Assembly (NCBI GenBank): GCA_018304505.1
Contig: JAGVWA010000004.1
Coordinates: 1-56,236 of the forward strand
Direction of reading: 5' to 3'
DNA length: 56,236 nucleotides
Origin: Nanobdellati archaeon
Lineage (GTDB): Archaea > B1Sed10-29 > JAGVWA01
Of this stretch, positions 1-56,236 are shown piece by piece. A program made the translations under genes and the position numbers. A model generated the notes under the pieces. That model was not told where the DNA came from and ran no database searches. It saw only the letters and a program-made list of their open reading frames with translations. Position 1 is the stretch's first letter, and the number at the start of each line of letters is the position of its first letter.

Positions 1-1440
1 TAGTTTGCGTTTTTTCAAGCCTGCGATTACTTGTTCTCTTACGAGGTCTGTTGTGGTGCGTTGCCTCAGCAGGCTGATTTTTGGCGTGGGTTTGACTCGC
101 TCGATCGCGGTTATGAGTTGCGTTGCGGTTGCTGCGCCGTATTTCTTGATGTAGCCTTCGAGACGCGCGGTGGTTCTTTGCAGCGATTTCAGTTGTGCTG
201 TGGTTGTAATCAGCGTGGGTGCCGGCAATTCAGTCGCTGCGCCTGCCCGTGAGAGCATTTCTTTTTGCTTGGCTAGTTCTGTTTGTTGGGAGAGGGCGAG
301 CTGTATTCTGCTGTAGCGCTCGGCTGTGATCCTTTGCCTGTTCTGGTTTTTTGATAAAGAATTCATAATCAGTGCTTTCTGTTGCGAAAGGAATTGTCGT
401 CCAAGCTCCTCAGAAGTTACCCTTTGCATTGCATCTTCAATTTCTTTTTCTATTTTGGCTTCCCTTGAACTTCCTTGTTTGTACAGTAATAAATCAGTCT
501 GCTCTTCCGCGGCGTAGTCTCTTACTGCTTTTTCGTGTTCTTTGGGTAAAAATGTTTGTTTGAAGAATTCTTTTCTTTGTTTCTCGTCGAGTTCTGTGAA
601 GTGTTGTATTAGTGTTGTGGCTTGTGATTCTAGGCTTTCTTTTGTTTCGGGTTTGGTGGTTTGGAATGGTGCTAGTACTGTTTGAAGTTTTCTGGCGATT
701 GCTTCTCGTTCGGTGAGTTTTTTAAAAGCATTGAGGAATCTGTGTTGTCTTGCTTCTTGGGGTAATTTTTCTATGGATTTTTTGAATTCACTTGCGATAA
801 CGTGTCCAAATTGTAGTTTTATTGTTTCAATAGTTTTCTTTTCTTTCTTGCTCATCTCGATTATTGGTGTTGCTTTGCCTAAGTATAATATGGGTAAGTT
901 CTTCTTTTTTGCGAAAGCTTCTAGTTCTGGTTGTAGGGGGAATCGTGCTAATTCTTTTCTGTTCATCTTGACAAATTCATTAAACGATACGCTCTCGCTT
1001 ACTGTTAAAATCTTAAATTGTTGGAATCTTGTTTGTGCATCTTTCATTTCTTCATTTGCTTCTGCTATCGAATTATCTTCTACCTTTTTTCTTTTGTGGA
1101 GTAATATTGCTCCTGCAATTGCCACTGCGGGTGCCGCTGGTGCTAGAATTGGGGCCATTGCTGACATAAGTAGGATATCTGCGGCGATGACTTTTGCGCC
1201 AAGCGCTGTGGCAATACCTGATGCGGCCCCTATTTTGAGTTTTCTTTGGCGTTTTACATGAATGGGGCCATGGGTATTTTCATATACTTCTCTGAATACA
1301 ATCCTATCTTCTATTGAAGTTAGTAATCGACTTGCCTCTCTGTTTTGAGGGTTTTGTTTTAGTTCGTTCTCTACTTCAGTCTTATTTTTTTCAAGATTGG
1401 CAAATCGATTGATATCTTTTTGAATCTCTTCAGTATTCAT
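1..1440 (-). CDS. Large basic hypothetical protein, runs off left edge; its C-terminal part is paralogous to 1658..2761
   Basis: Not in the ORF track because there is no stop in the window. ATG at 1440 (MNTEEIQKDINRF...), hydrophobic GAASGIATALGA...AVAIAGAILL segment, and the same frame near the edge reads QLALSQQTELAKQKEMLSRAGA...EQVIAGLKKRKL. Confidence 0.75.
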   Translation of the reverse strand, partial: MNTEEIQKDINRFANLEKNKTEVENELKQNPQNREASRLLTSIEDRIVFREVYENTHGPIHVKRQRKLKIGAASGIATALGAKVIAADILLMSAMAPILAPAAPAVAIAGAILLHKRKKVEDNSIAEANEEMKDAQTRFQQFKILTVSESVSFNEFVKMNRKELARFPLQPELEAFAKKKNLPILYLGKATPIIEMSKKEKKTIETIKLQFGHVIASEFKKSIEKLPQEARQHRFLNAFKKLTEREAIARKLQTVLAPFQTTKPETKESLESQATTLIQHFTELDEKQRKEFFKQTFLPKEHEKAVRDYAAEEQTDLLLYKQGSSREAKIEKEIEDAMQRVTSEELGRQFLSQQKALIMNSLSKNQNRQRITAERYSRIQLALSQQTELAKQKEMLSRAGAATELPAPTLITTTAQLKSLQRTTARLEGYIKKYGAATATQLITAIERVKPTPKISLLRQRTTTDLVREQVIAGLKKRKL

Positions 1441-1484
1441 TAATTATTTGAAGGGATTTTGTTTTTTTAATACTTCCGCTAAAA

Positions 1485-1691
1485 TTAGATGCATTCTAGG
1501 TCTGCTTCGAGACGAGCTTTGCTAGCTTCTAATGAGGCCTCTTTTCCATCAAGGAAAGCGCGCATTAATGGACTCATCTCTGCCTCCAAGCGTTCTTCTT
1601 CTTGTTTTTGGGCTAGTCGTTCTGCTCGGCGGCGAGCTGCTATCCTATCTGTAATGCTTACGTATTCGTTTGTTTCTGTTGTTTGCCACAT
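1485..1691 (-). CDS. MW-family small acidic protein
   Basis: 68 aa, starts MWQTTETNEY, Glu-rich and helical. Confidence 0.7.
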   Translation of the reverse strand: MWQTTETNEYVSITDRIAARRRAERLAQKQEEERLEAEMSPLMRAFLDGKEASLEASKARLEADLECI

Positions 1692-2761
1692 ATAATCATC
1701 ATTCCGTTATTTTTGGCTTTCGCTGTTATTGTTGTACCTAGTATACTTTGCGTAGCGCAGGTACTTAAAACTGTCGGTTGAAGTTCGGTGATTGTCGAAA
1801 AGAAAATCATCTCGTTTCCTGGCTCCGCGTAGCCGATGAAGCGTGCTTGTTTCAGTACTTTGCCTTGTCCTTGTTGTCTTTCTCTTTCGCGTGCGTATTC
1901 TTGTGGTGTTGGTGGCCTCATCGGCGTGGGTCTTGCAGGGGTTTGTGGGGTTGCGATTGTTCCTCTTTGGTGCCGTGCCGCGAGTTGGCGTGCTTGTCGT
2001 GACGCGTTTTCGTGCATTCTTAATGGGGGCGTGGGGACTGGTCGTAGTCCGAGTGTGATTTGTCTGGCGCCGAGTGTGATTTGTCTGGCGTGTTCGCGTG
2101 CGAGTTGTGCTGGTGTTGGTGTGGGTGGTGTGTATGTTGGTGGTTTTTGGGTGGGTGGTGCTTGTCGTTGGGGAACAGCCGATGGCCGTCTTTGGGGGGT
2201 AAGTGCGGGGGTTTGGGTTGGTCGTGCTTGTTGCGTGGCTCGTTTTTGTTGCTTTAGTGCTCGTCGCTCCTCTTTGATTTTTCGTCTGGCGTTAAGTTGT
2301 TTCAGGTTTTCCAGTGCTTCTTCCGCGTTGTTTTTTTGTCTTAGCACTTCGTTGACTTGTCCTAAGTATGTGGCGCGTTGCGTTTCAAGTTTCCTTTTTT
2401 TCAAGCCCGCAATTACTTGTTCTCTTACGAGGTCTGTTGTGGTGCGTTGCCTCAGTATGCTGATTTTTGGCGTGGGTTTGACTCGTTCGATTGCGGTTAT
2501 GAGTTGTGTTGCGGTTGCTGCGCCGTATTTCTTGATGTATTTTTCTAGTCGTGTGGTGGTTCTTTGTAGTGATTTGAGTTGTGTTGTGGTAGTGATGAGT
2601 GTTGGTTTTGTTGGTTGTGGTGTTGCGCCTGCTCGTGTGAGTATTTGGCTTTGTTTGGTTAGTTCTGTTTGTTGGGAGAGGGCGAGTTGGGTTTGGTCAT
2701 GTCTTTGGCGTGTTATTTGTGGAGTTGATTCCCGTTTCTTTATAAAGGTGTCTGCTAGCAA
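1658..2761 (-). CDS. Basic Q/R/T/P-rich hypothetical protein, possibly a partial duplicate of the 1..1440 gene
   Basis: 367 aa ORF with uncertain start; shares ~100 aa with the left-edge gene. Confidence 0.55.
   Translation of the reverse strand: MLADTFIKKRESTPQITRQRHDQTQLALSQQTELTKQSQILTRAGATPQPTKPTLITTTTQLKSLQRTTTRLEKYIKKYGAATATQLITAIERVKPTPKISILRQRTTTDLVREQVIAGLKKRKLETQRATYLGQVNEVLRQKNNAEEALENLKQLNARRKIKEERRALKQQKRATQQARPTQTPALTPQRRPSAVPQRQAPPTQKPPTYTPPTPTPAQLAREHARQITLGARQITLGLRPVPTPPLRMHENASRQARQLAARHQRGTIATPQTPARPTPMRPPTPQEYARERERQQGQGKVLKQARFIGYAEPGNEMIFFSTITELQPTVLSTCATQSILGTTITAKAKNNGMMIICGKQQKQTNT
2049..2090. repeat. 21-bp tandem repeat x2 (ARQITLG x2)
   Basis: ccgagtgtgatttgtctggcg occurs twice. 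Confidence 0.9.
2387..2686. repeat. ~300-bp diverged direct repeat of positions 1..300
   Basis: e.g. ttacttgttctcttacgaggtctgttgtggtgcgttgcctcag and agttctgtttgttgggagagggcgag are in both copies. Confidence 0.9.
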
Positions 2762-2951
2762 TAGGAACTTTTGCCTTTAAGTGCCTAATGGCACTAGGAA
2801 CCTTTTTAAATGCGGTTATAGGTTTAAACGCTAGTATACCTCCAAGTAGTATACTTGAAAGTATACTAACTGGGATTTAGCTGGGAAGTGTGTGGTACGT
2901 TAATGGTATTTAAATAGTACGTGTTTCATAATAGGTACCCGAGTTGATTAA

Positions 2952-3569
2952 ATGGAAGCGGTAAAGGACATGCCAAAGTTAGAATCGCCATTCGTGCGCG
3001 CCGAGAATGATAAGGGGGAGTATGTAGTAACCCCACAGGTTGCTGAGGGCATGGACTGGGTTTTTACTGATGATGGTGTCTTGGCTACGGAGAAATTGCA
3101 TGGCACGAACGTTTCGATTGTTATCGAAAATGGAATGATTGCGAGCGTTTGGAACAGGACCGAGAGGCTGCCTTTTTTTAACAAGGGCAAGCAGCACATT
3201 ATCCAGGGTGTGATAGAAGCTTACAGCAGGGGGTATTGTGATTTGCCTGATGGCCAGTGGTTTGGGGAATTAATCGGCGAAAAAGTTAATGGTAATCCGT
3301 ATGGCATTACAGGGCACTTATGGTTGCCTTTTGACAAGTACTGCAAGACGCATTTGGCTTACAAGTCATGGGGTAAGTACCCGAAGGACTTTGGCGCGAT
3401 TAGCGATTGGTTCAAGGGATTGCAGCCCTTGTATTGCTGGAAACTCAGGGGGCAGAGCGAGCAGCCGCAGTTTGTCGAGGGTGTAGTGTTCCATCATCCT
3501 GACGGCAGAATGGCTAAACTCAGGAAGGACATGTTTTCGTGGTATGATGGAAAAAGGCACAACACCTGA
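2952..3569 (+). CDS. RNA ligase-like stand-alone adenylyltransferase domain (Rnl family)
   Basis: Nucleotidyltransferase motifs I ATEKLHGTN, III GELIG, IV EGVVF, V MAKLRK. Confidence 0.8.
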   Translation: MEAVKDMPKLESPFVRAENDKGEYVVTPQVAEGMDWVFTDDGVLATEKLHGTNVSIVIENGMIASVWNRTERLPFFNKGKQHIIQGVIEAYSRGYCDLPDGQWFGELIGEKVNGNPYGITGHLWLPFDKYCKTHLAYKSWGKYPKDFGAISDWFKGLQPLYCWKLRGQSEQPQFVEGVVFHHPDGRMAKLRKDMFSWYDGKRHNT

Positions 3570-3755
3570 GCTGTTTGTCTAGTGGCATTGTTTGCTAACG
3601 CGAGCCAGTTCTGCGTTAACTGTACTTAACACAGAATCGATTCTAGGTTAAGCACGCATGGCACGGCGCAAAAATCAAGGGGCGCACACCAACGCAATTT
3701 GACTGTGCAGCTTATAAAGTATTAAATAGTCGCGAGGGCATAATAGCAGCTAGTT

Positions 3756-5075
3756 ATGGATAATAGTTATGTTGTTCAGGATACACGCAATGGAGGATAC
3801 CCATATATTAGCCACCAGTTTATTGTGGTTAAAGAGCCGGGTGGAGGTATCATCTATTCAAAGGAGTTTGGAAGATCCATTGCTGAAATAAACGATGCTA
3901 GTTTTGAACTGCTTTCTCACTGCACCGGAAATAACATCCTGCAGGACATAATAACCAAATACAGATGCACAGAAGCAAGCACAGTCATAGATGAATGCAT
4001 CAGCAAAGGAGTCCTATCATTTTCAGGCTTTCCAGCCTTGAAAAGCCCGGTTAACATAATCAATAAGCGCGAGTACAACCCGCACACGGTCCACATAGAA
4101 TTAACAAAAAAATGCAACTTGAGGTGTGTGTATTGTTACAATGCCTCAGGTGAGCCTCTAGAGGATGAATTATCTACCAAAGACTTTTTGCGGGTTTTGG
4201 AGATTCTCAAAAAACAAGGTGTTTTAGCAGTAACATTTACTGGCGGCGAACCATTTACAAAAAAAGACGTCATGATTATCCTGGAAGAGGCTCTAAAACA
4301 CTTCGACGTATCTATAATGACTAATGGGCAATTGCTTGGAAACGACGAGTGGTTTAACTCACTAACAGAACATGAAAAAAGCCTATTAAAAAAAGTCATT
4401 TTTTACCAGATATCGCTTGACAGCCTAAACAAAGAAAAAAATGACGCATATCGGGGCAAAGGAACCTATGACAACGTTGAAAGGGCAGTCAAACGCTTAC
4501 GGAACATGGGTCCTAGAATAACAATATCCGCAACCATAACACAGGAAACCCTTAAGGATTTACCAGAGATGGAACAACAACTAAAGAAATGGGGCGTAAA
4601 ACTAACAATGGGCGCCTTAGAATACCGAGGAAGGGCCAAACATAATAACATGAAAAATCAAATAATTCCCATAGATATTCTAAACGAATTCTCAAGTGAT
4701 GAACCTAACATACACACGGAAAAATACGTGTACTGCAACGCAATTCGTGGAACATTCACGATTAGGTCAAATGGCTTCATTAAACCATGCACCATCTCCT
4801 CAGAGGTATTCAAGGTGTTTAACAAGAACCTATGTGAATCATTGCATATATTTGAATTGGAAGATAAAGAACTTCCCCAGACCGGCTTCTTCAAACTACT
4901 GCGCACACTCTATTACTTTATTCCATCTAAAGAGGAATGCGGGAACTGTGAAAACTATTCATCCTACTGCAAGAATTGCGGTCTGGCTCCACATTACATG
5001 AAGCAGCAAGGATTGTGTAAAAAACTAGGAGGTAACATAAATGAAGTCGCCCAAAATAGATTGGTTAATCATTGA
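3756..5075 (+). CDS. Radical SAM/SPASM peptide maturase with N-terminal PqqD/RRE-like region
   Basis: CNLRCVYC, TGGEP, ISLD, C-terminal Cys cluster (YC...PC...ECGNC...YCKNC). Confidence 0.9.
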   Translation: MDNSYVVQDTRNGGYPYISHQFIVVKEPGGGIIYSKEFGRSIAEINDASFELLSHCTGNNILQDIITKYRCTEASTVIDECISKGVLSFSGFPALKSPVNIINKREYNPHTVHIELTKKCNLRCVYCYNASGEPLEDELSTKDFLRVLEILKKQGVLAVTFTGGEPFTKKDVMIILEEALKHFDVSIMTNGQLLGNDEWFNSLTEHEKSLLKKVIFYQISLDSLNKEKNDAYRGKGTYDNVERAVKRLRNMGPRITISATITQETLKDLPEMEQQLKKWGVKLTMGALEYRGRAKHNNMKNQIIPIDILNEFSSDEPNIHTEKYVYCNAIRGTFTIRSNGFIKPCTISSEVFKVFNKNLCESLHIFELEDKELPQTGFFKLLRTLYYFIPSKEECGNCENYSSYCKNCGLAPHYMKQQGLCKKLGGNINEVAQNRLVNH

Positions 5076-5187
5076 GGATGCCTATCGGAATCTAGAGTTG
5101 AATGGAAAATGTAGCGCAAAACCATGCAACGGCGGTTGCTCTGCAAAGCTCGCCAACTCAAAATTCCTGAAAAATATACTAGGTTAA
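5041..5187 (+). CDS. Candidate Cys-rich RiPP precursor (48 aa)
   Basis: MKSPKIDWLIIEDAYRNLELNGKCSAKPCNGGCSAKLANSKFLKNILG*; GGAGGT Shine-Dalgarno upstream; bridges the rSAM gene and the next gene. Confidence 0.7.
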   Translation: MKSPKIDWLIIEDAYRNLELNGKCSAKPCNGGCSAKLANSKFLKNILG

Positions 5188-5190
5188 ACA

Positions 5191-6240
5191 ATGATCATTA
5201 AAGGAACACCGGCAAGCCCGGGCATATTTACTGGAAAGGCTTACACTGCAAAGTATGAACCAGAAGACATCGACAACATTACTGATGAAACAGTGTTAGT
5301 AGGAAAAAGTTTCTGGATAGACGATGATTTACTGTTGTACAAGGCCCGGGCTGTGGTGACAGAAACCGGGGGCATGCTCTGCCACGCCGCAATAGTTGCC
5401 AGGGAACTTGGCAAGCCGTGCGTTGTAGGAATCAACGACCTGCTGTCCATCGTCAGTGCTGGCGACACTATAATTGTAGACGGGACTAACGGACAGATCA
5501 CAATAGAAAAAAACAACCTGCAGAGGGGCATGCTAGAAAACCCCGGCTACATAGACTTCATAGACAATATGAAACCCGAACCATACAAGAACATCACGGT
5601 GTACACTGAAAAATACAACGGCAAGCTCTACTTGTACTTTCCGAAAACAGACCAGAAAACAAAAGACGCGGCACTACAACACTTCAAAAAGCAGTACTCT
5701 GTCATGCAAGTGCTCGAGGCAGAGCCAAAACCGCCTGCGGTAGTGATAGAAAAGTACTCGTATTTCAAGATACATTTGGAAAACATGCAAAATAATGAGT
5801 ATGCACAGGACTACAACGAATCTATAAATATAGCAGAGAAAATGGACACAAGGAAAATAGAATCGTTTGCAAACACCGTGTACCAGAAGGCCTTTAAGCA
5901 CCTCGAAAAGTGCCTTGAACATGACGACAACAGAAACAAAAAGCAAGCACATGAACACATGAATCTATTCACAGGATACTTTGAACAGATCTCGAAAGTC
6001 AACCTGGCAAGGAAAACATTTGAACAGCTCAAGAAACAGTTCGCGGATGCTCATGAACTTGAGAACTTTCTCGTGAAGGCAGATCACGGAAAACCAGTTC
6101 CTGGGAAGCAGCACGAGCTAGAAGTTTATGCCTTGGTAAAGAAACTGCTCAATAAGAAGAGGGACGAGATAATTTTCAACAACAAGTCGCTCAAGCAACT
6201 GCAAGACCATGCATGGAAAAGGGAGATCTACTTCGGTTGA
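5191..6240 (+). CDS. PEP-utilising enzyme mobile (phospho-His) domain fused to an unknown helical domain
   Basis: GTPASPG...AVVTETGGMLCHAAIVARELGKPCVVG...VDGTNG. Confidence 0.85.
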   Translation: MIIKGTPASPGIFTGKAYTAKYEPEDIDNITDETVLVGKSFWIDDDLLLYKARAVVTETGGMLCHAAIVARELGKPCVVGINDLLSIVSAGDTIIVDGTNGQITIEKNNLQRGMLENPGYIDFIDNMKPEPYKNITVYTEKYNGKLYLYFPKTDQKTKDAALQHFKKQYSVMQVLEAEPKPPAVVIEKYSYFKIHLENMQNNEYAQDYNESINIAEKMDTRKIESFANTVYQKAFKHLEKCLEHDDNRNKKQAHEHMNLFTGYFEQISKVNLARKTFEQLKKQFADAHELENFLVKADHGKPVPGKQHELEVYALVKKLLNKKRDEIIFNNKSLKQLQDHAWKREIYFG

Positions 6241-6332
6241 TCAGGCCTGCTCCAAATCAATTCGTGTAAATTAAGTTTTCAGTAGACGATTTTATGGGTT
6301 GGCCGGCTTTGTCGGGCCCGGCGTTTTATTCT

Positions 6333-7286
6333 TTATGTTTTGGTTGTCTGCATTGTGATTTCCATTTTGTTGTGGGGCAAGTGTTTAAATTTAAAGTCTT
6401 TAAAGTCTTTTTTTAGCAGCTCTTTTACTGTGTCGATGTAATGAAAAACATTTCGCGATGGGCACTTAATAGTCATGACGCATGGTGCTTTTGGTTTAAT
6501 GAATTTGCTCAGCACTAGCATTATTCCCGCAGACTCGCGCGGGTGTAGGTTCATGTCGTTTACCAGCATGTCGAATTTTTCTTTTGGGGCGAAATCTTCT
6601 GCCCGTATCTGAAGGTATTGAATGTTCTTGTCATTGGCCAGAGTCGGATCAAGTTTTCCGGGGTCGATAGCTGTAACCTTGATTCCACGTTTGCTGAGTT
6701 CGTTACTGAATCCGCCAGGGGCTGCGCCGATGTCTAATGCAGTTTTTACATTTTGTAAGTCAAGGTTGAAATAATTAATGGCCTCTCTGAGCTTCAATTG
6801 CGATCGGTTTATTATCTCCTCATTGTCGTTGGCATTGGTGTCCGTGTTGCTTGGGTTTTTTGTTGGTTTGGATTTTGTAATGAATGCGGTGTTCTGGGCT
6901 AGCGTGAGCAATATTACAGCCGTGGGGTTTTTTCTGTCAACTATAAATCCGTCTTGTTCTAATTTGGTTCCAACTTGCACTTCTATGTCGCGGCTGTTTT
7001 TTTCTATGGTTGTTATTGTAAAGTCTTTGTTTCCGTGAATGCGGCATTTGATGGCAAATCCTTCTGTTTTATCGAGCAGGTTTTTTATTGACTGCACAAT
7101 TTGGTCTACGTCGATTGGTTCTATGGCGTCAACTTTGTAGATGCCGTGCGATAGGATTAGTTCCGGGGTCGTTGGGGATTCTAAAAGCAGTAGCCCCCGG
7201 GCAAGCGTTTCGAATTTGTTTGGCTCTATTTCCTTTGCAATCTCACTAATGAAGAGGGGTTGATACGTCACTAGGTATTTGTTCAT
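6333..7286 (-). CDS. THUMP + FtsJ/RlmM-like SAM methyltransferase
   Basis: NRSQLKLREA, ALDIGAAPGG, AIDPGKL, LVNDMN; THUMP-like N-terminal half. Confidence 0.8.
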   Translation of the reverse strand: MNKYLVTYQPLFISEIAKEIEPNKFETLARGLLLLESPTTPELILSHGIYKVDAIEPIDVDQIVQSIKNLLDKTEGFAIKCRIHGNKDFTITTIEKNSRDIEVQVGTKLEQDGFIVDRKNPTAVILLTLAQNTAFITKSKPTKNPSNTDTNANDNEEIINRSQLKLREAINYFNLDLQNVKTALDIGAAPGGFSNELSKRGIKVTAIDPGKLDPTLANDKNIQYLQIRAEDFAPKEKFDMLVNDMNLHPRESAGIMLVLSKFIKPKAPCVMTIKCPSRNVFHYIDTVKELLKKDFKDFKFKHLPHNKMEITMQTTKT

Positions 7287-7500
7287 TTTCCAAAACTTCC
7301 ATTTCTTTGAGATCCTCTATAAACATGCTCAGTTCTTGTTTGTTTATGCTAGTTGGTATTATAGAGTCTGTTCCATTTTTTAATTGGTTTAGGATGTTTA
7401 AGTATTTATTATCAAGTTTAAAGTACTGCAAAGTATCTACGCGGCATAGTAGGGTATAGTCCCCCTCTTTCCTAAAGCGAGTGTGTTTTGTTAGTTTCAT
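7246..7500 (-). CDS. Stand-alone PqqD/RRE-like peptide-binding protein
   Basis: 84 aa with beta-strand N-terminus (RFRKEGDYTLL) and ELSMFIEDLKEMEVLE terminal helix; adjacent to an rSAM gene. Confidence 0.65.
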   Translation of the reverse strand: MKLTKHTRFRKEGDYTLLCRVDTLQYFKLDNKYLNILNQLKNGTDSIIPTSINKQELSMFIEDLKEMEVLENEQIPSDVSTPLH

Positions 7501-7524
7501 TGAGCATCCTTGTATTTGGGGTGA

Positions 7525-8637
7525 TTAGTTGGTCCGGTTGTTTAGTATCCTTAAGCCTGTTTGTTGGCTTATTAAGGGGGTTGTGTTCTTCTTTAATCCA
7601 AGTTTTTCATTCATTGAATTACATATCAGCGGCGCTTGTGTTGGCTCGCCATAGTATTGGAAGATTTGGGCGACGCAGCGATTGCAGCTTTCCGAGTTTC
7701 TACAACCAGAGCAACCCATTGTTTGATAAGATCTGAATTCGTTGAATTCAGGGCCATTCCAGATCTCTTTTAGGCTGCTGTTTTTGATGTTTGGAAAATT
7801 CATGTATTTTTCGTGCATTGTTATTCGTGTTAATGTGCAGGGGGAGACTGTGCCGTCAGCATGGATTTCGCAGTGGGCAGTAGCAGCGCCGCAGTCAAAC
7901 GAAAAATCACTAAGTTCTGATTCTTCAAGGACGAGGTCGACTGCTTTTACTAATATGCCTTGTTGTTCGAGTTCTTTGACGATTTGTTTGATTTCGGTAG
8001 AGTACTCGCTCATGGGCTCGAACAAATATTGGTTATCATTAGCTCTGCCGTTTTCAGTTATCGGAGAGAGATACCATGCTGCTGGTTTTAGTGTAAGTAT
8101 CACGTTTTTCATCTTGTCTAGATTTTCGAGGATATCTTTGTGTAGCGATGTGGCGATTGTCAAGGGATATCCTCTTTCTGCAAAGAATTTTATGGCGTGA
8201 AAGGTTTGGTTAAACACAGCTTCTTTTCGAAGTGCTGTTGGGCCTTTTCTGATAACCCCATGGGACTCAGCGTCATATCCATCGAGGCTTATCTTGACGC
8301 CAATTAGGTATTCCCCCTTTGAATGGATATATTCTAGTAAAGAGTTGTTCATTAGGCCGTTTGTTGTGAGCATATAATGTACCTGGTGTTGGTCTAGGTA
8401 TTCTAGAATATCTTTGAAATAGGGGGATTGAGTTGGCTCTCCACCGCAAAGGTTTACATAGAAAATGTTTAAGTCAGCGATTTCCCGTATTACCCGCTTA
8501 AAATCATCTCTGCTTAGTTCGTTTTCTTTTTCTTCGCCAAAAAACCCATAGCAATGTGTACATCGCAGATTGCATTTTTCAGTTAAGTTTAAATAAAGAA
8601 AACTAGGAACTGAAAGCTTTTCAGTAGTTTCTGCCAT
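7525..8637 (-). CDS. Radical SAM/SPASM protein (PqqE/MftC-like)
   Basis: CNLRCTHC, GGEP, ISLDG, CGAA...ADGTVSPC...CSGC...CNRC; likely start MAETTEK. Confidence 0.9.
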   Translation of the reverse strand: MAETTEKLSVPSFLYLNLTEKCNLRCTHCYGFFGEEKENELSRDDFKRVIREIADLNIFYVNLCGGEPTQSPYFKDILEYLDQHQVHYMLTTNGLMNNSLLEYIHSKGEYLIGVKISLDGYDAESHGVIRKGPTALRKEAVFNQTFHAIKFFAERGYPLTIATSLHKDILENLDKMKNVILTLKPAAWYLSPITENGRANDNQYLFEPMSEYSTEIKQIVKELEQQGILVKAVDLVLEESELSDFSFDCGAATAHCEIHADGTVSPCTLTRITMHEKYMNFPNIKNSSLKEIWNGPEFNEFRSYQTMGCSGCRNSESCNRCVAQIFQYYGEPTQAPLICNSMNEKLGLKKNTTPLISQQTGLRILNNRTN

Positions 8638-8653
8638 TTGCTTACAGCCTCTA

Positions 8654-8788
8654 TTAATACTGGTTTTGATCACATTGGTTGATGGTTGTGTTTTGGATGA
8701 GTTTTAAAGTTGGTATTTTTGCTTTCTTGGTTGCCATTGTTGTTGCCAATCCAAGGGTATTTGCTTTTAAGGAAGTTTGTGTTACCAT
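8654..8788 (-). CDS. Candidate RiPP precursor (44 aa)
   Basis: MVTQTSLKANTLGLATTMATKKAKIPTLKLIQNTTINQCDQNQY*, directly upstream of the rSAM gene on the same strand. Confidence 0.55.
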   Translation of the reverse strand: MVTQTSLKANTLGLATTMATKKAKIPTLKLIQNTTINQCDQNQY

Positions 8789-8959
8789 AGCTTTATTCTA
8801 TTTTTTAGATTAATAATTGTTTCCACGCTAATTGCCGAATTCGTGAGCTAGACAAGGATACCTGTGCCCGTAGAGGGGTATAACTGTTTGGCTTGATTGC
8901 CGTTGCATTAGTATCCTGCTTACTGAAGCATGTTTTTAAACTTGTGGCGTTTATTTGGC

Positions 8960-9766
8960 ATGATGGAAAAGGGAATCACTGAAGTCATTGGAATCGTGTT
9001 GTTAGTGGCAGTAGCGGTGATACTTGTAGTCATCGTGTCACTGTTCTTTATTGGTTTTACCAGAACCCAATCAGCAGACGTGCAGAAGAGTGCTCCGCAA
9101 ATCCAGGTGATGTCAGCGAGTTTCTGCAAGCCCTCACTTGGCTTGGTACGGGTTGCCAATGAATTGCAGCAGGATATCCCTTTCAATACGCTGGCAGAAA
9201 TCAGGCAGGGCGCGCGCCACTACGCCTTTGCCAGAACCATTGGTTCATCGATACCTGCTGAATCAAGTGCTGAAATCGGTTTTGAGTACAACTCCGGCGA
9301 TAATCCGCCGTTTTCGTTCGCGCCTAACAATGGCTACACTGTAACGTTCACGAGCGGGCCTGCGAAAGGCCAGAGCGTGAGCTTCTTTTGTTCTCCTGAA
9401 CCAGAATCCCTGGAATTGTCGATAGATGCTGCGCGCGACATCTTGTTAATCAAGGCGCCCCTGGACCTGAAGGGCAACGAGACACAGGTAAGTTGCAACA
9501 CCACATCAACAACAGGCGCAGACCTTTTTGAAGTGTACGCCGCGTTTACAAAACAAGGCACGGGCTCAGATAAGTTCTGCATTAACAAGGATTTGGCATC
9601 TAATAAGAAGGACTTCCAGGAAGTGAGTTTGCTGAAGTGCAACGGCACGACTTGTGAAACCTTCCCGTTTGAGCCGGGCGCGGTTTACACGATAGTTTTA
9701 AATGAATCGATACAAGGAAACGCCAATGATTTGGAAGGGCGAGCTTTCAGGATAAGTGGCGCTTGA
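8960..9766 (+). CDS. Archaeal type IV pilin-like protein
   Basis: Class III signal peptide KG|ITEVIGIVLLVAVAVIL. Confidence 0.85.
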   Translation: MMEKGITEVIGIVLLVAVAVILVVIVSLFFIGFTRTQSADVQKSAPQIQVMSASFCKPSLGLVRVANELQQDIPFNTLAEIRQGARHYAFARTIGSSIPAESSAEIGFEYNSGDNPPFSFAPNNGYTVTFTSGPAKGQSVSFFCSPEPESLELSIDAARDILLIKAPLDLKGNETQVSCNTTSTTGADLFEVYAAFTKQGTGSDKFCINKDLASNKKDFQEVSLLKCNGTTCETFPFEPGAVYTIVLNESIQGNANDLEGRAFRISGA

Positions 9767-9777
9767 TTTTCAAAAGA

Positions 9778-9992
9778 CTAATCTTTGTATGCATTCCGCC
9801 TGTGTCTTATTGTGAGAACGTGGACCTCGCGCTCAGGATTCTTGAGGCTGACTATTATCCTGTAATGTCCCACCCTCACCTTGTATTCGTCTCGTGATTT
9901 TATCTTTTCGAGGTGCTCGTAAGGCGCTCCCGCCACTTGTTGCATTTTTCTAGCGGCCCTTAGCGTGATTTCTTTGCCAGATTATACGTCAT
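9778..9992 (-). pseudogene. Frameshifted RelE/ParE-family toxin
   Basis: ATG overlapping the antitoxin end stops after 10 codons (MTYNLAKKSR*); another frame encodes ...YKVRVGHYRII...VLTIRHRRNAYKD*. Confidence 0.7.
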
Positions 9993-10230
9993 TTGTGATT
10001 CCCAGGTTTTTTAGCAGTTGTTCTGTTGTTATCCCCTTTCCTTGCCTGATCTCCTTTTTTGCTTCGTTTATATCACGCAGGACATCCCCGCGGAGTTCTT
10101 TGTCCTCAGAGATAATGTCAAATATATCAATTAGTTTTTGGATTACCTCATTGTAGGTCTGCCTTTTGTAGCTCTTTATTTCGTCAAGCTCTGCTTTTAC
10201 AGTTTCAGTTACTTGTATTGTAGTAGCCAT
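9982..10230 (-). CDS. Archaeal RHH-like antitoxin
   Basis: MATTIQVTETVKAELDEIK...TYNEVIQKL...EAKKEIRQGK; upstream of the relE remnant. Confidence 0.75.
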   Translation of the reverse strand: MATTIQVTETVKAELDEIKSYKRQTYNEVIQKLIDIFDIISEDKELRGDVLRDINEAKKEIRQGKGITTEQLLKNLGITNDV

Positions 10231-10329
10231 TATAATCACTTATAATTTGGTATATTGTGCCATAAATAGGTTTTGCTGGTTTTAGAGAAAGAAGGACCGA
10301 GGGGGCGAGCAGAGAAATGGCTGAATCTG

Positions 10330-10803
10330 TTATGCCCGCCCTTGAACCTCAAACACGATGGTTCTTCCAACTCGTGTTTTCCTCAACACGTTCCTCCCAC
10401 AGAGCGCGTTGAGGCGTGCGGATGCCGCGTTTCTTCCTTTGTATTTTAACTTTTTTCTGACTTGTTCTGCGTTCACGTGTCCTTGTTCGGCCACGAACTC
10501 AAGGATCTTCATGTCTTGCGGAGGCAAGAGCATCTTGCTTTCCTTTGGAGGCAAAAGCACCTCTGCGGGTGCTTCTGCCAGGGATGATGTGGGGCTCAGT
10601 GTGGACTGGTTGGTTTTTTGGGTGATTTGGTTGAGCATGTCATTTATGTGCGCTAGCATTCGGTTTGTTTGTTCTCTTTCTTTCGCTAGCCTGTACAGTA
10701 GGAGGCCTATGGTTTCTGGTTCCTTGAATTGCTCCTTGTCGTATTTTACGTCGAACAGTAGGGCCTCGAATTCCTTTTCTATTGGGTCTTTGAAGTTCCC
10801 CAT
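10330..10803 (-). CDS. Hypothetical protein with C-terminal winged HTH
   Basis: DMKILEFV...AEQVRKKL.YKGRNAASARLN.L...VLRKTRVGR. Confidence 0.75.
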   Translation of the reverse strand: MGNFKDPIEKEFEALLFDVKYDKEQFKEPETIGLLLYRLAKEREQTNRMLAHINDMLNQITQKTNQSTLSPTSSLAEAPAEVLLPPKESKMLLPPQDMKILEFVAEQGHVNAEQVRKKLKYKGRNAASARLNALCGRNVLRKTRVGRTIVFEVQGRA

Positions 10804-10896
10804 GTTAATATCATGACACTATCGTGATATTTAAAGCTTTCGTCCTGACTGGGTCGTGACAAAAACATTTAAAGCCAGGCATGATTAATTAGCTCA

Positions 10897-11502
10897 ATGA
10901 AAACAGCTATTTTGAGTATAGAGTCTGCAATGCCTGGTAATTTTGAAGCCATCATGGCCACGCATGACTTATTGCGAAACGTAGGCATTTCAAAATACGC
11001 TTACTTAGTGCGGCCAGGGATTGCGTTTCTCGATAACTTACGGTATGTTGATTTTTTGAAAAACTCAGGCCAAGAGCTGGTGCTGCAGGCTCCAAAGGAA
11101 TCTTCGCGCTTCCCGTTTTTGATTGACATAGGATACAGGGACGCCATGCATGAACTTGGTCACGAGGCGGGCTTGTTCCACTTGCTCTTCGATAAGCACC
11201 CACGGGGGTTTATCCCAAACTCGTGGATTCACAACGCGCGGACTGAAAAGGCCCTTGAGGATCTTGATTTTTCATTTACTGTAACACGTGATGCTTTGAT
11301 TGATTTGCGGAATCACAAGCGGATCCCGTGTTCATTTTCTAGGTTGCCTGGAATAGCGATGGAAAACCAAAATGCTGCGCTGCTGCACTTAGTAGTTGAT
11401 GTGGGGGCAGTGCTAAACCAAAGGATTGCTCTGCAGAAAGAATTAGGGGAACTGGGGCAACATTGCGATTTCGTCACATATTCAGAATTGTTAAGCCTTT
11501 AA
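10897..11502 (+). CDS. Degenerate polysaccharide-deacetylase-like (DUF2334-like) protein
   Basis: GQELVLQ, PRGFIPNSW, ALEDLDF, FVTYSEL pattern; metal-binding His residues not evident. Confidence 0.5.
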   Translation: MKTAILSIESAMPGNFEAIMATHDLLRNVGISKYAYLVRPGIAFLDNLRYVDFLKNSGQELVLQAPKESSRFPFLIDIGYRDAMHELGHEAGLFHLLFDKHPRGFIPNSWIHNARTEKALEDLDFSFTVTRDALIDLRNHKRIPCSFSRLPGIAMENQNAALLHLVVDVGAVLNQRIALQKELGELGQHCDFVTYSELLSL

Positions 11503-12102
11503 AGGCTCGGAAGCCTTTAAAGCCTCGGCATCGACTTCCCTTATCGCTTTTGCTATTTCGCGTGGCAGTTTGTCGAGTTTTTCAGTAACATCCGAAAAGC
11601 CATTATCAATTTTGTCTCCGAGTTGTTGGAATCCGGCGTCCATTTTGTTTCCTAGTTTTTCGAATCCGTTTTGTGTGTTTTGGTCTAGGGTGTCCATTTT
11701 GTTTCCTAGTTGTTGGAATCCGATGTCCATTTTGTTTCCTAGTTTTTCGAATCCGTTGTCGGTTTTTTGTGATAGTTTGCCGAGGAACACGACGCTTTTT
11801 CCGAATTGTTCCATCTGTAAGGCCTGGGATGATCTCATGACGTCGGGCACGTGCAGGCTTGTTTCATATTCCGTTACTGTCATAGTGGGGTTCTTGGCTA
11901 ATTCGGGGTGCTCTTCCTTTAGTTCTTTGATGAATTGTTCTATTTCGTCCCGGTCGCCTTCCAGAAGTACCTTGACGCGGCCGTCTGGCATGTTGATTGC
12001 AGTGCCCCCTGTTAGGGTTGAGTTCAGGATTTTCTGCATTATAAATAGCCTGTAGCCCACGTCCTGCACGCCGTTCTTGATGAAGAATTGACATTTCGCC
12101 AT
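11491..12102 (-). CDS. Acylphosphatase-like domain + 11-residue repeat coiled coil
   Basis: VQDVGYR...NMPDGRVKVLLEG, then GF(E/Q)(K/Q)LG(N/D)K(M/I)D x4. Confidence 0.8.
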   Translation of the reverse strand: MAKCQFFIKNGVQDVGYRLFIMQKILNSTLTGGTAINMPDGRVKVLLEGDRDEIEQFIKELKEEHPELAKNPTMTVTEYETSLHVPDVMRSSQALQMEQFGKSVVFLGKLSQKTDNGFEKLGNKMDIGFQQLGNKMDTLDQNTQNGFEKLGNKMDAGFQQLGDKIDNGFSDVTEKLDKLPREIAKAIREVDAEALKASEPLKA

Positions 12103-12176
12103 GTGCTTTCATTTATGTCCGACTTAGTATTTATAGATTTTGCAACATTAACTGGTTTAAACCAGCAGCAGTTAAC

Positions 12177-12410
12177 TTAGAGGCGTTTCAGTATGTCCAA
12201 GTTCTTGAGTCGGTTGTCAACATAGGCTGCGATCTTTACAGCCTCTGCGTCTACTGATTCCTTGTTTGAGTATTCAGAAATCTTTTTCGCGCCGTCGATG
12301 ATGTTGCTGCACAGCTCATGCATTATCTCGGACAGGGCATCAATGGCGTCCCCATCTAGTTTCGCATTCAGCTTCCCCATTTCTTCAATTACGAGCTCTT
12401 TTGCCTTCAT
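12177..12410 (-). CDS. Histone-fold protein
   Basis: KLDGDAIDALSEIMHELCSNIIDGAKKISEYSNKESVDAEAVKIA matches histone alpha2-L2-alpha3; unusually acidic. Confidence 0.65.
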   Translation of the reverse strand: MKAKELVIEEMGKLNAKLDGDAIDALSEIMHELCSNIIDGAKKISEYSNKESVDAEAVKIAAYVDNRLKNLDILKRL

Positions 12411-12414
12411 TAAA

Positions 12415-12633
12415 TCACCTCTGCACAATCACGATCTGGCCCGCGCTCACCACCTTCGAGTAGGGTATGCTTTTTTTCGCAAAGTGTTGGATGGTCTCCT
12501 GTCTAATGGTTTCCGTGCTGAGCCTGAGCACGTTGCCTTCTTCTACGTTAAGGATAATGTCCTTTACGTTGCCCCAGAATTTGCCACCTTGGTCATATAT
12601 CTCAGAGCCGTAAAGGTCACTAATACGCATCAT
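12415..12633 (-). CDS. PRC-barrel domain protein
   Basis: MRISDLYGSEIYDQGGKFWGNVKDIILNVEEG...IPYSKVVSAGQIVIV. Confidence 0.85.
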   Translation of the reverse strand: MMRISDLYGSEIYDQGGKFWGNVKDIILNVEEGNVLRLSTETIRQETIQHFAKKSIPYSKVVSAGQIVIVQR

Positions 12634-12674
12634 ACACTCGCAATAAGGTGGCAGATGTATAAAAAACCACACCC

Positions 12675-13103
12675 TCATAAGTATATTAGGTCAATACCGA
12701 TAGCAGTGAACAATGCCATGAATAAGGAGGCAACGCCGATGCCAAGTTCGCCGCCGATGTTCTCAATTCCCAGGAGGTCCTTGTAGGCCATGTGGGCAAA
12801 CCAGATGCCTGAAAAGATGGCGAGCATGCCGGTTATTATGGCCCCGGTTGTTACTATGTCAAAGCTCGATGAACCGAGGTACAGGCCCAAGATGAGGCCT
12901 GCAAGCATGCCGCCGCGGCCGAAGAAGAGAAAGGAAGCTGAGAAGGCGAAGATCGTCACAAATGTGGAGTAGACACTGAGATTCAGCCAAACTGGTTTGT
13001 AGACAAAGCCCAGGAGCATTCCCAGTACCAGGGAGAAAATGCTGGCCGCCAGCATAGTGATTATGCGCCTGTAAGGCATCAGCATTTCAGCGAACGCCGT
13101 CAT
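12675..13103 (-). CDS. Multi-pass membrane protein
   Basis: Several hydrophobic segments from MTAFAEML; the upstream ORF extension is antisense to 13155..13427. Confidence 0.75.
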   Translation of the reverse strand: MTAFAEMLMPYRRIITMLAASIFSLVLGMLLGFVYKPVWLNLSVYSTFVTIFAFSASFLFFGRGGMLAGLILGLYLGSSSFDIVTTGAIITGMLAIFSGIWFAHMAYKDLLGIENIGGELGIGVASLFMALFTAIGIDLIYL

Positions 13104-13154
13104 AATGCTGTAAGGACAAGAAACTTTATAAACACACTTCCTCAAAGTAATATA

Positions 13155-13427
13155 ATGAAGATCACAGATGAAGTGCCCAAGACGTACAACATGCTGAAGC
13201 AGGCTGATTTTGAAATTGTTGATGTGGTTTTTGAGGGCGCGATGACGATAAAGGGCAAGCACATCCTTACAGAGATTGAGGACTTGGCAAGTGAAAACAA
13301 GGCCACAGGCACCATAAGGATGGTGTATGAAACAGGAGACAATGAGGCAAGGGCTATCGAAATCCCCGTAGGCCCGACATTTGAGGAATTTCAAAAGGCC
13401 TCCCAGGAAGAGGAATACAAGCCGTGA
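13155..13427 (+). CDS. Small acidic hypothetical protein
   Basis: 90 aa ORF after a TTTATAAA box, divergent from the membrane gene. Confidence 0.7.
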   Translation: MKITDEVPKTYNMLKQADFEIVDVVFEGAMTIKGKHILTEIEDLASENKATGTIRMVYETGDNEARAIEIPVGPTFEEFQKASQEEEYKP

Positions 13428-13452
13428 TCTAACAGAGGTCTGGGCAACATTA

Positions 13453-14064
13453 ATGAGTGGCATGGGAAGGGCGTTTTACAAGCACTATGGACTGCGATTT
13501 CCAGACGGGGTATATGAACCGTTAGATGACTCCTTCTTGCTCGCAGATCAGGTTAAGGTTGAAGCGGGCAGCACGGTTCTTGACCTCGGTTGCGGCGCAG
13601 GCCTTGTTTCATTAATCGCAGCCCATCAGGGTGCCAATGTAACCGCGGCAGACATCAACAAAAAAGCGCTACAAGCAGCCACAGAAAACTGCAGGGCTTA
13701 TGGGCATCAAATTGAGACTGTAGAGACAGACATGTTTTTAAACATCAGCGGAAAATATGATTACGTCTTCTTCAACCCTCCGTATTTGCCGCACGAGGAC
13801 ATGGATGACCAGCTGGCGAAGAAACACCCTGAACTGGCCAAATCGTGGGACGGCGGCGCACACGGCCGGCGATACATTGACACATTCTTAACGCAGTATA
13901 AAGGCCACCTGAACCCGGGAGGCAAGGCGTACCTCTTAAACTCGAGTCTGAATGACATTACAAAGACGCAGGAAAAACTGGACAAGCAGGGCGTAAAATA
14001 CGCAATAGTGGCCCGCACAGAGCTGTTTTTCGAAAAGCTCTACGTGTTTGAAATCACGGGCTGA
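13453..14064 (+). CDS. HemK/PrmC-related methyltransferase
   Basis: VYEPLDDSFLL, LDLGCGAG, FNPPYLP, WDGGAHGR. Confidence 0.9.
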   Translation: MSGMGRAFYKHYGLRFPDGVYEPLDDSFLLADQVKVEAGSTVLDLGCGAGLVSLIAAHQGANVTAADINKKALQAATENCRAYGHQIETVETDMFLNISGKYDYVFFNPPYLPHEDMDDQLAKKHPELAKSWDGGAHGRRYIDTFLTQYKGHLNPGGKAYLLNSSLNDITKTQEKLDKQGVKYAIVARTELFFEKLYVFEITG

Positions 14065-14212
14065 CTGCACATTTGCTGCCGTACGATTGACGTGAAAAAC
14101 CGATTTTTCAGTATCAGGAAGGCAAAAACTGACGGAAAGGTTTATAAAGGAAAAAGGTATTATCAAGATAAGGCAAGCAAATTGCCTAAAAACCAAGCGG
14201 AGGTAAGCTATT

Positions 14213-14617
14213 ATGGCACAACAACGATACTTTGCTCTTAGGACAACTCAGGTAGGACGGGAATCTGCAGTCTTCACAGGCAGTGCTCCAAGACAGGCAG
14301 CACTAAAAGCAGCTAGCAGAGGACATGGCGATATTTTCCTAAGGGAAAGAGGCAGCAAAAAACTGCATCACTTTAGAGGCTCAAGGAAAAAGGTAAGGGC
14401 TCCAGCAAACAAGCCTGACTGGATGGCGGACACAGTATGGAAACCAAATGTCAAGAAAGTCGGTCTAATAAGAATGGAAGCTCCAAAGAAAAAGGTTGCT
14501 AAGAAGAGAGTTGCACGAAGAGCTGCAAAGAGAACTGCACGAAAACCAGCACGCAGAGCAGTAAAGAGAGCAGCTAAGAAAAGACCAGCAGCAAGAAAAG
14601 CAAAACGAAGACGCTAA
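14213..14617 (+). CDS. Non-histone chromosomal protein MC1 homologue with K/R/A-rich tail
   Basis: RYFALR...FTGSAPRQAALKAASRG...LRERG.KK.H.F.G...PDWM...VWKP. Confidence 0.85.
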   Translation: MAQQRYFALRTTQVGRESAVFTGSAPRQAALKAASRGHGDIFLRERGSKKLHHFRGSRKKVRAPANKPDWMADTVWKPNVKKVGLIRMEAPKKKVAKKRVARRAAKRTARKPARRAVKRAAKKRPAARKAKRRR

Positions 14618-14804
14618 AACCCCACATCATATCACCCTGAAAAGGGCCCGCGACTATTTCTAACACCAAGGGCCTTTTTCACCCAATCTTTTTTTGTTTC
14701 GAGAAAAAGCTAAGCTAGCTATTGGTTTGACTAAGTGAAAAATGTTGTTCCTGTGTTTAAGTTTTATAAGCACAAAGTGTACTATTGGTATTGAAGGTAA
14801 TTGC

Positions 14805-15380
14805 ATGCTGGAAGAAAACAAGTCAACTAAGAAGAGGGGGCTAAAAGAGGGGTTGAAGCACCGTGCAGCGGTGGATGAAGATGCACGGTATATAGCAAGG
14901 TATGCAATTGAAGTTGGGGGTCAGAGAGCACTACAGAAACGTGCTGATTTGGAGTCAAAGTTTCCGGCAATGGATCAGCCCCGCCTCGATAGGATATCAA
15001 TTAGGGAGTATTGGAGGTTGGTTAAAAAAGGGCAAAAAATGCAACTAACCCCCCACCAGCCAAAAAGGTCCATCGTGCATTCGATAATAGATCGTCAAGC
15101 ACAACGAAAAGTGCGGGTTCAGGCGACTAAACAGCAGGGCACGGATATTGCTATGGTAGTTAGGTCTATGAATAAGGAGCAAGCAAAGGAGCACATCACT
15201 CGGAGGCTACAGGGAATTCAAGATGAGAAACAGCGTCGAGTAGTGGCCCATGAGATCTCAAGGCAATTATTATCAGATCAGCGGAACACGATCAGGGAAA
15301 CCCGTCAGGCCATACGTGGCGCCCTTGGAGGTTCTGTGCTATCAAGGCTTAGGTCGCGGTTGAGACGTGCGAGGCTTTAG
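14805..15380 (+). CDS. Arg-rich basic hypothetical protein
   Basis: ORF from MLEENK, ends SRLRSRLRRARL. Confidence 0.65.
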   Translation: MLEENKSTKKRGLKEGLKHRAAVDEDARYIARYAIEVGGQRALQKRADLESKFPAMDQPRLDRISIREYWRLVKKGQKMQLTPHQPKRSIVHSIIDRQAQRKVRVQATKQQGTDIAMVVRSMNKEQAKEHITRRLQGIQDEKQRRVVAHEISRQLLSDQRNTIRETRQAIRGALGGSVLSRLRSRLRRARL

Positions 15381-15448
15381 AAAGCCTACGTTGAGTAGTA
15401 ACAAAAAGTATTTATATAACTTTATTGCTAAATTATGTGGTGACTAGT

Positions 15449-15721
15449 GTGTGGGATGTTAAAACAGTTAGCCGGGATGAATTTGATAATAATGGGTTTT
15501 CTAGAAGAGACATTTTTCTTGAACTAAGGGATCGGGATAAAGATTTCGCTCCTAGGGATGCTGGTTTTGCCTTAACTGGTGAGCATGCGAAAGCATACAA
15601 GCAAATACAAAGAAGAAGTTTGGAAAGGCATTTGCAACTGGAGGCGGGAATCTTTGAAGCTGGTTGGGGGGCCCCAGAGGTTAAAGAATTCTTGGAAGGC
15701 CAAAGGGCATTTAGATACTAG
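15449..15721 (+). CDS. MW-family small protein (GTG start)
   Basis: TATA box, GGTGA SD, then GTG TGG GAT (MWDVKTVSRDE). Confidence 0.7.
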   Translation: MWDVKTVSRDEFDNNGFSRRDIFLELRDRDKDFAPRDAGFALTGEHAKAYKQIQRRSLERHLQLEAGIFEAGWGAPEVKEFLEGQRAFRY

Positions 15722-15780
15722 TTGTATTCAATTGCGAGCTAGCTGCTCATGTTTTTTTGTTTCGAGAAAAACCGCAAGGG

Positions 15781-16617
15781 TCAGCGCTCGGCATGCAGTT
15801 CTATAACATCCTTGTCCTGCAGGATGTACAGCTTTTCGACCCGCTGCCCCGGAAACTTGCTTGAGCCCCAGACCTTGGCGAACTTGAATTTCTTTGCAAA
15901 ATCCTTGTGGATCTCCCTGGCCGCGTCAAGAAGCGTGCTCCCGTAACGCATTACAATTGGCTTGTCCATTATCGGGTCATCGCCAGGCTCTTTTGTGTAA
16001 ACCCTGATGAGGCCAAAGAAGTTGAAGATGTCCTGTTTCCTAACTTCTTGGCCTTTCAGTATAACCATTAGGCGCTGAGGTACGCCGAATTCCTTCAGCT
16101 CATTCTTTAGCGTCGTCTCTTGGTCTTCATTTTCAGCTATCATGATGATGCCGTCAGAGTTCAGCACAATGCTCATCAATTCAGCTTGTTTGTCTGCCGC
16201 ACCTTCGACTAGTGCCGGGACTTCAACAAGCTGCAACTGGGCGCCATCGTAATCAAGCATTCCTACTTCTGGTTTTTGCGTAGTGAATGGATAAGCAGCA
16301 ATAGCAGGGTCAGCGTTCGTCATTTTCTTCAAAAACGTCGACTTGCCGGAATTTGGGAAGCCAATTAATACTATTTGGAAACCCATTTTTTTTACAGCAA
16401 TTGAATAGCCTCCCTTGCGCCGTTTTTTCTCAGCAGCGATCAGGGCCTTGAACTTGCTAATGCGCTCTTTGATGTTGACCTTCATCACTTCCGCGCCCTT
16501 GTGCGACGGTGCAGCGCTAAGCATTTCCTGCAAGGTCTTCAGCTTTTCCTCGTTAGTAGTGGCTTCATAGTAATGCTTTTCAGCGTCAATGTACCTCTGG
16601 TCAACATTTGATGGCAT
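15781..16617 (-). CDS. DRG/OBG-family GTPase with TGS domain
   Basis: GFPNSGKST, YPFTT, IRVYTKEPG, IHKDF...FAKVWG...LQDKDVIE. Confidence 0.9.
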   Translation of the reverse strand: MPSNVDQRYIDAEKHYYEATTNEEKLKTLQEMLSAAPSHKGAEVMKVNIKERISKFKALIAAEKKRRKGGYSIAVKKMGFQIVLIGFPNSGKSTFLKKMTNADPAIAAYPFTTQKPEVGMLDYDGAQLQLVEVPALVEGAADKQAELMSIVLNSDGIIMIAENEDQETTLKNELKEFGVPQRLMVILKGQEVRKQDIFNFFGLIRVYTKEPGDDPIMDKPIVMRYGSTLLDAAREIHKDFAKKFKFAKVWGSSKFPGQRVEKLYILQDKDVIELHAER

Positions 16618-16668
16618 AGTTGATTTTTAGATTAAAGCTTTATATATGCTTAAGCGTTAAGGTAATAA

Positions 16669-17616
16669 ATGGCCTTATTTGGGAGTTCACTGGAGCGTGA
16701 AAACGCAAGGCGCAAGCGGCAAATGCTTAAAGGGGTCGTCCGGGTACTGGCGGAACATTACAGAATCAACAATCCAGAGAAGTACCAGCGCCTGCGGAGG
16801 CTGTTCAGGTCTCCCGTGCGCATCAGGACGCAACCGGGTGTAATTGAACGTGGGAAGAGGACAGTGACGCATGGCAGGACTACAAAGGAGTATGCTCCGG
16901 GCATGCCGATTCCGAGGTTTGTTGACATAGCGCTTTCTGAGGACGAGATTTTTGTAAAGGGTAAAGACGGTAGGCTCTATTTGAGAACGGCAGATGGCAG
17001 GGCATTAGTTGACATAAAGGAAATCAGGCAAGGTAACCTGCCAGTTGCGGTGTCTCTTGGGTCGCATGAATTGGCGCACGCACTAGAGCCAAGTCAAATA
17101 AGGACTCAACGGGATCGGATCCAGAGCGAAATCGCGGCAGACGCAAGCGCAGTAATCGATGCAATGGAAATGGGCGCAAAACCAGAAGTGGTAAAAGAAG
17201 CGCTGGCAGGCCGCGTCACTAGGCCAGCGGTAGTGAAGTACGTCAAGGCCTACTTGAACATGGTTCCAAAGGCCCGTGAGGCGGCAAGGGCTGCGCAGAT
17301 AAGGAGGGCTGCAATCGCTATAAGGGCCCGCAGGGTAAAGGAAGCTGAAGCAGTATTGAGGGGGAGCGTAGGGCCAAGGCGCTTGAGTGAAATGAGTGAA
17401 TTTGAGAAAGTGAGGGAAGCGAATGTCATTGCAAGGCGTTTGTTGGCAGCGCAAAGAGCACCCCTTAAAGGCCCAGTGGCAAAAGAAGCCGCAATTCGCG
17501 AACGTGAGGCGGCGCGCAAGGTAGCTCGAGCAAGACTGGCTGCAGGTAGAGCACGCGTACAGGCGCGTGAGCGGGCAATGTTAAAGCGCAAGGCTGAAGC
17601 CACGCACCGGCACTGA
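16669..17616 (+). CDS. Arg/Ala-rich basic protein with zincin HExxH motif
   Basis: SHELAHALE followed by SEIAAD; long basic helical C-terminus. Confidence 0.7.
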   Translation: MALFGSSLERENARRKRQMLKGVVRVLAEHYRINNPEKYQRLRRLFRSPVRIRTQPGVIERGKRTVTHGRTTKEYAPGMPIPRFVDIALSEDEIFVKGKDGRLYLRTADGRALVDIKEIRQGNLPVAVSLGSHELAHALEPSQIRTQRDRIQSEIAADASAVIDAMEMGAKPEVVKEALAGRVTRPAVVKYVKAYLNMVPKAREAARAAQIRRAAIAIRARRVKEAEAVLRGSVGPRRLSEMSEFEKVREANVIARRLLAAQRAPLKGPVAKEAAIREREAARKVARARLAAGRARVQARERAMLKRKAEATHRH

Positions 17617-17691
17617 GCGTCCAGTAAGTATGCTTTAAATATAACTTTTGGTATAAAATACCTGCAATACTTTTTGCAGGAGGAATATTAC

Positions 17692-17988
17692 ATGTGGCAA
17701 GACATTGAACAAATTCAGGGAACACAAGCAGGGCCATCCAACGCGGCAAATGAAATAACGGAACTGCCAATGTGCACAAGGGACATAATCCGGCTCGGCC
17801 TAGAAATTCGGGAAGCGCAACGCAGAGGTGACGTAACAGCAGAGCAGGCGTTTCAAGCGCACGTGCACGCGGGCATTGCACAGAGCGCAAGAAGCGGTGT
17901 GCTTGAGGCCCTGACAGACGCGCAACTCGAAGTCGCGGGGGTGTTCGAAAACGTGGATACATTCCCTATCGATGCGGGTGATGAATAA
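17692..17988 (+). CDS. MW-family small acidic protein
   Basis: GGAGG SD then MWQDIEQIQG. Confidence 0.75.
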   Translation: MWQDIEQIQGTQAGPSNAANEITELPMCTRDIIRLGLEIREAQRRGDVTAEQAFQAHVHAGIAQSARSGVLEALTDAQLEVAGVFENVDTFPIDAGDE

Positions 17989-18300
17989 ATGTGGGGTGAA
18001 ATACCTGTCCGCGGGGCTATATTTGATGCGGCACGACGCGCAGCAATGGCGCAATATAATGATTATCTTCTGTTGGCAGACGGCAATGTGCTGCATGAAA
18101 AAGGTGGGGTAAGTGGCACGGTTTACACCCGTGGCCACGCTGCATCTGCGCGCAACTTTCTATGGGAGAAATCGCAAGGCGTTGTTGACAAACTTGCCCC
18201 CTCTGAAGGGGCTCTTGATTACAAGCAGCGGGAGATGTTGGATTCGGCAAGAGAAATGCTCTTGCAGCTGGCGAAAAATGACTTAATGGAGGTGATTTGA
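17989..18300 (+). CDS. MW-family small protein
   Basis: MWGEIPVRGA, abuts the previous stop, GGTGA SD. Confidence 0.75.
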   Translation: MWGEIPVRGAIFDAARRAAMAQYNDYLLLADGNVLHEKGGVSGTVYTRGHAASARNFLWEKSQGVVDKLAPSEGALDYKQREMLDSAREMLLQLAKNDLMEVI

Positions 18301-18302
18301 AA

Positions 18303-18545
18303 ATGTGGGGAAGCTTAGACGCATCTTTAAAGCTTGGGGAAATCAAACCAAATAAAGTCAAGGACGCGCTTGATGATGGGATGGCAAGAGCAAGAGCGGC
18401 TATTAGGGGAGAGCTTAATGTACAAGGCAGAAATCAGACAGCGGCGTTTCACATAATGGCCGGCGAAGCCATTACAGAATTGGAACGAACCGCGCAGACG
18501 CTGTTGGACACAATTCAAGCCGCGAAACGCGAGCTCGAGAAATAG
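18303..18545 (+). CDS. MW-family small protein
   Basis: GGAGGTGA SD then MWGSLDASLK. Confidence 0.75.
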   Translation: MWGSLDASLKLGEIKPNKVKDALDDGMARARAAIRGELNVQGRNQTAAFHIMAGEAITELERTAQTLLDTIQAAKRELEK

Positions 18546-18591
18546 TTTTATAATGCATGGCAAAGCGCATTATTCTTGCAAATCGGGCACA

Positions 18592-18606
18592 GAAACCTTT
18601 ATATAC
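18592..18606 (+). promoter_or_regulatory. Probable rRNA operon promoter (BRE/TATA)
   Basis: gaaacc tttatata ~310 bp upstream of 16S. Confidence 0.5.
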
Positions 18607-19724
18607 TCTAAAACAGCCAATAGTTATGCCTCTTCGGAGGCACTATTCTTGTACGACAACAAACACAAAAAACGCAACCACTAAGGCCAAATTATTTGTA
18701 TACACCCAACATCAAACACCAACGAGAAATCACTGCACCCAGAAACTTCTTTCGACAACAGATTTCAATGACATATCATGAGGACTTGATCACTTCATAG
18801 TTAAGTCTGATGTGAGCTTGCCAGAAAGGAAAAAAACCGCAAGGAGTGGTAGCACTCTTGCGCGATTCCTTTAAAAAAAAGCGACCAAAAAATTCATTCA
18901 GTAATGGATTAACTCCAGTTGATCCTGCTGGAGGACACTGCTTTTGGAGTTCGAATAAATCATGCAAGTCAGAGAGCAATCTCGGCGAACGGCTTAGTAA
19001 CACGTGGTCAACCTGCCCTAAGGCGGGGGATAACCTTGGGAAACTGAGGATAATACCCCATAGGGAACAGACACTGGAACGTTCTGTTCTTGAAAGGCTT
19101 GCCACCTTAGGATGGGACTGCGGCAGATTAGCTAGTTGGTGAGGTAACGGCCCACCAAGGCTTTGATCTGTAGGGGCAATGGAAGTTGTGGCCCCAAGAA
19201 GGGTACTGAGACAAGGACCCTAGCCCTACGGGGTGCAGCAGAGACGAAACCTATGCAATGCGCGAAAGCGTGACATGGGGACTCCAAGTGCTCATGCGAA
19301 AGTATGAGCTTTTGTCAAGCGTAAATAACTTGGCGAATAAGGACCGGGCAATACCCGTGCCAGCCGCCACGGTAATACGGGAGGTTCAAGTGGTGTCCGC
19401 GAATACTGGGCTTAAAGCGTCCGTAGCCGGCCTGGTAAGTCCTTAGTGAAAGCTCATCGCTCAACGGTGAGAAGTGCTATGGATACTGCTGGGCTTGGAG
19501 GCGGGAGAGGTAAGAGGTACGTTAGGGGTAGCGGTTAAATGTGTTGATCCTTAACGGACCACCAGTAGCGAAGGCGTCTTACCAGAACGCGCTCGACGGT
19601 CAGGGACGAAGGCTAGGGGAGCGACCCGGATTAGATACCCGGTTAGTCCTAGCAGTAAATTATGCAGACTATGTGTCGTGCCATCTACATGGTGGTGCGG
19701 TGCCGCAGGGAAACCGTTAAGTCT

Positions 19725-19832
<108 letters not shown>

Positions 19833-19841
19833 TGGGTGGAT

Positions 19842-19878
19842 AAGTCAAAAAGTGATTATGTCGCTTTTGGCTACACAG
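19842..19878 (+). other. 37-nt hairpin insertion, relaxed BHB intron in 16S (about E. coli 947)
   Basis: Hairpin agtcaaaaagtga/tcgcttttggct; removal restores GGGTGGATGCTGCGGTTTAATTGG; central helix has one mismatch. Confidence 0.75.
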
Positions 19879-20007
19879 GCTGCGGTTTAATTGGATACAA
19901 CGCCGGACATCTTACCAGAGGTGACAGCAGAATGATGGACAGTCCGAAGGGCTTTCCTAACACGCTGAGAGGTGGTGCATGGCCATCGTCAGCTCGTGCT
20001 GTGAAGT

Positions 20008-20040
<33 letters not shown>

Positions 20041-20295
20041 ACCATTAGTTACCAGGATTCTCATTACGAGGGTCGGCACACTAATGGGACTGCCTCAGTT
20101 AATGAGGAGGAAGGAGTGGGCGACTATAGGTCCGTATGCCCCGAATCTTCTGGGCCACACGTGGCATACATTGGTAGGTACAATGGGATGCTACTCCGAA
20201 AGGAGACGCTAATCTCTTAAAGCCTACCCAAGTTTGGATCGTGGGCTGTAACTCGCCCACGTGAAAATGGAATCCATAGTAATCGCGTGTCATTA

Positions 20296-21123
20296 AATCG
20301 AGTAAGTTAGGCACACCACCATTTTGCGGAAGGATTAAATAGATCATCGTTCATAAACATAACGGTGATTATTTGTCTTTTGAAGAACTGCATCGTCTTG
20401 TTGGCTCTAAACCACTACAAATGGTTATAGCGCAGCATCCTGAGGTGATAGCATTATATAGGCTATCTTTAGGAAAAAGCCAGCGAGATTTTGCGCGTTT
20501 TCTGAATATGTCTCAAGCAAAAGTTAGTGAATTAGAAAGAGGCATTGGGAGAGTAAACAAGGAAAAGGCAGAAGAGTGGGCTAAGTTATTAAGCTCAGTC
20601 CGTCTTCTGTCAGTTCTTGAACTTGAAAATAATAGATCCCAGATACATAAACGTGGAAGGTTCTTCGGAGAATATGCTAAAAAGATGGCATTAAAGAGTG
20701 CGGAAAATGCTGCAATAATAAGTGCAACAAAAAAGAAGCCAACGCCACAAGAGCAAAGGCTTAAGTTGCTATTTGAAAATGCAGGCATAGAACACCAGCC
20801 ACAGGGGGTGTTTCCTGCACAAAATCAAAAATTTGTTGTAGATTTTGTTTTTCCGACCATCGATAATCCAAAAGTGATAGTAGAAGCCAAAGAGCTAAAC
20901 ACTTCATATAGAAAGAGGCTTTCTGTTATTGATTTAGCATATCGGGCAATTAAAATGAAACAAGCCAATCCAAAAATCAAGATGATAGCAATCATAGATA
21001 CAAATGGTTTGTTGCGGAGTTCCCGTAAAAGACTATCTCTAGATTATGATTATGTTCTAATAAATCCTTCCGATAATTTGGTGGTACAAACATTAAGAGA
21101 AGTCCTAGCTTCTTGATGTGGAT
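20296..21123 (+). other. 828-nt BHB intron in 16S (about E. coli 1363) carrying an endonuclease gene
   Basis: cgcgtg tcat ta|a atcgag...cttgat gtgg at|t cacgcg; terminal stem atcgagtaagttagg/cctagcttcttgat. Confidence 0.9.
20373..21116 (+). CDS. Intron-encoded XRE-HTH + Vsr/DUF559-like PD-(D/E)XK endonuclease
   Basis: SQRDFARFLNMSQAKVSELERG HTH; KPTPQEQRL...FVVDFVFP...KVIVEAK. Confidence 0.8.
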   Translation: MSFEELHRLVGSKPLQMVIAQHPEVIALYRLSLGKSQRDFARFLNMSQAKVSELERGIGRVNKEKAEEWAKLLSSVRLLSVLELENNRSQIHKRGRFFGEYAKKMALKSAENAAIISATKKKPTPQEQRLKLLFENAGIEHQPQGVFPAQNQKFVVDFVFPTIDNPKVIVEAKELNTSYRKRLSVIDLAYRAIKMKQANPKIKMIAIIDTNGLLRSSRKRLSLDYDYVLINPSDNLVVQTLREVLAS

Positions 21124-21248
21124 TCACGCGGTGAATGCGTCCCTGCTCCTTGCACACACCGCCTGTCAAACCACTCAAGCGGGGCTTTGGTGAGGCCGCA
21201 TCTCCTTGGTGCGGTCGAATCTAGGCTTTGTGAGATGGGTTAAGTCAT

Positions 21249-22002
21249 AAATTTGTTGTGACCTTTACCAGTAATGGTAAAGACAAACCTGGCTATATGC
21301 TGGAAACTCCGAGTATCTCAAACTACCAGAGTCTTATCAACTCCTGCCATCAAATCGATAGCAGAAATGGTGAAAATGTTTGGGTGCGGACAATCAGCAG
21401 GGAAGTCGTGATTGACCCCTCAGAGACTACACGCCGGGCTCCTATCAGAGTTGAATTAAATGAGCAAAGCATACCTCAAAGGAGCACTCCATGACGCAAC
21501 TGAGCGAAAATACACTTTCAGACTTTGTCAAAAACAACAAGCATATGTTGAATTCATTGCTAACCTCGTTAGAAAACTTGGATTCAATGCATGGACATAC
21601 AAAGAAGGCAAAACAAGAAACGTGTACATTGTAGAGTTCAGTAAAAAGATCCTTGATAGTTTCGAAATACAAACGAGACAAGACAAAATCGATTATATTC
21701 GAGGATACTTTGATGCGGAAGGGAGTGTACCGAGAAAGAAATTGGGATTTCAATATATATACATCGCGCAAAAAAGCAATCAAGAATTGTTGGAACTGGT
21801 TTCTTATCTAAATGAGTTAGGCATTGCTTGTGGAAAAATCCACGTGCCATCAACCAAAAAACCAGATTACTGGCGCTTTTACGCGTCAGCTAAATCAAGG
21901 AAAAAGTTCATAGAAACAATTGGTTCATGGCATCCCGAAAAAAGTCAACTGCTGGGGAAGATGATATAGTCCGCGCGCTATGGCGACATAGTGTACTAAG
22001 CG
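21249..22002 (+). other. Group I intron in 16S after U1498
   Basis: Exon ends in U (aagtcat), intron ends in G before aacaaggtagcc; IGS ttgttgtgac; P/Q/R/S elements atgctggaaac, aatcagcagg, tcagagactaca, gatatagtcc. Confidence 0.92.
21460..21969 (+). CDS. LAGLIDADG homing endonuclease in the group I intron
   Basis: YLKGALHDAT and YIRGYFDAEGSV motifs. Confidence 0.9.
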   Translation: MSKAYLKGALHDATERKYTFRLCQKQQAYVEFIANLVRKLGFNAWTYKEGKTRNVYIVEFSKKILDSFEIQTRQDKIDYIRGYFDAEGSVPRKKLGFQYIYIAQKSNQELLELVSYLNELGIACGKIHVPSTKKPDYWRFYASAKSRKKFIETIGSWHPEKSQLLGKMI

Positions 22003-22229
22003 AACAAGGTAGCCGTAGGGGAACCTGCGGCTAGATCACCTCCTTCCATAAGCCCACCCCAAAACTTTTAGGGGTGGGCAAACTGGGCAAAACACCAGAG
22101 CCCCTCCGGGGGCTCAACGGTGTTTTTGGAAAACACTTGAAAAATGTGCAAAGAATCGCAACACAGGAGCGCTATCGCGAATTGCGGTTTTCCTTTAATC
22201 TGGCAAGTTCATTAAAAACACGATGCCTC

Positions 22230-22301
22230 GGGCTCGTAGATCAGTGGAAGATCGCCTGCTTTGCAAGCAGGAGGCCGGGGGTTCAAATCCCTCCGAGTCC
22301 A
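22230..22301 (+). tRNA. tRNA-Ala(TGC) in the 16S-23S spacer
   Basis: gggctcg...cctgc tttgcaa gcagg...ggttcaaatcc...cgagtcca cloverleaf. Confidence 0.95.
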
Positions 22302-22359
22302 TTCAGGGGCTTGGAAGCATGAGAACCTCCGCTTGGTTTTTACTGATTTCGGGCCCCTG

Positions 22360-22612
22360 GAACACAGCAAGAAACAGACGAGACAAAGTAATAAAAAACA
22401 AACAAGGGAAAACAAAACAACGGAAAACAAAAAAATCAAAACAAACAAAAATCACGATCACAACAATGCATAACAAAACCACAGCAAAACACAGCAATAA
22501 AGGACCACAACAACACAACAGCAAAGAACCACAATAAAGCACCACAACAAGGCACCACAGCAAAGAACCACAACAAGGCACAACAAAAAAATCACAGCAT
22601 GAAAATACCAAA
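22360..22612 (+). repeat. A/C-rich low-complexity spacer with degenerate accacaacaa/cacagcaaag repeats
   Basis: Strongly A/C-biased top strand. Confidence 0.8.
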
Positions 22613-22658
22613 GTAAGCAATTGGTATTGGATCGCAAAGAGTAATGCTCAACCATTAC

Positions 22659-22686
22659 GATGAAGTTGCGCTGCAGCAAACAATGA
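22659..22686 (+). other. 5' strand of the 23S processing stem (pairs with 26000..26027)
   Basis: gatgaagttgcgctgcagcaaacaatga is near-perfectly complementary to tcattgtttgtcgcagcgcaacttcatc. Confidence 0.85.
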
Positions 22687-22699
22687 TTACTGAAGGGTC

Positions 22700-25600
22700 T
22701 AAATAAGCTATTTGGTGGATGACTCGGCTTGAAGTCTGACGACGGGCGTAGCAAGTTGCGATAAGCTTGGGGGAGATGCAGGCAATCCTTGATCCCAAGA
22801 TTCCCCAATCATTCCGAGAGGAAGAATCACGCGGTGAATTGAAACATCTCAGTAACCGCAGGAAAAGAAAGCAAGAGCGATTCCGTTAGTAGTGGCGAAC
22901 CAAAGCGGAACAGGGCAAACCGAATCCACCGTGGTGACGTGGTGGAAATGTGGTGTTCGGACCGTCTTCAACTTTCAAAGAGATCTCAAAGTCCCCTGGA
23001 ACGGGGCGGCGTAGAAGGTGATACCCCTGTAGAGAGGTCTGCGAAAGTCGTTATGGCGAGTTCCAGAGTAGCGTTACGTGAAAGTAGCGTGAACCCGGGG
23101 GTACCAACCCCTAACTCTAAATATGGCTCAAGACCGATAGAGGACTAGTACCGTGAGGGAATGTTGAAAAGTATCCTGAGAAGGAGCTGAAAAGATCTGA
23201 ACCCAAATAGCGATATGCGTTACTGCCTGGAAGCTAAAACCCCCGAACATTAGGAGGGGGTGTTATGCAGGGTGGTAACTTCAGTCATGAAGCACTGGGC
23301 AGGGAGTTTATTTATGTGGCGAGGCTAACCTGAAAAAGGGTAACCGAAGGGAAACCGAAAACCCGCAGCATGCGAGGGGTGGTGTCTTAAACTGGCACTA
23401 TAGTCACATGGGTAAGACCTGAAGCCTGGCGATCTACACGTGAGCAGGATGAAACCGGCGCTCAAGCCGGTGGAGGTCCGCAACTAGTGCACAATTCAAC
23501 TGGCTTAGGTGACTTGCGTGTAGGGGTGAAATTCCAATCGAGCCAGGCGATAGCAGGTTCCTATCGATACACGCCGTAGTGTGGCCTCGGTCGAGACAGA
23601 TGGCATGGTAGAGCACTAATTTGGAAGTTATGGAGAGAAATCTTCGGCTTCCTTGTTAAACTCCAAACGTGTCATCGTCGTAGAAGCCGGGAGTCGGGGC
23701 GTCGGGGTAAGCTTGACGTCCGGAAGGGGAACAACCCAGCCCATGGTTAAGGTCCCTAATAGGCAGCTAAGTGTAAATACAAACGATGTCACAACCCTAA
23801 AACAGCTGGGAGGTAGGCTCAGAAGCAGCCATCCTTTAAAGAGTGCGTCATAGCTCACCAGTCTAGGGGGGTGGCGCGGAAAATTGACGGGGCTAAAGTT
23901 GCCAACCGATACCATGGATACCAACAGTAGTTGGTAGCGTAGATAGGCGATGTGCGAGAGCAGAAGCTAGGCCGTAAGGTCTTGTGGATCTCGTTCATTT
24001 GAAAATCCTGCTGAAAGTAACAGCCACAGAACAGTGAGAACCTGTTCCGCCGAAAGGGCCAGGGTTTCTCAGCCATGCTTGTCAGCTGAGAGTAAGTCGA
24101 TCCTAAGTGCATTCCTAACCGACGTGCACAAAAGGGAATCAGGTTAATATTCCTGAACCTAACGGATACGCGCGGCGACGCATGTCCATCGCGTGACGCT
24201 TTGGGGTAGGTGAAGCACAACCGTCGTTGTGTCTAAAAGGAATAAGGTTGTGGAGTATCGTAATGATGAGAAACAACCTAAATCCTTGAATGGCCCACAT
24301 TTGTGGGTTTTGCCAAGCCCTGGAGTCCATGAAAAGCGTGATGGAAAGGATTCCGTTAGATCGTACCAAGAACTGACACAGGTGCCCCTAGCTGAAAAAG
24401 CTTAGGCGTGGCGGGCCAGCCGTCTTAAGGGAACTCGGCAAATTAGTCTTGTACCTTCGGAAGAAGAGATGCCTACCCTCCTTCGGGAATGGTAGGTCGC
24501 AGTGACAAGGGGGGAGCGACTGTTTACCAAAAACACAAGTCCTCGCTAGCCCGTGAGGGTTTGTACGGGGGCTGACATCTGCTCACTGCCAGTACGTGAA
24601 TACCTGGTACAACGGGAGTAAGCGCTGGTGAAGAGCGGGCCTAACTCTGAGGCTCAACACAAAAAGGAGTTAGGAAACAGCAACCACAACAAGCAACAAC
24701 AACCACAAAAAAAATTTGGTTAAGCAGTTAGTATACATGTATTACGCAGCCTGAAAAGGGCCTCGTAAAACCTGGCTATGTGCGGGAAACTCCGAAGTAT
24801 CCGACACTACCCGAGTCTTATCAACTCCTGCTATCAAATCGATAGCAGAAAAGGGTAAAAACGTGATCGGTGCGGACAATCCGCAGGGAAGTCGTGATTG
24901 ACCCCTCAGAGACTACACGCCAAGGGCTCTCGATTTATCGAGAGGCATGATATAGTCCGATCCTAATAGCGATATTAGGCACACCAATAATACAAAGGAA
25001 AACACAGATGCTTAAGGTAGCGTAATACCTCGTCGCTTGATTGGCGACTTGCATGAATGGTGTAACGTCTCCGCCACTGTCCCTAAGACGGACCCGGTGA
25101 AATTGTTTGCTGGTGAAGATACCAGTAATTCCTAGTGGGGCGCAAAGACCCCGTGGAGCTTTACCGCAGCCTGTTGTTATGGCTTGTTTTTGCATACATA
25201 GAGTAGTTGGGAGACTTCGAAGCAGAGTCTTCGGGTTTTGTGGAGTCGACGATGTAACACCAACTATACAAAAACAAGTTGTTTACTTCGAGAGAGGGAC
25301 AGCAGTAGGTGGGCGGTTTGACTGGGGCGGTACGCCCTTGAAACGATATCAAGGGTGCCCAATGGTCACCTCATCCGTGTTAGAAACACGGAGTAGAGAG
25401 TCAAGGACAAATGGTGGCCTGACAGTGTTCCGTACAGAGAGGAACGCTGACACGAAAGTGCGGCCTAGTGATCACCAATACTCTTTTGGTGGGAGTTTGG
25501 TCTGTCAGAAAAGTTACCCCGGGCGTAACGGGATCGTCGCGGGCGAGAGTCCATATCGACCCCGCGGTTTGTCACCTCGCTTTTGGCACGTGTCATCCTG

Positions 25601-25980
25601 GCAGTGCATAAGCTGCCAAGGGTAGGGTTGTTCATCCATTAAAGACGCACGCGAGCTGAGTTCAGTCCGTCGCGAGACAGGACGGCGGCACCTACTAGGA
25701 ATGTTGATTATCTGAGGGGAAGGCACTTCAAGTACGAGAGGAACGTGGTGTCGGCGCCTCTGGTGTACCGGTTGTCCGACAGGGCAGCGCCGGGCAGCTA
25801 CGCGCCAGCTTATAAGAGCTGAAAGCATCTAAGCTCGAAGGAGCCCCTAAAAAGAGATAGTCACTCTCAAGTACTTGTATTTGAGACGACGGCTCCCATA
25901 GAAGATGGGTTTGATAGGCACGACGTGTAAGTGTTTAGGCTTCGGCCGAGGCATTCAGCGTGCGTGTACTAAACGCCGGA
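22700..25980 (+). rRNA. rrl: Archaeal 23S rRNA with one group I intron (ends approximate)
   Basis: ggtggatgactcggct, gaattgaaacatctcagta, cttaaggtagcg, agtacgagaggaac (sarcin-ricin loop), gctgaaagcatctaag. Confidence 0.97.
24655..25010 (+). other. ORF-less group I intron in 23S after U1923
   Basis: Exon taactctgaggct | intron ...cacagatg | cttaaggtagcg; core gtgcgggaaac, aatccgcagg, tcagagactaca, gatatagtcc. Confidence 0.92.
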
Positions 25981-26072
25981 GGGACTCTTCATTACAAACT
26001 CATTGTTTGTCGCAGCGCAACTTCATCTATCAACCACGCAACAGTTTCGGCTGTTGTATTTAGTTATGCGTA

Positions 26073-26116
26073 AGCCCCTTCTTTGGAAGGGGCTGAGCAG
26101 ACTTTTTTTATTTTTT
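26073..26116 (+). terminator. Hairpin plus T-tract downstream of the rRNA operon
   Basis: agccccttc tttg gaaggggct followed by T-rich run. Confidence 0.55.
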
Positions 26117-26258
26117 GATTAAGCATAAAAATTAGTTACGCCAAGGCAATTTTTGGAACTTACATAAATCCACGGGTACAAGGGGCTTGTTATGTCTGTT
26201 TTGTTGGAATTATTGCTCTGCTCCCAAGTTAGCCAAATCGTTTAGGTTTTTTGCCGAT

Positions 26259-26759
26259 TTATCCTATCTTCCGTAGTTTTTCAAAGTAGGTTTCTGTTTC
26301 TTTTTTGAACGCCGTATCTAAGAACTGTTTTGGGCTCAGTAGCTCGATTTGTTTCTTAAATTTATTGAAGTCGCGCACGTTCCTTGTCACAATTAAGTCG
26401 CATGATTTTTTGGCGCACGTCAACTGGTAGGCATCTTCATAATGTGTACTCTTGTTTTCCAGGCAGCTCATGAATTCATTGATGCTAAGGCTTATGGGGT
26501 TCCAACTGCCACTGAAAATGTGCCTCAGGGCATTTCGAGTTTTGTCATCTGAGTCACTTATTCCTGCACGTTCGAGTTTAAAATTCAGATAATTGCCCAC
26601 GGAAAAAGGCGTCGCGTCGCTTATGTAAGCATTGAATTTTTTGTCATTTACAAGTAAAACAATTGCAGCTGAGTGCTTGTAGTGGTCAAAACTCTCTGCA
26701 AAGTACACAAGCCGGATGTAATCCATCAGGACGTTTTTGTCAATAAAAGCGCTCTTCAA
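26259..26759 (-). CDS. PIN-domain (VapC-like) toxin
   Basis: FIDKNVLMD, YEDAYQ, IVTRNVRDF. Confidence 0.85.
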   Translation of the reverse strand: MKSAFIDKNVLMDYIRLVYFAESFDHYKHSAAIVLLVNDKKFNAYISDATPFSVGNYLNFKLERAGISDSDDKTRNALRHIFSGSWNPISLSINEFMSCLENKSTHYEDAYQLTCAKKSCDLIVTRNVRDFNKFKKQIELLSPKQFLDTAFKKETETYFEKLRKIG

Positions 26760-26983
26760 ATCAAACCCTTTTTTTCAAGGTATTGAATTTGTTTTTTAGC
26801 AGCACTGTCCTCTTTTTCGACAAACCAGGCTTGAAACCCGCGTCGCTCGTTTTCTTGTTCAGTCATTAATTCGCGTATGGCTTCTCTTATCACTTCACCT
26901 TTGCTTTTGTACAAGCCGGTTCCAACCTGCGAATCTATCCAATGTTCCATGTGCTCTGTTACGTCTGCACTTACCGTGACCAT
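26756..26983 (-). CDS. Ribbon-helix-helix antitoxin
   Basis: WIDSQVGTGLYKSKGEVIREAIR; overlaps the PIN gene start. Confidence 0.85.
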   Translation of the reverse strand: MVTVSADVTEHMEHWIDSQVGTGLYKSKGEVIREAIRELMTEQENERRGFQAWFVEKEDSAAKKQIQYLEKKGLI

Positions 26984-27054
26984 GAATCCACCTTCTGACT
27001 TTTATATTGTATTCTATAGCCGGCTAAATATTTAAGGGTTTCTATTTCTCTGGC

Positions 27055-27140
27055 ATCACATTTATGGTTTCCTAAGTTATTTTAGGTTTTCCTAAATATT
27101 CGGGTTTCGGTGTCGCAGCGCAACTTCATCTATCAACCAC
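27055..27140. repeat. Composite repeat: TTAGG-N4-CCTAA palindrome block plus 30-bp copy of the 23S 3' flank
   Basis: 27055..27121 resembles 28622..28688; 27111..27140 is identical to 26008..26037. Confidence 0.9.
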
Positions 27141-27218
27141 TTTTTTTCTTTTTCTAACTATGCGTTCAGCGAGAGCTTTATATAGCAGGTTGGGCAATAA
27201 TTGTGCAGGTGATTAATA

Positions 27219-27599
27219 ATGTGGCGCACGCGAGTTTATGAAATAAACGAGATTCCAGACGACACAAAGCGGTGGATGGCGGAAAGGCAGCGAATCAATG
27301 ATGGGCGTGGCAATGTTTATGCGGATACCACGCGTATAATTAGGGAGTGGGTGCCATGTGGTGAGATTGAGGTGTACACTGACGATAAAGAAGGAAATGA
27401 CTTTACGATTGTGCGCCAGAACACACTGGAGAGGGCAATTGATTGCCGCAGCGATGCTGAACGGTTGAACTTCCTAGGGCTAAAAGACGAGGCAGCAAAG
27501 CGCTTAAGAGATGCGGGGGCGTGCGATAGAATTCTTGAATTATCTGGTGGAACCCCTGAAAGGCGCGAGTCCCACCTCGACCCGAGAATTTTTATGTGA
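27219..27599 (+). CDS. MW-family protein, paralogue of 30604..31005
   Basis: MWRTRVYEINEIP...YTDDKEGNDFT...ACDRILELSGGTPERR. Confidence 0.85.
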   Translation: MWRTRVYEINEIPDDTKRWMAERQRINDGRGNVYADTTRIIREWVPCGEIEVYTDDKEGNDFTIVRQNTLERAIDCRSDAERLNFLGLKDEAAKRLRDAGACDRILELSGGTPERRESHLDPRIFM

Positions 27600-27639
27600 G
27601 CGTAGTGTACTGTGCAGTTGGTGTAGTGTAATCCAGTTT

Positions 27640-28056
27640 TTATAAGTGCATGCTTTGCGCTTTGAAAAACAGTTCTTCTGCAAAGTCCATATAACTTTCT
27701 AGTTCTTTTGTCTCGAATGTCTTGCCGTACATGTATCCTGCGGAGTGTAGTTCGTTTTCGATTTCTAGGTATTTGTCAAAGAGTTTCTTGTCAATTGTTT
27801 TCTTGTTAAGCAGGTGGTCCCTGATGAGGAACTGCAAGGCAAGGCGGCCTTTATATGGCCGTTCCTTTCCCGGGTATCTGATTTCTTTTACACCCTGCAT
27901 ATAGAGCATTGATTCAAAAGTAGTTTCTGTAGCTCTGAAGATTTCTTCTGCAGCTGGATAGAGCCTGTCTTCGTTAAGGTTTGCTCTAGCGGATTCCAGG
28001 TATTGCTCTGCTTTTCGTAAGCCCCAGTTAGCCAAATCGTTTTGGTTTTTTGCCAT
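27640..28056 (-). CDS. HEPN-domain protein
   Basis: KAEQYLESAR.NL...AAEEIFRATE...LHSAGY; coupled to an MNT gene. Confidence 0.8.
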   Translation of the reverse strand: MAKNQNDLANWGLRKAEQYLESARANLNEDRLYPAAEEIFRATETTFESMLYMQGVKEIRYPGKERPYKGRLALQFLIRDHLLNKKTIDKKLFDKYLEIENELHSAGYMYGKTFETKELESYMDFAEELFFKAQSMHL

Positions 28057-28618
28057 GTAACACAACCCCATGGGCATGGGCTTTTATTATGAAGGGGTCC
28101 TTTTTTAGTCTTGTTAGGTAGTCTTTTTCCGAGAGCACGATTGGTATTATTGGTAGCCCGCGCGCATGTTTTTGATTGATCTCGGAAATGATTTCCTTTT
28201 TGTTTTGCGCGATTTCGTTATTTGGGAGAACAATGAGTAAATCGATGTCGCTTTGCACTGTAGCTTGCTTTTCAGCAACACTGCCGATTAAGATAATTGA
28301 GGTTATATTGTGTTTTCTCACCAGTGACGCTGCTGTCCTCTTTGCCTCGGTTTCGTAGGTGTTGGTGAGGCCTTTGAATAAGTGTTTGAGGGTCTTTACT
28401 AGAAAGTGTTCTTTGTTTATGGAGTACTGTTTTGTTTTTCCGATTCTGTGCATCTTGATAAGGCCAAGCTGGGTTAGCTCTTCGCCTTGTCTGCTTATCT
28501 CTGGCAGGGATGCGTGCGCTTCTTCTGCTAGTGCCGAAGTTGAATAAGTTTTTCCATTAACAAGGACAGAGAGCAGTCTTATCTTGACTTTGCTTCCTAG
28601 CACGTTATCTATGTACAT
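28028..28618 (-). CDS. wHTH + minimal nucleotidyltransferase (MNT antitoxin)
   Basis: IILIGSVA...SDIDLLIV; N-terminal HTH. Confidence 0.85.
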   Translation of the reverse strand: MYIDNVLGSKVKIRLLSVLVNGKTYSTSALAEEAHASLPEISRQGEELTQLGLIKMHRIGKTKQYSINKEHFLVKTLKHLFKGLTNTYETEAKRTAASLVRKHNITSIILIGSVAEKQATVQSDIDLLIVLPNNEIAQNKKEIISEINQKHARGLPIIPIVLSEKDYLTRLKKDPFIIKAHAHGVVLHGKKPKRFG

Positions 28619-28691
28619 TTTATCACATTTAGGATTTCCTAAGTTATTTTAGGTTTTCCTAAATATAAGGGTTTCGGTGTCGCAGCGCGAC

Positions 28692-29012
28692 ATGGCTGTA
28701 AAAGTAGGTCTCTTGCAAACTGAGGTAATCCATTACCCAAATTTGAAGACAATATTAGAGGTAGAGGAAGTGCTGAAAAACGCTGATGGGCTAATGAATA
28801 AAGCGCAAATAAAAAAGGCATTGCCTAAGGACATCATGCACCAAACCCTCAACGTAATCTTGGGTTATCTGGAACAAAGTGGCAAAATTCTGGTGCCAGA
28901 GAAGGGGGTTCTATGGACATACAACCCGAGCAAGAAACTAAGAATGGGCCCGATGTGCCGGAAGTCCTCGGTTCGAATCCGAGCAGCCCCATACTGTATA
29001 GCCAGTCGTTGA
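28692..29012 (+). CDS. Small wHTH-like protein with C-terminus disrupted by a tRNA fragment
   Basis: HYPNLKTILEVEEVLK...HQTLNVILGYLEQSGKI...WTYNP, then reads through the tRNA-like sequence. Confidence 0.6.
   Translation: MAVKVGLLQTEVIHYPNLKTILEVEEVLKNADGLMNKAQIKKALPKDIMHQTLNVILGYLEQSGKILVPEKGVLWTYNPSKKLRMGPMCRKSSVRIRAAPYCIASR
28958..28991 (+). other. tRNA 3'-half fragment (att-site-like remnant)
   Basis: T-arm ctcgg ttcgaat ccgag plus acceptor strand cagcccc a; no matching 5' half nearby. Confidence 0.75.
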
Positions 29013-29058
29013 TTGTCGAACGAAACTTTTTATATATACGCGTGGCTAAAAAAATAAT

Positions 29059-29379
29059 ATGTGGGACAGGAAATCCTGGGAAACTGGGGAAAAGCTGCCA
29101 AAGGAAGTTGAAGACGCAATGCTAATGAGGCCAATGATTGTTTACAAAGGCGTGCGTTATTACCCTGGGAAGGGGGACATGGTTTTTGATGACGACAATG
29201 CGGTGCACAAGGTGTTTGACGGTTTCTTAGGTTATGACCTGACGAAACTCAGAAAGGAAATCGCGAGGCAGGAAAACGACTGGCGCCAGGGCATGGAAAT
29301 TTTCCCAGGCATGGCGCAGGAATTCAAGGAATTGGCAGACGCAGCAGCAGTGATTGCCAGCCCAGCAGGCAAGATTTAG
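29059..29379 (+). CDS. MW-family protein
   Basis: TTTATATA box, then MWDRKSWETG. Confidence 0.8.
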   Translation: MWDRKSWETGEKLPKEVEDAMLMRPMIVYKGVRYYPGKGDMVFDDDNAVHKVFDGFLGYDLTKLRKEIARQENDWRQGMEIFPGMAQEFKELADAAAVIASPAGKI

Positions 29380-29403
29380 GTTTTCCTAAATATGAATCTT
29401 ATG

Positions 29404-29682
29404 CTAATAGATTTTGTCGTGGTGGCCAAAATCATAGAATTTAACATGGTCTTTTGATTTTTCATACTTGAAGATCATGACAAAACTCTTCATTATGTGC
29501 ACACGCTTAAGGGCTTGCAGTGGATTGCGTAAGTTTTTGTATCTCTCTATGTCTTCACTTGTCACGATTTCTTCAATTTTCTTCATTGTTGCGTCGTAGG
29601 TCTTTCTATCTTTCTTGTATAATTTCTTAAGTTTTTCCTTCATGGCTTGTTCTATTGAAAAGTCACGCGGTTTCAATCTCAT
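29404..29682 (-). CDS. RelE/YafQ-family toxin
   Basis: YKNLRNPLQALKRVHI...FYDFGHHDKIY. Confidence 0.85.
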   Translation of the reverse strand: MRLKPRDFSIEQAMKEKLKKLYKKDRKTYDATMKKIEEIVTSEDIERYKNLRNPLQALKRVHIMKSFVMIFKYEKSKDHVKFYDFGHHDKIY

Positions 29683-29908
29683 CCCTCAAAGAGTTTACAG
29701 AGCGGTATTTATTGAACTTGCCTTTCTTTTCCAAGTTAAGGATTTTCTTTACAAACTCCGGACGTAGTTCGCGTTCTATGATTTCTTCTCCTGTTTCCAT
29801 TATGATGAATTGGATGGCCTTGTCTTTTGAGGAAAAGCCATAGGCGCTTTTTATAATTCCAACCACTTTGTCGGCATTCCTTTCTAACGTTACAGTTACT
29901 TGGCTCAC
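29663..29908 (-). CDS. Antitoxin of the RelE-like toxin
   Basis: VVGIIKSAYGFSSKDKAI...ELRPEFVKKI; overlaps the toxin start. Confidence 0.75.
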   Translation of the reverse strand: MSQVTVTLERNADKVVGIIKSAYGFSSKDKAIQFIIMETGEEIIERELRPEFVKKILNLEKKGKFNKYRSVNSLRDEIETA

Positions 29909-30033
29909 AAGATCACCTTTATAGCATTTTATAGTAAATTAATGTATTTTGTAGTATATAATGCTTTTTGTGCACCACATAGGTTTAAGTATAAGAATAA
30001 TGCATATTGTGTGTAAGTTACGAGGGATGACTA

Positions 30034-30447
30034 ATGTGGGATTGTGAAGTTTGGGCCAAGGGACTATATGTGGAGGATCCTAAGGAGGTGCCAGAAAGTG
30101 TATGGGAAGCAATGAGGCAAAGGAACGGGGTAAAGATAGAAGATTACGATAACCTCCGGCGTGAATACACTGCCAGTACATATTACAATGGCGATACAGA
30201 TCTGATCAAGCATTACGATAGCTGGATATATAGGGGTTTTGGGGCAGCACCAACTTTCTTTAGGTGTGTTTCTAGGTATACGGATGGGCCCAATGGCGAT
30301 CACTTAACAAAGGAGAGACGAAAACTGGCAGACCTCGCACGTAAAAAGAATAACGAAGCAAATTCAATTCTTGAATTAGCCGACTGCCCGACAGAGTTCG
30401 TAGAGGTTTTCACACCAGAACGCCTAGCGAGGGTTCTGGGTAGATGA
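30034..30447 (+). CDS. MW-family protein
   Basis: MWDCEVW...EVPESVWEAM...YTDGPNGDHLT...SILELA. Confidence 0.8.
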   Translation: MWDCEVWAKGLYVEDPKEVPESVWEAMRQRNGVKIEDYDNLRREYTASTYYNGDTDLIKHYDSWIYRGFGAAPTFFRCVSRYTDGPNGDHLTKERRKLADLARKKNNEANSILELADCPTEFVEVFTPERLARVLGR

Positions 30448-30486
30448 TCTGCTTAATTACACTGGTGCATATTGGGACTGGCAACT

Positions 30487-30551
30487 GCAGCGCAACTTCA
30501 TTTATCAACCACTTTTTTTCTTTTTCCAACTAACGTTTAGTGAAAGCCTTA
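30487..30551. repeat. Third copy of the 23S 3'-flank sequence plus MW-gene upstream region
   Basis: gcagcgcaacttcatttatcaaccactttttttcttttt matches the sequence from 27115 onward. Confidence 0.85.
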
Positions 30552-30603
30552 AATAAATCATGATGCAAATAGAATACTACAAACTTATTAGGGGCGATGA
30601 TTA

Positions 30604-31005
30604 ATGTGGAGCATTAAAGAGTATGATTATAACGAAATTCCAAGACAGCTTTGGGAAGAAATGGAAACAGCAGAATCAGTACTCATATCAGAGGGTGTGG
30701 CGGCACGGTGTACGAGCGTTTTTCCAAACAAGGAGCGCATAATGCTAGCATGGCGGCCAATAGGCCCTGTTGAAATACACACTGATGATGAAAACGGGAA
30801 CCACTTCACCCTTCTGAGACAAGATGTTCTAGAAAGAGCCGAGGAATTCAGATTAAAAAGAAGAGAACAAAGGTCAGCAGGGCTATGGCATGAAGCAGAC
30901 ATATCAGAAGAAAACGCGAAAGCATGCGACAGAAGTTTAGAACTATCTGGGGGGACGCCGGAAAGGCGAGTGCAGCTCGATGATGGCCAGGGCGTTCTCT
31001 ACTAG
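30604..31005 (+). CDS. MW-family protein, paralogue of 27219..27599
   Basis: MWSIKEYDYNEIP...HTDDENGNHFT...ACDRSLELSGGTPERR. Confidence 0.85.
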   Translation: MWSIKEYDYNEIPRQLWEEMETAESVLISEGVAARCTSVFPNKERIMLAWRPIGPVEIHTDDENGNHFTLLRQDVLERAEEFRLKRREQRSAGLWHEADISEENAKACDRSLELSGGTPERRVQLDDGQGVLY

Positions 31006-31036
31006 CTTTTTATGCTATCAAGTCTTTTTCTAAATA

Positions 31037-32680
31037 ATGAAGCCAATAGAAAAAGAAATCTTTGAATTCTGGAAGCAAATCAATCCCGACATAACCTTCA
31101 AGATGGGCCTGAATGATTATGCCGCAACCATGTTCATTCCGTTTACAGAAAACGTTGCAGCGGCAAACAAGCATGTCCAGACCCTAAAAAAACGCACCAA
31201 GGACCCCCGCATTAAAAAATTTCTCGTCGCTATGGAATACTCTTACAAGTACCCGGAGCCAATGGATGGCCCGAACATAATCTTCGGAGTCATTGAAGAC
31301 CACTTAATGAAAGAAGGCATTGACGCAAAACATTTAGAGCTCTTGATAGAACAGTCATACGGCGCACTGGACGCGTACACAGAAGAGTGCTGTCACCTGC
31401 AATGGCCAATAGAAATCCGGATCCTGACGACAAATGCGTGTAATAACTTAATTTCTTTATTGAAAACTATTGAGAAAAACGCGCGCAGTAAACACCTACA
31501 GCAGGACCTGGAAAAACTCATAAACAAAGTCCGGAAGTTCAGGGACGATTACAAGGTAAAAGAAATCAAGCGCGGAGACTTCGGGGAAGTTTACCCAATA
31601 CTGAAGCGGCGCAGCAAGTACATCAACAGAAAAGGGCACTATGCACGCATACTCAAGCACGCGTACGATTACTCTGAAACCCCTGAGCAAATCGAAAACA
31701 AGGCCATGAAATGGCTTGAAGAAGACTTAAAGGCACTTAAGCTGATCAAGAAAAACATTTCCCATATGTACAACTGCAAGAACACAACCAAAGACATTGA
31801 AAAGGAAATCAAGAAACGCACAGGCTTGCCTAGAGCGGATCTCATAGACACTGCGAAGAAGCTCAACAAGCTCCTCAGGCCCATAATGGAAAAGAACTTC
31901 ATCGAAATCAGCAAAACACACAAATCCGAGATAATAGAGACCCCAAGTTACCTGACAACAGTCCTGCCGACAGCCGCATTGACGACCTTCAACAACCTCG
32001 GCAAGGAATTCAAGAACGTGATTTACATTACCACTGACGAGAAAGCAGCGCCAGCAGACTCGATGCCGAGCCTATTGAACACGTTCATTCATGAGGAATA
32101 CGGCCACGGGGTCAACATGAGCAACACAGTTAATGCATACCACAAGAAGAAAATCAGCGTGCTCAGCGTCATTTCAGACTTAGACATTCCAATAACAGAA
32201 GGCATTTCATTCAACAGGGAATATGAAACAATGGCGTACTTCAAGGACCTGCTGATAAAAGAGCTGACAAAGGAAGAGCGGGCTCTGATTCATTTCCTTG
32301 AAAAATTTGGAGGGCTCGAGGAAATAGTCGACTTCATGGAATACGAATTGTACAAGTGGCGTGTCATTAGGTTCCTGAGGGCTATATGTGATGTGCGGGT
32401 CAACACCAACAAGCAGGGCTATTATCGCTTTGTAGAGTGGGCATATCGATTTACGGGCTTAAAGAGGAAGGACGTGTATGACCAAACCTTCTTTTTTATT
32501 GAAACTCCAGGGTATCCTCCAGCATACTCCCTGGCCGGCATGTTCTTGATGGATCTACAACGTAACTCCAATGCACCGTTGAAGAAGATCAATACGTACG
32601 CAGCATCTGTTGGTTTCCCCGGCAAGAGCATCTGGGAAAAGCAGCTTACACAGGAGTTCCCAGCACAGGTTTACAAATAG
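31037..32680 (+). CDS. DUF885-like zinc metallopeptidase
   Basis: FIHEEYGHG...ITEGI...RAICDVRV...PGYPPAY. Confidence 0.7.
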   Translation: MKPIEKEIFEFWKQINPDITFKMGLNDYAATMFIPFTENVAAANKHVQTLKKRTKDPRIKKFLVAMEYSYKYPEPMDGPNIIFGVIEDHLMKEGIDAKHLELLIEQSYGALDAYTEECCHLQWPIEIRILTTNACNNLISLLKTIEKNARSKHLQQDLEKLINKVRKFRDDYKVKEIKRGDFGEVYPILKRRSKYINRKGHYARILKHAYDYSETPEQIENKAMKWLEEDLKALKLIKKNISHMYNCKNTTKDIEKEIKKRTGLPRADLIDTAKKLNKLLRPIMEKNFIEISKTHKSEIIETPSYLTTVLPTAALTTFNNLGKEFKNVIYITTDEKAAPADSMPSLLNTFIHEEYGHGVNMSNTVNAYHKKKISVLSVISDLDIPITEGISFNREYETMAYFKDLLIKELTKEERALIHFLEKFGGLEEIVDFMEYELYKWRVIRFLRAICDVRVNTNKQGYYRFVEWAYRFTGLKRKDVYDQTFFFIETPGYPPAYSLAGMFLMDLQRNSNAPLKKINTYAASVGFPGKSIWEKQLTQEFPAQVYK

Positions 32681-32944
32681 TGCCGCTGAAAAAAGCCTCA
32701 GCAGCGCCGTTTTCTGGGCCCATGTGGTCGTAAAATATCTCCCGGATCACTTCATCTAGGGCCTGCTCAATTTCTGGTGTCGCGTGTATTGATTTCAGCA
32801 AGTCAGCCCTCAATGCCGTAATGGCCTCTTTTGAATTATCGCTATCTTTTCGCCAGTTCCTCTTATGTGAGTCAGGGGGCTGTACAACATACTTCCAGCA
32901 GATACATTTATATTGCAGTGTGCTCAGAATCCTCATTGAGTAAC

Positions 32945-33193
32945 ATGTGGCAAACACGAGCGCAGCTGTATAAATCAATCAGGGATGTAGTTACTGAGCC
33001 TGACGGCGACAAGCGGGTAGATGCCCTCTTACGCATGGATCAGACGCTGCGCAGCGAAGCCGATGAATTTAATGAACTCGCAAATTCCCGCGTTTTGGAT
33101 GATGCGGAGTGTGACGACTTGATACGGCTTGTCAGGCAGCAGGAAGTGATTGACGGGTTGCTTAGCATGGAAATTCGCACTACGGGGAAATGA
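32945..33193 (+). CDS. MW-family small acidic protein
   Basis: MWQTRAQLYK. Confidence 0.75.
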   Translation: MWQTRAQLYKSIRDVVTEPDGDKRVDALLRMDQTLRSEADEFNELANSRVLDDAECDDLIRLVRQQEVIDGLLSMEIRTTGK

Positions 33194-33195
33194 AC

Positions 33196-33498
33196 ATGTG
33201 GGCTACCATAATAAACTATGAGAAATACTGCCACACCTATGGTGGCGAATCAGAGGGGGGGCCACGGCCGCCTGATTTTCTCGCTATTGACGGTACAACA
33301 GAGGGGGACATACTGGTCTTTGAACCGCATGAGAGCACTGTTGTGCGTCAATTCTTAGATGGCGATGATGGCAGGGTAAGAGAGAATTTCTATAGGCACA
33401 TGACAAAGATAAGGGACACACCGCGGGGGTCAAGAACAGCATACGAGATGGGAAGTTTTCTTAGGAGAGAAGCGCGTAAATGCGGGGCACTGATGTAA
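33196..33498 (+). CDS. MW-family small protein
   Basis: MWATIINYEK (alternative ATG at 33190). Confidence 0.7.
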   Translation: MWATIINYEKYCHTYGGESEGGPRPPDFLAIDGTTEGDILVFEPHESTVVRQFLDGDDGRVRENFYRHMTKIRDTPRGSRTAYEMGSFLRREARKCGALM

Positions 33499-33499
33499 A

Positions 33500-33751
33500 A
33501 TGTGGGCTGACGAAGTATCCATGAAAGAGTATTTTAGTGGGCGGAGCGCTGGAAAATACGTGCGCTTTTTTCCAGTATTTGACGGCTCGAAAAACAGGGG
33601 GGTGGCGCTGACGCCCGCTGATGATGAGCGTTACCAGCAGTTGTCGGGCGAGCAAAAAAAGCAGTTGGGCTTGTCGCTTAACAGAAACGAAGTGGATTTT
33701 ATGCCTCCTGCTAAGTGGGTTAATGATTTCCTTAAAATGCACGGCAAGTGA
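33500..33751 (+). CDS. MW-family small protein
   Basis: MWADEVSMKE, 1 nt after the previous stop. Confidence 0.75.
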   Translation: MWADEVSMKEYFSGRSAGKYVRFFPVFDGSKNRGVALTPADDERYQQLSGEQKKQLGLSLNRNEVDFMPPAKWVNDFLKMHGK

Positions 33752-33796
33752 GGAATGTAGTTGAAACTTGAGGGGAGATAAGTGTGCGCGAAGAAA

Positions 33797-34015
33797 ATGG
33801 ACTGGCTGGAGCAGCTGAAAAAACACGATCAATACCCGGGTGTGTTTCCGATGCACGCGGGCAACGTCATGGGTTTGACTGAAAAGGAAATCGAAACAGT
33901 ATTGCGATTGTCTAATGAAGACCTCAATAAATTAGAAGAAGAAGTTCTGGCAGGTTTAATGACGCAGGAACAGCTCACCGTGTTTCTAGAAACCAAAATC
34001 ACGCACCGAGAATGA
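33797..34015 (+). CDS. Small acidic protein (MDW start)
   Basis: MDWLEQLKKH..., continues the MW gene run. Confidence 0.6.
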   Translation: MDWLEQLKKHDQYPGVFPMHAGNVMGLTEKEIETVLRLSNEDLNKLEEEVLAGLMTQEQLTVFLETKITHRE

Positions 34016-34083
34016 AATTAACCCATGCGAGTTGTATGAATGTTTAAATACAAGTTATGCGCTAATAGTAAGTGGGGTGTACA

Positions 34084-34215
34084 TGGCGCCCGGAGAGGGA
34101 TTTCCGCTATGCGGAAAGCTCAACGAACTGCGTTCGTTGCAGATTTGAACCCTCGTTGCGGCAATGCCGCGCTCGTTTGTAAAACGAGTCCTCTACCCGG
34201 CTAAGGTATCCGGGC
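34084..34215 (-). tRNA. Atypical tRNA: TAC (Val) anticodon, long variable arm, G73, encoded CCA, 43-nt T-loop insertion (34101..34143)
   Basis: GCCCGGA/TCCGGGC acceptor, CTCGT-TTTACAA-ACGAG anticodon arm, GCGGC-ATT-GCCGC variable arm, GAGGG-TTCAAA[insert]T-CCCTC. Confidence 0.8.
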
Positions 34216-34326
34216 GTCATGCATATCTACTATCTTTTGTTCAATATAAGCTTTCCGTAAACCGATTTTAGTGAATTTGAGTTAATTTTGGTTTATTGAT
34301 TCTATTGATCTTACTTGATTTTATTT

Positions 34327-35055
34327 TCAAAACAAGACCAGGCCATCTGCAATGAACTTCAAGCTGACAAGGGCTATGGCCGCCAGGACAAGCCTCTTGA
34401 ACCTTGCTTGAGGGATCCGGTCAACGATTTTTCTGCCGATAAATGACCCAGAAATCGCGAGCAAGAACAATATTGGGATGAAATAGTAAAACTCCTGCGG
34501 AAGAAAGCCCCCGCTGATGTATATTGGAATTCTCGTCAGGTCTACAGCAAGCGCAATGGCGGCGGACGTGGCAATGTAAACTTCTTTTTTCAGGTTAAAC
34601 GCTGTCAGGAACGCCCCCCTGAGCGCGCCGCCTGTGCCAATGAGGCCCGCGAGAAAACCAGAGATAGAGCCGCCAATGACGCTGTTCTTCTTTGTGGCTG
34701 GAAACGATACGCTCGGCTTGAATAGCATTGTTATCGAGTAAAGCAGCAGGAAGATGCCAAGAATGAACTTCAACGTAACCTGGGGGATGCTGTTTACCAG
34801 CAATGCCCCGACGATGGTGAAAACAACAGCGGGTAGGCCAAAGATCATCATTAAGCGCTTGTCAAAGCCGTGCCTGAAAAACGTTATCCTGCCGAGGTTT
34901 CCGAAGACGTGGAAAATCGCGACAAGCACAAGGGCTGTCTGGAAGTCCAGGAAAAAAAGCGAGATCGGCAGGAACAGTGTGGACGAGCCAAAACCGGCTA
35001 TGGTGCCGGCTATTTCAGATGCCAGTGCGCCGAGCCAGAAAAGAGAGCTCACCAT
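34327..35055 (-). CDS. TauE/SafE (DUF81) family membrane protein
   Basis: GTIAGFGSS and GFLAGLIGTGG repeat motifs; many TM segments. Confidence 0.9.
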   Translation of the reverse strand: MVSSLFWLGALASEIAGTIAGFGSSTLFLPISLFFLDFQTALVLVAIFHVFGNLGRITFFRHGFDKRLMMIFGLPAVVFTIVGALLVNSIPQVTLKFILGIFLLLYSITMLFKPSVSFPATKKNSVIGGSISGFLAGLIGTGGALRGAFLTAFNLKKEVYIATSAAIALAVDLTRIPIYISGGFLPQEFYYFIPILFLLAISGSFIGRKIVDRIPQARFKRLVLAAIALVSLKFIADGLVLF

Positions 35056-35118
35056 AAATGGTGTGACTCATGCAGGGTATAAAAGTTTGTATGGTTGCCT
35101 TACTGGCGTAGCAGGCGT

Positions 35119-35328
35119 TCACTCTTCTTCATCAGAAGGGGGAGTGAAGCCCATTTCTGCAATGCGGCCCTCCGCTTCACGTGCAGCCGCCAATGCATTA
35201 TACACCAATTCCGCGCTTTCTTGATTTGGGGTGTGTCCCATCAGGTATGACGTAACAGTTCGTTCTAATATTGGTGGCCAACCCTGGGCCAGCTGGCCCT
35301 TGCCAGTAGGTTTACTGTTTTCCCACAT
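35119..35328 (-). CDS. MW-family small acidic protein
   Basis: MWENSKPTGK; TTTATAAA box and GGAGATGA upstream. Confidence 0.75.
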   Translation of the reverse strand: MWENSKPTGKGQLAQGWPPILERTVTSYLMGHTPNQESAELVYNALAAAREAEGRIAEMGFTPPSDEEE

Positions 35329-35434
35329 GTATTAATCATCTCCCACTTTTTGGTATTTAGTGTATTATTAAAGGCGCATTAGTTTATAAAGTTTTCTATC
35401 AAAATTCACTAACTTTTTAATGGTTTTTGTGCTA

Positions 35435-37738
35435 TTAATTACTAATTTTCTTCATGGCCTCTTCGGTTTTCTTTTTGCGCCTCTGCTGCTCATGCAGTCG
35501 CGCCATGATCACTGCTGGTCCCGCGGCTCCAAGGGTGCCGCTTTCGATCAGGCGTTTTATGCGCTCGTCCATTTGTTTTCTTTCATCCACTTTTCGGTTG
35601 TACTCCTGCTTTAGTTCTGAGAGCCGTTTCCTTGACTTGGCCTGTCGCTCACGTTTTGCCTCTTCCAGTTTCGCCATTGCACGTTTTTTTAATCTCAATT
35701 GGTAAAATCGCCTCAGGGCTAGTGCTCTTTCTTCAGCACTTGCTAGATGGCCTTTGGTTTTCAACGGCGAAATATTGTAGTGCTCCAGCCATTTTCTGTA
35801 GTTTTCCCAGTACTCATTTTCCTTTGCCCAGCCTTTTCGGTGGAGTTCCTTGGCCCGTTTTTGTTTTCTTGCTGATGTTGAATACGCAACTTTTCTTTCC
35901 AGCCTTTGTTTTTGGGCTTGTTTTTTTTGTTCTTTGAGGATTTTTTGTTCTTTGAGGATTTTTTGTTCTTCGAGGATTTTTTGTTCTTCGAGGATTTTGC
36001 GACGCTCTATGGCTATTCGGTATGTTTCGCTTGTAATCATTGCGCGCGCTTCGTCACTTCCTTTTAGTCCGAGTAAGCCTGTTAGCCGTGCCAGGAAGTC
36101 GTGGGCCTTTGCCCCGATTCGTGCCTCTAATTCTCGCTTGTCCTTTCCGCTTTCTTTGTGCGCTTCCCGGAATGCTGTGTCGATGGTCTGTTCTATTTCG
36201 GGTTTTAGCGCGGCTACTAATGCTGTTCGCTCTTCGGGCTTAGTTAGGGTTGCTAGTTGCTCGTTGAGGGCCTTCTTTCCGTGGTCTGTTACGGCGTGCG
36301 CCTTTAGTTGCCTGCGCACTTCTGTTATTATCCCTCTTCTTTGTTTTTCAAGTGCTGCCCCTGCTTCTTTTTGCCTTTGTTGTTCTTCTGCACGCAGGTG
36401 CGCCTCGATTTCTGCCTTCTGCTTTTCTTCTTTCATGTGTTCCGCTTGTTCCGTAACTCGTAATAATATCTCAGAGTTTAGGATTTGCCTTGCATTACTT
36501 GGGAGTCGCAGATGCATTGTGAGGGCTGCGAGTCTTGTGTTTTTTTGTTCATTAGCCATCGTTTCGAGCGCATTAAGTAGGTTGTCGGTAATTGACTGCG
36601 AGATGGTAACCAGTTTTTTCCTGCCTTTTAGCTGCTGCTCTACTTCGCTGTCAAGCAGGTTTTTTATGGATTCAAGCGACAGCAGTTCAGTTATCTCCCC
36701 ACCAGGGACGCTGTAGCCTTCTGTGAAAAGCCTTAGTTCATACACCACCTTATCGAAGTAGGCCTTTTCCCGAGCGTTCGGCATTATAACGCTGCGGTAG
36801 GGGTTTTTGACCATTGCTAGCATGACTTTGTTGGCATAGGCTTGCGGGCTTATCACGGGTTGGACAAGCGCCTTGAGCGAGGTTGCTTTAGCCAGTGGAA
36901 TGCCTATCCTGCTCAATGTTTGGCCGTATTCATGAGAGCGAATGTTTTCAAGCACCCTGGCTTCTTGTTCTGGCGTCAGCTGGTCTATCGTGACGATCTG
37001 CACGTTTTGTTGCGCCCAATGTTCCCTTAGTTTATCATCGACTTTAAAGCCCGGCGTGGTTATCATCAATATGCCGCCGTTTATAAGCCTCCCGCGTTTC
37101 GTTTTCCCAAGGTATTTCGCTATTGTTCTATTTATGAGCGATTCTGCGCGTTCTTGTGTTCCTGGGTTCCTGAATTTTACCTCTAAGAACTTTAGCATAC
37201 TCTCATCAGATGGGGGTTGGATGCCCGGTACACTAACCCACTTTCTTGTTGTTACTAGGGCATCTGGCGTTAGTGGTAGCATGTCATAAGGCTTATCAAG
37301 CTTATATGGCTGTGATTTTTCAGGGCCGCCTAGTGGATCTAGTGTAACGTCATGTGAGAGTAATGTTTGGAATATCGATTCTCCAACAACTTCTCCGATA
37401 ACGCCCCGCGCGTCAATAAAGTGCCAGAAAGCGTCAGCAAATGTGTCAGCAAGTTCCTTGTCGCCTGTTAAATCCAGAATTTTGTAGCGCACCCCTTCGG
37501 TTTGCACGTTCAAGTTTTTTTCAAATTTGGCTGCAGCTAGGGAGAACCATGTTGCGAACATTTCGTTAAAGTTGTGCCGTGTCACGGATGTGTCTTGATT
37601 CGTAGTTTGTTTTATGAATGCACTGTAAAGGTTGCTGCAGTCCTTTTTGGTCATGTCAGGGTTTATGGACTTGCGATTCTTGAGAATGAACTTGTACGCT
37701 GCAGCCCTCACGCCTTGAGTGCTTTCATTGATTGCCAT
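35435..37738 (-). CDS. Large basic protein with PD-(D/E)XK nuclease-like domain and coiled-coil tail
   Basis: RGVIGEVVG...TPDALV...FLEVKFR; K/R/E-rich tail. Confidence 0.75.
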   Translation of the reverse strand: MAINESTQGVRAAAYKFILKNRKSINPDMTKKDCSNLYSAFIKQTTNQDTSVTRHNFNEMFATWFSLAAAKFEKNLNVQTEGVRYKILDLTGDKELADTFADAFWHFIDARGVIGEVVGESIFQTLLSHDVTLDPLGGPEKSQPYKLDKPYDMLPLTPDALVTTRKWVSVPGIQPPSDESMLKFLEVKFRNPGTQERAESLINRTIAKYLGKTKRGRLINGGILMITTPGFKVDDKLREHWAQQNVQIVTIDQLTPEQEARVLENIRSHEYGQTLSRIGIPLAKATSLKALVQPVISPQAYANKVMLAMVKNPYRSVIMPNAREKAYFDKVVYELRLFTEGYSVPGGEITELLSLESIKNLLDSEVEQQLKGRKKLVTISQSITDNLLNALETMANEQKNTRLAALTMHLRLPSNARQILNSEILLRVTEQAEHMKEEKQKAEIEAHLRAEEQQRQKEAGAALEKQRRGIITEVRRQLKAHAVTDHGKKALNEQLATLTKPEERTALVAALKPEIEQTIDTAFREAHKESGKDKRELEARIGAKAHDFLARLTGLLGLKGSDEARAMITSETYRIAIERRKILEEQKILEEQKILKEQKILKEQKKQAQKQRLERKVAYSTSARKQKRAKELHRKGWAKENEYWENYRKWLEHYNISPLKTKGHLASAEERALALRRFYQLRLKKRAMAKLEEAKRERQAKSRKRLSELKQEYNRKVDERKQMDERIKRLIESGTLGAAGPAVIMARLHEQQRRKKKTEEAMKKISN
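35923..35998. repeat. 18-bp tandem repeat x4, IL(E/K)EQK
   Basis: ttttttgttctt(t/c)gagga occurs four times. Confidence 0.9.
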
Positions 37739-37816
37739 GTTGCTGATTACGAGCAATAGATTTATAAACACTGCTCAAGAAGGGTATATTACCTATACAG
37801 GTTCCGCCTTGGCGGA

Positions 37817-38093
37817 GAGAAGTGGAACGAGGCTAACGCTCCTTTCTGCAAAGAACGTAGTTCTTTGAGACCTCAACGAAACCCCGGTTTCGTTGCAGGC
37901 GCGGAGTGAGGAAGTTCTCCCCACCCGTCCAACTTGTTTGGATGATTAAAAACACCGGAGACGGTGAGGGCAGGATCAGAAACGCTACCCGGCATTTCGG
38001 TGTTGGGATGAAACGTGCTTGTCCTAGGTGCAAGGCAGTACGCCGCTTAGTAGAATGCCTCATGTACAGAAGGGAGACTATGAGCCACTTCTC
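37817..38093 (+). ncRNA. rnpB: Archaeal RNase P RNA
   Basis: P1 gagaagtgg/ccacttctc; CR-I gaggaagttctcccc; CR-IV gcttagtagaatg; CR-V acagaagggagactat pairing with CR-I. Confidence 0.9.
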
Positions 38094-38367
38094 ACCCTTT
38101 ATCTTGATCTATCAATCCGGTAATGCCTTTCCATACGTGCCCTACAACGCCGTCATTGGTGTATGGCCTTATCGCATCGCAGACCCCTGTTCGTAGGTCT
38201 CGCAGTTCTTCTGGCGTAAAATCAGTTTTTTCAAGCGCGGCTATTCCCGGTATAGCTAAGTCGGGACGTAAGCGTTTTAGTTCCTCGAAAACAATCATTC
38301 GCTTGTTTGCCCCGTAGCGGTTCATGCCAGGCAGGTGTGAAATGTCGTCTAACAGTGGTTGCCACAT
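38092..38367 (-). CDS. MW-family small protein
   Basis: MWQPLLDDIS; TTTATAAA box upstream. Confidence 0.75.
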   Translation of the reverse strand: MWQPLLDDISHLPGMNRYGANKRMIVFEELKRLRPDLAIPGIAALEKTDFTPEELRDLRTGVCDAIRPYTNDGVVGHVWKGITGLIDQDKG

Positions 38368-38414
38368 GCTTTGGATTGTAAAAGTTGTGATTTATAAATC
38401 TTCTTGCACTATTA

Positions 38415-38939
38415 CTATTCATAAACATTGGTCTGTGGCTCGTTTTTTATCGCGTCTTGCATTATCTCAAAATAGCTCCGCTGCTCTACCTTCGCAAGCT
38501 CTAAGCCAAGCAGTTTCTTCACATACGGAATGTTCTCTGCCACCGCGCTTTCAATTTCGACGTACGTGCCGACTTTTGTTATTGTGTCAAGAGTCACCTC
38601 GGCATTTTCTAAAAAGAACGCCTTGCGGTGCTTCTTGTACCGCAGCACTTCCTTGTAGCCGAGCGCCTCTATCAGTTTTATGGAATTTTCAGTGTCTGCT
38701 GTGCTTATTTCGATTTCTTCGCGCTGTTTAATGTTTGACTTCGTGTCATGTTTTCCTTTGTAGGTAATGATTGCCTTGTCCTCGAAAAAGCGAATGCGCA
38801 AGTCGAAAACATCTTCGCCCGGGCGCGCATAGTAGATGTTCTCTTCTTCCCGATCATAGATCTCGCGGGCGTTGTTTTCCTTGAGTTTCTCCTCGACAAA
38901 CTCGAGGTTGTCAACGATCAGCTTGGTTTCGATTTCCAT
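38415..38939 (-). CDS. cyaB: CYTH-domain protein (class IV adenylate cyclase-like)
   Basis: EIETK, LRIR, ITYKG, REEIE, KHRK, TLD, VEIE. Confidence 0.88.
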   Translation of the reverse strand: MEIETKLIVDNLEFVEEKLKENNAREIYDREEENIYYARPGEDVFDLRIRFFEDKAIITYKGKHDTKSNIKQREEIEISTADTENSIKLIEALGYKEVLRYKKHRKAFFLENAEVTLDTITKVGTYVEIESAVAENIPYVKKLLGLELAKVEQRSYFEIMQDAIKNEPQTNVYE

Positions 38940-39049
38940 TGCAGCTCTAAGGAAGGCGTTTAATAAGAAGCTTTACATTAGTAGTAAAGTTGGCTTAATA
39001 TAAGAATTCTTAAATAGTACATTAGCTATAATGATAATAGGTTATTTGA

Positions 39050-39190
39050 ATGAAAGCATTTAATGTAAGTCTGAATAATTTGCCAATTACGGCAGCATAT
39101 CCTGAAAGTGGAAAATGGATTGACACCTATGGAGATACTGGGGGCCAATATGTGCAAACATCTTACTCTGAACATTACACTGAAAACTAG
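39050..39190 (+). CDS. Candidate aromatic-X-acidic repeat RiPP precursor (46 aa)
   Basis: MKAFNVSLNNLPITAAYPESGKWIDTYGDTGGQYVQTSYSEHYTEN*, directly upstream of the rSAM gene. Confidence 0.75.
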   Translation: MKAFNVSLNNLPITAAYPESGKWIDTYGDTGGQYVQTSYSEHYTEN

Positions 39191-39208
39191 TTCAGAAAAT
39201 TAACTTCT

Positions 39209-40549
39209 TTGGTGGGGGTGTTATCCGTGTTCGAGGATTTGTTACTTTGGGAAGGATTGGAGGATAATGTTAATTTTGTCTTTAATAGATGCACAGGGCG
39301 ATGGTTAATTGTTGACGACGAAGCCAAGAACGCAATCATTAATTATGATAAGTTATCAGAGAGAAGAGGGATTGACGAATTATTAGAAAAATATAAATTT
39401 CTGGAAAAACTTGAGAAAAAACGAACAAGTGGAAGCCTACTTGTAGTGTTTCACATGACTCAAAATTGCAACTACAAATGTGTTTATTGCTACGCTGGTG
39501 CTGGTAAGGGTGCAAGTTTAGATATTAAAAATGCACTACAAATGGTGGATGTACTGGGAACGCAAACCAAATTCAAGAAGAGTGAAATAGAATTTCACGG
39601 GGGAGAACCATTGCTCGAGTTTGAGAAGATAAAACAGGTTATAGAATATGCAAAGAAATATGATAACATAAAGTTCAGCATGCAAACAAATGGTTCTCTG
39701 TTAGATATGGAAAAACTTGAATACTTAACGCAAAATAAAGTTGGTATTGGGGTAAGTATTGATGGTCCAGCAATGATACATGATAAGCAAAGAGTAGCAC
39801 ATGATGGGGCAGGAACCTTTGAGAAAACAAACAATGTCCTAAATAGTTTTGAAGATAAGAAAAGAAAAGTTGGTATTATAACAGTTTGTACTACAAATAC
39901 GATAGAGCATAAGGAGGATTATTTTAATTTTCTAGTTGGTAATGGAATTAAAAGTTTCAGTATAAATCCAATGTTTCCAATGAGGCGAGGATCAGAGAAT
40001 AATCAGCTGGTACCAATAAATGAGCAATTACTCGAAATGACAAAATTCATGATAGAAAAAGTAAAATCAAACAACAAAACAGTAAAGCATAAGATACGAT
40101 TCCGAAATATTGATGAGATAATATCAAAGATAGTTAATCCCGATTATTATTACAGGTGTTTGGAATCTCCATGTGGGGCGGGCAGAGATATGGTTGGACT
40201 AGGAGAAGACGGAAATGTCTATATGTGTGAGGAGCTAGTAGGGATAGAGAAATTTAAAATAAGAAATAACAATTACGATTTAGATAAAATATTAGAGAAC
40301 GGAACTAAAAGAGCTGCGGATTGTGCATCGCGAAATATAAAAAAATGCCAGGAGTGCGCATTCATAAACTACTGTCCCGGAACTTGTTTAGGTAAACGTT
40401 ATGCACAAACAGGTTCAGAAAAAGAAGCATCAACGCTTTGCGAATTCTACAAACAACTAATCAAAATATGTCTCTTGGGAATATATAAAGAGGGGTGGAC
40501 TAATGGTTACTTAGTTGATGAAAGTGATGGACAAATGGCAGGTAATTGA
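39209..40549 (+). CDS. Radical SAM/SPASM maturase (anSME-like/cyclophane-forming type)
   Basis: CNYKCVYC, EFHGGEPLL, MQTNG, VSIDG, CLESPCGAG...YMC...CQEC...CPGTC...LC. Confidence 0.9.
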   Translation: MVGVLSVFEDLLLWEGLEDNVNFVFNRCTGRWLIVDDEAKNAIINYDKLSERRGIDELLEKYKFLEKLEKKRTSGSLLVVFHMTQNCNYKCVYCYAGAGKGASLDIKNALQMVDVLGTQTKFKKSEIEFHGGEPLLEFEKIKQVIEYAKKYDNIKFSMQTNGSLLDMEKLEYLTQNKVGIGVSIDGPAMIHDKQRVAHDGAGTFEKTNNVLNSFEDKKRKVGIITVCTTNTIEHKEDYFNFLVGNGIKSFSINPMFPMRRGSENNQLVPINEQLLEMTKFMIEKVKSNNKTVKHKIRFRNIDEIISKIVNPDYYYRCLESPCGAGRDMVGLGEDGNVYMCEELVGIEKFKIRNNNYDLDKILENGTKRAADCASRNIKKCQECAFINYCPGTCLGKRYAQTGSEKEASTLCEFYKQLIKICLLGIYKEGWTNGYLVDESDGQMAGN

Positions 40550-40565
40550 ATTAGCGTGGTGCTCA

Positions 40566-40913
40566 ATGGTTGAAATTAAAGACGAGGTCGTGCTGAAGGG
40601 GTCGGGAATAACGCCACACCGCGTAGAAGGTGTAGCTAGGGTTATACGGTCTAGCAAAGATTTGGAACAAGTCACTTCTGAAGACATAGTAGTATTGGTA
40701 AATTCAACGCCATTGATGGTTCCATATTTAATAAAAGCCAAGGGCTTCATTGGAGAAGCTGGGGGGCTACTATGCCATTTAGCAATAATCAGCAGAGAAT
40801 TTGATAAGCCATGTATTATTGGAATAGAAAATGTTACTAAAATAATTGCTTCTGGTGATGCTGTGAAAATAAGTGGTCTTAGTGGAAGAGTAACGGTGAA
40901 AAAAAATGGCTAA
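40566..40913 (+). CDS. Stand-alone PEP-utilising enzyme mobile (phospho-His) domain
   Basis: LKGSGI...VEGVARVI...GEAGGLLCHLAIISREFDKPCIIG. Confidence 0.85.
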   Translation: MVEIKDEVVLKGSGITPHRVEGVARVIRSSKDLEQVTSEDIVVLVNSTPLMVPYLIKAKGFIGEAGGLLCHLAIISREFDKPCIIGIENVTKIIASGDAVKISGLSGRVTVKKNG

Positions 40914-41691
40914 GGGTACTGTTCAACTAAGGGTCGATAAGTCAATAACCGGAAATGTTAATGAGGCTAAGGGAATTCCAAAATCAATAATACTTACGGA
41001 CAAGGGCATGGAACGTGTAATCCCTGTGTTCATAGGGAAGGAGGTAGAAGTTACTAGTGTCCCTATAGGCATTGAATTAGAACAAGACGACCTAGAAGAA
41101 ATAAGAAAAGCACTTCGGACAATAACAAAAAGTTACGCTGAAACAAAAAAAGTAGTAAACATAATGAAACAAAAAATGCAAAGCATGGATAACTATATTG
41201 CAGAGAGGGAAGAACTAAAATTGGAAGAGGCGCAGGACTTTTTTGGATACTTCTTTTGGATAGCGCCATACTTCAGCAACAATGTTCCTCAACACTTTAA
41301 GAACGTCTTATCCGAAAAACTTGACTCTGATGAAGAGACGAAACAGAAGTACTGGATGCGATTAATGGTGCCAGATGCAGACCTTTATTCAATAGAGATA
41401 GCGAAAGACTGGCAAAACATGTCAATAGAAGAACTAAGAAAAAAACATCCATTCTTGACAAAACTTGGAAGCACCGATCAGATTGAAAAACCATTGAACT
41501 TTGTTGTAAAAACAAAAAGGAATGACAAGCACGAAGCACTCAGTGAGCTAGAAGAAAAACTCAGTAAGCGTGACTATCAGCAAATAAAGCAATATAGTGA
41601 TTTGATAGCTGAAATACAAATGATATTAGAAATTAAAAACTATTATTGGCCACAGATGATGAACTTACTGCATAAAAAAGGGCTGATATGA
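40906..41691 (+). CDS. Hypothetical protein of the rSAM operon
   Basis: 261 aa, overlaps neighbours on both sides. Confidence 0.75.
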   Translation: MAKGTVQLRVDKSITGNVNEAKGIPKSIILTDKGMERVIPVFIGKEVEVTSVPIGIELEQDDLEEIRKALRTITKSYAETKKVVNIMKQKMQSMDNYIAEREELKLEEAQDFFGYFFWIAPYFSNNVPQHFKNVLSEKLDSDEETKQKYWMRLMVPDADLYSIEIAKDWQNMSIEELRKKHPFLTKLGSTDQIEKPLNFVVKTKRNDKHEALSELEEKLSKRDYQQIKQYSDLIAEIQMILEIKNYYWPQMMNLLHKKGLI

Positions 41692-42308
41692 ATATTCTAA
41701 TTGATGTTGTCGGTACACTATTTGGAAAAGACAAACTAAATAGCTTATATGGTGAATTATACAAAAGCGGCTTAACTCGTAGGCTTCAAAGACGACTGAG
41801 GACAAATTGGGTTACTGGGCAACAAGTTTCTGATGAAAAAGTACTCGACCAAGCACTAGAAACACGAAAGGGGCGTAGATTTTTCAGAGAGTGGTTATCA
41901 AGAAATGTAGAAGATTTTGCGGAGCTACAAAAAGCGATTACTGATTTTAGAAGGAAAACAAAAAGCAGAGTTTTGATTAATACATCATACTCTCCAAGAA
42001 TATCAACATTTATAAGCAAACAACTAAGGGCAGATGGCGTAACTCCCCAAAAGAGAATGCAAGACGGGTATATTGTTGATGATCTGTTTAAGAGGCATTA
42101 TCGGCTAAATAAAATCGCACATGGGCACGCATATGCAATACCATCTACCGGAAATCCAAGATCACGGCAAGCAAGATTGGAAGAATTTGGAGTCAAAATA
42201 CAACCAAAAAACGTGGCAGATCTTGTGAGAATCCTTCATGAAAAAAATGTATTAAATAGGATACAAGAGCAAAAAAAGAAGAAAACAGAACAAAGGCGCC
42301 TTTGGTAG
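41688..42308 (+). CDS. Basic protein with degenerate HAD-like motifs
   Basis: ILIDVVGTL, INTS, IVDD. Confidence 0.55.
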   Translation: MNILIDVVGTLFGKDKLNSLYGELYKSGLTRRLQRRLRTNWVTGQQVSDEKVLDQALETRKGRRFFREWLSRNVEDFAELQKAITDFRRKTKSRVLINTSYSPRISTFISKQLRADGVTPQKRMQDGYIVDDLFKRHYRLNKIAHGHAYAIPSTGNPRSRQARLEEFGVKIQPKNVADLVRILHEKNVLNRIQEQKKKKTEQRRLW

Positions 42309-42365
42309 GTTTAGGAGAAAATAATTAAGGGCTGCATTTAATAAGAACATTTCCCTTTTTCATGC

Positions 42366-42950
42366 ATGAAAAATTCCTGGAACCGATTCGTTTTTCAATT
42401 GTGGGTGCCGTTCTACGACGCGTCTTTTGCACTGTACAGGAAAAACAAGGAATGGAGACTACGAGCCTTTGAGGAACTTGGCCTGAAAGAGAACACAAAA
42501 CTCCTTGATGTGGGCTGCGGCACGGGATTAAATGTTCCAATCGTGCCGAAGACAGTCGATTATACAGGCCTCGACATCTCGGAAGCAATGTTGAACAAGG
42601 CCTCGCAAAAGTTCCCTGACAAGAAATTCGTTATCGGTGATGCATGTGCGCTTCCATTTAAGGATGGGGAATTTGATTTCTTAATTAACACGTACAGCGT
42701 GAACGTCCTGCCTGATGTTGCGCAAGCGCTGCGGGAAATGAAACGCGTTTCCAAAAAGACGGTGCTGTACGACCACTTTAGGTCAGGCAATCCTATAGTC
42801 GCGTTTCTGCAGTTGCTCTCAAAGCCATTCGGTTTTTTGTTAGGCATTGACACTTTTGTAAGTATTGAGAAAGAGTTGAAAAAAGCAGGCATCGAGGCGC
42901 GCATTGAAAAGCTCGATTTCCTTGGCGCGTACAAGCTCGCAGTGTTCTGA
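42366..42950 (+). CDS. Class I SAM-dependent methyltransferase
   Basis: LLDVGCGTG, GLDISEAML, GDACALPF.D..FD. Confidence 0.9.
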   Translation: MKNSWNRFVFQLWVPFYDASFALYRKNKEWRLRAFEELGLKENTKLLDVGCGTGLNVPIVPKTVDYTGLDISEAMLNKASQKFPDKKFVIGDACALPFKDGEFDFLINTYSVNVLPDVAQALREMKRVSKKTVLYDHFRSGNPIVAFLQLLSKPFGFLLGIDTFVSIEKELKKAGIEARIEKLDFLGAYKLAVF

Positions 42951-42954
42951 CTCA

Positions 42955-43233
42955 TCACTTGAAGTTGAGGCGTGGATTCGAGTGAGTCTTCAGCCTCATC
43001 CTCGTCATCGCAAATTTTGCGTCATCATCAGTGAATCTTGAAAGGAATTTTTTCCCGAGAATCCCATTGGTTTCGCGGATGTAGATCTCAGGCCCAACGC
43101 CGAAGCCGTCAAAAGTCACTTTGCCGGCACTCGATTCTCTTACCTGTGTCCACAGTGGGTGCTTGTACTGCAGGAGCTTGTCGAATGTGTTGTAGTCAGC
43201 CTGCCCCTCAGTAGAATGAGTTACTTCCCACAT
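42955..43233 (-). CDS. MW-family small protein
   Basis: MWEVTHSTEG; divergent from the next MW gene. Confidence 0.7.
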   Translation of the reverse strand: MWEVTHSTEGQADYNTFDKLLQYKHPLWTQVRESSAGKVTFDGFGVGPEIYIRETNGILGKKFLSRFTDDDAKFAMTRMRLKTHSNPRLNFK

Positions 43234-43319
43234 GTAAATCAGTGAAGTATTTCTGCCGGTTGGGATATAAAAACATTCACAGTAATCTTTATATATGCCA
43301 TTGTGCAAATATGTTAAAT

Positions 43320-43724
43320 ATGTGGGAAGTTAAATCTGGAACAATCGAATGGGACATGGACAAGCGTGATGGTGTTGTAACCAGCGGCGACACAGACTCC
43401 ATAATCCAAGAAATGGATGCCCTCGGGAATGCACACCCGCTCGAGTTTTTTGTGATTGACGAGAGAATAGAAGTCGGCATCTACCCCGGGGATCAGGTAT
43501 CGCCAACTGCGCGCGACAAAGCCACACGAGCCCTGTTTTTCAGTTATGACGAAATACTCGACGACTGCGGTGGGGATGTCAAGGGAAGAGGCCATTACAA
43601 AAAGTGGGATGGCCAAGACCTCAGGGACGGCGTGGCTGAGGTAAGGCGATTTCTTGATGAGTCTGGCGAAGATGCGAGCCAAATAATCGCTGAACTGGAC
43701 AGCACGTTTCCTGACTTGGCATAA
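43320..43724 (+). CDS. MW-family acidic protein
   Basis: TTTATATA box, then MWEVKSGTIEW...KKWDGQDL. Confidence 0.8.
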   Translation: MWEVKSGTIEWDMDKRDGVVTSGDTDSIIQEMDALGNAHPLEFFVIDERIEVGIYPGDQVSPTARDKATRALFFSYDEILDDCGGDVKGRGHYKKWDGQDLRDGVAEVRRFLDESGEDASQIIAELDSTFPDLA

Positions 43725-43802
43725 ATCGACATTAGCTTTTTATAAATCAAACTGCACATACGTCCCTACGTGTGTTTAAACACGTATTTAATGTGTGATT
43801 GC

Positions 43803-44264
43803 ATGTGGGACACGAAAGAAGGCACAGTAGAATTTAGGAATGGATTTAGAACGCCAACCGACACAGCCGCCATTGCCGAGGAAATTAACGCAGATTGGCG
43901 CAGATTAAGTCTGAATCCGAGGTCTAAAATGCAGACATCCCAATACCCGGGGTTGACGTATTCTGTCTATCTTGGAGACAGAAATGATTATGAAGATGGA
44001 ACACAAGACCCAAATGCTAGGATTTTATTTGAGGCAAGGCATGTGTATGCTGGCCCAGGGCATATCGTTAATGTTCTGAAGAGGTATGACGGGGAAGACT
44101 TCGAAAAAGGGATAAACCAAATTTCGATGACCCTGCGGGGCGCTGCTGACAGGATTAGAGAAGGGGCAAATGACAGTGATCGGGCGATAATAGGCGGCCT
44201 AAAAGTCGCAAGTGCAATGGAACACAGCTCGGCAAATTTGGATAAGTTGCTACGTCCAAATTAA
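43803..44264 (+). CDS. MW-family protein, related to 43320..43724
   Basis: MWDTKEGTVEF...TDTAAIAEEI...KRYDGEDF. Confidence 0.8.
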   Translation: MWDTKEGTVEFRNGFRTPTDTAAIAEEINADWRRLSLNPRSKMQTSQYPGLTYSVYLGDRNDYEDGTQDPNARILFEARHVYAGPGHIVNVLKRYDGEDFEKGINQISMTLRGAADRIREGANDSDRAIIGGLKVASAMEHSSANLDKLLRPN

Positions 44265-44520
44265 TGAGCAAACCAGAGTTTAAACTAGCCTTGGATTAAC
44301 TAGACCTCAATGCGCCCACACGACGCCGCGAATCATTTTTTCACGTTGGGGTCCAAGTTTTAGCAGAAGCAGATCATTGGTTTAGCCGCAACTACCCTTG
44401 TAAGCAGGAGATATTTCCATATTGCCTTCGAGAGTTCAGCTAACATTTTATCTGTATATACTACGCGGTTTTCATATATAAGTATTTCTTAATCCGTGTG
44501 GGTTAATTTATTATTGCGCG

Positions 44521-45048
44521 CTATTGCTCGTGGTTCTTGTGGTACTTTCCAGAGTAGCCTTTCTCGACTTCTTTGATGCGCGCAAACACGATTTGGTGGA
44601 AGCGGCAGTTTTCCTTTAGGAGAATGCCCTCTGGGTTCACTACCTGCAGCAGGAACTCGAGCCTGCCGGAAAAACCAGCGTCAACAATGCCAGAGTTGAT
44701 GAAAGCACCATTCCGTAACAAAGTGGATCTTGTTTGTCCAAAGGCTATGAGGTTCTTGGGCATGTTGAAAATCTCGTTTGTCTTCACCTTGTACGCGCCA
44801 GGATCTAGGCCCCACCAGCCGTACTTGTCCTCAGGCTTCCGCTTTTTCGGTTCTAGTAGGCGTGTGTCTGAAATTACTCGCTCATTGTTGGAAAAATCGA
44901 TAGCCCCCTTCGTCGCGAATGTTTCAACGCTCAACAAAGTCACGTCGAAGCCGTTCTCTGTTACTTGCTTGTCGCGGTTTATGTAATTATCGACAAGTTT
45001 GTTTTCTTCAATCTGTTTTTTGATTTCTTCGTCATTCAGTACGCTCAT
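44521..45048 (-). CDS. Trimeric dUTPase/dCTP deaminase family protein
   Basis: NGFDV, RSTLLRNG, IVDAGFSG, QIVF, GYSGKY. Confidence 0.9.
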   Translation of the reverse strand: MSVLNDEEIKKQIEENKLVDNYINRDKQVTENGFDVTLLSVETFATKGAIDFSNNERVISDTRLLEPKKRKPEDKYGWWGLDPGAYKVKTNEIFNMPKNLIAFGQTRSTLLRNGAFINSGIVDAGFSGRLEFLLQVVNPEGILLKENCRFHQIVFARIKEVEKGYSGKYHKNHEQ

Positions 45049-45075
45049 TTCTCATCAACCTTGTTTTTTTTGGAA

Positions 45076-45184
45076 CGGGCCCGAGGGGATTCGAACCCCT
45101 GATCTACAGCTTAGAAGGCATACGACTTCATTACAACGGATTGTAAAAGAAGATGTCGCCCTATCCAGACTAGGCTACGAGCCC
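45076..45184 (-). tRNA. tRNA-Arg(TCT) with 34-nt non-canonical BHB intron at 29/30 (45120..45153)
   Basis: agg gcga ca|t...tcgt at|g cct BHB; spliced arm ACAGC-CTTCTAA-GCTGT; lies just downstream of argS. Confidence 0.92.
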
Positions 45185-45219
45185 TTCTCATTAAGTATTG
45201 TGATTTTTGGTTTAAAAAA

Positions 45220-46941
45220 CTACATCCTATCTAAGGCATTGATCCCCAATAACATAAGACCAATAGCTATGGTTGTCTTTGTAGCCGTTACAACCCCGAG
45301 CCGCGTCACCTTGGCGTTTTCTGTTTCTGCTTTTATTACAGGGCAATTCTCGTAGAACACGTTGAACTTGTGAGTCAAGTCAAGCAAGTACTGCGCTATC
45401 AAATATGAGTCGTATGACTCGCATGCCTTTTCTATCAAGCCCGGAAATTCAGCTAGAGCTGAAATCATGGCGACCTCTTCTGGTTTTGTCACGGCAATGT
45501 CTTCGTTTCCTATGTTTGATTTCCCCGCCTTTTCGAGAATCTGGTTGCAGCGCGCATGTGCGTACTGCAAATATGGGCCTGTGTCGCCTTCAAAGCTCAC
45601 TGCCTTTTTTATGTCGAAAACAATGTCCCTTGTCCGGTTCTGGCTTAAGTCGTTGAAAATCACTGCGCCAATACCAACAGTGTCAGCGATTTTTTCCTTC
45701 TCGTCCTGCGGTAATTTGGGGTTCTTTTCCTCAACAACCTTTTTTGCCTGTTCAATAGCCGCATCAAGCACGTCATCCAATCTGATGATGTTGCCTTTGC
45801 GCGTAGCGAAAGTGCCCTCTGGTGAGCGCATGAAGCCGAACTTCACGTGCACGCATCTGTTGAACCACTCAAGCCCTGTGAGCTCCAGGATTTTGAACAG
45901 CTGTCTAAAATGAAGTTCCTGCTGGTTCGCTACTACATAGATGTTCTTGTCAAACTTGTATTCATTGTAGCGGTCTATGGCAGCAGCGATGTCCCTGGCC
46001 AAGTATATTGAGGTGTCATCGGGCCTGATCAAGCGCGCGTTTGGCATTCCGAAGTCCTCAAGCTTCACAATCACCGTGCTGTCTTGCTCTTCTGTTGCAA
46101 CGCCCTTGCCCAGCAGGTCCTGCGCAGCTCGCTTGTCAAGGCCGTTCATGACGTAGTATGCCTCGCCTTTGAAGGAGTCGAAGTGCACATTGAGCCGTTC
46201 GTATGTTCTTTTCACGTAAGCCAAACTTAGGCTCCTGAATTTTTCCCATATGCCAAGCGCCTCAGCGTCCTGTTCTTGGAGTTTCTTATTCCACTTTCGG
46301 GCCTTGTCTTCCAGCGCCTCGTCGGTTTCCTTGCTTTCGTTGAATTTAAGGTACAGATCAAGCAAGTGATCAATTGGCTTTTCCTCTAGCGCTTTTGCAT
46401 TGCCCCACTCAATGAAGGCCGTGATGAGCTTTCCAAAAATGTCACCAATGTCTCCGAGATGATTTATCCCAATCGTGTTGTATCCTGCATACTTGTGTAA
46501 GTTGTAGATGCTGTTGCCGATTATTGTTGAACGCAAATGGTGTATTCCAAGTGGCTTACCGATGTTGATGCTCGAGAACTCTACAATCGCGGTCTTTCCC
46601 TGTCCGATGCTTGACTTTCCATACCCTGGCGAGGTTGCTTCTTTCAAAACCCGCACTGCAAACCGGTCTTTGTTGTAGAAAAAGTTGATGTGCGGGCCGG
46701 TTGCCTTCACCTCCGAAATCAAGTCGCTTAGTTCGATTTTCCCGACAATCTCTTTTGCAACGTCCACTGGGATCTTCCCTTCTTTCTTGGCTATTTGAAA
46801 AGCGACGCTGCAGCTCAGGTTTCCGAATTCTTGCTTTGTTGGAACTGAGAGACTGTTCTCTTCAATCGATGCGCTGATAGCTGTTTCCAAGGCTGACGTT
46901 ACCTGTTTTTTGAATTCCTGGAATGCATACACAAATATCAC
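45220..46941 (-). CDS. argS: Arginyl-tRNA synthetase
   Basis: VEFSSINIGKPLGIHHLRS (HIGH-like), NHLGD.G, FATRKG, GDTGPYLQYAHAR, GINALDRM. Confidence 0.95.
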   Translation of the reverse strand: MIFVYAFQEFKKQVTSALETAISASIEENSLSVPTKQEFGNLSCSVAFQIAKKEGKIPVDVAKEIVGKIELSDLISEVKATGPHINFFYNKDRFAVRVLKEATSPGYGKSSIGQGKTAIVEFSSINIGKPLGIHHLRSTIIGNSIYNLHKYAGYNTIGINHLGDIGDIFGKLITAFIEWGNAKALEEKPIDHLLDLYLKFNESKETDEALEDKARKWNKKLQEQDAEALGIWEKFRSLSLAYVKRTYERLNVHFDSFKGEAYYVMNGLDKRAAQDLLGKGVATEEQDSTVIVKLEDFGMPNARLIRPDDTSIYLARDIAAAIDRYNEYKFDKNIYVVANQQELHFRQLFKILELTGLEWFNRCVHVKFGFMRSPEGTFATRKGNIIRLDDVLDAAIEQAKKVVEEKNPKLPQDEKEKIADTVGIGAVIFNDLSQNRTRDIVFDIKKAVSFEGDTGPYLQYAHARCNQILEKAGKSNIGNEDIAVTKPEEVAMISALAEFPGLIEKACESYDSYLIAQYLLDLTHKFNVFYENCPVIKAETENAKVTRLGVVTATKTTIAIGLMLLGINALDRM

Positions 46942-47327
46942 TTTCTGAATTTTATGTCAATGTCCCCTTCGTCATCTGGTTTCCAGTCTGCAGGGGGCCA
47001 AACCGGGGGCGCCCTTTTGACTTGGTGCACTGGCGGCCCAAAGTGGATGTGGAGTGTATTCATTTTCTTCAATTTGTTTTTCAGCACGAAGGGAACTATA
47101 GTGCCCAAGATCAGCGATACTAAGACTATGAACACCAGAATGCCGCCGAGGAACGTGAAGAGCATCGCTATCACATACTCCAGGAAGCCTGACGGCGTTA
47201 TTATGTAAGTCCACATGTACGCCAGTAGGGCAATGGTTGATGCGAAAGCCACGAGGATGCCAAGGGGCAGCCAAAAACCAAAACTCGCGAATCTCAGTAT
47301 TCGATTCAACATGCTTTTCTTAGGCAT
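46938..47327 (-). CDS. Membrane protein
   Basis: Two long hydrophobic segments; overlaps the argS start. Confidence 0.7.
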   Translation of the reverse strand: MPKKSMLNRILRFASFGFWLPLGILVAFASTIALLAYMWTYIITPSGFLEYVIAMLFTFLGGILVFIVLVSLILGTIVPFVLKNKLKKMNTLHIHFGPPVHQVKRAPPVWPPADWKPDDEGDIDIKFRK

Positions 47328-47354
47328 GAATCTATTTAAATACCTTAACACATA

Positions 47355-49676
47355 ATGAGTACTATGCCTGATTTTGTGGGAAACTCACGAGAAGGTCTCA
47401 GCGTGCTGGGCAATGAATCAGAGGCCTATATCGGTAGAAGCAAAAGCATTCATCAGAGTTACGAGAAGGAGGGTGTGCTTTTGATGGGCAAGAGCGTCGA
47501 GCAGGAAAATTTTGGCAAGTTCACGTTCTTAGACGCAATAGCGCCGCACGTTGTCTTCGTGTGTGGGTCCCGTGGTTCGGGAAAATCTTACTCGCTAGGA
47601 ATCATGGCAGAAGAACTAACCCTGAAAAACCCAAACGTGGCTTGCGTTATCATTGACCCAATAGGCGTTTTCTGGAGCATGAAATACGCTAACAAGGACG
47701 AGAATGAGCTCAATGACTTAGTACAGTGGGGCTTAGAGCCAAAGGGCATTGAAAAGACCCAGATATTCATGCCGCAAGGCATCAAGGAAAAACTGCCAAA
47801 GGACACATTTGACAAGCGCTTTTCTATAAGGCCTAGCGAATTGACAGTAGACGAGTGGTGCCTCACCTTTAACCTTGATAGGTTCTCGCCAGGCGGATTG
47901 TTGCTTGACAAGGCAATAGAAAAAACCCGTGAGAAACACAGCAATGAATTCTCCCTCGATGATTTAATAAGCCTAATAGAAAAAGACAAAGACCTGACGA
48001 GCAAAGACAGAGGGTACAAAACCGATACGCGCAGATCTCTAATTTCAAGATTCGAAGCTGCAAAAACATGGGGTGTGTTCAGCAAAGACGGAACGCCATT
48101 GGCTGACATTTGCAAAGAAGGCTACGTCTCGGTCATCGACATATCATTCCTCGAGGAAAACGTTGCAAGTCTCGTCATCGGTATCTTGGCCAGAAAGATT
48201 CTGGCAGCGCGCAAACTAGTAACCAGAAAGGCCGCAATGTCAAGTTACACAGTTGATGAAACTATGGGTATGGATGAGCTATTGAATTCAGAAATCCCAC
48301 CGACATGGCTGTTCATTGATGAGGCCCACACGCTGATCCCAAGTGGAACTGGAAAAACAGCAGCAACAGACTCGCTCATAGAATACGTAAAACAGGGTAG
48401 GCGGCCAGGCTGTTCCTTAGTGTTTGCTACCCAGCAGCCAAGCGCCATCGACACCAGGGTCCTGTCGCAACTCGATATATTGCTCTGCCATAAGCTGGTT
48501 TTTGATGAAGACCTGAAGGCTGTAATGAAGAGGATGCCGACACTGTTGCCAAAGGAGTACGAACGCTCGCGTTTTATCAAAACATTGCCGGTTGGCATCG
48601 CGCTTGTCGGGGACCGGTCAGAAAGCACAAGCCGGGCGTTCTGCGTCAAGATCAGGCCGAGGTTTTCACAGCATGAAGGCAGGGAAACTCGGACAATTGA
48701 ACTTGATGAAAAAATCAGCGCTGCACAGCTTCAAGAAATTGTCATCGCGATGATAATGAAGAAGCTCGGAGAGCAGGGAAAACTGAGGCTTGCCCGTGTT
48801 GATTCAATAATCGATACCATGAAACGCCGATATAATGTTGAACTTGACCCTGATAAGATCATATCAACAGTAAAACAAAATGACGTGGAAGTGCTTGATG
48901 GCAGCCTAGTAATGGCGTCGCAATTACAAGAACAGGAACAGGAAGCCCAAGAAGAGGTACGGCAAATAGAAAAAGCGCAGGTGTTTACCCTGAACTTGAC
49001 GCAGGAAAGGGCAAACAAGATAGCTGAGAAGCAGAGAAAGAAAAAATCCCTCGGCGTGTTTGGAAAAGAGGAAAAGCTCCAAAGCCTTGAGCTGGTCTAT
49101 GAGCCAGTATACAAAATCGATTTTGAATTAAACACTGGCGACGGTTTCGTTAGGGAGCTGTCGATGTTCGTTGACTCAAACTATGAAATCATCACAAGGA
49201 CATCAAATGGGATTAAGCGAACAACTGACATGGAAAAAATAATAAACCTGAATGATAAGAAAACCAAAATACTGACAAGCCTCGAAAAGGCGCAGAAAAC
49301 CAAGGGCCAGCTGGCCAAGGACACAAAGCTGTCGTCACAGGTAATCTCAAGATACCTGAATGAGCTTGTTGAGCTAGAATTGATAAAGGCATCGGGTGAA
49401 AAAGGAAAGGAAAAATACGCGCTAACAAAGAAGCTTGACATTCCAAAAGCGGCAGACGCAAAGGAAATAATAAGCGTAAAAGACCTCGTGTCAGAGCAGG
49501 AGCCTAAGGCAATCAAGATTGAAAAAGCAGTCGTTGATGAAAAAACGCTGTCAAGGATCCCGGAACTCTTCGGCAGGGCAAAGGTAAAACAGGTAGAGCG
49601 GGCACTGCTTCCTGTGTACAAGGCCGCGTATTCAGACGGCGAAAAGACGCGAGTTTACAAATTTGATGGTGAATAA
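47355..49676 (+). CDS. HerA/DUF87-like ATPase with C-terminal wHTH region
   Basis: GSRGSGKS, IIDPIG, FIDEAH, QGRRPG..LVFATQQPS. Confidence 0.88.
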   Translation: MSTMPDFVGNSREGLSVLGNESEAYIGRSKSIHQSYEKEGVLLMGKSVEQENFGKFTFLDAIAPHVVFVCGSRGSGKSYSLGIMAEELTLKNPNVACVIIDPIGVFWSMKYANKDENELNDLVQWGLEPKGIEKTQIFMPQGIKEKLPKDTFDKRFSIRPSELTVDEWCLTFNLDRFSPGGLLLDKAIEKTREKHSNEFSLDDLISLIEKDKDLTSKDRGYKTDTRRSLISRFEAAKTWGVFSKDGTPLADICKEGYVSVIDISFLEENVASLVIGILARKILAARKLVTRKAAMSSYTVDETMGMDELLNSEIPPTWLFIDEAHTLIPSGTGKTAATDSLIEYVKQGRRPGCSLVFATQQPSAIDTRVLSQLDILLCHKLVFDEDLKAVMKRMPTLLPKEYERSRFIKTLPVGIALVGDRSESTSRAFCVKIRPRFSQHEGRETRTIELDEKISAAQLQEIVIAMIMKKLGEQGKLRLARVDSIIDTMKRRYNVELDPDKIISTVKQNDVEVLDGSLVMASQLQEQEQEAQEEVRQIEKAQVFTLNLTQERANKIAEKQRKKKSLGVFGKEEKLQSLELVYEPVYKIDFELNTGDGFVRELSMFVDSNYEIITRTSNGIKRTTDMEKIINLNDKKTKILTSLEKAQKTKGQLAKDTKLSSQVISRYLNELVELELIKASGEKGKEKYALTKKLDIPKAADAKEIISVKDLVSEQEPKAIKIEKAVVDEKTLSRIPELFGRAKVKQVERALLPVYKAAYSDGEKTRVYKFDGE

Positions 49677-49681
49677 AACAA

Positions 49682-52600
49682 ATGAAGAAGGAACTGCTTG
49701 CCCTATTGCTCCTTGTAGTAATCGGGTATGCTACAGTAACAGGAGTTACGGTTACTGGTTTGCAAGTCAGCTATCCGGTATCCGGCACGGTTAATTACAA
49801 TGTCACAGTTTCAAGCGATGCGACAGAGAACGTTTCATGTTTTACCAACATCACAGACTCAAATAGCAACACCATAAATACGATTTCAAATTACACCATA
49901 GAAACCACGCCAGGGCCCACGGTCTCGCAGCAGACTTACTCAATTTCAGGATCCCAGAAGGCGGGGATATACACTGTAACGGCAGTGTGTCAAATCCAAA
50001 ACGGACAAGAAACCTTCAACGTGTCACAAAACCACCAGGCTCCAGCCCAGGCAACAAACACCACGTCTGTTGTGCAGGACAAGGGCACCACGGCCTATGT
50101 CAACATCTCTGTGACGAACAACGCCAACTTTGATCAAACAATTGACTTGTCGAATGACTGTTCATTGTACACGGCCAACTTTACATGTGCCCTTGGCGCA
50201 AGCTCATTGGCAACAGCAGCCGGAGCAACAAATTCCACGACGCTGACAATTACAATCCCGACAAGCGCAACTGCGGGGTCAACAACGCTTAATTTGAACG
50301 CCACCAGCAACGTGAATTCGACGTCAAAAGACACGGATACAATAACAATAACAATAAACCCAAACAACACGTTCGACTTGGCGAATTATTCAAACCTAAA
50401 GACCGCAACCCCAGACGCGCCCGCGAGCTACAACATCACCATAAATAACACCGGCGAGGTACAGCAGGCATTTACCTTGAGCACTGTCCCGGATTCTGGA
50501 AATTTCCAGTGCGCGGTAGACGCTTCAAAGACAATAAACGCAGGGGCAAAGGACAACGTCACACTCACCGTTACCCCGTACCAGAACACGACCTTGAACG
50601 AGGAAGGCGACTGCATAGTAATAGTCATGAACCCATATTCAAAGCAGCGCAACATTACGTTAAGAATAAAGGTAACGAACTGGTACAACATAACCATTAC
50701 AGCGGTAAACGCGATAAGCAGCACATATTTTGGAAAAGCCAACGATTCAGCGTCATACAACTTCACTGTAAAAAACACGGGGAACTCCCAAGACACGATT
50801 TTAATAAAGGTTACTGCAGGCAGCTGGAACACCACGGTCAACAACGGAACAGCAACACTAATAAATTCAAACTCGACAAACTACACCAAAACGCTCGTCG
50901 CGGGGGCCACTGAAACAATACAAATGACGACCGACATTCCGCTGGGATCCACAACTGCAGAAAGCTCAGCAATAACAGTGTACGCAGAGTCAACAAACAA
51001 CCCGAGCAAGAACACCACAACCGCAGCAACCGTCAAGGTGGCACAGCTGGCCTTCACGCCGGTATTTGTTTTCGACAAGACAACAGAGAAGCTCAACGTC
51101 ACAATGTCTTCAGTTACAAAATCAGGGGTCGTATTAACGTCGGCTCAGGTAAGCTCAATAACTTATGACATGACTTACTCAAATGGCACAATTGCCCAAT
51201 CATCAACACTGACGTTCAACACCACAAAACAGATCGACATGTCTGTTGATGCTACGTGGCCATCTGGCAATTACACATTTAACATAACAGTAATAGACAC
51301 AAACAACGACAACAAGACGCAACTTAGTGGCATCCGCGTTGCGAGATCCGTGTCTGGGGGTATAACCGCAACAGCCATTGGCGGCGCAGTGCCTGGTGGG
51401 AACTACACACCAGTCGTCATAACCAGCAAATACGACTACGGCGAGTTCTTCACGCCAACATTGACGTCTCCTCTTGGTGCGTGTAGTTTGTCATTATTTG
51501 ATGGCTCAACACACACATTCACGTGCTCTGTTGGCAGCGTGTCCAGTGGCGACTACAATGTCACTTTATCATCTGTAAAATCAGATTGCGCAAGGTTCAA
51601 CGCGACATGTACATTCACGCCCACGCTGAGTGTAACAGATTATGCCACGGTGTCAGTACAAGCGACAACAACAAGCACAACACAGCAAACTACGCAGCAG
51701 CAAGCGGCAACAAATACAACTACGGCAGCAGCAACCACTACCACGACAACAGCTGGGGACTCGACAGAAACCACTGAGGAAACCATTGTGTCGAGCAAGG
51801 ACATCAATGTCTCGGAGTTTGTCACCGAGTTCTTTACAGAGGAGAACACAGTCTTCATTTTCACTGTTGAGAACAACGCAGATGCTACGCTGAATGTTTC
51901 CTTGTCTGCTGAGGAAAATTCAGATTACCTCAACTTGGATTTCAGTTGGGACTCGAATAATTCGCTCGAGGCAAACTCATCACAAGAGCTGCAACTTGTG
52001 GTAAAACCAAGGCAATATGCGAAGCCTGGAACGTATAATGCAACGGTGAACATCAACGGCATTGAAAAGAACATCACGTACACTGTAATGAAACCAGCTG
52101 ATGGAAACCAAGTCCATAGGTATGTCGAACTGCCAAAGAACCTGTCAGAGCCGGTAGTGTATTTGAGAATTGAGAACAATGGCACGGTGACGCAGAACAT
52201 CACAATAACTGAGAACATTTCAAAGGACTACGCAAACCACACAGACTTCATTGAATTCATGTCAGATCACCCATACACAATAATTCAAGAGGATCCGGTA
52301 ATCCAGTGGAACGTGCTCTTGGATGTTGGAAACGCGACTGAGATCGCTTACAGGATAAAGAACCTTACACTACAAAATGACACGCTGGAATTCATAGACC
52401 CCGAGCTTTTGTCTGTTGACATCGACACCACCGTGCCTGCCTCTTTCCTGGATGAGTTTTTGGCGCACTGGCAATGGTACATACTGTTCTTTGGAGTTTT
52501 CATTTTGCTGGCTGCCTGGATAATACAAGGGCAGGGGGCTTATGATTTCAAGCCCGCAACTAGGTCATTCACGCGCAAATTCAGCAATGCCGTCGATGGC

Positions 52601-52846
52601 ATGTGGGATAAACTTCGGCCCAAGCCAAGAATCACTAGGGCGCACGACATGGCAAACAAGCCTGTTGTGTTGGCAAGGTTCAAACCAGTCGACAGCAAGC
52701 CGGCATTAGGCCATGGAAAAATCGCTATGATTGAAAGAAAACCAGAGAAGCAAGTGGAACACAGGCCCAAATTGCCACAGCATCATGTTCCGAATTCATC
52801 AACGCCAACCTTAGACAGCCTGATAAAACGGGCAAAGAAAAACTAA
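49682..52846 (+). CDS. Large membrane-anchored surface (S-layer/adhesin-like) glycoprotein
   Basis: Signal peptide, Ig-like N.TG repeats, many N-x-S/T sequons, Thr-rich linker, TM WYILFFGVFILLAAWII. Confidence 0.85.
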   Translation: MKKELLALLLLVVIGYATVTGVTVTGLQVSYPVSGTVNYNVTVSSDATENVSCFTNITDSNSNTINTISNYTIETTPGPTVSQQTYSISGSQKAGIYTVTAVCQIQNGQETFNVSQNHQAPAQATNTTSVVQDKGTTAYVNISVTNNANFDQTIDLSNDCSLYTANFTCALGASSLATAAGATNSTTLTITIPTSATAGSTTLNLNATSNVNSTSKDTDTITITINPNNTFDLANYSNLKTATPDAPASYNITINNTGEVQQAFTLSTVPDSGNFQCAVDASKTINAGAKDNVTLTVTPYQNTTLNEEGDCIVIVMNPYSKQRNITLRIKVTNWYNITITAVNAISSTYFGKANDSASYNFTVKNTGNSQDTILIKVTAGSWNTTVNNGTATLINSNSTNYTKTLVAGATETIQMTTDIPLGSTTAESSAITVYAESTNNPSKNTTTAATVKVAQLAFTPVFVFDKTTEKLNVTMSSVTKSGVVLTSAQVSSITYDMTYSNGTIAQSSTLTFNTTKQIDMSVDATWPSGNYTFNITVIDTNNDNKTQLSGIRVARSVSGGITATAIGGAVPGGNYTPVVITSKYDYGEFFTPTLTSPLGACSLSLFDGSTHTFTCSVGSVSSGDYNVTLSSVKSDCARFNATCTFTPTLSVTDYATVSVQATTTSTTQQTTQQQAATNTTTAAATTTTTTAGDSTETTEETIVSSKDINVSEFVTEFFTEENTVFIFTVENNADATLNVSLSAEENSDYLNLDFSWDSNNSLEANSSQELQLVVKPRQYAKPGTYNATVNINGIEKNITYTVMKPADGNQVHRYVELPKNLSEPVVYLRIENNGTVTQNITITENISKDYANHTDFIEFMSDHPYTIIQEDPVIQWNVLLDVGNATEIAYRIKNLTLQNDTLEFIDPELLSVDIDTTVPASFLDEFLAHWQWYILFFGVFILLAAWIIQGQGAYDFKPATRSFTRKFSNAVDGMWDKLRPKPRITRAHDMANKPVVLARFKPVDSKPALGHGKIAMIERKPEKQVEHRPKLPQHHVPNSSTPTLDSLIKRAKKN

Positions 52847-52848
52847 CG

Positions 52849-53010
52849 TCAAGTGGAGCGTTTTTTTCTGTATTCAAAGACTATGCTGTCGAGTTTCTCG
52901 CCCATGTCTCCGCTGAAATCGTCAAGCAGTTTTCCATGCGCATCAAGAAAGGCGAGGCCCACTGTTGTGCCAGGATCAATGCCAATAATGATCGGTTTTA
53001 TTGTTACCAC
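52849..53010 (-). pseudogene. Truncated DUF460-like RNase H-fold fragment (53 aa)
   Basis: IIIGIDPGTTVGLAFLDAHGKLL followed by an early stop. Confidence 0.65.
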
Positions 53011-53047
53011 CTAAGTAATTTATAATCAAAAGGATTATTTAAGGCAT

Positions 53048-54790
53048 ATGAAGTTCTCAGAACTAGCTGATGGGCTTGAAAAGCTCGAGTCAACCTCGTC
53101 CCGGCTTGAAATGACGGACTTGCTAGCCGATGTTTTTAAAAAAGCAAAGCCGAATGAGCTGCAGAAGATAATCTACTTAATGCAAGGCAGGATAAGCCCT
53201 AGTTTCTCTAACCTTGAAATCGGCATGGGGGAAAAGATGGTGCAGCAGGCACTGGCGACCGCGTCTGGTTTTGATAAATCAAAAATCGAAAAGTTGTACA
53301 CGGAAAAGGGGGACCTGGGTCTTGTTGCAATGGAAGTAATGGGTGCAAGAAAACAATCCGCGTTGGCAAGGCGCGAATTGAGTGTTGATGATGTTTTTGA
53401 AAACTTTGTTAAAATCGCTACGGCTTCAGGCAGTGGGAGCCAGGAACTCAAAAAATCGCTATTGATCGACTTGTTCAATTCATCGAGCCATACAGAGGCG
53501 AAGTGGATCGCCAGGATTCCGACAGGGTCACTTAGGTTGGGGGTAGGCGAGCCCACAGTAATGGACGCCCTGAGCGTTGCGAAAAAGGGAGACAAGTCAC
53601 TCAGATATCAGTTAGAGGTTGCGTTCAATCAGTCCAGCGACCTCGGCTCATTGGCAAAGGCGTTCATGGAAAAAGGCGCCAAGGGAATTGAAAATTATTC
53701 AGTCAACCCAGGTTTTCCGATAAGGGCTGCGTTGGGTGAAAGAGCAGGAACAATAGAGGAGATAATGACCCGAATGAAAACGCCGCTAGTGGAGCCTAAA
53801 ATGGACGGCTTCAGGCAGCAGATACATAAAAAGGGAAACGAGGTGACGATTTATTCGAGGAAGCAGGAAAACATGACGCACATGTTTCCAGAAGTCGTCG
53901 CGTCAGTGAAAAAATTGAAAGCAAAAAACATCATCCTGGACGCCGAGGCCTTGGGGTACAATCCAAAGACTGGAAGTTACCTGAGCTTTCAGGAAACCAT
54001 TAAACGCAAGCGCAAATACGGCGTGACGGCCAAGGCAGAGGAGATGCCACTGCACGTCATGTGCTTTGACATCATGTACCTTGACGGTAAGGACTTAACA
54101 GGGAAACGGTTTTCAGAACGTAGGAAGATACTTGAAAAGCAAATTCTGAAAAATGATCCTGTATTGACAGTTATAGATCAACAAGAATTTAGGGATGCGA
54201 AGAGCCTCGAGAAATACTTTAAGGGCATTGTGAAAAAGAACATCGAGGGAATCATGGCCAAAAACCCCGAGCTGGAATACAAGGCCGGCAAGCGAGGATT
54301 CCACTGGATGAAGTACAAGCCTAGTTATGATGCCTCAAAAATGCGCGACACTGTTGATGCTGTCATAATCGGGTACTACAAAGGCCGCGGAAAGAGAACT
54401 GGTTTTGGCTTTGGAGGGCTGTTGACGGCGGTGTATGATGAAGATGATGATGAGTTCAAGAGCATTGCACGCGTAGGCAGTGGTTTTACAGAAGAGCAAA
54501 TGAGCGAGTTCAGCAACGCGCTGTCGAAAATAAAGGCCGCGAAGAAACCGGCAAGGGTTGACTCGGACATGGAGCCAGACGTCTGGGTTACCCCGAAGTA
54601 TGTTGTGACACTGATCGCGGATGAGATCTCATTATCGCCAGTGCACACGGCAGGTAGAGCACGGGGCAAGGGATATGCATTGCGTTTTCCGAGGATCGTT
54701 AGTGGGGGCGTGCGCATCGACAAGAATCCTGAACAGGCAACAACAGTCTCAGAGATAATGCGGATGTACAAGCAACAGCACACGAAGTAA
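53048..54790 (+). CDS. lig: ATP-dependent DNA ligase
   Basis: EPKMDGFRQQIH, ILDAE, FDIMY, EGIMAK, WMKYK, RVGSG, ALRFPR. Confidence 0.96.
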   Translation: MKFSELADGLEKLESTSSRLEMTDLLADVFKKAKPNELQKIIYLMQGRISPSFSNLEIGMGEKMVQQALATASGFDKSKIEKLYTEKGDLGLVAMEVMGARKQSALARRELSVDDVFENFVKIATASGSGSQELKKSLLIDLFNSSSHTEAKWIARIPTGSLRLGVGEPTVMDALSVAKKGDKSLRYQLEVAFNQSSDLGSLAKAFMEKGAKGIENYSVNPGFPIRAALGERAGTIEEIMTRMKTPLVEPKMDGFRQQIHKKGNEVTIYSRKQENMTHMFPEVVASVKKLKAKNIILDAEALGYNPKTGSYLSFQETIKRKRKYGVTAKAEEMPLHVMCFDIMYLDGKDLTGKRFSERRKILEKQILKNDPVLTVIDQQEFRDAKSLEKYFKGIVKKNIEGIMAKNPELEYKAGKRGFHWMKYKPSYDASKMRDTVDAVIIGYYKGRGKRTGFGFGGLLTAVYDEDDDEFKSIARVGSGFTEEQMSEFSNALSKIKAAKKPARVDSDMEPDVWVTPKYVVTLIADEISLSPVHTAGRARGKGYALRFPRIVSGGVRIDKNPEQATTVSEIMRMYKQQHTK

Positions 54791-54791
54791 T

Positions 54792-55817
54792 TCAGGAGTG
54801 GTATGGCCCGCCAGCATGTTTCTTCTTCAGCGCTTCTGCTTTTTCTGTTTGTATTTTTGATTTCTTTCTTGTAGGTGGAATGAGACGCTGTGTTTCTACG
54901 TCAAATCGCTCCTTGGCTGCCTCTCTTGCTTTCTTTTCAGCATCCAGCTGGCGTTTTGTCAACTGCATCTGGCGTTTATCAAGAATTGTGGCTTGCATGT
55001 ACGCGAGGTCTCCTTCCTTAGTTTTAATTGGAATGAAAACCCCACGGGGGGTCACTATTATTGGTCTAAGGCCAGGGGGGGTTAGGTCAAGGTGCCTTTT
55101 AACGCGCTGACTATGTAACGGGTCTACCTTTGCTGAAGTTCCCAGCTCTGGAGAAAATTCAGTTGGGGAGTTGATGGCTAGAACACTAACATTAGCGCGT
55201 CGATCTTTTAACAAATGATACGGCGCTGCATGGCCACCTAACCGGAGTGTTGAAGTCGCGATTGGCTCGAAAACAAGTTTGCCTTTAACCTTTCTAACTC
55301 TACCGCTTCCATGTGCTGCCCTCTTAGGGTCACCATGCTTTATGGCTTCTTGTAATTGGTCAGCAGTTTCTTGGTCTATGAACAGATCATTTGTAGGTGT
55401 GCGATCCCAGAACCGCCTTGCAGCAAGATTTTCAGTAGTAACGGTGTAGTTCTTTTGTTCGGTTCTTTTCCTAAATCCTTCCGGCATGCTTCTTAAGAGT
55501 TTATTCCGTTCTTCAATGATGAATTTGTATGGCTTGAAATCAGCATTGAATTTTTCATTGTACAAGTGGGTAAATGCATCAATGTAGTAAGTAGATTCGG
55601 CAGAGTTGTACTCTGTAGGGTTTCTAGCGAACTCTTGCGCTTTACGTCGAGCGATTTCAAAAACGCGCATTAGTTCTGGGTCGCCCTCTATTCGTGCAAT
55701 AGCGGCTTTATCTTGGATGAGCCGGTTGCCCGCGTTTATCAAGGCCTTGGCGTTAAGCCTTAATGTTTGTCTAATAAATTCTTGTTTGCGTTTTTTAGCT
55801 TGTGTCCCATTTGTCAT
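54792..55817 (-). CDS. Basic hypothetical protein
   Basis: 341 aa K/R-rich ORF with its own TATA box. Confidence 0.7.
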   Translation of the reverse strand: MTNGTQAKKRKQEFIRQTLRLNAKALINAGNRLIQDKAAIARIEGDPELMRVFEIARRKAQEFARNPTEYNSAESTYYIDAFTHLYNEKFNADFKPYKFIIEERNKLLRSMPEGFRKRTEQKNYTVTTENLAARRFWDRTPTNDLFIDQETADQLQEAIKHGDPKRAAHGSGRVRKVKGKLVFEPIATSTLRLGGHAAPYHLLKDRRANVSVLAINSPTEFSPELGTSAKVDPLHSQRVKRHLDLTPPGLRPIIVTPRGVFIPIKTKEGDLAYMQATILDKRQMQLTKRQLDAEKKAREAAKERFDVETQRLIPPTRKKSKIQTEKAEALKKKHAGGPYHS

Positions 55818-55900
55818 AAGGACTGTAATGAATCCTGTTTATAAAAAGATTTGCATAACGAAATGAAAAACCAGAAGAGGGGGTTGATGACGCGGCAAAT

Positions 55901-56236
55901 TTACTTGCCCGTCATGTACCTGATCGTGCTGATTGCCAAATTCGGGGTGCAGCCAGGATCATAGGCGAAGTACATTATCTTGCCGCCGAGGGGTGTTCCG
56001 CCTTCCACAATTCCGACTATGTCCTTTGGCGTTCCAGCACCAGTAATGCCTGACAGGAACGCGATGACCTTGCCGTTGCTGTTTGGCAGGGTCTCGATGA
56101 GTTGCAGGTCCCTGTTGCACGTTGGTTTATTCCTGACCTCGCCTAAGTTTAGGACTGGGAAATAACCTTTAGAGATCTGGTGATTGATGTCAGCTATTTG
56201 TATTGCTGGAGGTTGGTCTCCACTGCCTATCCTGAT
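55901..56236 (-). CDS. 3' end of a gene entering from the right edge
   Basis: Open frame ...GGKIMYFAYDPGCTPNLAISTIRYMTGK*. Confidence 0.65.
   Translation of the reverse strand: MRIGSGDQPPAIQIADINHQISKGYFPVLNLGEVRNKPTCNRDLQLIETLPNSNGKVIAFLSGITGAGTPKDIVGIVEGGTPLGGKIMYFAYDPGCTPNLAISTIRYMTGK

Follow-up and report, generated by a model that had tools for sequence, protein, structure and literature searches.

In integrons, the IntI tyrosine recombinase adjoins the cassette array, whereas in CALINs it is absent by definition. Cassettes are mostly promoterless and lie in one orientation, and the attC core sites, RYYYAAC ... GTTRRRY, enclose an imperfect palindrome that folds in single-stranded form. 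Integrative elements directed to stable-RNA genes encode an integrase, or in the SSV type fragments of one, and have at both ends direct repeats that exactly reproduce the 3′ part of the gene they target; in archaea, elements targeting tRNA genes are known as tandem sets in a decayed state. The parts of two reports considered here document tandem integration and integrase loss in archaea (PMC8371274) and give toxin-antitoxin (TA) pairs as 10.5% of the annotated archaeal cassette proteins (PMC9668308). In this study, we have analysed a window of 56,236 nucleotides, the whole stretch of DNA considered, in which an island of small genes starts directly after the rRNA operon.

Results

The 23S rRNA gene lies on the plus strand at 22690-25992 (Rfam LSU_rRNA_archaea, 2483.7 bits) and contains a group I intron at 24720-24979 (Rfam Intron_gpI, 66.2 bits). 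Its ends are adjoined by a single co-folded helix, the processing stem, identified as inverted repeat I2 and by co-folding, whose plus-strand arms at 22659-22686 (5′ strand) and 26000-26027 (3′ strand) are complementary at 26 of 28 positions. Since the 3′ arm spans 26000-26027, 20 nt of the 30-mer at 26008-26037 (26008-26027) belong to the stem and the other 10 nt do not, and the earlier note was right in describing the repeats as copies of the 23S 3′ processing-stem flank. The 30-mer recurs exactly at 27111-27140 (none of 100 shuffles gave any match), and a one-mismatch copy is present at 30487, so that all three copies reported in that note were recovered. A 15-nt core, GCAGCGCAACTTCAT, occurs three times on the plus strand (26012, 27115 and 30487) and once on the minus strand, at 22660-22674, where it is the 5′ strand of the processing stem, vs 0.16 occurrences expected. 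These direct repeats, 30 nt exact and 46 nt near-exact, come from the 23S trailer and stem, outside the mature RNA, and bound two segments.

Copy A (26008-26037, plus strand) consists of the 23S-flank left arm, the 11-nt core TGTCGCAGCGC and the right arm AACTTCATCTATCAACCAC. Copy B (27111-27160, plus strand) joins the 30-mer (27111-27140) to a T-run of the T7CT5C type, termed Y (27141-27160), and copy C (30487-30532, plus strand) comprises a 26-nt part of the 30-mer, mismatched at one position, followed by a similar run, Y′. Copy C is identical to the 23S-flank copy at 25 of 26 positions and to 27115-27160 at 44 of 46, T-run included; we refer to this 46-nt block as XY. Within copy C, CTGCAGCGCAACTTCAT is complementary to the 5′ stem strand at 17 of 17 positions. 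The left homology edges of B and C differ by 4 nt (26008 vs 26012 in the coordinates of A). Just past nucleotide 30, A and B diverge sharply: A, and only A, is followed by a terminator-like segment Z (26038-26118, plus strand) of two hairpins and a T-run (fold of -37.9 kcal/mol, z -4.4; terminator-like match at 26038-26057), B by Y. The fourth occurrence, TGTCGCAGCGC at 28678-28688, does exist as previously noted, lying within the 15-nt palindrome TGTCGC-AGC-GCGACA, but it is not a free-standing copy. This stub, D, is the right end of a repeat of 67-70 nt, D4, whose copies at 27055-27124 and 28622-28691 are 93-94% identical (E 2.7e-24). The former is promoter-like, carries the palindrome TTTAGGTTTTCCTAAATAT and ends in the 11-nt core overlapping copy B; the latter ends in the stub. 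GCAGCGC is the short core common to all four copies, and the arms around it are shuffled. The flank element had no match in 185,579 species genomes, which include neither this genome nor close relatives of it; the closest protein relatives found are 41-49% identical.

Three TA pairs lie on the minus strand between the repeat copies, combining ParD/RHH with PIN, a wHTH-nucleotidyltransferase with a HEPN-like protein, and DUF2683 with RelE/YafQ; the family matches agree with the PIN-RHH, MNT-HEPN and RelE-type pairs of the earlier note. The predicted PIN-domain toxin (26259-26759) matches Pfam PIN_3 with E 3.4e-05 and 25.1 bits, below the cut-off of 27, and its predicted ParD/RHH antitoxin (26756-26983) matches TIGR02606 with 50.3 bits (cut-off 46.2) and Pfam ParD_antitoxin with 36 bits. 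The HEPN-like, PaREP1-like toxin (27640-28077; Pfam PaREP1, E 2.5e-4, 21.4 bits, below the cut-off of 24.4) owes its assignment also to its position downstream of the MNT gene. The latter (28028-28618) encodes a wHTH-nucleotidyltransferase antitoxin of MNT/MntA type (Pfam NTP_transf_2, 38.8 bits, cut-off 21), with NCBIfam ArsR-type HTH and MntA matches that are both below cut-off. In the third pair, a RelE/YafQ-type toxin (29404-29682; TIGR02385, RelE_StbE, 29.8 bits, cut-off 27.9; TIGR00053, 54.1 bits, below its own cut-off) accompanies a DUF2683 protein, the presumed antitoxin (29663-29908; Pfam DUF2683, 35.2 bits, cut-off 27). The paired genes overlap by 4, 50 and 20 nt, respectively; with their adjacent, overlapping small genes and family matches, the pairs have the makeup of type II and type VII TA modules, as which they are predicted.

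The plus strand carries five small ORFs, four of which begin with Met-Trp (MW). MW1 (27219-27599, 126 aa), MW2 (29059-29379, 106 aa) and MW3 (30034-30447, 137 aa) are orphans, and MW4 (30604-31005, 133 aa) is a paralogue of MW1, which itself has no family match. The homology of MW1 and MW4 (43% protein identity, phmmer 1.8e-24) is the only one demonstrable among these genes, MW2 and MW3 giving marginal scores only. The statement of the earlier note that the copies at 27111 and 30487 precede paralogous MW genes holds, these genes being MW1 and MW4. Third codon positions of MW1 and MW4 are 37% identical, and the same codon is used at 24 of 54 conserved residues. Among 1.84 billion representatives, the only relative of MW1 outside was P0003 (E 1.2e-5). 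The fifth ORF (28692-29012), which does not begin with Met-Trp and has no family match, reads at its tail through a tRNA 3′ fragment; its ESM Atlas look-alikes are archaeal hypothetical proteins of 86-99 aa, most commonly from the phylum Nanobdellota (score 0.96).

Several relics are scattered through the island. Directly after the PIN stop codon, the minus strand at 26189-26255 retains remnants of two genes, an MNT gene (its 3′ end) and a HEPN gene (its 5′ end); this stretch includes the 33-nt repeat D8 (94% identical to 28022-28054), and in tblastn the last 8 aa of MNT match at 8 of 8 positions and the HEPN N-terminus at 14 of 25, with an in-frame stop. A third exact copy of a 19-nt palindromic promoter motif (29375-29393) is stranded between two convergent gene ends; the whole window holds three matches with up to three mismatches allowed, vs 0.02 expected. 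The orphan tRNA 3′ fragment (28958-28991, plus strand) comprises the T arm and the 3′ acceptor strand (Rfam tRNA, 19.1 bits, below the gathering score), and ARAGORN calls no tRNA gene there. An origin from the tRNA-Ala of the window was ruled out, as the sequences differ. The stranded palindrome and the tRNA fragment were counted as favouring recombination scars. The GC content of the array, 0.38-0.46, is near the window mean of 0.452 and is uninformative either way.

The segments U1 (26008-27110) and U2 (27111-28677) are colinear, same-strand homologues sharing three blocks of 93-100% identity: the 30-mer (26008/27111, 100%, E 8e-10), the 33-nt MNT/HEPN junction (26223/28022, 94%, E 4e-8) and D4 (27055/28622, given above). 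Junction A reads as 23S arm, core and R1; B as D-type arm, core and R1; and D as D-type arm, core and its own right arm. Copy B is therefore a hybrid, with a stub-type left arm and a 23S-flank right arm that overlap by 11 nt at the join.

No recombinase was found among the 65 ORFs of the window with Pfam, nor in NCBIfam and PHROGs scans of the window, in agreement with the earlier note, which had seen none. Within the island, 11 ORFs leave no non-coding gap longer than 235 nt, so that an integrase pseudogene would not fit in. A motif search of both strands of 25900-31200 for attC-like core-site pairs (R″/R′, 47-167 nt apart) returned none, whereas the window as a whole has 10. When the repeat copies were folded as single-stranded DNA, none of eight folds reached z < -2 (z -1.20 to +1.26 vs shuffles). 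The six TA genes are encoded on the minus strand, the other five ORFs on the plus strand, and the operons appear to be preceded by TATA-like motifs and GGTGAT-type ribosome-binding sites, as judged from the sequence. The integron-like array proposed in the earlier note is not supported: no integrase was found in the window and no attC-like core or stably folded site in the island, whose genes are of mixed orientation and have promoter-like motifs of their own.

Discussion

We consider there to be an even chance that the 23S-flank copies represent passive scars of recombination within a small island, rich in TA genes and prone to rearrangement, with no dedicated cassette capture. The set of junctions at A, B and D is that expected from one unequal exchange at TGTCGCAGCGC. 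In such a crossover, site A, the core within the 23S stem strand, would have recombined with site D, where the 11-nt microhomology recurs before the ORF at 28692, to give A-unit-B-unit-D. It may have been a tandem duplication, after which the proximal copy would have decayed, RHH-PIN replacing MNT and Y-MW1-HEPN being lost, or else a single exchange between two chromosomes bearing different alleles of one locus. Copy C, with X′Y′ before MW4, would most simply be the older or original junction of 23S flank, T-run terminator and MW gene, which additions of this kind moved downstream and whose similarity was preserved through recent origin or conversion; the TA pairs would be what such islands usually carry as cargo and as stabilisers. 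Participation of the flank in at least two rearrangement events is supported, one probably leading to the set of A, B and the stub, and another to copy C. The earlier note had named one old tandem duplication as an explanation that would refute its own; in this respect the A, B and stub junctions fit a single unequal crossover closely, although an old date does not fit. Some observations do not sit easily with passive scars. The abrupt divergence of A and B after nucleotide 30 means that a plain duplication needs extra events exactly at the boundary, and an inserted circle carrying the 30-mer would account directly for both sharp edges. The near-coincident left edges of B and C hint at a preferred break point. 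As XY is conserved at 44 of 46 positions and the third positions of MW1 and MW4 are saturated, XY is either much younger than the genes or constrained; this conservation beside diverged genes is outside what passive scars predict, and is the remaining puzzle.

These same observations bear on the possibility, which we regard as tentative and on balance unlikely, that DNA bearing the flank was repeatedly added downstream of the 23S gene and ahead of the older copy without any dedicated enzyme, as circles looped out between two copies or as fragments from relatives, either by a single crossover of the Campbell type or by homology-facilitated illegitimate recombination anchored at the rRNA operon. 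The exact 30-nt direct repeats flank a segment of 1073 nt with sharp edges on both sides, and 46-nt repeats (44/46) flank the next 3.3 kb; moreover, the high identity of XY beside the old divergence of MW1 and MW4 fits segments acquired from diverged relatives, the flank being conserved for rRNA processing and termination. Lengths of 26-46 nt are, however, short for efficient homologous recombination, the colinear relic blocks imply that U1 and U2 are related by descent rather than independent arrivals, and the element matched none of the 185,579 species genomes, which include no close relative. A role of rRNA genes as homologous-recombination anchors has been proposed for a hypervariable island of SAR11, in the part of that work considered here (PMC2217521). 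Unlikely too, and somewhat more so, is that the rRNA 3′ flank, stem strand and T-run together, is a genuine anchor at which TA-stabilised segments are repeatedly stacked and from which they can loop out as circles, by means of a recombinase encoded elsewhere or of homologous recombination on the 26-46-nt element, in a deep-branching, DPANN-like archaeal host. Near-perfect XY beside old MW genes and the coincident left edges would be best explained in this manner and, if true, the locus would be an rRNA-anchored cassette platform, parallel to the integron in function and made of different parts.

Selection on XY itself offers a further explanation of its conservation, although an improbable one: the 46 nt would be a functional cis-element, a terminator for upstream transcription combined with a putative protein-binding site and, more speculatively, an operator for the MW1 and MW4 proteins, which would have a further binding site where the rRNA operon ends. 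Archaeal RNA polymerase terminates at oligo-T tracts such as Y, XY is placed alike ahead of both MW1 and MW4, and it is 96% identical where the adjoining promoter region matches at 38 of 57 positions and synonymous sites in the genes have reached saturation. Against this, copy A is without Y, no DNA-binding domain is recognisable in the MW proteins, whose structure models are poor, two instances are too few for statistics, and XY would be absent from the MW1 and MW4 mRNAs because it lies upstream of the TATA-like motifs read in the sequence. We think it very unlikely that the flank element serves integrative elements as their att site, with an integrase that either acts in trans or was lost, the array being a tandem of decayed elements. 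The GCAGCGC core common to the four copies, with its shuffled arms, and the identity of the repeat as a stable-RNA 3′ flank, comparable to the 3′ ends of tRNAs, speak in its favour, and the tRNA 3′ fragment overlapping the end of a small ORF is reminiscent of the borders of SSV-type partitioned integrases (PMC7253208, considered in part). Yet the ORF reading into that fragment has no similarity to integrases, no integrase or integrase fragment was found in the window, none of A, B and C has apparent inverted binding arms beside its core, an attL of the form expected (23S arm, core and right arm of the element) is absent, the segments of 1.1 and 3.3 kb are devoid of replication or transfer genes, and rRNA is nowhere mentioned in the text of a review on the tyrosine recombinases of archaea (PMC8371274). 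An assembly artefact, in which the repeats made a chimeric or looped contig during metagenome assembly, seems highly improbable to us. The window apparently comes from an uncultured, poorly sampled lineage. It is also true that rRNA regions are hard to assemble, but no exact repeat exceeds 30 nt and no similar block is longer than 70 nt, lengths presumably below those of the usual reads and final assembly k-mers; in addition, the copies carry point differences and distinct flanks, MW1 is reported on eight contigs in all, and MW1 and arginyl-tRNA synthetase are each listed on a 65,285-nt contig.

Comparison with known systems places the island beside several of them. It shares with integrons and CALINs, the archaeal ones included, the compact run of small genes, the repeated boundaries, the prominent TA pairs and, as in CALINs, the lack of an adjacent integrase (PMC9668308, in the part considered). 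Unlike theirs, its repeats copy an rRNA flank and a promoter region and have neither attC core nor folded site, its genes face both ways with their own promoter-like motifs, only three long copies exist, and two of its units are related by descent. As in tRNA and tmRNA islands (PMC8371274, in part), direct repeats from the 3′ side of a stable RNA bound accessory genes, relics and TA genes are frequent, and the segments are arranged in tandem at one locus; here, however, the repeat belongs to the 23S stem and trailer, no integrase or att arms were found, and the segments measure 1.1-3.3 kb. The hypervariable region HVR2 of SAR11, as described in the parts considered of PMC2217521 and qualified by PMC4033161, is likewise an island beside a single rRNA operon in a small genome, with no integron signature and with a conserved rRNA sequence as proposed recombination anchor. 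Islands of this flexible kind vary in content from strain to strain beside a conserved rRNA flank. HVR2 lies between the 23S and 5S genes of a bacterium and holds 48 kb of cell-surface genes, whereas the archaeal island comprises TA pairs and orphans in 5 kb; a duplicated rRNA flank is not described for HVR2 in the part of the report considered (PMC2217521). Finally, a plain tandem duplication differs from this locus in that the homology of U1 and U2 is patchy (about 130 nt of 1103 and 1567 nt), the TA pairs RHH-PIN and MNT-HEPN are unrelated, as are Z and Y-MW1, and the better-conserved XY repeat at copy C needs another event. Tandem duplication by unequal crossover nevertheless has its likeness here in the joining of a distal left arm, an 11-nt core and a proximal right arm, and in the colinear blocks present in both units.

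Results

The island lies in an archaeal chromosome segment, behind an rRNA operon with a 16S gene (18912-20352), a tRNA-Ala gene (22230-22301) and a 23S gene (22690-25992) that contains a group I intron; the gene for RNase P RNA lies at 37817-38093, and no 5S rRNA gene was found after the 23S gene or anywhere in the 56-kb window. Both flanks of the island carry housekeeping genes, including those for arginyl-tRNA synthetase, DNA ligase, the MC1 chromatin protein and a DRG-type GTPase. The closest database proteins to the synthetase and to a 547-aa neighbour of the island are 49% and 41% identical, respectively, and the cluster of the 547-aa protein has 6 members. The few named matches read 'archaeon', 'Nanoarchaeota archaeon' and similar; we infer a deep, poorly sampled, DPANN-like source lineage.

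The 16S gene is apparently broken twice near its 3' end, as SSU model positions 1349-1438 match 21162-21250 and the final positions match about 22006-22033. The first insertion (20353-21161) carries a 247-aa HTH_3 ORF. The second is a group I intron, placed at 21239-21448 with 49.8 bits, slightly below the gathering score, and accompanied by a LAGLIDADG ORF (21460-21969); both insertions are enclosed by the 16S processing-stem arms (18813-18860 and 22164-22211). Between the 23S intron (24720-24979) and its counterpart close to the 3' end of the 16S gene (21285-21435), blocks are 88-98% identical (repeats D5, D7 and D11); a single intron appears to have been copied recently and to be present in both rRNA genes. 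Downstream of tRNA-Ala, the spacer that leads to the 23S gene contains, at 22401-22609, about eight tandem CA-rich units of some 13 nt each (ACCACAACAAGGC-like), which the end of the 30-nt repeat discussed below and the start of the segment after it (CAACCACGCAACAG) resemble.

The repeat described in the earlier note occurs without mismatch at 26008 (copy A) and at 27111 (copy B), with zero matches in shuffled sequence, and copy C at 30487, with its one mismatch, is 25/26 identical to A. Taken with its T-run and 13 further bases, copy C is identical to 27115-27160 at 44 of 46 positions; we call X the 26 nt common to A, B and C, and Y the 20 nt common to B and C only. Y is an oligo-T tract, and tracts of this kind terminate archaeal transcription. 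Assignment of the 30-mer to the 3' strand of the 23S processing stem stands for two thirds of its length (26008-26027), the segments 22659-22686 and 26000-26027 being complementary at 26 of 28 positions and co-folding beside the 23S ends, but the last 10 nt have no upstream partner, which rules out pairing of the entire 30-mer. A search of all species genomes in genome_contigs with the repeat pattern (GCAGCGCAACTTCATYTATCAACCAC) gave 0 matches. The 11-nt stub TGTCGCAGCGC at 28678 (D) is present as well, not as a free-standing copy but as the end of D4, a promoter-like repeat of 67-70 nt (28622-28691 versus 27055-27124, 93-94% identical) that is also the left flank of copy B. The stub makes up a perfect palindrome of 15 nt (TGTCGC-AGC-GCGACA) at 28678-28692, which folds into a 6-bp hairpin on each strand and overlaps the start codon of the ORF at 28692; it may be an operator or the mark of a leaderless start.

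The arms of the copies were compared after alignment on their common core, GCAGCGC. Copy A joins the 23S side, on its left, to a right arm R1 (AACTTCATCTATCAACCAC) followed by segment Z, which comprises two hairpins and a T-run, while copy B has D4 on its left and R1 on its right, then Y and the gene MW1. The stub shares the D4 arm of B and has a right arm of its own that extends into the start codon of the ORF at 28692; in copy C, a third type of left arm precedes R1, Y' and MW4. The 11 nt of the stub are common to A, B and D. The adjoining units U1 (26008-27110) and U2 (27111-28677) have three blocks in common, with order and strand kept: the 30-mer, D4 and, between them, a piece of 33 nt. 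This piece covers, in U2, the point where the end of the MNT gene overlaps the beginning of the HEPN gene; its counterpart in U1 is a dead relic directly after the PIN stop, in which the last 8 MNT residues (8/8) are preserved and the HEPN N-terminus that follows is interrupted by a stop codon in frame. D4 holds a 19-nt palindromic, TATA-like motif with exactly three copies in the window and no others even with 3 mismatches, the third copy being stranded between two convergent gene ends. With this stranded palindrome and the MNT/HEPN remnant after PIN, the island is therefore full of relics.

All three toxin-antitoxin (TA) pairs previously placed on the minus strand are there, namely ParD/RHH with PIN, a wHTH-nucleotidyltransferase (MntA-like) with a HEPN-like PaREP1 protein, and DUF2683 with RelE/YafQ, the PIN and PaREP1 matches lying slightly under the curated cut-offs. 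The plus strand of the island has five small ORFs, not all of which are MW genes, that is, genes starting with Met-Trp, since the ORF at 28692 starts otherwise. Copies B and C do precede paralogous genes, MW1 (27219) and MW4 (30604) encoding proteins 43% identical. A single family of four is unproven: MW2 (29059) and MW3 (30034) reach E values of 0.003-0.35 against each other and against MW4, and would be distant relatives at best. In a word-based protein search the query itself was the sole match (MW1 is recorded on 8 contigs), and an exhaustive profile search of 1.84 billion representatives returned five matches at E <= 1e-3: the two proteins of the window, P0003 (118 aa, E 1.2e-5) and two long proteins that match weakly over short stretches. 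With one outside relative in that collection, MW1 and MW4 make up a nearly orphan family. The MW proteins had no match in Pfam, NCBIfam or PHROGs even at E <= 5; the ESM Atlas model was poor (pLDDT 0.52), with structural neighbours below TM 0.5, and the AlphaFold2 model (pLDDT 61) gave 0 Foldseek matches in the PDB at E <= 0.001. A search of genome_contigs for loci of relatives, with an alignment-derived pattern, yielded 47 stretches, 0 of them confirmed.

The tail of the 28692 ORF reads through an orphan 34-nt tRNA 3' fragment, whose derivation from the tRNA-Ala of the operon is ruled out, as the sequences differ. The single-sequence model of this ORF was poor (pLDDT 50.5) and phmmer against the PDB gave no meaningful match; its look-alikes in the ESM Atlas are archaeal proteins without names, most often from Nanobdellota. 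Met-Trp also starts small ORFs outside the island, at 17989, 33500, 35119(-), 38092(-) and 1485(-), several with a GATGAT/GGTGAT ribosome-binding site immediately upstream; no similarity was detected among these ORFs or between them and MW1-4, and Met-Trp starts are in excess among the small genes of the window.

GC composition is uninformative as to a foreign origin of the island. Just upstream of the rRNA operon, 16700-18550 has a GC content of 0.50-0.55, against 0.45 for the window, and orphan small ORFs are tightly packed or overlapping there (16669-17616, 17674-17988, 17989-18300 and 18297-18545); on this side, too, the operon may adjoin a segment that is foreign or variable. Two separate gene pairs (3756-6240 and 39209-40913) encode a radical SAM enzyme and, after it, a PEP-utilising 'mobile' domain protein; they may represent a repeated modification or maturation module, and a third radical SAM/SPASM gene lies at 7525-8673. 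The region 47355-52846 encodes a 773-aa HerA/DUF87-type ATPase with a C-terminal winged helix and, directly after it, a 1054-aa ORF with no family match.

Discussion

The best reading of the island is a scar field in a TA-rich region, which in our judgement is about as likely to be right as wrong. The arms of A, D and B are the set that a single unequal crossover at the 11-nt microhomology yields: with A as the proximal and D as the distal parent, copy B would be the product, combining the distal left arm with the proximal right arm. The junction pattern and the shared blocks are seen in the sequence, and the crossover is our inference from them. It could have been a tandem duplication, after which the proximal copy would have lost Y-MW1-HEPN and acquired RHH-PIN in place of MNT; decay of an MNT-HEPN copy that had become redundant agrees with this version. 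More economically, one exchange might have taken place between two chromosomes carrying alternative alleles of one locus, with X as its left and D4 as its right boundary. In the simplest history, '23S - X - Y - MW gene' would be the ancestral end of the operon, and later additions would have displaced the old 23S-XY-MW junction downstream.

Copy C calls for more than the crossover at the 11-nt microhomology. Between B and C, XY is identical at 44 of 46 positions, against 38 of the next 57 aligned bases and 37% of the third codon positions of MW1 and MW4, so XY either arose long after MW1 and MW4 diverged or is under selection. Both the sharp edges and the conservation of XY are better accounted for by stacking through recombination on X itself, from circles or from DNA of relatives with a conserved flank, than by an ancestral junction; we consider such stacking rather unlikely. 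The same two features also fit a cis-element under selection better than they fit the ancestral junction, an explanation to which we give distinctly less credence. A recurrent anchor role for the 23S flank is, overall, doubtful. Misassembly is unlikely because the repeats span only 30-70 nt and their flanks are distinct. Of the earlier proposal that the flank is an insertion or duplication site, its part in duplication and recombination is retained and the integron-like array is abandoned.

As no more than a scar field, the island would be an ordinary case of a TA-rich variable region growing by unequal recombination, its one curiosity being that part of the rRNA processing stem was carried along. 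Were the flank to act as an anchor repeatedly, small archaeal genomes could use the end of the rRNA operon, the single sequence that is indispensable to them, as a site where accessory genes land, a testable route of gene gain for lineages seemingly devoid of classical mobile-element machinery. The importance of the island is modest unless populations show units coming and going.

Integrons, mostly CALINs, in which TA cassettes are frequent have been reported from archaea, DPANN groups among them (PMC9668308), which made the comparison worth testing. The defining site of these elements is absent from this island: a consensus search of both strands of 25900-31200 found no attC-type core pairs, and no stable single-strand fold occurs at the repeat copies. 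Gene orientation is mixed, every gene set has its own promoter-like motifs, and the longest gap is at most 235 nt. As had been noted, no recombinase is visible in the window, neither among the 65 ORFs with Pfam nor in NCBIfam and PHROGs scans, and plasmid and phage collections contained no similar DNA ('distant' mode). Tandem integration and integrase loss are documented in a review of archaeal tyrosine recombinases (PMC8371274), which by term count mentions rRNA nowhere; a limited literature search, which is not proof of absence, found no description of integration at an rRNA flank in archaea. By position, the closest analogue of this island is HVR2 of SAR11, which lies between the 23S and 5S genes and for which one study proposed that rRNA genes anchor recombination (PMC2217521), whereas exchange of the operon along with the island was suggested later (PMC4033161).

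Follow-up and report, generated by a model that had tools for sequence, protein, structure and literature searches.

A long-armed tRNA gene with a valine anticodon, G73 and a T-loop intron in a 917-kb archaeal genome: a possible serine-accepting missense tRNA

Introduction

Transfer RNAs whose body and anticodon point to different amino acids constitute a raw material for changes of the genetic code and for programmed mistranslation. Such tRNAs have been documented in bacteria, nematodes and yeasts, the bacterial tRNAProX-type genes being one case in which body and anticodon disagree. In E. coli tests, bacterial allo-tRNAs were seen to insert serine at sense codons (Mukai et al. 2017, PMC5389517). 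The nev-tRNAs of nematodes show weak expression, and it is their body, not their anticodon, that decides with which amino acid they are charged (Hamashima et al. 2012, PMC3333845; PMC4033280). In yeasts of the CUG clade, tRNA-Ser(CAG) reads a leucine codon as serine, and in some species it competes with the cognate tRNA (PMC2246281, PMC6041473). A search of the main texts of freely accessible papers found no archaeal tRNA with a body/anticodon mismatch; the tRNA-diversity table of PMC4033280 gives nev-tRNAs for nematodes only, and archaeal passages of PMC7609411 concern tRNA-Sec and tRNA-Pyl. An archaeal case would extend the phenomenon to the third domain of life, and it would be testable by simple means, namely charging by SerRS and the presence of serine at GUA codons.

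With regard to gene structure, archaeal tRNA introns at position 59/60 and intron families common to several tRNAs have been documented (PMC4090602). For DPANN lineages, disrupted tRNA genes that are missed by standard predictors have been described, in a source that also covers the splicing endonuclease EndA (PMC5829648).

In this work we describe a tRNA gene that combines a long variable arm and G73 with the anticodon UAC. It lies in a 56,236-nt stretch of DNA (the window), which is one whole contig of an archaeal genome (G000) of 917 kb that is 93% complete. The host is a tiny groundwater archaeon, and from the size of its genome it would be of the DPANN type. An Rfam search revealed archaeal 16S and 23S rRNA and archaeal RNase P RNA in the window. 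A mismatched tRNA in this host would show such a molecule emerging with only 0.9 Mb of DNA, in a kind of genome whose genes are usually all presumed to be needed.

Results

Analysis of the minus strand revealed a complete class II tRNA gene (Table 1). The features that a preliminary description of this DNA had listed, namely a 7-bp acceptor stem beginning with GCC, a 5-bp T stem, a 5-bp variable stem, G73 and the anticodon TAC, are all present on this strand. The 7/5 cloverleaf that it had reported is also there, but only after removal of a 43-nt T-loop intron that it had overlooked. In a manual cloverleaf, 21 of the 21 pairs in the four standard stems are standard ones, G-U included. The D arm has a 4-bp stem of the class I type, and the anticodon loop reads TTTACAA, with A37 and A38 next to UAC as in the canonical tRNA-Val of the order. 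Once the 43 nt are removed, the universal nucleotides U8, A14, G18 G19, G53 U54 U55 C56, A58, C61 and U33 are all found, and the mature RNA would be 89 nt long. The fold of the precursor has a z score of -4.59, with none of 200 shuffled sequences as stable. An encoded CCA end was present in 0 of the 27 tRNAs that could be anchored on their T-loop (out of 33 ARAGORN calls in G000), and CC was found only in the paralog on contig C11; within G000, encoded CC(A) appears to be a mark of the family described below.

Table 1. Coordinates of the tRNA gene, its parts and flanks in the window, and of its paralogs on other contigs of G000
Feature	Position	Strand	Description and basis
Whole pre-tRNA gene (member 1 of the family)	34084..34215	minus	132 nt; class II, anticodon UAC, one intron; intact; ARAGORN on deletions and fold z
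5' exon	34144..34215	minus	Acceptor 5' strand, D arm, anticodon arm, variable arm, T-stem 5' strand, T-loop 54-59
Intron	34101..34143	minus	43 nt, tRNA position 59/60; bulge-helix-bulge register
3' exon	34084..34100	minus	T-loop position 60, T-stem 3' strand, acceptor 3' strand, G73, CCA
Anticodon UAC	34179..34181	minus	Reads GUA; direct reading and independent runs
Variable region	34155..34171	minus	17 nt; 1 unpaired, 5-bp stem, 3-nt loop, AAC
Discriminator G73	34087	minus
CCA end	34084..34086	minus	Encoded in the genome
BRE/TATA-like box	34243..34254	minus	27 nt upstream of the tRNA 5' end; putative promoter
Upstream block	34243..34290	minus	Common to five paralogous loci; BLAST and MAFFT, 78-89% identity
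Downstream flank	34017..34083	minus	Looser match to the paralog loci
Member 2	C11:633-717		Intact, no intron, anticodon UAG, G73 then CC
Member 3	C3:85693-85827		Intron 43/43 identical to that of the window gene; acceptor strands unpaired; 8-nt anticodon loop
Member 4	C14		Fragment without acceptor 5' strand or T arm
Member 5	C3:72006		Mini copy

The letters on which the assignment depends were compared with contigs of X3, which comes from another study, and of X1 and X4, which come from one study, X1 possibly being the source sample. No differing letter was observed across the anticodon and the variable arm. A read error in the anticodon, which had been named earlier as a possible explanation, is thus discarded because the contigs of X1, X3 and X4 agree.

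The gene is invisible to standard tRNA finders. In its unspliced form it gave no ARAGORN tRNA and no Rfam match at the gathering score, and none of the 34 matches of a genome-wide Rfam tRNA search lies at this locus. A sensitive search with RF00005 recovered the D and anticodon arms only, with 16.8 bits against a cut-off of 29 for the intron-containing sequence. When deletions were made in silico around the T-loop, 61 of 200 resulted in an ARAGORN tRNA, and all 61 were called tRNA-Val(tac); this call was obtained in all six equivalent 43-nt registers and never from the unspliced sequence. The standard finders therefore miss the gene because the 43-nt T-loop intron interrupts it. ARAGORN, run with introns allowed on G000, reported 33 tRNAs with zero Val among them, which shows the extent to which the tRNA set of this genome is hidden. 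The locus illustrates how many DPANN tRNA genes escape standard predictors.

The intron shows a relaxed bulge-helix-bulge motif at 59/60. In the canonical motif two 3-nt bulges are separated by a 4-bp helix, with flanking helices and symmetric cuts; here the outer helix of 5 bp is the T stem, 3 of 4 central pairs are formed, the inner helix has 3 bp, and both bulges read AA|U. The register 34099-34141 is equivalent to the one given in Table 1, a 5-nt repeat being present at both ends, and exact removal of the 43 nt restores the T-loop. One X4 DNA contig (55 nt, depth 2.6 vs about 10) skips exactly these 43 nt, indicating that intron-plus and intron-minus alleles coexist. Introns of the same family were found in two relatives. 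In G015 one lies in the T-loop of tRNA-Met(CAT), and in G008 tRNA-Lys(CTT) has one in its D-loop and another in its T-loop. The G008 D-loop copy has the canonical motif, all 4 central pairs being formed and the inner helix having 8 bp. A loose scan of G000 for the intron motif gave 65 matches, only 2 of them real copies by eye, and a match to the intron signature on one viral contig was rejected as not being a tRNA. EndA is represented in G000 by one domain match (99.2 bits) in a 175-aa frame. The intron side of the finding is ordinary for archaea.

The long variable arm admits another interpretation, namely that its hairpin is a second mini-intron whose removal would leave a class I tRNA-Val. 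Archaeal introns at 45/46 are documented (PMC4090602), and the tRNA genes of G000 are heavily interrupted. However, no excision that leaves a 4-5-nt variable loop forms a bulge-helix-bulge; in the best one 3 of 4 central pairs are formed but an outer helix is absent. The intron-less X4 DNA allele retains the hairpin. In those paralogs that have a variable region the hairpins differ but occupy the same place, and the unpaired bases after them are similar, as occurs in class II arms. G73 would moreover remain a non-Val nucleotide either way. We consider a mini-intron very improbable: the arm, for which splicing-out had been envisaged in the preliminary description, has no splice motif, persists in the allele that lacks the intron, and is a true long arm.

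A search of G000 for ordinary valine tRNAs, which had been proposed as a check, revealed a canonical tRNA-Val(UAC) at C3:130510-130645, with A73, a 5-nt variable loop and two introns; in-silico splicing gave a Val call in 35 of 35 registers. A canonical tRNA-Val(CAC), also with A73 and a 5-nt variable loop, lies at C3:141086, and tRNA-Val(GAC) was not found in this 93%-complete genome. The window gene is an extra beside the ordinary tRNA-Val(UAC) and (CAC). Of the 17 other genomes of the order, 11 had matches to a pattern made of the UAC loop and the T arm. In ten of them the match is a class I tRNA-Val(UAC) that has A73 and a variable loop of 5 nt, and none is long-armed; the match in G001 was rejected as not being a tRNA. 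The acceptor stem and D arm of the window gene are shared with none of the tRNA-Val genes of the order, and judging from these sequences the gene is not orthologous to them. A canonical tRNA-Leu(UAG), with A73 and a D-loop intron, is present at C16:5251-5369, and therefore the UAG sibling on C11 is also an extra.

The meaning of the codons was examined in the PolD large subunit, aligned with 17 loci of relatives. Columns with GTA in G000 contained V in 59% of 170 cells and, where conserved, in 4 of 4 columns; columns with CTA contained L in 73% of 166 cells and in 8 of 8 conserved columns. Ser was outside the six commonest residues in both sets. Both codons are common in the genome, with 14.4 (GTA) and 11.7 (CTA) per 1000. 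In this one protein, GUA clearly still means valine and CUA leucine, the code being standard, and the earlier view that GUA has not undergone wholesale recoding is upheld. The existence of long-armed G73 tRNAs with UAC and UAG anticodons would be expected if GUA, and CUA for the sibling, had been reassigned to serine, but the V and L columns of this single protein contradict it, as do the frequent use of both codons and the presence of canonical A73 tRNA-Val(UAC) and tRNA-Leu(UAG), so that the probability of such a reassignment is close to nil.

We then considered the marks of amino-acid identity. SerRS substrates are characterized by a long variable arm, G73 and G30-C40; for Val, A35 and C36 serve as determinants throughout the three domains, and A73 is listed as a Val determinant for bacteria and eukaryotes (PMC9976931). 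Among the intron-free class II tRNAs of the order with perfect acceptor stems (member 2 and two bacterial-type genes from a suspect contig of G004 being excluded), G73 was found in 12 of 12 with Ser anticodons and A73 in 10 of 10 archaeal-type tRNAs with Leu anticodons. In 9 of 9 Leu sequences the arm has the same invariant core, TGG.TTAGT.CC, which the family lacks; Ser arms vary. A tRNA(UAG) of G004 that resembles the sibling was discarded as a bacterial-type tRNA-Leu on a suspect contig. The window gene carries the Ser marks long arm, G73 and G30-C40. Of the Val marks it has A35 and C36 and lacks A73, a class I body and a 5-nt variable loop. The Leu marks are missing, the gene having G73 instead of A73 and no arm core, and it has neither a Ser-type D arm (3-bp D stem and Ser D loop) nor a Ser anticodon.

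Profile HMMs built from the canonical Ser and Leu tRNAs of the order, with the anticodon masked, gave the spliced window gene 16.4 (Ser) vs 20.1 (Leu) bits, a difference of -3.7. The Ser-minus-Leu difference was +5.1 for member 2 and +2.5 for member 3; the Ser controls reached +32.3 and +21.6, and the Leu controls -39.3, -36.4 and -18.0. Cognate controls scored 38-63 bits on these profiles (44.8 and 38.0 for the Ser controls). Covariance models told held-out controls clearly apart: Ser genes obtained 79.7, 53.3, 46.5 and 45.5 bits on the Ser model vs 54.5, 37.0, 34.7 and 36.5 on the Leu model, and Leu genes 49.9, 41.1 and 43.0 vs 86.7, 76.2 and 62.0, respectively. Member 2 scored 65.8 (Ser) vs 70.9 (Leu) bits, and the partial scores of the window gene, 9.2 and 21.0 bits, are not meaningful, as the intron breaks the alignment. 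The body is not that of a tRNA-Ser with a changed anticodon, because the gene fits neither masked profile and has a D arm of the generic class I type. The 'serine-type body' of the preliminary description is not supported for this reason, only the identity marks being Ser-like, and the family is a divergent class II lineage with Ser identity marks.

These marks also bear on the possibility that the gene encodes an unusual class II tRNA-Val, in which case ValRS would tolerate G73 and the long arm, and GUA decoding would be added with no mistranslation. The Val determinants A35 and C36, valid in three domains (PMC9976931), and the A37 A38 of canonical tRNA-Val in the order would fit such a tRNA. 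A harmless extra decoder would persist easily, and Val decoding could be limiting in a 93%-complete genome where no tRNA-Val(GAC) was found. Nevertheless, the canonical tRNA-Val genes seen all have A73 (10 of 10 relatives and both genes of G000), which bacteria and eukaryotes use as a Val determinant (PMC9976931). G73 and the body are the same in the UAG sibling, the constant features of the family being Ser-like and not matched to the anticodon, and the gene shows no orthology to the tRNA-Val of the order. We regard a tRNA-Val of this kind as unlikely.

The window gene is not alone in G000. Its 3' 72 nt (T arm, intron and acceptor 3' strand) recur at C3:85756-85827 with 96% identity, and five loci have the upstream block, whose BRE/TATA-like box lies 27-30 nt ahead of the start of the RNA, together with a downstream flank that matches more loosely. 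The earlier reading as a class II gene with UAC and G73 stands, but this family of paralogs had been overlooked. Member 3 is probably a recombinant pseudogene (a chimera). The comparison of members 1 and 2 revealed five compensatory changes in which both sides of a pair differ (acceptor 4-69 and 7-66, D 12-23, anticodon 31-39 and T 50-64), no pair being broken in the four standard stems of the window copy and the arm stem being re-paired. Position 37 also differs (G to A in the window), matching Val decoders. Compensatory changes with no broken pairs are a signature that argues for selection on the cloverleaf after duplication.

The neighbours of the five loci include HisRS, a class I W/Y-type synthetase, FtsZ, a NOG1-type GTPase, the PolD small subunit, TldD/PmbA and TauE; HisRS and tRNA genes occupy the stretch that separates the two C3 copies. 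A ParE toxin gene is located near the C14 fragment. The dispersed units carry their flanks, and one of them is flanked by a perfect 20-nt direct repeat. An integrated element or att site was rejected as the main explanation for their origin in view of the housekeeping neighbours at all five copies and the lack of integrase or viral genes. An Asn-like origin of the 5' part was also discarded, the similarity being the generic one among class I D arms.

Conservation in relatives, another of the checks proposed earlier, was not observed: the family was found in no other of the 31 genomes of the phylum, where the long-arm UAC pattern needs an intact T-loop and T-loop-interrupted genes would escape it. 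Scans of viral sequences and of a genome collection with the acceptor/D-arm signature of the family gave 0 matches each, and a metagenome scan with the promoter block gave 1 match, on a contig that ends before the gene. A whole-gene DNA search of 40 relatives was also unproductive, the short matches that were fetched being chance matches in coding DNA, and the rest the own paralog and the intron family. The family would seem to be young and fast-turning-over.

This history could mean that the window gene gives no working translational tRNA, being a recent duplicate in decay or a tRNA-like RNA with a regulatory role, a role in conflict (toxin-antitoxin) or a role as a recombination target, which are functions put forward for many allo-tRNAs. 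Three of the five copies are broken (the chimera, the fragment and the mini copy), the family was found in this lineage only, scores are low on both class II profiles, and the units are dispersed with their flanks, one bounded by the perfect 20-nt repeat. The ParE gene beside the C14 copy is in the same line, as many allo-tRNAs lie near toxin-antitoxin loci and some are inactive (PMC5389517). On the other side, the window copy combines intact standard stems and the universal nucleotides with a promoter box and an intron that is precise, the five compensatory changes relative to the C11 copy favour selection on the cloverleaf, and the surroundings consist of housekeeping genes, integrase and viral genes being absent. 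A gene that yields no translational tRNA is a serious alternative, though on balance a rather unlikely one.

Finally, a census was made of tRNAs with G73 followed by encoded CC in the 31 phylum genomes. It gave 36 matches in 14 genomes and 0 control matches; the 30 loci fetched correspond to 29 distinct places, of which 25 were resolved. Eight of these 25 are class II, four with Ser and four with non-Ser anticodons. The latter are member 2, two genes of G002 and a Leu-bodied tRNA(GAG) with G73 in G028. The two class II, G73, CC-encoding tRNAs of G002, a relative whose genome is 78% complete, have the anticodons GAA (Phe) and GUC (Asp) and identical acceptor and T arms. The one with GAA has a true Ser body (72.5 vs 52.7 bits; masked difference +19.3). 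Class I-type tRNA(GAA) and tRNA(GUC) are also present in G002. A DPANN order that repeatedly makes small families of extra long-armed G73 sense-codon tRNAs, charged with serine and used, is a conceivable but doubtful generalization from these cases. If true, it would constitute the archaeal counterpart of allo- and nev-tRNAs, and would point to deliberate low-level or conditional mistranslation, or to a tRNA-based conflict system, in minimal genomes.

Discussion

The reading that we favour, with a probability of about 0.45, is that the window gene encodes a minor missense tRNA which accepts serine, or serine as well as valine, and which would correspond in archaea to the allo-tRNAs of bacteria and the nev-tRNAs of nematodes. 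The tRNA would most likely be loaded with serine, because the features read by SerRS are present and both the Leu identity and the A73 of tRNA-Val are absent. In the proposed sequence of events, the BRE/TATA-like promoter would drive transcription of the pre-tRNA, EndA would excise the 43-nt intron, and tRNA ligase would re-join the exons. SerRS, for which a 427-aa frame at C3:131892 is the candidate, would then charge the mature tRNA through its long arm, G73 and G30-C40, regardless of the anticodon, with possible additional valylation by ValRS through A35/C36. On the ribosome, weak competition with the canonical tRNA-Val at GUA would lead to low-level substitution of Ser for Val; efficient insertion of Ser would be costly, since GTA is common.

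Several observations temper the proposal of a serine-accepting missense tRNA. The body is not Ser-like, and both masked scores are far below those of cognate controls, which would speak against missense use. With a D arm of the class I type, the long arm may point in another direction than in a genuine tRNA-Ser, which could block SerRS, and A35/C36, the main determinants for ValRS, could make the tRNA a Val acceptor. The decay of three of the five copies and the restriction of the family to G000 among the genomes searched make a lasting function uncertain.

With respect to known systems, the intron resembles non-canonical archaeal tRNA introns in its 59/60 site, its relaxed bulge-helix-bulge and the occurrence of one family across tRNAs and positions, as in Thermoproteales (PMC4090602). 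No essential difference from known archaeal tRNA introns was found, save for the intron-plus and intron-minus alleles within one population. The tRNA itself shares with bacterial allo-tRNAs its extra status, the long variable arm, the discriminator (G73/U73 in allo-tRNAs) and a non-serine anticodon, which in allo-tRNAs includes GUC and Leu anticodons (PMC5389517). Also in common are the occurrence of pseudogenes and proximity to toxin-antitoxin genes, frequent for allo-tRNAs (PMC5389517) and seen in G000 as the ParE gene near the C14 copy. Allo-tRNAs, however, are bacterial and have 8/4 or 9/3 geometry (PMC5389517), whereas the family in G000 is archaeal and 7/5, with a class I-type D arm, encoded CC(A) that is unusual for its genome, and a T-loop intron in two copies.

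The likeness to nev-tRNAs lies in a class II body with the anticodon of a class I amino acid (Gly and Ile in nev-tRNAs), next to canonical tRNAs (PMC3333845, PMC4033280). On the contrary, nev-tRNAs are eukaryotic, Leu-charged and conserved across nematodes (PMC3333845, PMC4033280), and the family in G000 has G73, belongs to one lineage and is partly decayed. The tRNA-Ser(CAG) of CUG-clade yeasts likewise combines a long arm and G73 with the codon of a hydrophobic amino acid, Leu in that case (PMC2246281, PMC6041473). In those yeasts the codon is changed or ambiguous genome-wide (PMC2246281, PMC6041473), whereas the GUA columns of G000 are still Val. Altogether, by analogy, the tRNA of the window would work like allo-tRNAs and nev-tRNAs, but it departs from the features that define them, the geometry in the former and the nematode origin and Leu identity in the latter.

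Introns in tRNA genes and other insertions

One intron family, laid out as CTGCA, hairpin, TGAGCTTT, hairpin and AAAT, was found in both the D-loop and the T-loop of tRNA-Lys(CTT) and in the T-loop of tRNA-Met(CAT), which suggests that introns have spread between tRNA genes within this order. Analysis of the whole genome to which the window belongs (G000) by intron-aware ARAGORN yielded only 33 tRNAs, with the Val, Thr, Glu, Gln and Cys isotypes absent from the calls; of the tRNA genes overlooked by this search, at least three carry D-loop introns. Because of these omissions, the tRNA set of G000 requires manual curation. An intron-containing tRNA-Arg(UCU) gene in the window was called neither by default ARAGORN nor by the Rfam gathering pass over the window; it was recovered at 44.6 bits when the Rfam search covered the whole genome, and intron-aware ARAGORN called it as well.

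Insertions and an unusually long gap were also observed outside tRNA genes. The 23S rRNA gene of the window contains a group I catalytic intron (Rfam RF00028, 66.2 bits). The gap separates the 16S rRNA gene end from the spacer tRNA-Ala by ~1.9 kb, with 16 stops in the single frame translated. The PolD large subunit of G000 carries an insertion at about residues 873-1058 that gives a weak intein-domain match and is missing from most relatives.

Coordinates of the features described (G000, genome of the window; other G-numbers, genomes of relatives; C, contigs; L, loci)
Feature	Location	Strand
Intron family CTGCA ... AAAT	L004 (G008:C5); L002 (G015:C100)	
tRNA-Arg(UCU) with intron	window 45076-45184	-
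Group I intron in 23S rRNA gene	window 24720-24979	
16S rRNA/tRNA-Ala gap	window 20353-22229	
PolD large subunit	L046 (G000:C14:27968-31885)	
Direct repeats flanking the intact UAG member	L042 (G000:C11:1-5000), 547-566 and 768-787	
Family paralog	G000:C3:85693-85827, inside L021 (G000:C3:85400-86100)	
Class II G73 tRNAs	G002, L122:1466-1550 and L150 about 441-527	
Class II tRNA(GAG)	G028:C68 (L172), end near 2574-2597	-
Bacterial-type tRNA-Leu genes	G004:C109 (L084)	

Family units and class II tRNAs of relatives

The intact UAG member of the family is flanked on both sides by a perfect 20-nt direct repeat, and a related GGGTT(T)AA(AC) motif is present at both ends of the other units. Copies of the family downstream block were found at four more places, without a tRNA. 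The paralog on C3 shares an identical 43-nt T-loop intron with the gene under study; its acceptor 5' strand is unable to pair with the 3' strand, its anticodon loop has 8 nt and its T-stem is mismatched at one pair. This paralog looks like a recombinant between two family types.

Among the relatives, the archaeal genome bin G004 holds bacterial-type tRNA-Leu genes with encoded CCA, beside another bacterial-style tRNA, on what is probably a contaminant contig. Two class II tRNAs with G73 and encoded CC were observed in G002; they share their acceptor and T arms but differ in anticodon, GAA (Phe) in one and GUC (Asp) in the other. Class I-type counterparts of both are also present in this genome. 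A Leu-bodied class II tRNA(GAG) in G028 has G73 followed by CC, whereas A73 was seen in 10/10 Leu tRNAs of archaeal type in the sample from the order.

Follow-up and report, generated by a model that had tools for sequence, protein, structure and literature searches.

On balance, we favor the view that a gene block at 39050–42308 of the window (the whole 56,236-nt stretch of DNA analyzed) encodes a RiPP-type pathway, in which radical SAM cross-linking of a short peptide is combined with phosphoryl transfer by a split module resembling small-molecule dikinases, probably onto tyrosine. Translation of the open reading frames yielded five ORFs within the block, all on the plus strand. These genes and the elements around them are as follows.

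38948..38979, no strand assigned: left member of an imperfect pair of 32-nt direct repeats, between the start codon of a CYTH gene (38939) and the promoter region of the peptide
39010..39016, plus strand: TTAAATA, a possible archaeal TATA-like box as judged from reading the sequence, approximately 34–40 nt 5' of the peptide start codon
39050..39190, plus strand: 46-aa Cys-free precursor peptide, in which a short leader (MKAFNVSLNN...) precedes a core containing six aromatic-X-D/E/Q triads
39227..40549, plus strand: enzyme of the radical SAM/SPASM peptide-maturase type, with 440 aa when started at the GTG at 39227 (Pfam Radical_SAM, Fer4_12)
40518..40913, plus strand: free-standing phosphohistidine swivel domain (PEP-utilizers mobile domain; PF00391, E = 2e−17), with an alternative start at 40515
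40906..41691, plus strand: largely helical 261-aa protein whose family is very rare, a candidate phospho-acceptor (substrate-binding) domain
41688..42308, plus strand: 206-aa protein with a predicted HAD fold, carrying an N-terminal D-V-V-G-T-L-F motif in which the nucleophile Asp is kept and the second Asp is absent
42326..42357, no strand assigned: right member of the same repeat pair, shortly 5' of a methyltransferase start codon (42366)

A low-GC block between direct repeats

The four genes 3' of the precursor ORF form a translationally packed operon, with overlaps of 32, 8, and 4 nt between the successive radical SAM, swivel, 261-aa, and 206-aa genes. The block had initially been described as richer in AT than its flanks, and a GC profile bore this out: its GC content was 0.365, against 0.457 in the rest of the window, and no other 3,259-bp stretch of the window was lower (mean 0.452, SD 0.028). 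In 1-kb bins, the values between 39 and 42 kb were 0.344, 0.373, and 0.363, and those of the adjacent bins were 0.455 and 0.433; the neighboring CYTH gene (0.457) and methyltransferase gene (0.465) were at the level of the genome. The methyltransferase (42366–42950) was rejected as a member of the cluster on account of this GC content, its position beyond the repeat, and its lack of conservation beside the orthologous cluster in a second genome (G008).

The flanking repeat (family D1) is the longest direct repeat in 38850–42450, with 75% identity between its copies and a spacing of 3378 nt. Furthermore, one contig of run X5 lacked the island, with position 38974 joined to 42366 and 3,391 nt skipped; the contigs of runs X3 and X4 were identical to the window and are uninformative on selection. 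The block thus looks like an island of approximately 3.4 kb inserted into the genome of a member of the Micrarchaeota (DPANN). The drop in GC, together with the direct repeat on either side and the possible empty site, supports the horizontal acquisition proposed in the initial annotation, and its archaeal attribution agrees with the location of the orthologous cluster on a Candidatus Micrarchaeota contig.

The precursor peptide and the radical SAM/SPASM enzyme

The peptide noted initially, located 5' of an FHGGEP-type SPASM enzyme, was confirmed at its position. Its triads are YPE, WID, YGD, YVQ, YSE, and YTE, i.e., five of the form [YW]-x-[DE] together with YVQ. Five [YW]-x-[DE] triads were not reached in any of 200,000 shuffles of the peptide, and no other 32-aa stretch in all six frames of the window had at least four. 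Homologous small ORFs lie 5' of related cassettes in four other genomes, with M1, Y17, G21, D25, and Y27 invariant. A second Micrarchaeota genome holds the orthologous cluster, and the small ORFs of this cluster, like those of three paralogous cassettes, have the conserved core Y-x-[DE]-x-G-x-[WY]-[IT]-D-x-Y-[GS]-[DE]. The strict heptad W[IT]DTY[GS][DE] occurred at four distinct places in the 1.16 Mb of DNA searched, and all four were small ORFs directly 5' of cassettes encoding a radical SAM enzyme and a swivel domain (genomes G000, G010, G021, and G027). When 31 genomes of the phylum were searched with a profile of the peptide, the same four were recovered together with G008:C25, the continuation of the truncated orthologous cluster, in which two tandem precursor genes encode Y-I-D-R-Y-G-D and W-I-D-N-Y-G-E. 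In the orthologous cluster, Arg or Asn thus takes the place of the central Thr of the heptad, which rules out this Thr as the invariant acceptor. Across the family, conservation is strongest for the acid two residues past each aromatic; the Y-x-[DE] repeats number six in the small ORF at L125:5430-5540 and four in the G008 precursor. A search of the protein database with the peptide profile returned only the four known members. The triad statistics and the conservation in orthologous and paralogous cassettes support the proposition that the small ORF is a real, conserved peptide of the precursor type, built from aromatic-X-acid triads.

The translation of the next gene contains FHGGEP, the CxxxCxxC motif (CNYKCVYC), and the full SPASM cysteine pattern (G-x4-C, then Cx2Cx5Cx3C), and matches Pfam Radical_SAM with an E-value of 1.9e−17. 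Shortly 5' of the GTG start is a GGTGGGGGTG stretch; initiation at a TTG at 39209 instead would lengthen the enzyme to 446 aa, the database copy of the enzyme (P0001) has 440 aa, and alignments to curated peptide maturases begin at residues 18–41. The Pfam and NCBIfam matches support the initial assignment of a peptide-maturase-type enzyme behind the peptide. For its placement, NCBIfam HMM scores were used in place of a tree against XncB, FxsB, GrrM, and HaaB. Although 74 NCBIfam models of radical SAM/SPASM maturases were matched, none reached its cut-off. The scores for the cyclophane-synthase models were all below their cut-offs (YhhB, 99.9 against 445; AmcB, 92 against 425; GrrM/OscB, 90.4 against 310; FxsB, 74.2 against 370), and CbpB (176.9), PapB (167), and the nif11, HxsB, and anSME models scored higher, likewise below cut-off. 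The enzyme thus scores better against thioether-type maturases than against cyclophane synthases, which counts against our main reading. A thioether RiPP (sactipeptide or ranthipeptide) was nevertheless rejected because the 46-aa peptide contains no Cys. Identity as a sulfatase maturase was also rejected (TIGR03942, 140.2 bits against a cut-off of 349.45). The combination that the initial annotation had named as counting against its proposal, a grouping with these enzymes and an unconserved peptide, was not found.

The closest solved structure is CteB (5wgg; E = 2.8e−30, 109 bits), followed by more distant relatives such as anSME (4k36; E about 5e−22) and ChlB (9gm3; 57 bits). CteB and anSME, the latter a non-RiPP relative of the RRE-bearing radical SAM/SPASM maturases, have in common with the cassette enzyme the CxxxCxxC motif as well as the Cys pattern of twin auxiliary clusters. 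CteB, however, bears an RRE, makes thioethers, and needs Cys, whereas the cassette precursor has none, and no Pfam match to PqqD/RRE was found in the N-terminal 78–81 aa of four cassette radical SAM enzymes. In a scan for related loci with an alignment of the enzyme, the sole close relative was that of G008 (45%) and the next best reached 28%; the metagenome contigs scanned with this alignment contained none. Judged from these sequence comparisons, the predicted enzyme is an orphan radical SAM/SPASM maturase.

The initial suggestion of a triceptide is not supported in that form: the precursor has the Omega1-X2-X3 motifs, but the enzyme lies far under every curated cyclophane-synthase cut-off. 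Like the known triceptide systems (XncB, HaaB, HtkB, ChlB, YhhB, and GrrM/OscB), the cassette has an aromatic-X-X precursor directly 5' of a radical SAM/SPASM gene, and Cys is not required. It differs in that X3 is nearly always Asp or Glu, in its phosphoryl-transfer accessories, in its archaeal host, in an enzyme that falls outside every curated model of these synthases, and in a cross-link that is only predicted. Triceptide chemistry in the cassette is plausible.

The swivel domain and its partner proteins

The histidine of the swivel domain is encoded at about 40776–40778, and the GG-x-L-x-H...SRE motif that includes it is invariant in all five cassette swivel domains aligned. A profile of the domain matched PEP synthase and the swivel domain of rifampin phosphotransferase (RPH) in the PDB, the latter with 76.5 bits. 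In the G008 orthologue the domain is fused to the C-terminus of the radical SAM enzyme, a second such fusion occurs at G001:C6, and the swivel gene was fused or adjacent in six of the seven best matches to the radical SAM enzyme in relatives. Meanwhile, when 25 non-PpsA swivel loci of the phylum were inspected, a radical SAM gene was present at 13, and 12 had only a partner of approximately 280–370 aa with no Pfam hit, the radical SAM gene not being nearby. Apart from PEP synthase, the genome containing the window (0.9 Mb) encodes swivel domains at four loci, and a radical SAM gene is present at three of these. Our literature search returned no paper on a phosphohistidine swivel domain fused to, or working with, a peptide-modifying radical SAM enzyme.

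Pfam detected neither an ATP-grasp nor a PEP-binding domain in the island. In the genome containing the window, PF01326 (PPDK_N) matched only the 758-aa frame on contig C3 that encodes PEP synthase, and there was no stand-alone ATP-grasp or PEP-binding domain in the five other cassette genomes searched; a stand-alone PPDK_N close to members of the 261-aa family occurred only in G016. Because the island encodes no ATP-grasp domain, the swivel histidine would be loaded from outside it.

The 261-aa protein had only eight hits among 1.84 billion representatives, and its family members adjoin swivel domains in G008 and G016. Pfam gave only weak matches below cut-off. Its AF2 model (pLDDT 80.7, pTM 0.75) was compared with 48,161 chains in VIA, and the top fold match was residues 326–685 of RPH (5hv1_A), with a Z score of 8.3 over 226 of the 261 residues, an rmsd of 4.8, and 11% identity, i.e., a likeness at the level of the fold in a Z range shared with common helical arrangements. 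This was the sole chain at Z ≥ 8, and the next had a Z score of 6.6 with 118 residues. A match to the RIF-binding domain had been predicted from the gene context ahead of the fold search. The family-invariant E242 and the K/R at 244 lie in the C-terminal helix, which aligns by region with the part of RPH containing Arg666/Glu667. RPH was not recovered in a Foldseek search of the PDB, which gave no match at an E-value of 0.001 or better, or with a profile of the 261-aa sequence against PDB sequences, and the Atlas gave no usable match. PMC4844700 describes the fold of the RIF-binding domain as lacking any structural homologue at the time of its determination. These model-based results make the 261-aa protein a candidate acceptor-substrate domain, with a fold that may be like that of the RPH RIF-binding domain.

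Homology of the 261-aa family to other swivel-associated proteins was not supported by hhalign, neither for the 250–350-aa N-terminal extensions of long cassette radical SAM enzymes (probability 0.9%, E = 0.057), nor for the partners of approximately 280–370 aa of other swivel genes, nor for the C-terminal halves of the 340–349-aa swivel fusions. The one lead left was an HPF ... FYRP/YYWP echo, with its order kept. Nothing was found in the metagenome contigs scanned with an alignment of two family members (P0126 and P0127).

The 206-aa protein had no HAD or other Pfam hit at E-values up to 10, and a search of the 5.8-billion database gave no homologue but itself among the candidates. Its G008 orthologue is 39% identical, with a motif I of D-V-V-G-V and the second Asp missing there too. 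Although its model is poor (pLDDT 64), almost all Foldseek and VIA matches of this model belonged to the HAD superfamily, in both cases with weak scores (best E = 0.012 for Foldseek; best Z = 6.5 for VIA). In the Atlas, comparison by features matched HAD families (0.90–0.93), and comparison by structure matched the PF00702 domain of P-type ATPases (TM 0.55–0.59). The last protein of the block is thus predicted, from its model, to have a HAD fold. The phosphoryl-transfer accessories named in the initial annotation are supported by the conserved-His swivel, the RIF-binding-domain-like protein, and the predicted HAD-fold protein.

Candidate pathway and competing explanations

In the pathway that we favor, the radical SAM enzyme would bind the peptide and place cross-links at the triads, with a cyclophane type as the best guess. 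The conserved swivel histidine would ferry a phosphoryl group to the 261-aa protein, from which it would pass to the peptide, most plausibly to the Tyr phenol, and the HAD-fold protein may take off or relay the phosphate. Two-component RPH homologues phosphorylate phenols, and the phosphate is subsequently removed in that pathway (PMC12167813). If the HAD-fold protein removes or relays phosphate, the peptide may be phosphorylated only for a time, by analogy with the Hpe pathway. Counting against the favored pathway are the purely fold-level likeness to RPH, the lack of an ATP-grasp or PEP-binding domain in the island, the missing second Asp of motif I and missing Pfam match of the HAD-like protein, the negative PqqD/RRE result, and the variable central residue of the heptad.

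Among known systems, the two-component small-molecule dikinases HpeHI, CreHI, and PpsAB (phenylphosphate synthase) and the single-chain RPH (5hv1) share with the cassette a phosphohistidine swivel with a GG-x3-H motif. The 261-aa partner has the RIF-binding (acceptor) domain as its best match by fold, and the inferred acceptor role would apply to the corresponding domain of the two-component phenol kinases as well; HpeHI likewise has its parts on separate proteins, and the known acceptors include phenols, chemically similar to the side chain of Tyr in the peptide. In contrast, the cassette module is split three ways with the swivel alone or fused to the radical SAM enzyme, the island lacks an ATP-grasp component, and the acceptor-type domain has approximately 260 aa rather than the approximately 430 aa of RPH, with no similarity to the RIF-binding domain detected at the sequence level by a profile against the PDB. 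The presumed acceptor is also a ribosomal peptide rather than a small molecule.

Both radical SAM RiPP pathways and dikinases of the RPH type are well known, each on its own; if the relay phosphorylates the peptide, a small-molecule kinase mechanism reaches ribosomal peptides, which would be a new tailoring logic for RiPPs. A bolder proposal, which we put forward only tentatively and consider rather doubtful, is that this is the first peptide-directed dikinase of the RPH/phenylphosphate synthase type, in which the split relay O-phosphorylates Tyr to prime or protect the triads for cross-linking by the radical SAM enzyme, a HAD phosphatase dephosphorylates it, and the whole constitutes a new mobile RiPP class of DPANN archaea. 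The cassette offers a defined, short, testable product for these archaea, and the fact that their tiny genomes retain several cassettes suggests that the peptides matter for host-dependent life. The core Y-x-[DE]-x-G-x-[WY]-x-D-x-Y-x-[DE] provides a handle for genome mining.

The repeated aromatic-X-acid unit in all family members would also be expected if the radical SAM enzyme simply made aromatic-to-C-beta three-residue cyclophanes and the phosphoryl-transfer proteins acted elsewhere or were only regulatory. The repeats fit the Omega1-X2-X3 definition, and the synthase ChlB, a detectable relative of the enzyme, works on a YDR motif (both in PMC11499958). However, strict acid at X3 is not general among triceptides, the enzyme is better matched by models other than the curated cyclophane synthases, and two lineages have the swivel fused to the radical SAM enzyme while most others have it adjacent, which is difficult to reconcile with an unrelated role of the swivel. 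We consider this explanation unlikely.

The conserved acid could alternatively be the site of activation: the phosphohistidine module would make acyl phosphates of Asp and Glu, and attack by Tyr or Trp would give ester or amide rings, the radical SAM enzyme having a separate job. The NCBIfam relatives of the swivel include the PigC and RedH ligases, which use a swivel-type module to activate a carbonyl oxygen. Such activation is conjectural, however, and leaves the radical SAM enzyme with no defined role. The characterized relatives of the RIF-binding type phosphorylate hydroxyl groups according to PMC12167813 and PMC4844700, and we give carboxylate activation a low probability.

The 12 swivel loci with only a partner protein indicate that the two-part module has an independent life, consistent with a swivel and helical partner that do not act on the peptide at all but regulate or energize the radical SAM enzyme, for instance through a switch that depends on phosphorylation. 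Such a role is similarly improbable, since by its fold the 261-aa protein is more like a substrate-binding domain than a regulator, and the HAD-fold protein and Tyr-rich substrate suit a chemical role. Finally, a 46-codon ORF is not improbable in AT-rich DNA, where we estimate that approximately 3% of such frames are open, but it is very hard to believe that the small ORF arose by chance in a gene block not directed at a peptide, given the triad statistics, the conservation of leader and core at the same position in five genomes, and the gene calls for three homologues in public records.

Gene block and precursor peptide family

The block at positions 39050–42308 was read as five genes:

39050–39190, + strand: 46-aa peptide (ORF reading)
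From GTG 39227, + strand: radical SAM (rSAM)/SPASM enzyme, 440 aa, equal in length to the database copy P0001 (ORF reading)
Third gene of the block, + strand: swivel, the PEP-utilizers "mobile" domain, 131/132 aa (ORF reading, Pfam)
Fourth ORF of 39050–42308, + strand: 261-aa protein (ORF reading)
Fifth ORF of 39050–42308, + strand: 206-aa protein (ORF reading)

Successive genes overlap by 32, 8, and 4 nt, and the block is therefore one packed operon; a GGTGGGGGTG stretch lies directly 5′ of the GTG start of the rSAM gene. Pfam assigned Radical_SAM (E 1.9e−17), Fer4_12, and PEP-utilizers (E 2e−17), and the peptide and the 261-aa and 206-aa proteins had no Pfam match over the cut-off. The host genome, of which the window is contig 15, is 917 kb in size and 93% complete, and its phylum is represented by 31 species genomes in the collection searched.

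The precursor peptide is real and conserved. It contains no Cys and carries the triads YPE, WID, YGD, YVQ, YSE, and YTE. In 200,000 shuffles of the peptide, its five [YW]-x-[DE] triads were never reached, and in the six frames of the window, no further 32-aa stretch held at least four triads. Similar small ORFs occurred directly upstream of related rSAM genes in further Micrarchaeota genomes, and the multi-triad precursor predicted upstream of the SPASM enzyme by the initial annotation was thus upheld by both the shuffles and these homologous ORFs. Four such peptides had the heptad W-[IT]-D-T-Y-[GS]-[DE] in common, which was found at exactly those four places in the 1.16 Mb of fetched DNA (128 loci, six frames); when aligned, they shared an M-K-V-W-x-V-type leader and a Y-x-[DE]-x-G-x-W-x-D-T-Y core. 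A peptide-profile search of a 5.8-billion-protein database returned no members beyond these four. Against the 31 genomes, the profile of the four peptides recovered the same four and a weaker match at the start of contig C25 of G008, a second Micrarchaeota genome with an orthologous cluster. This start of C25 overlaps G008:C15 at the end that truncates the rSAM orthologue, and supplies the missing rSAM N-terminus together with two tandem precursor genes upstream of it. The first encodes 43 aa with a leader like that in the window and the motif Y-I-D-R-Y-G-D. In the alignment of five peptides, M1, Y17, G21, D25, and Y27 were invariant, with [WY] at position 23 and an acidic residue at positions 19 and 29. 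The second gene (L131:123–239, − strand) has an in-frame TGA after codon 15, followed by a well-conserved W-I-D-N-Y-G-E; the TGA could reflect a pseudogene, a sequencing error, or read-through.

More distant cassettes, that is, rSAM–swivel gene blocks, carry other acidic, aromatic, Cys-free peptides, such as one with six Y-x-[DE] within 36 aa (L125) and a Trp-rich one at L117, in the same genome as the window. Of the rSAM-linked swivel loci, 13 in all, 9 had such a peptide, three had Cys-bearing peptides of a different kind, and one was cut by a contig end.

The rSAM enzyme and its swivel partner

The rSAM translation contains CNYKCVYC, IEFHGGEP, G-x4-C, and Cx2Cx5Cx3C, which make up the full SPASM pattern and agree with the FHGGEP-type SPASM enzyme named at the outset. 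The enzyme matched 74 NCBIfam maturase models, none of them over its cut-off; the best scores (score/cut-off) were those for CbpB (176.9/375), PapB (167/340), the nif11-type model (147.8/518.7), HxsB (144.2/370), and anSME (140.2/349), and the cyclophane synthase models scored lower (YhhB, 99.9; AmcB, 92; GrrM/OscB, 90.4; FxsB, 74.2). The nearest solved structure was CteB (E 2.8e−30), followed by anSME and then by the triceptide synthase ChlB (57 bits). Close relatives were few, at 47% identity in G008, 44% for the database protein P0002, and ≤34% for all others. Because no model cut-off was reached and close relatives are few, the rSAM is, judged by its sequence, an orphan clade of peptide-maturase-type SPASM enzymes. 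Thioether chemistry was excluded, since the substrate has no Cys. The initial annotation had proposed a candidate archaeal triceptide cluster; the precursor design fits this, but membership does not follow, the rSAM scoring below the cyclophane-synthase cut-offs. The N-terminal 75 residues contain N-x-x-T-G-R-W-x-I-V-D-D-E, common to all cassette rSAMs; this region gave no match to PqqD/RRE profiles, and its putative role would be peptide binding. The next-nearest relatives (P0003–P0007 and P0013; 26–31% identity, ~690–710 aa) have a C-terminal extension of ~230 aa without a Pfam family.

The phospho-His domain reported to follow the SPASM enzyme was confirmed by its PF00391-type match and by the motif His, since GG-x-L-x-H...SRE was invariant in all five aligned cassette swivel domains. 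A profile of these five domains scored 97 bits against PEP synthase and 76.5 bits against the C-terminal swivel of rifampin phosphotransferase (RPH). The orthologue in G008 is a single rSAM-SPASM-swivel protein (>539 aa), and in another relative (G001:C6), the swivel is fused at the N-terminus of another rSAM. Among 40 relatives, the swivel was fused or adjacent in six of the seven best rSAM matches; at the seventh (G038), no swivel was found in the two locus ORFs scanned. PF00391 occurs in 29 of the 31 phylum genomes, mostly within PEP synthase, besides which the window's genome has four further copies. We inspected 25 swivel loci not belonging to PEP synthase, PPDK, or PtsI, of which 13 sit at an rSAM; the remaining 12 had just a ~280–370-aa partner without a Pfam match or were cut by a contig end. 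Together with the fusions, this distribution indicates that the swivel domain belongs to the rSAM. The rSAM-free pairs (e.g., L110, L111, L112, L116, L119, L120, L122, and L123) consist of a ~95–112-aa swivel gene and a ~280–370-aa protein, and the two appear to form a widespread two-gene phospho-His module in Micrarchaeota, whose partner proteins sort into several groups between which no similarity was detected.

Other cassette layouts were also observed. At 3756–6240 of the window, a 439-aa rSAM (3756–5075) is followed by a 48-aa Cys-bearing ORF (5041–5187) containing K-P-C-N-G-G-C-S-A and by a 349-aa protein (5191–6240) composed of an N-terminal swivel and a C-terminal half of ~240 aa; this layout is repeated in G010:C29 (L114), where the peptide holds K-P-C-H-G-G-C-S-A. 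The third cassette of the same genome (G000:C21, L117:3445–6740) comprises, in order, an aspartyl-protease-like 144-aa ORF, a 114-aa swivel, a 42-aa Trp/Asp-rich Cys-free ORF, a 424-aa rSAM, and a 319-aa protein. In G001:C6 (L121:464–2621, − strand), the swivel–rSAM–SPASM order is found in a 652-aa protein, upstream of which lies a 58-aa ORF with many Cys, Tyr, and acidic residues.

Accessory proteins and a possible phosphate relay

The 261-aa family is very rare (8 matches in 1.84 billion representatives). Its G008 member comes after the rSAM–swivel fusion, and in G016, a swivel gene lies between two copies, with a stand-alone ATP-grasp PPDK_N gene 0.9 kb downstream. This gene context led us to expect that the 261-aa protein would correspond to the acceptor-binding domain in the middle of a dikinase like RPH. 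An AlphaFold model (six sequences, pLDDT 80.7, pTM 0.75) found nothing in Foldseek; an exhaustive VIA search of 48,161 chains placed RPH chain 5hv1_A first, with 226 residues aligned at rmsd 4.8 Å (model 1–260 on chain 326–685) and Z 8.3, a value in the range below about 13 that, by the tool's warning, can be trivial for helical models. This was the sole chain at Z of at least 8, the next having Z 6.6 with 118 residues aligned. Sequence methods recovered no link to RPH. According to the report on RPH-Lm (PMC4844700), the RIF-binding domain spans residues 327–754, no structural homologue of it was found by the authors, and the second phosphotransfer depends critically on Arg666/Glu667 in its apex. 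Gene context and fold agree on a RIF-binding-type acceptor domain; because of the Z warning and the sequence result, we go only as far as calling this assignment fairly probable.

The sole known homologue of the 206-aa protein is its G008 neighbour (39% identity). Its model was poor (pLDDT 64) but runs from a strand through a helical cap to a second strand, a helix, and a third strand. Almost all rows from Foldseek (best E 0.012) and VIA (best Z 6.5) were HAD superfamily, and Atlas returned HAD families when features were compared (0.90–0.93) and, when structures were compared, the PF00702 domain of P-type ATPases (TM 0.55–0.59); these three lines point to a HAD fold. Motif I reads D-V-V-G-T-L-F, with the nucleophile Asp conserved and the second Asp not, and is reminiscent of the DKTGT motif in P-type ATPases and the DxYGT motif in L-2-haloacid dehalogenases. 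HAD Pfam models did not match the protein, even at E 10. The HAD-like identity first suggested is indicated by the fold searches, at weak scores, but not by a HAD Pfam match or by the second Asp of motif I.

From the observed gene set, conserved precursor, fusions, and conserved His, a mechanism can be proposed in which the rSAM would cross-link the triads, and the swivel His~P would dock on the 261-aa protein and hand its phosphate to the bound peptide. The best precedent for such a relay is the two-component RPH-homologue subfamily of HpeHI, CreHI, and PpsAB. These enzymes, as described in PMC12167813, phosphorylate phenols, with RIF-binding-type and swivel domains in HpeH and the ATP-grasp domain in HpeI, and in the Hpe pathway, the phosphate is taken off again after the next chemical step. 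With Tyr, itself a phenol, at invariant precursor positions, the most economical model is a transient Tyr O-phosphate that the HAD-fold protein would take off. Neither an ATP-grasp nor a PEP-binding domain is encoded in the island, the only PPDK_N of the window's genome is in PEP synthase, and a search of five other cassette genomes found no stand-alone PPDK_N; our guess is that PEP synthase loads the swivel in trans. In precursor design, the pathway is like triceptide pathways, and in its accessory proteins, it is like RPH/HpeHI, but it is a tested member of neither. Among the papers that literature searches returned, judged by titles and abstract openings, none described a swivel domain paired with a peptide-modifying rSAM. 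What this analysis newly contributes is a conserved precursor family, a RIF-binding fold match, a protein of the HAD fold, the completion of the orthologous cluster, and signs that point to insertion.

Signs of insertion

The block had been described as AT-richer than its flanks and inferred to be horizontally acquired. Its GC content is 0.365 versus 0.457 in the remaining window, it is the lowest-GC 3,259-bp stretch within the window, and the change falls at gene borders (0.457 in the CYTH gene and 0.465 in the methyltransferase gene). The G008 cluster is likewise AT-richer than its flank (0.297 versus 0.347). A 32-nt direct repeat with 75% identity, the longest of the region, brackets the island (38948–38979 and 42326–42357). 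Runs containing this DNA were groundwater and soil metagenomes. In one contig from the metagenome run X5, 38974 and 42366 are linked through 13 other letters, a number equal to the distance that separates the right repeat and the start codon of the methyltransferase gene; the contig is weak evidence of an island-less variant because it has a depth of 2.9 and just 20 letters on its shorter side. The repeat, the X5 junction, and the GC step are signs of insertion, in keeping with horizontal acquisition. A 778-aa Lys/Glu-rich protein with tandem EEQKIL-type repeats (35435–37771, − strand) and no match in Pfam or NCBIfam adjoins the island region. Immediately left of the island is a CYTH/class IV adenylate cyclase-type gene (38415–38939, − strand; TIGR00318, 81.3 bits, over the cut-off), and the left repeat copy is situated upstream of this gene.
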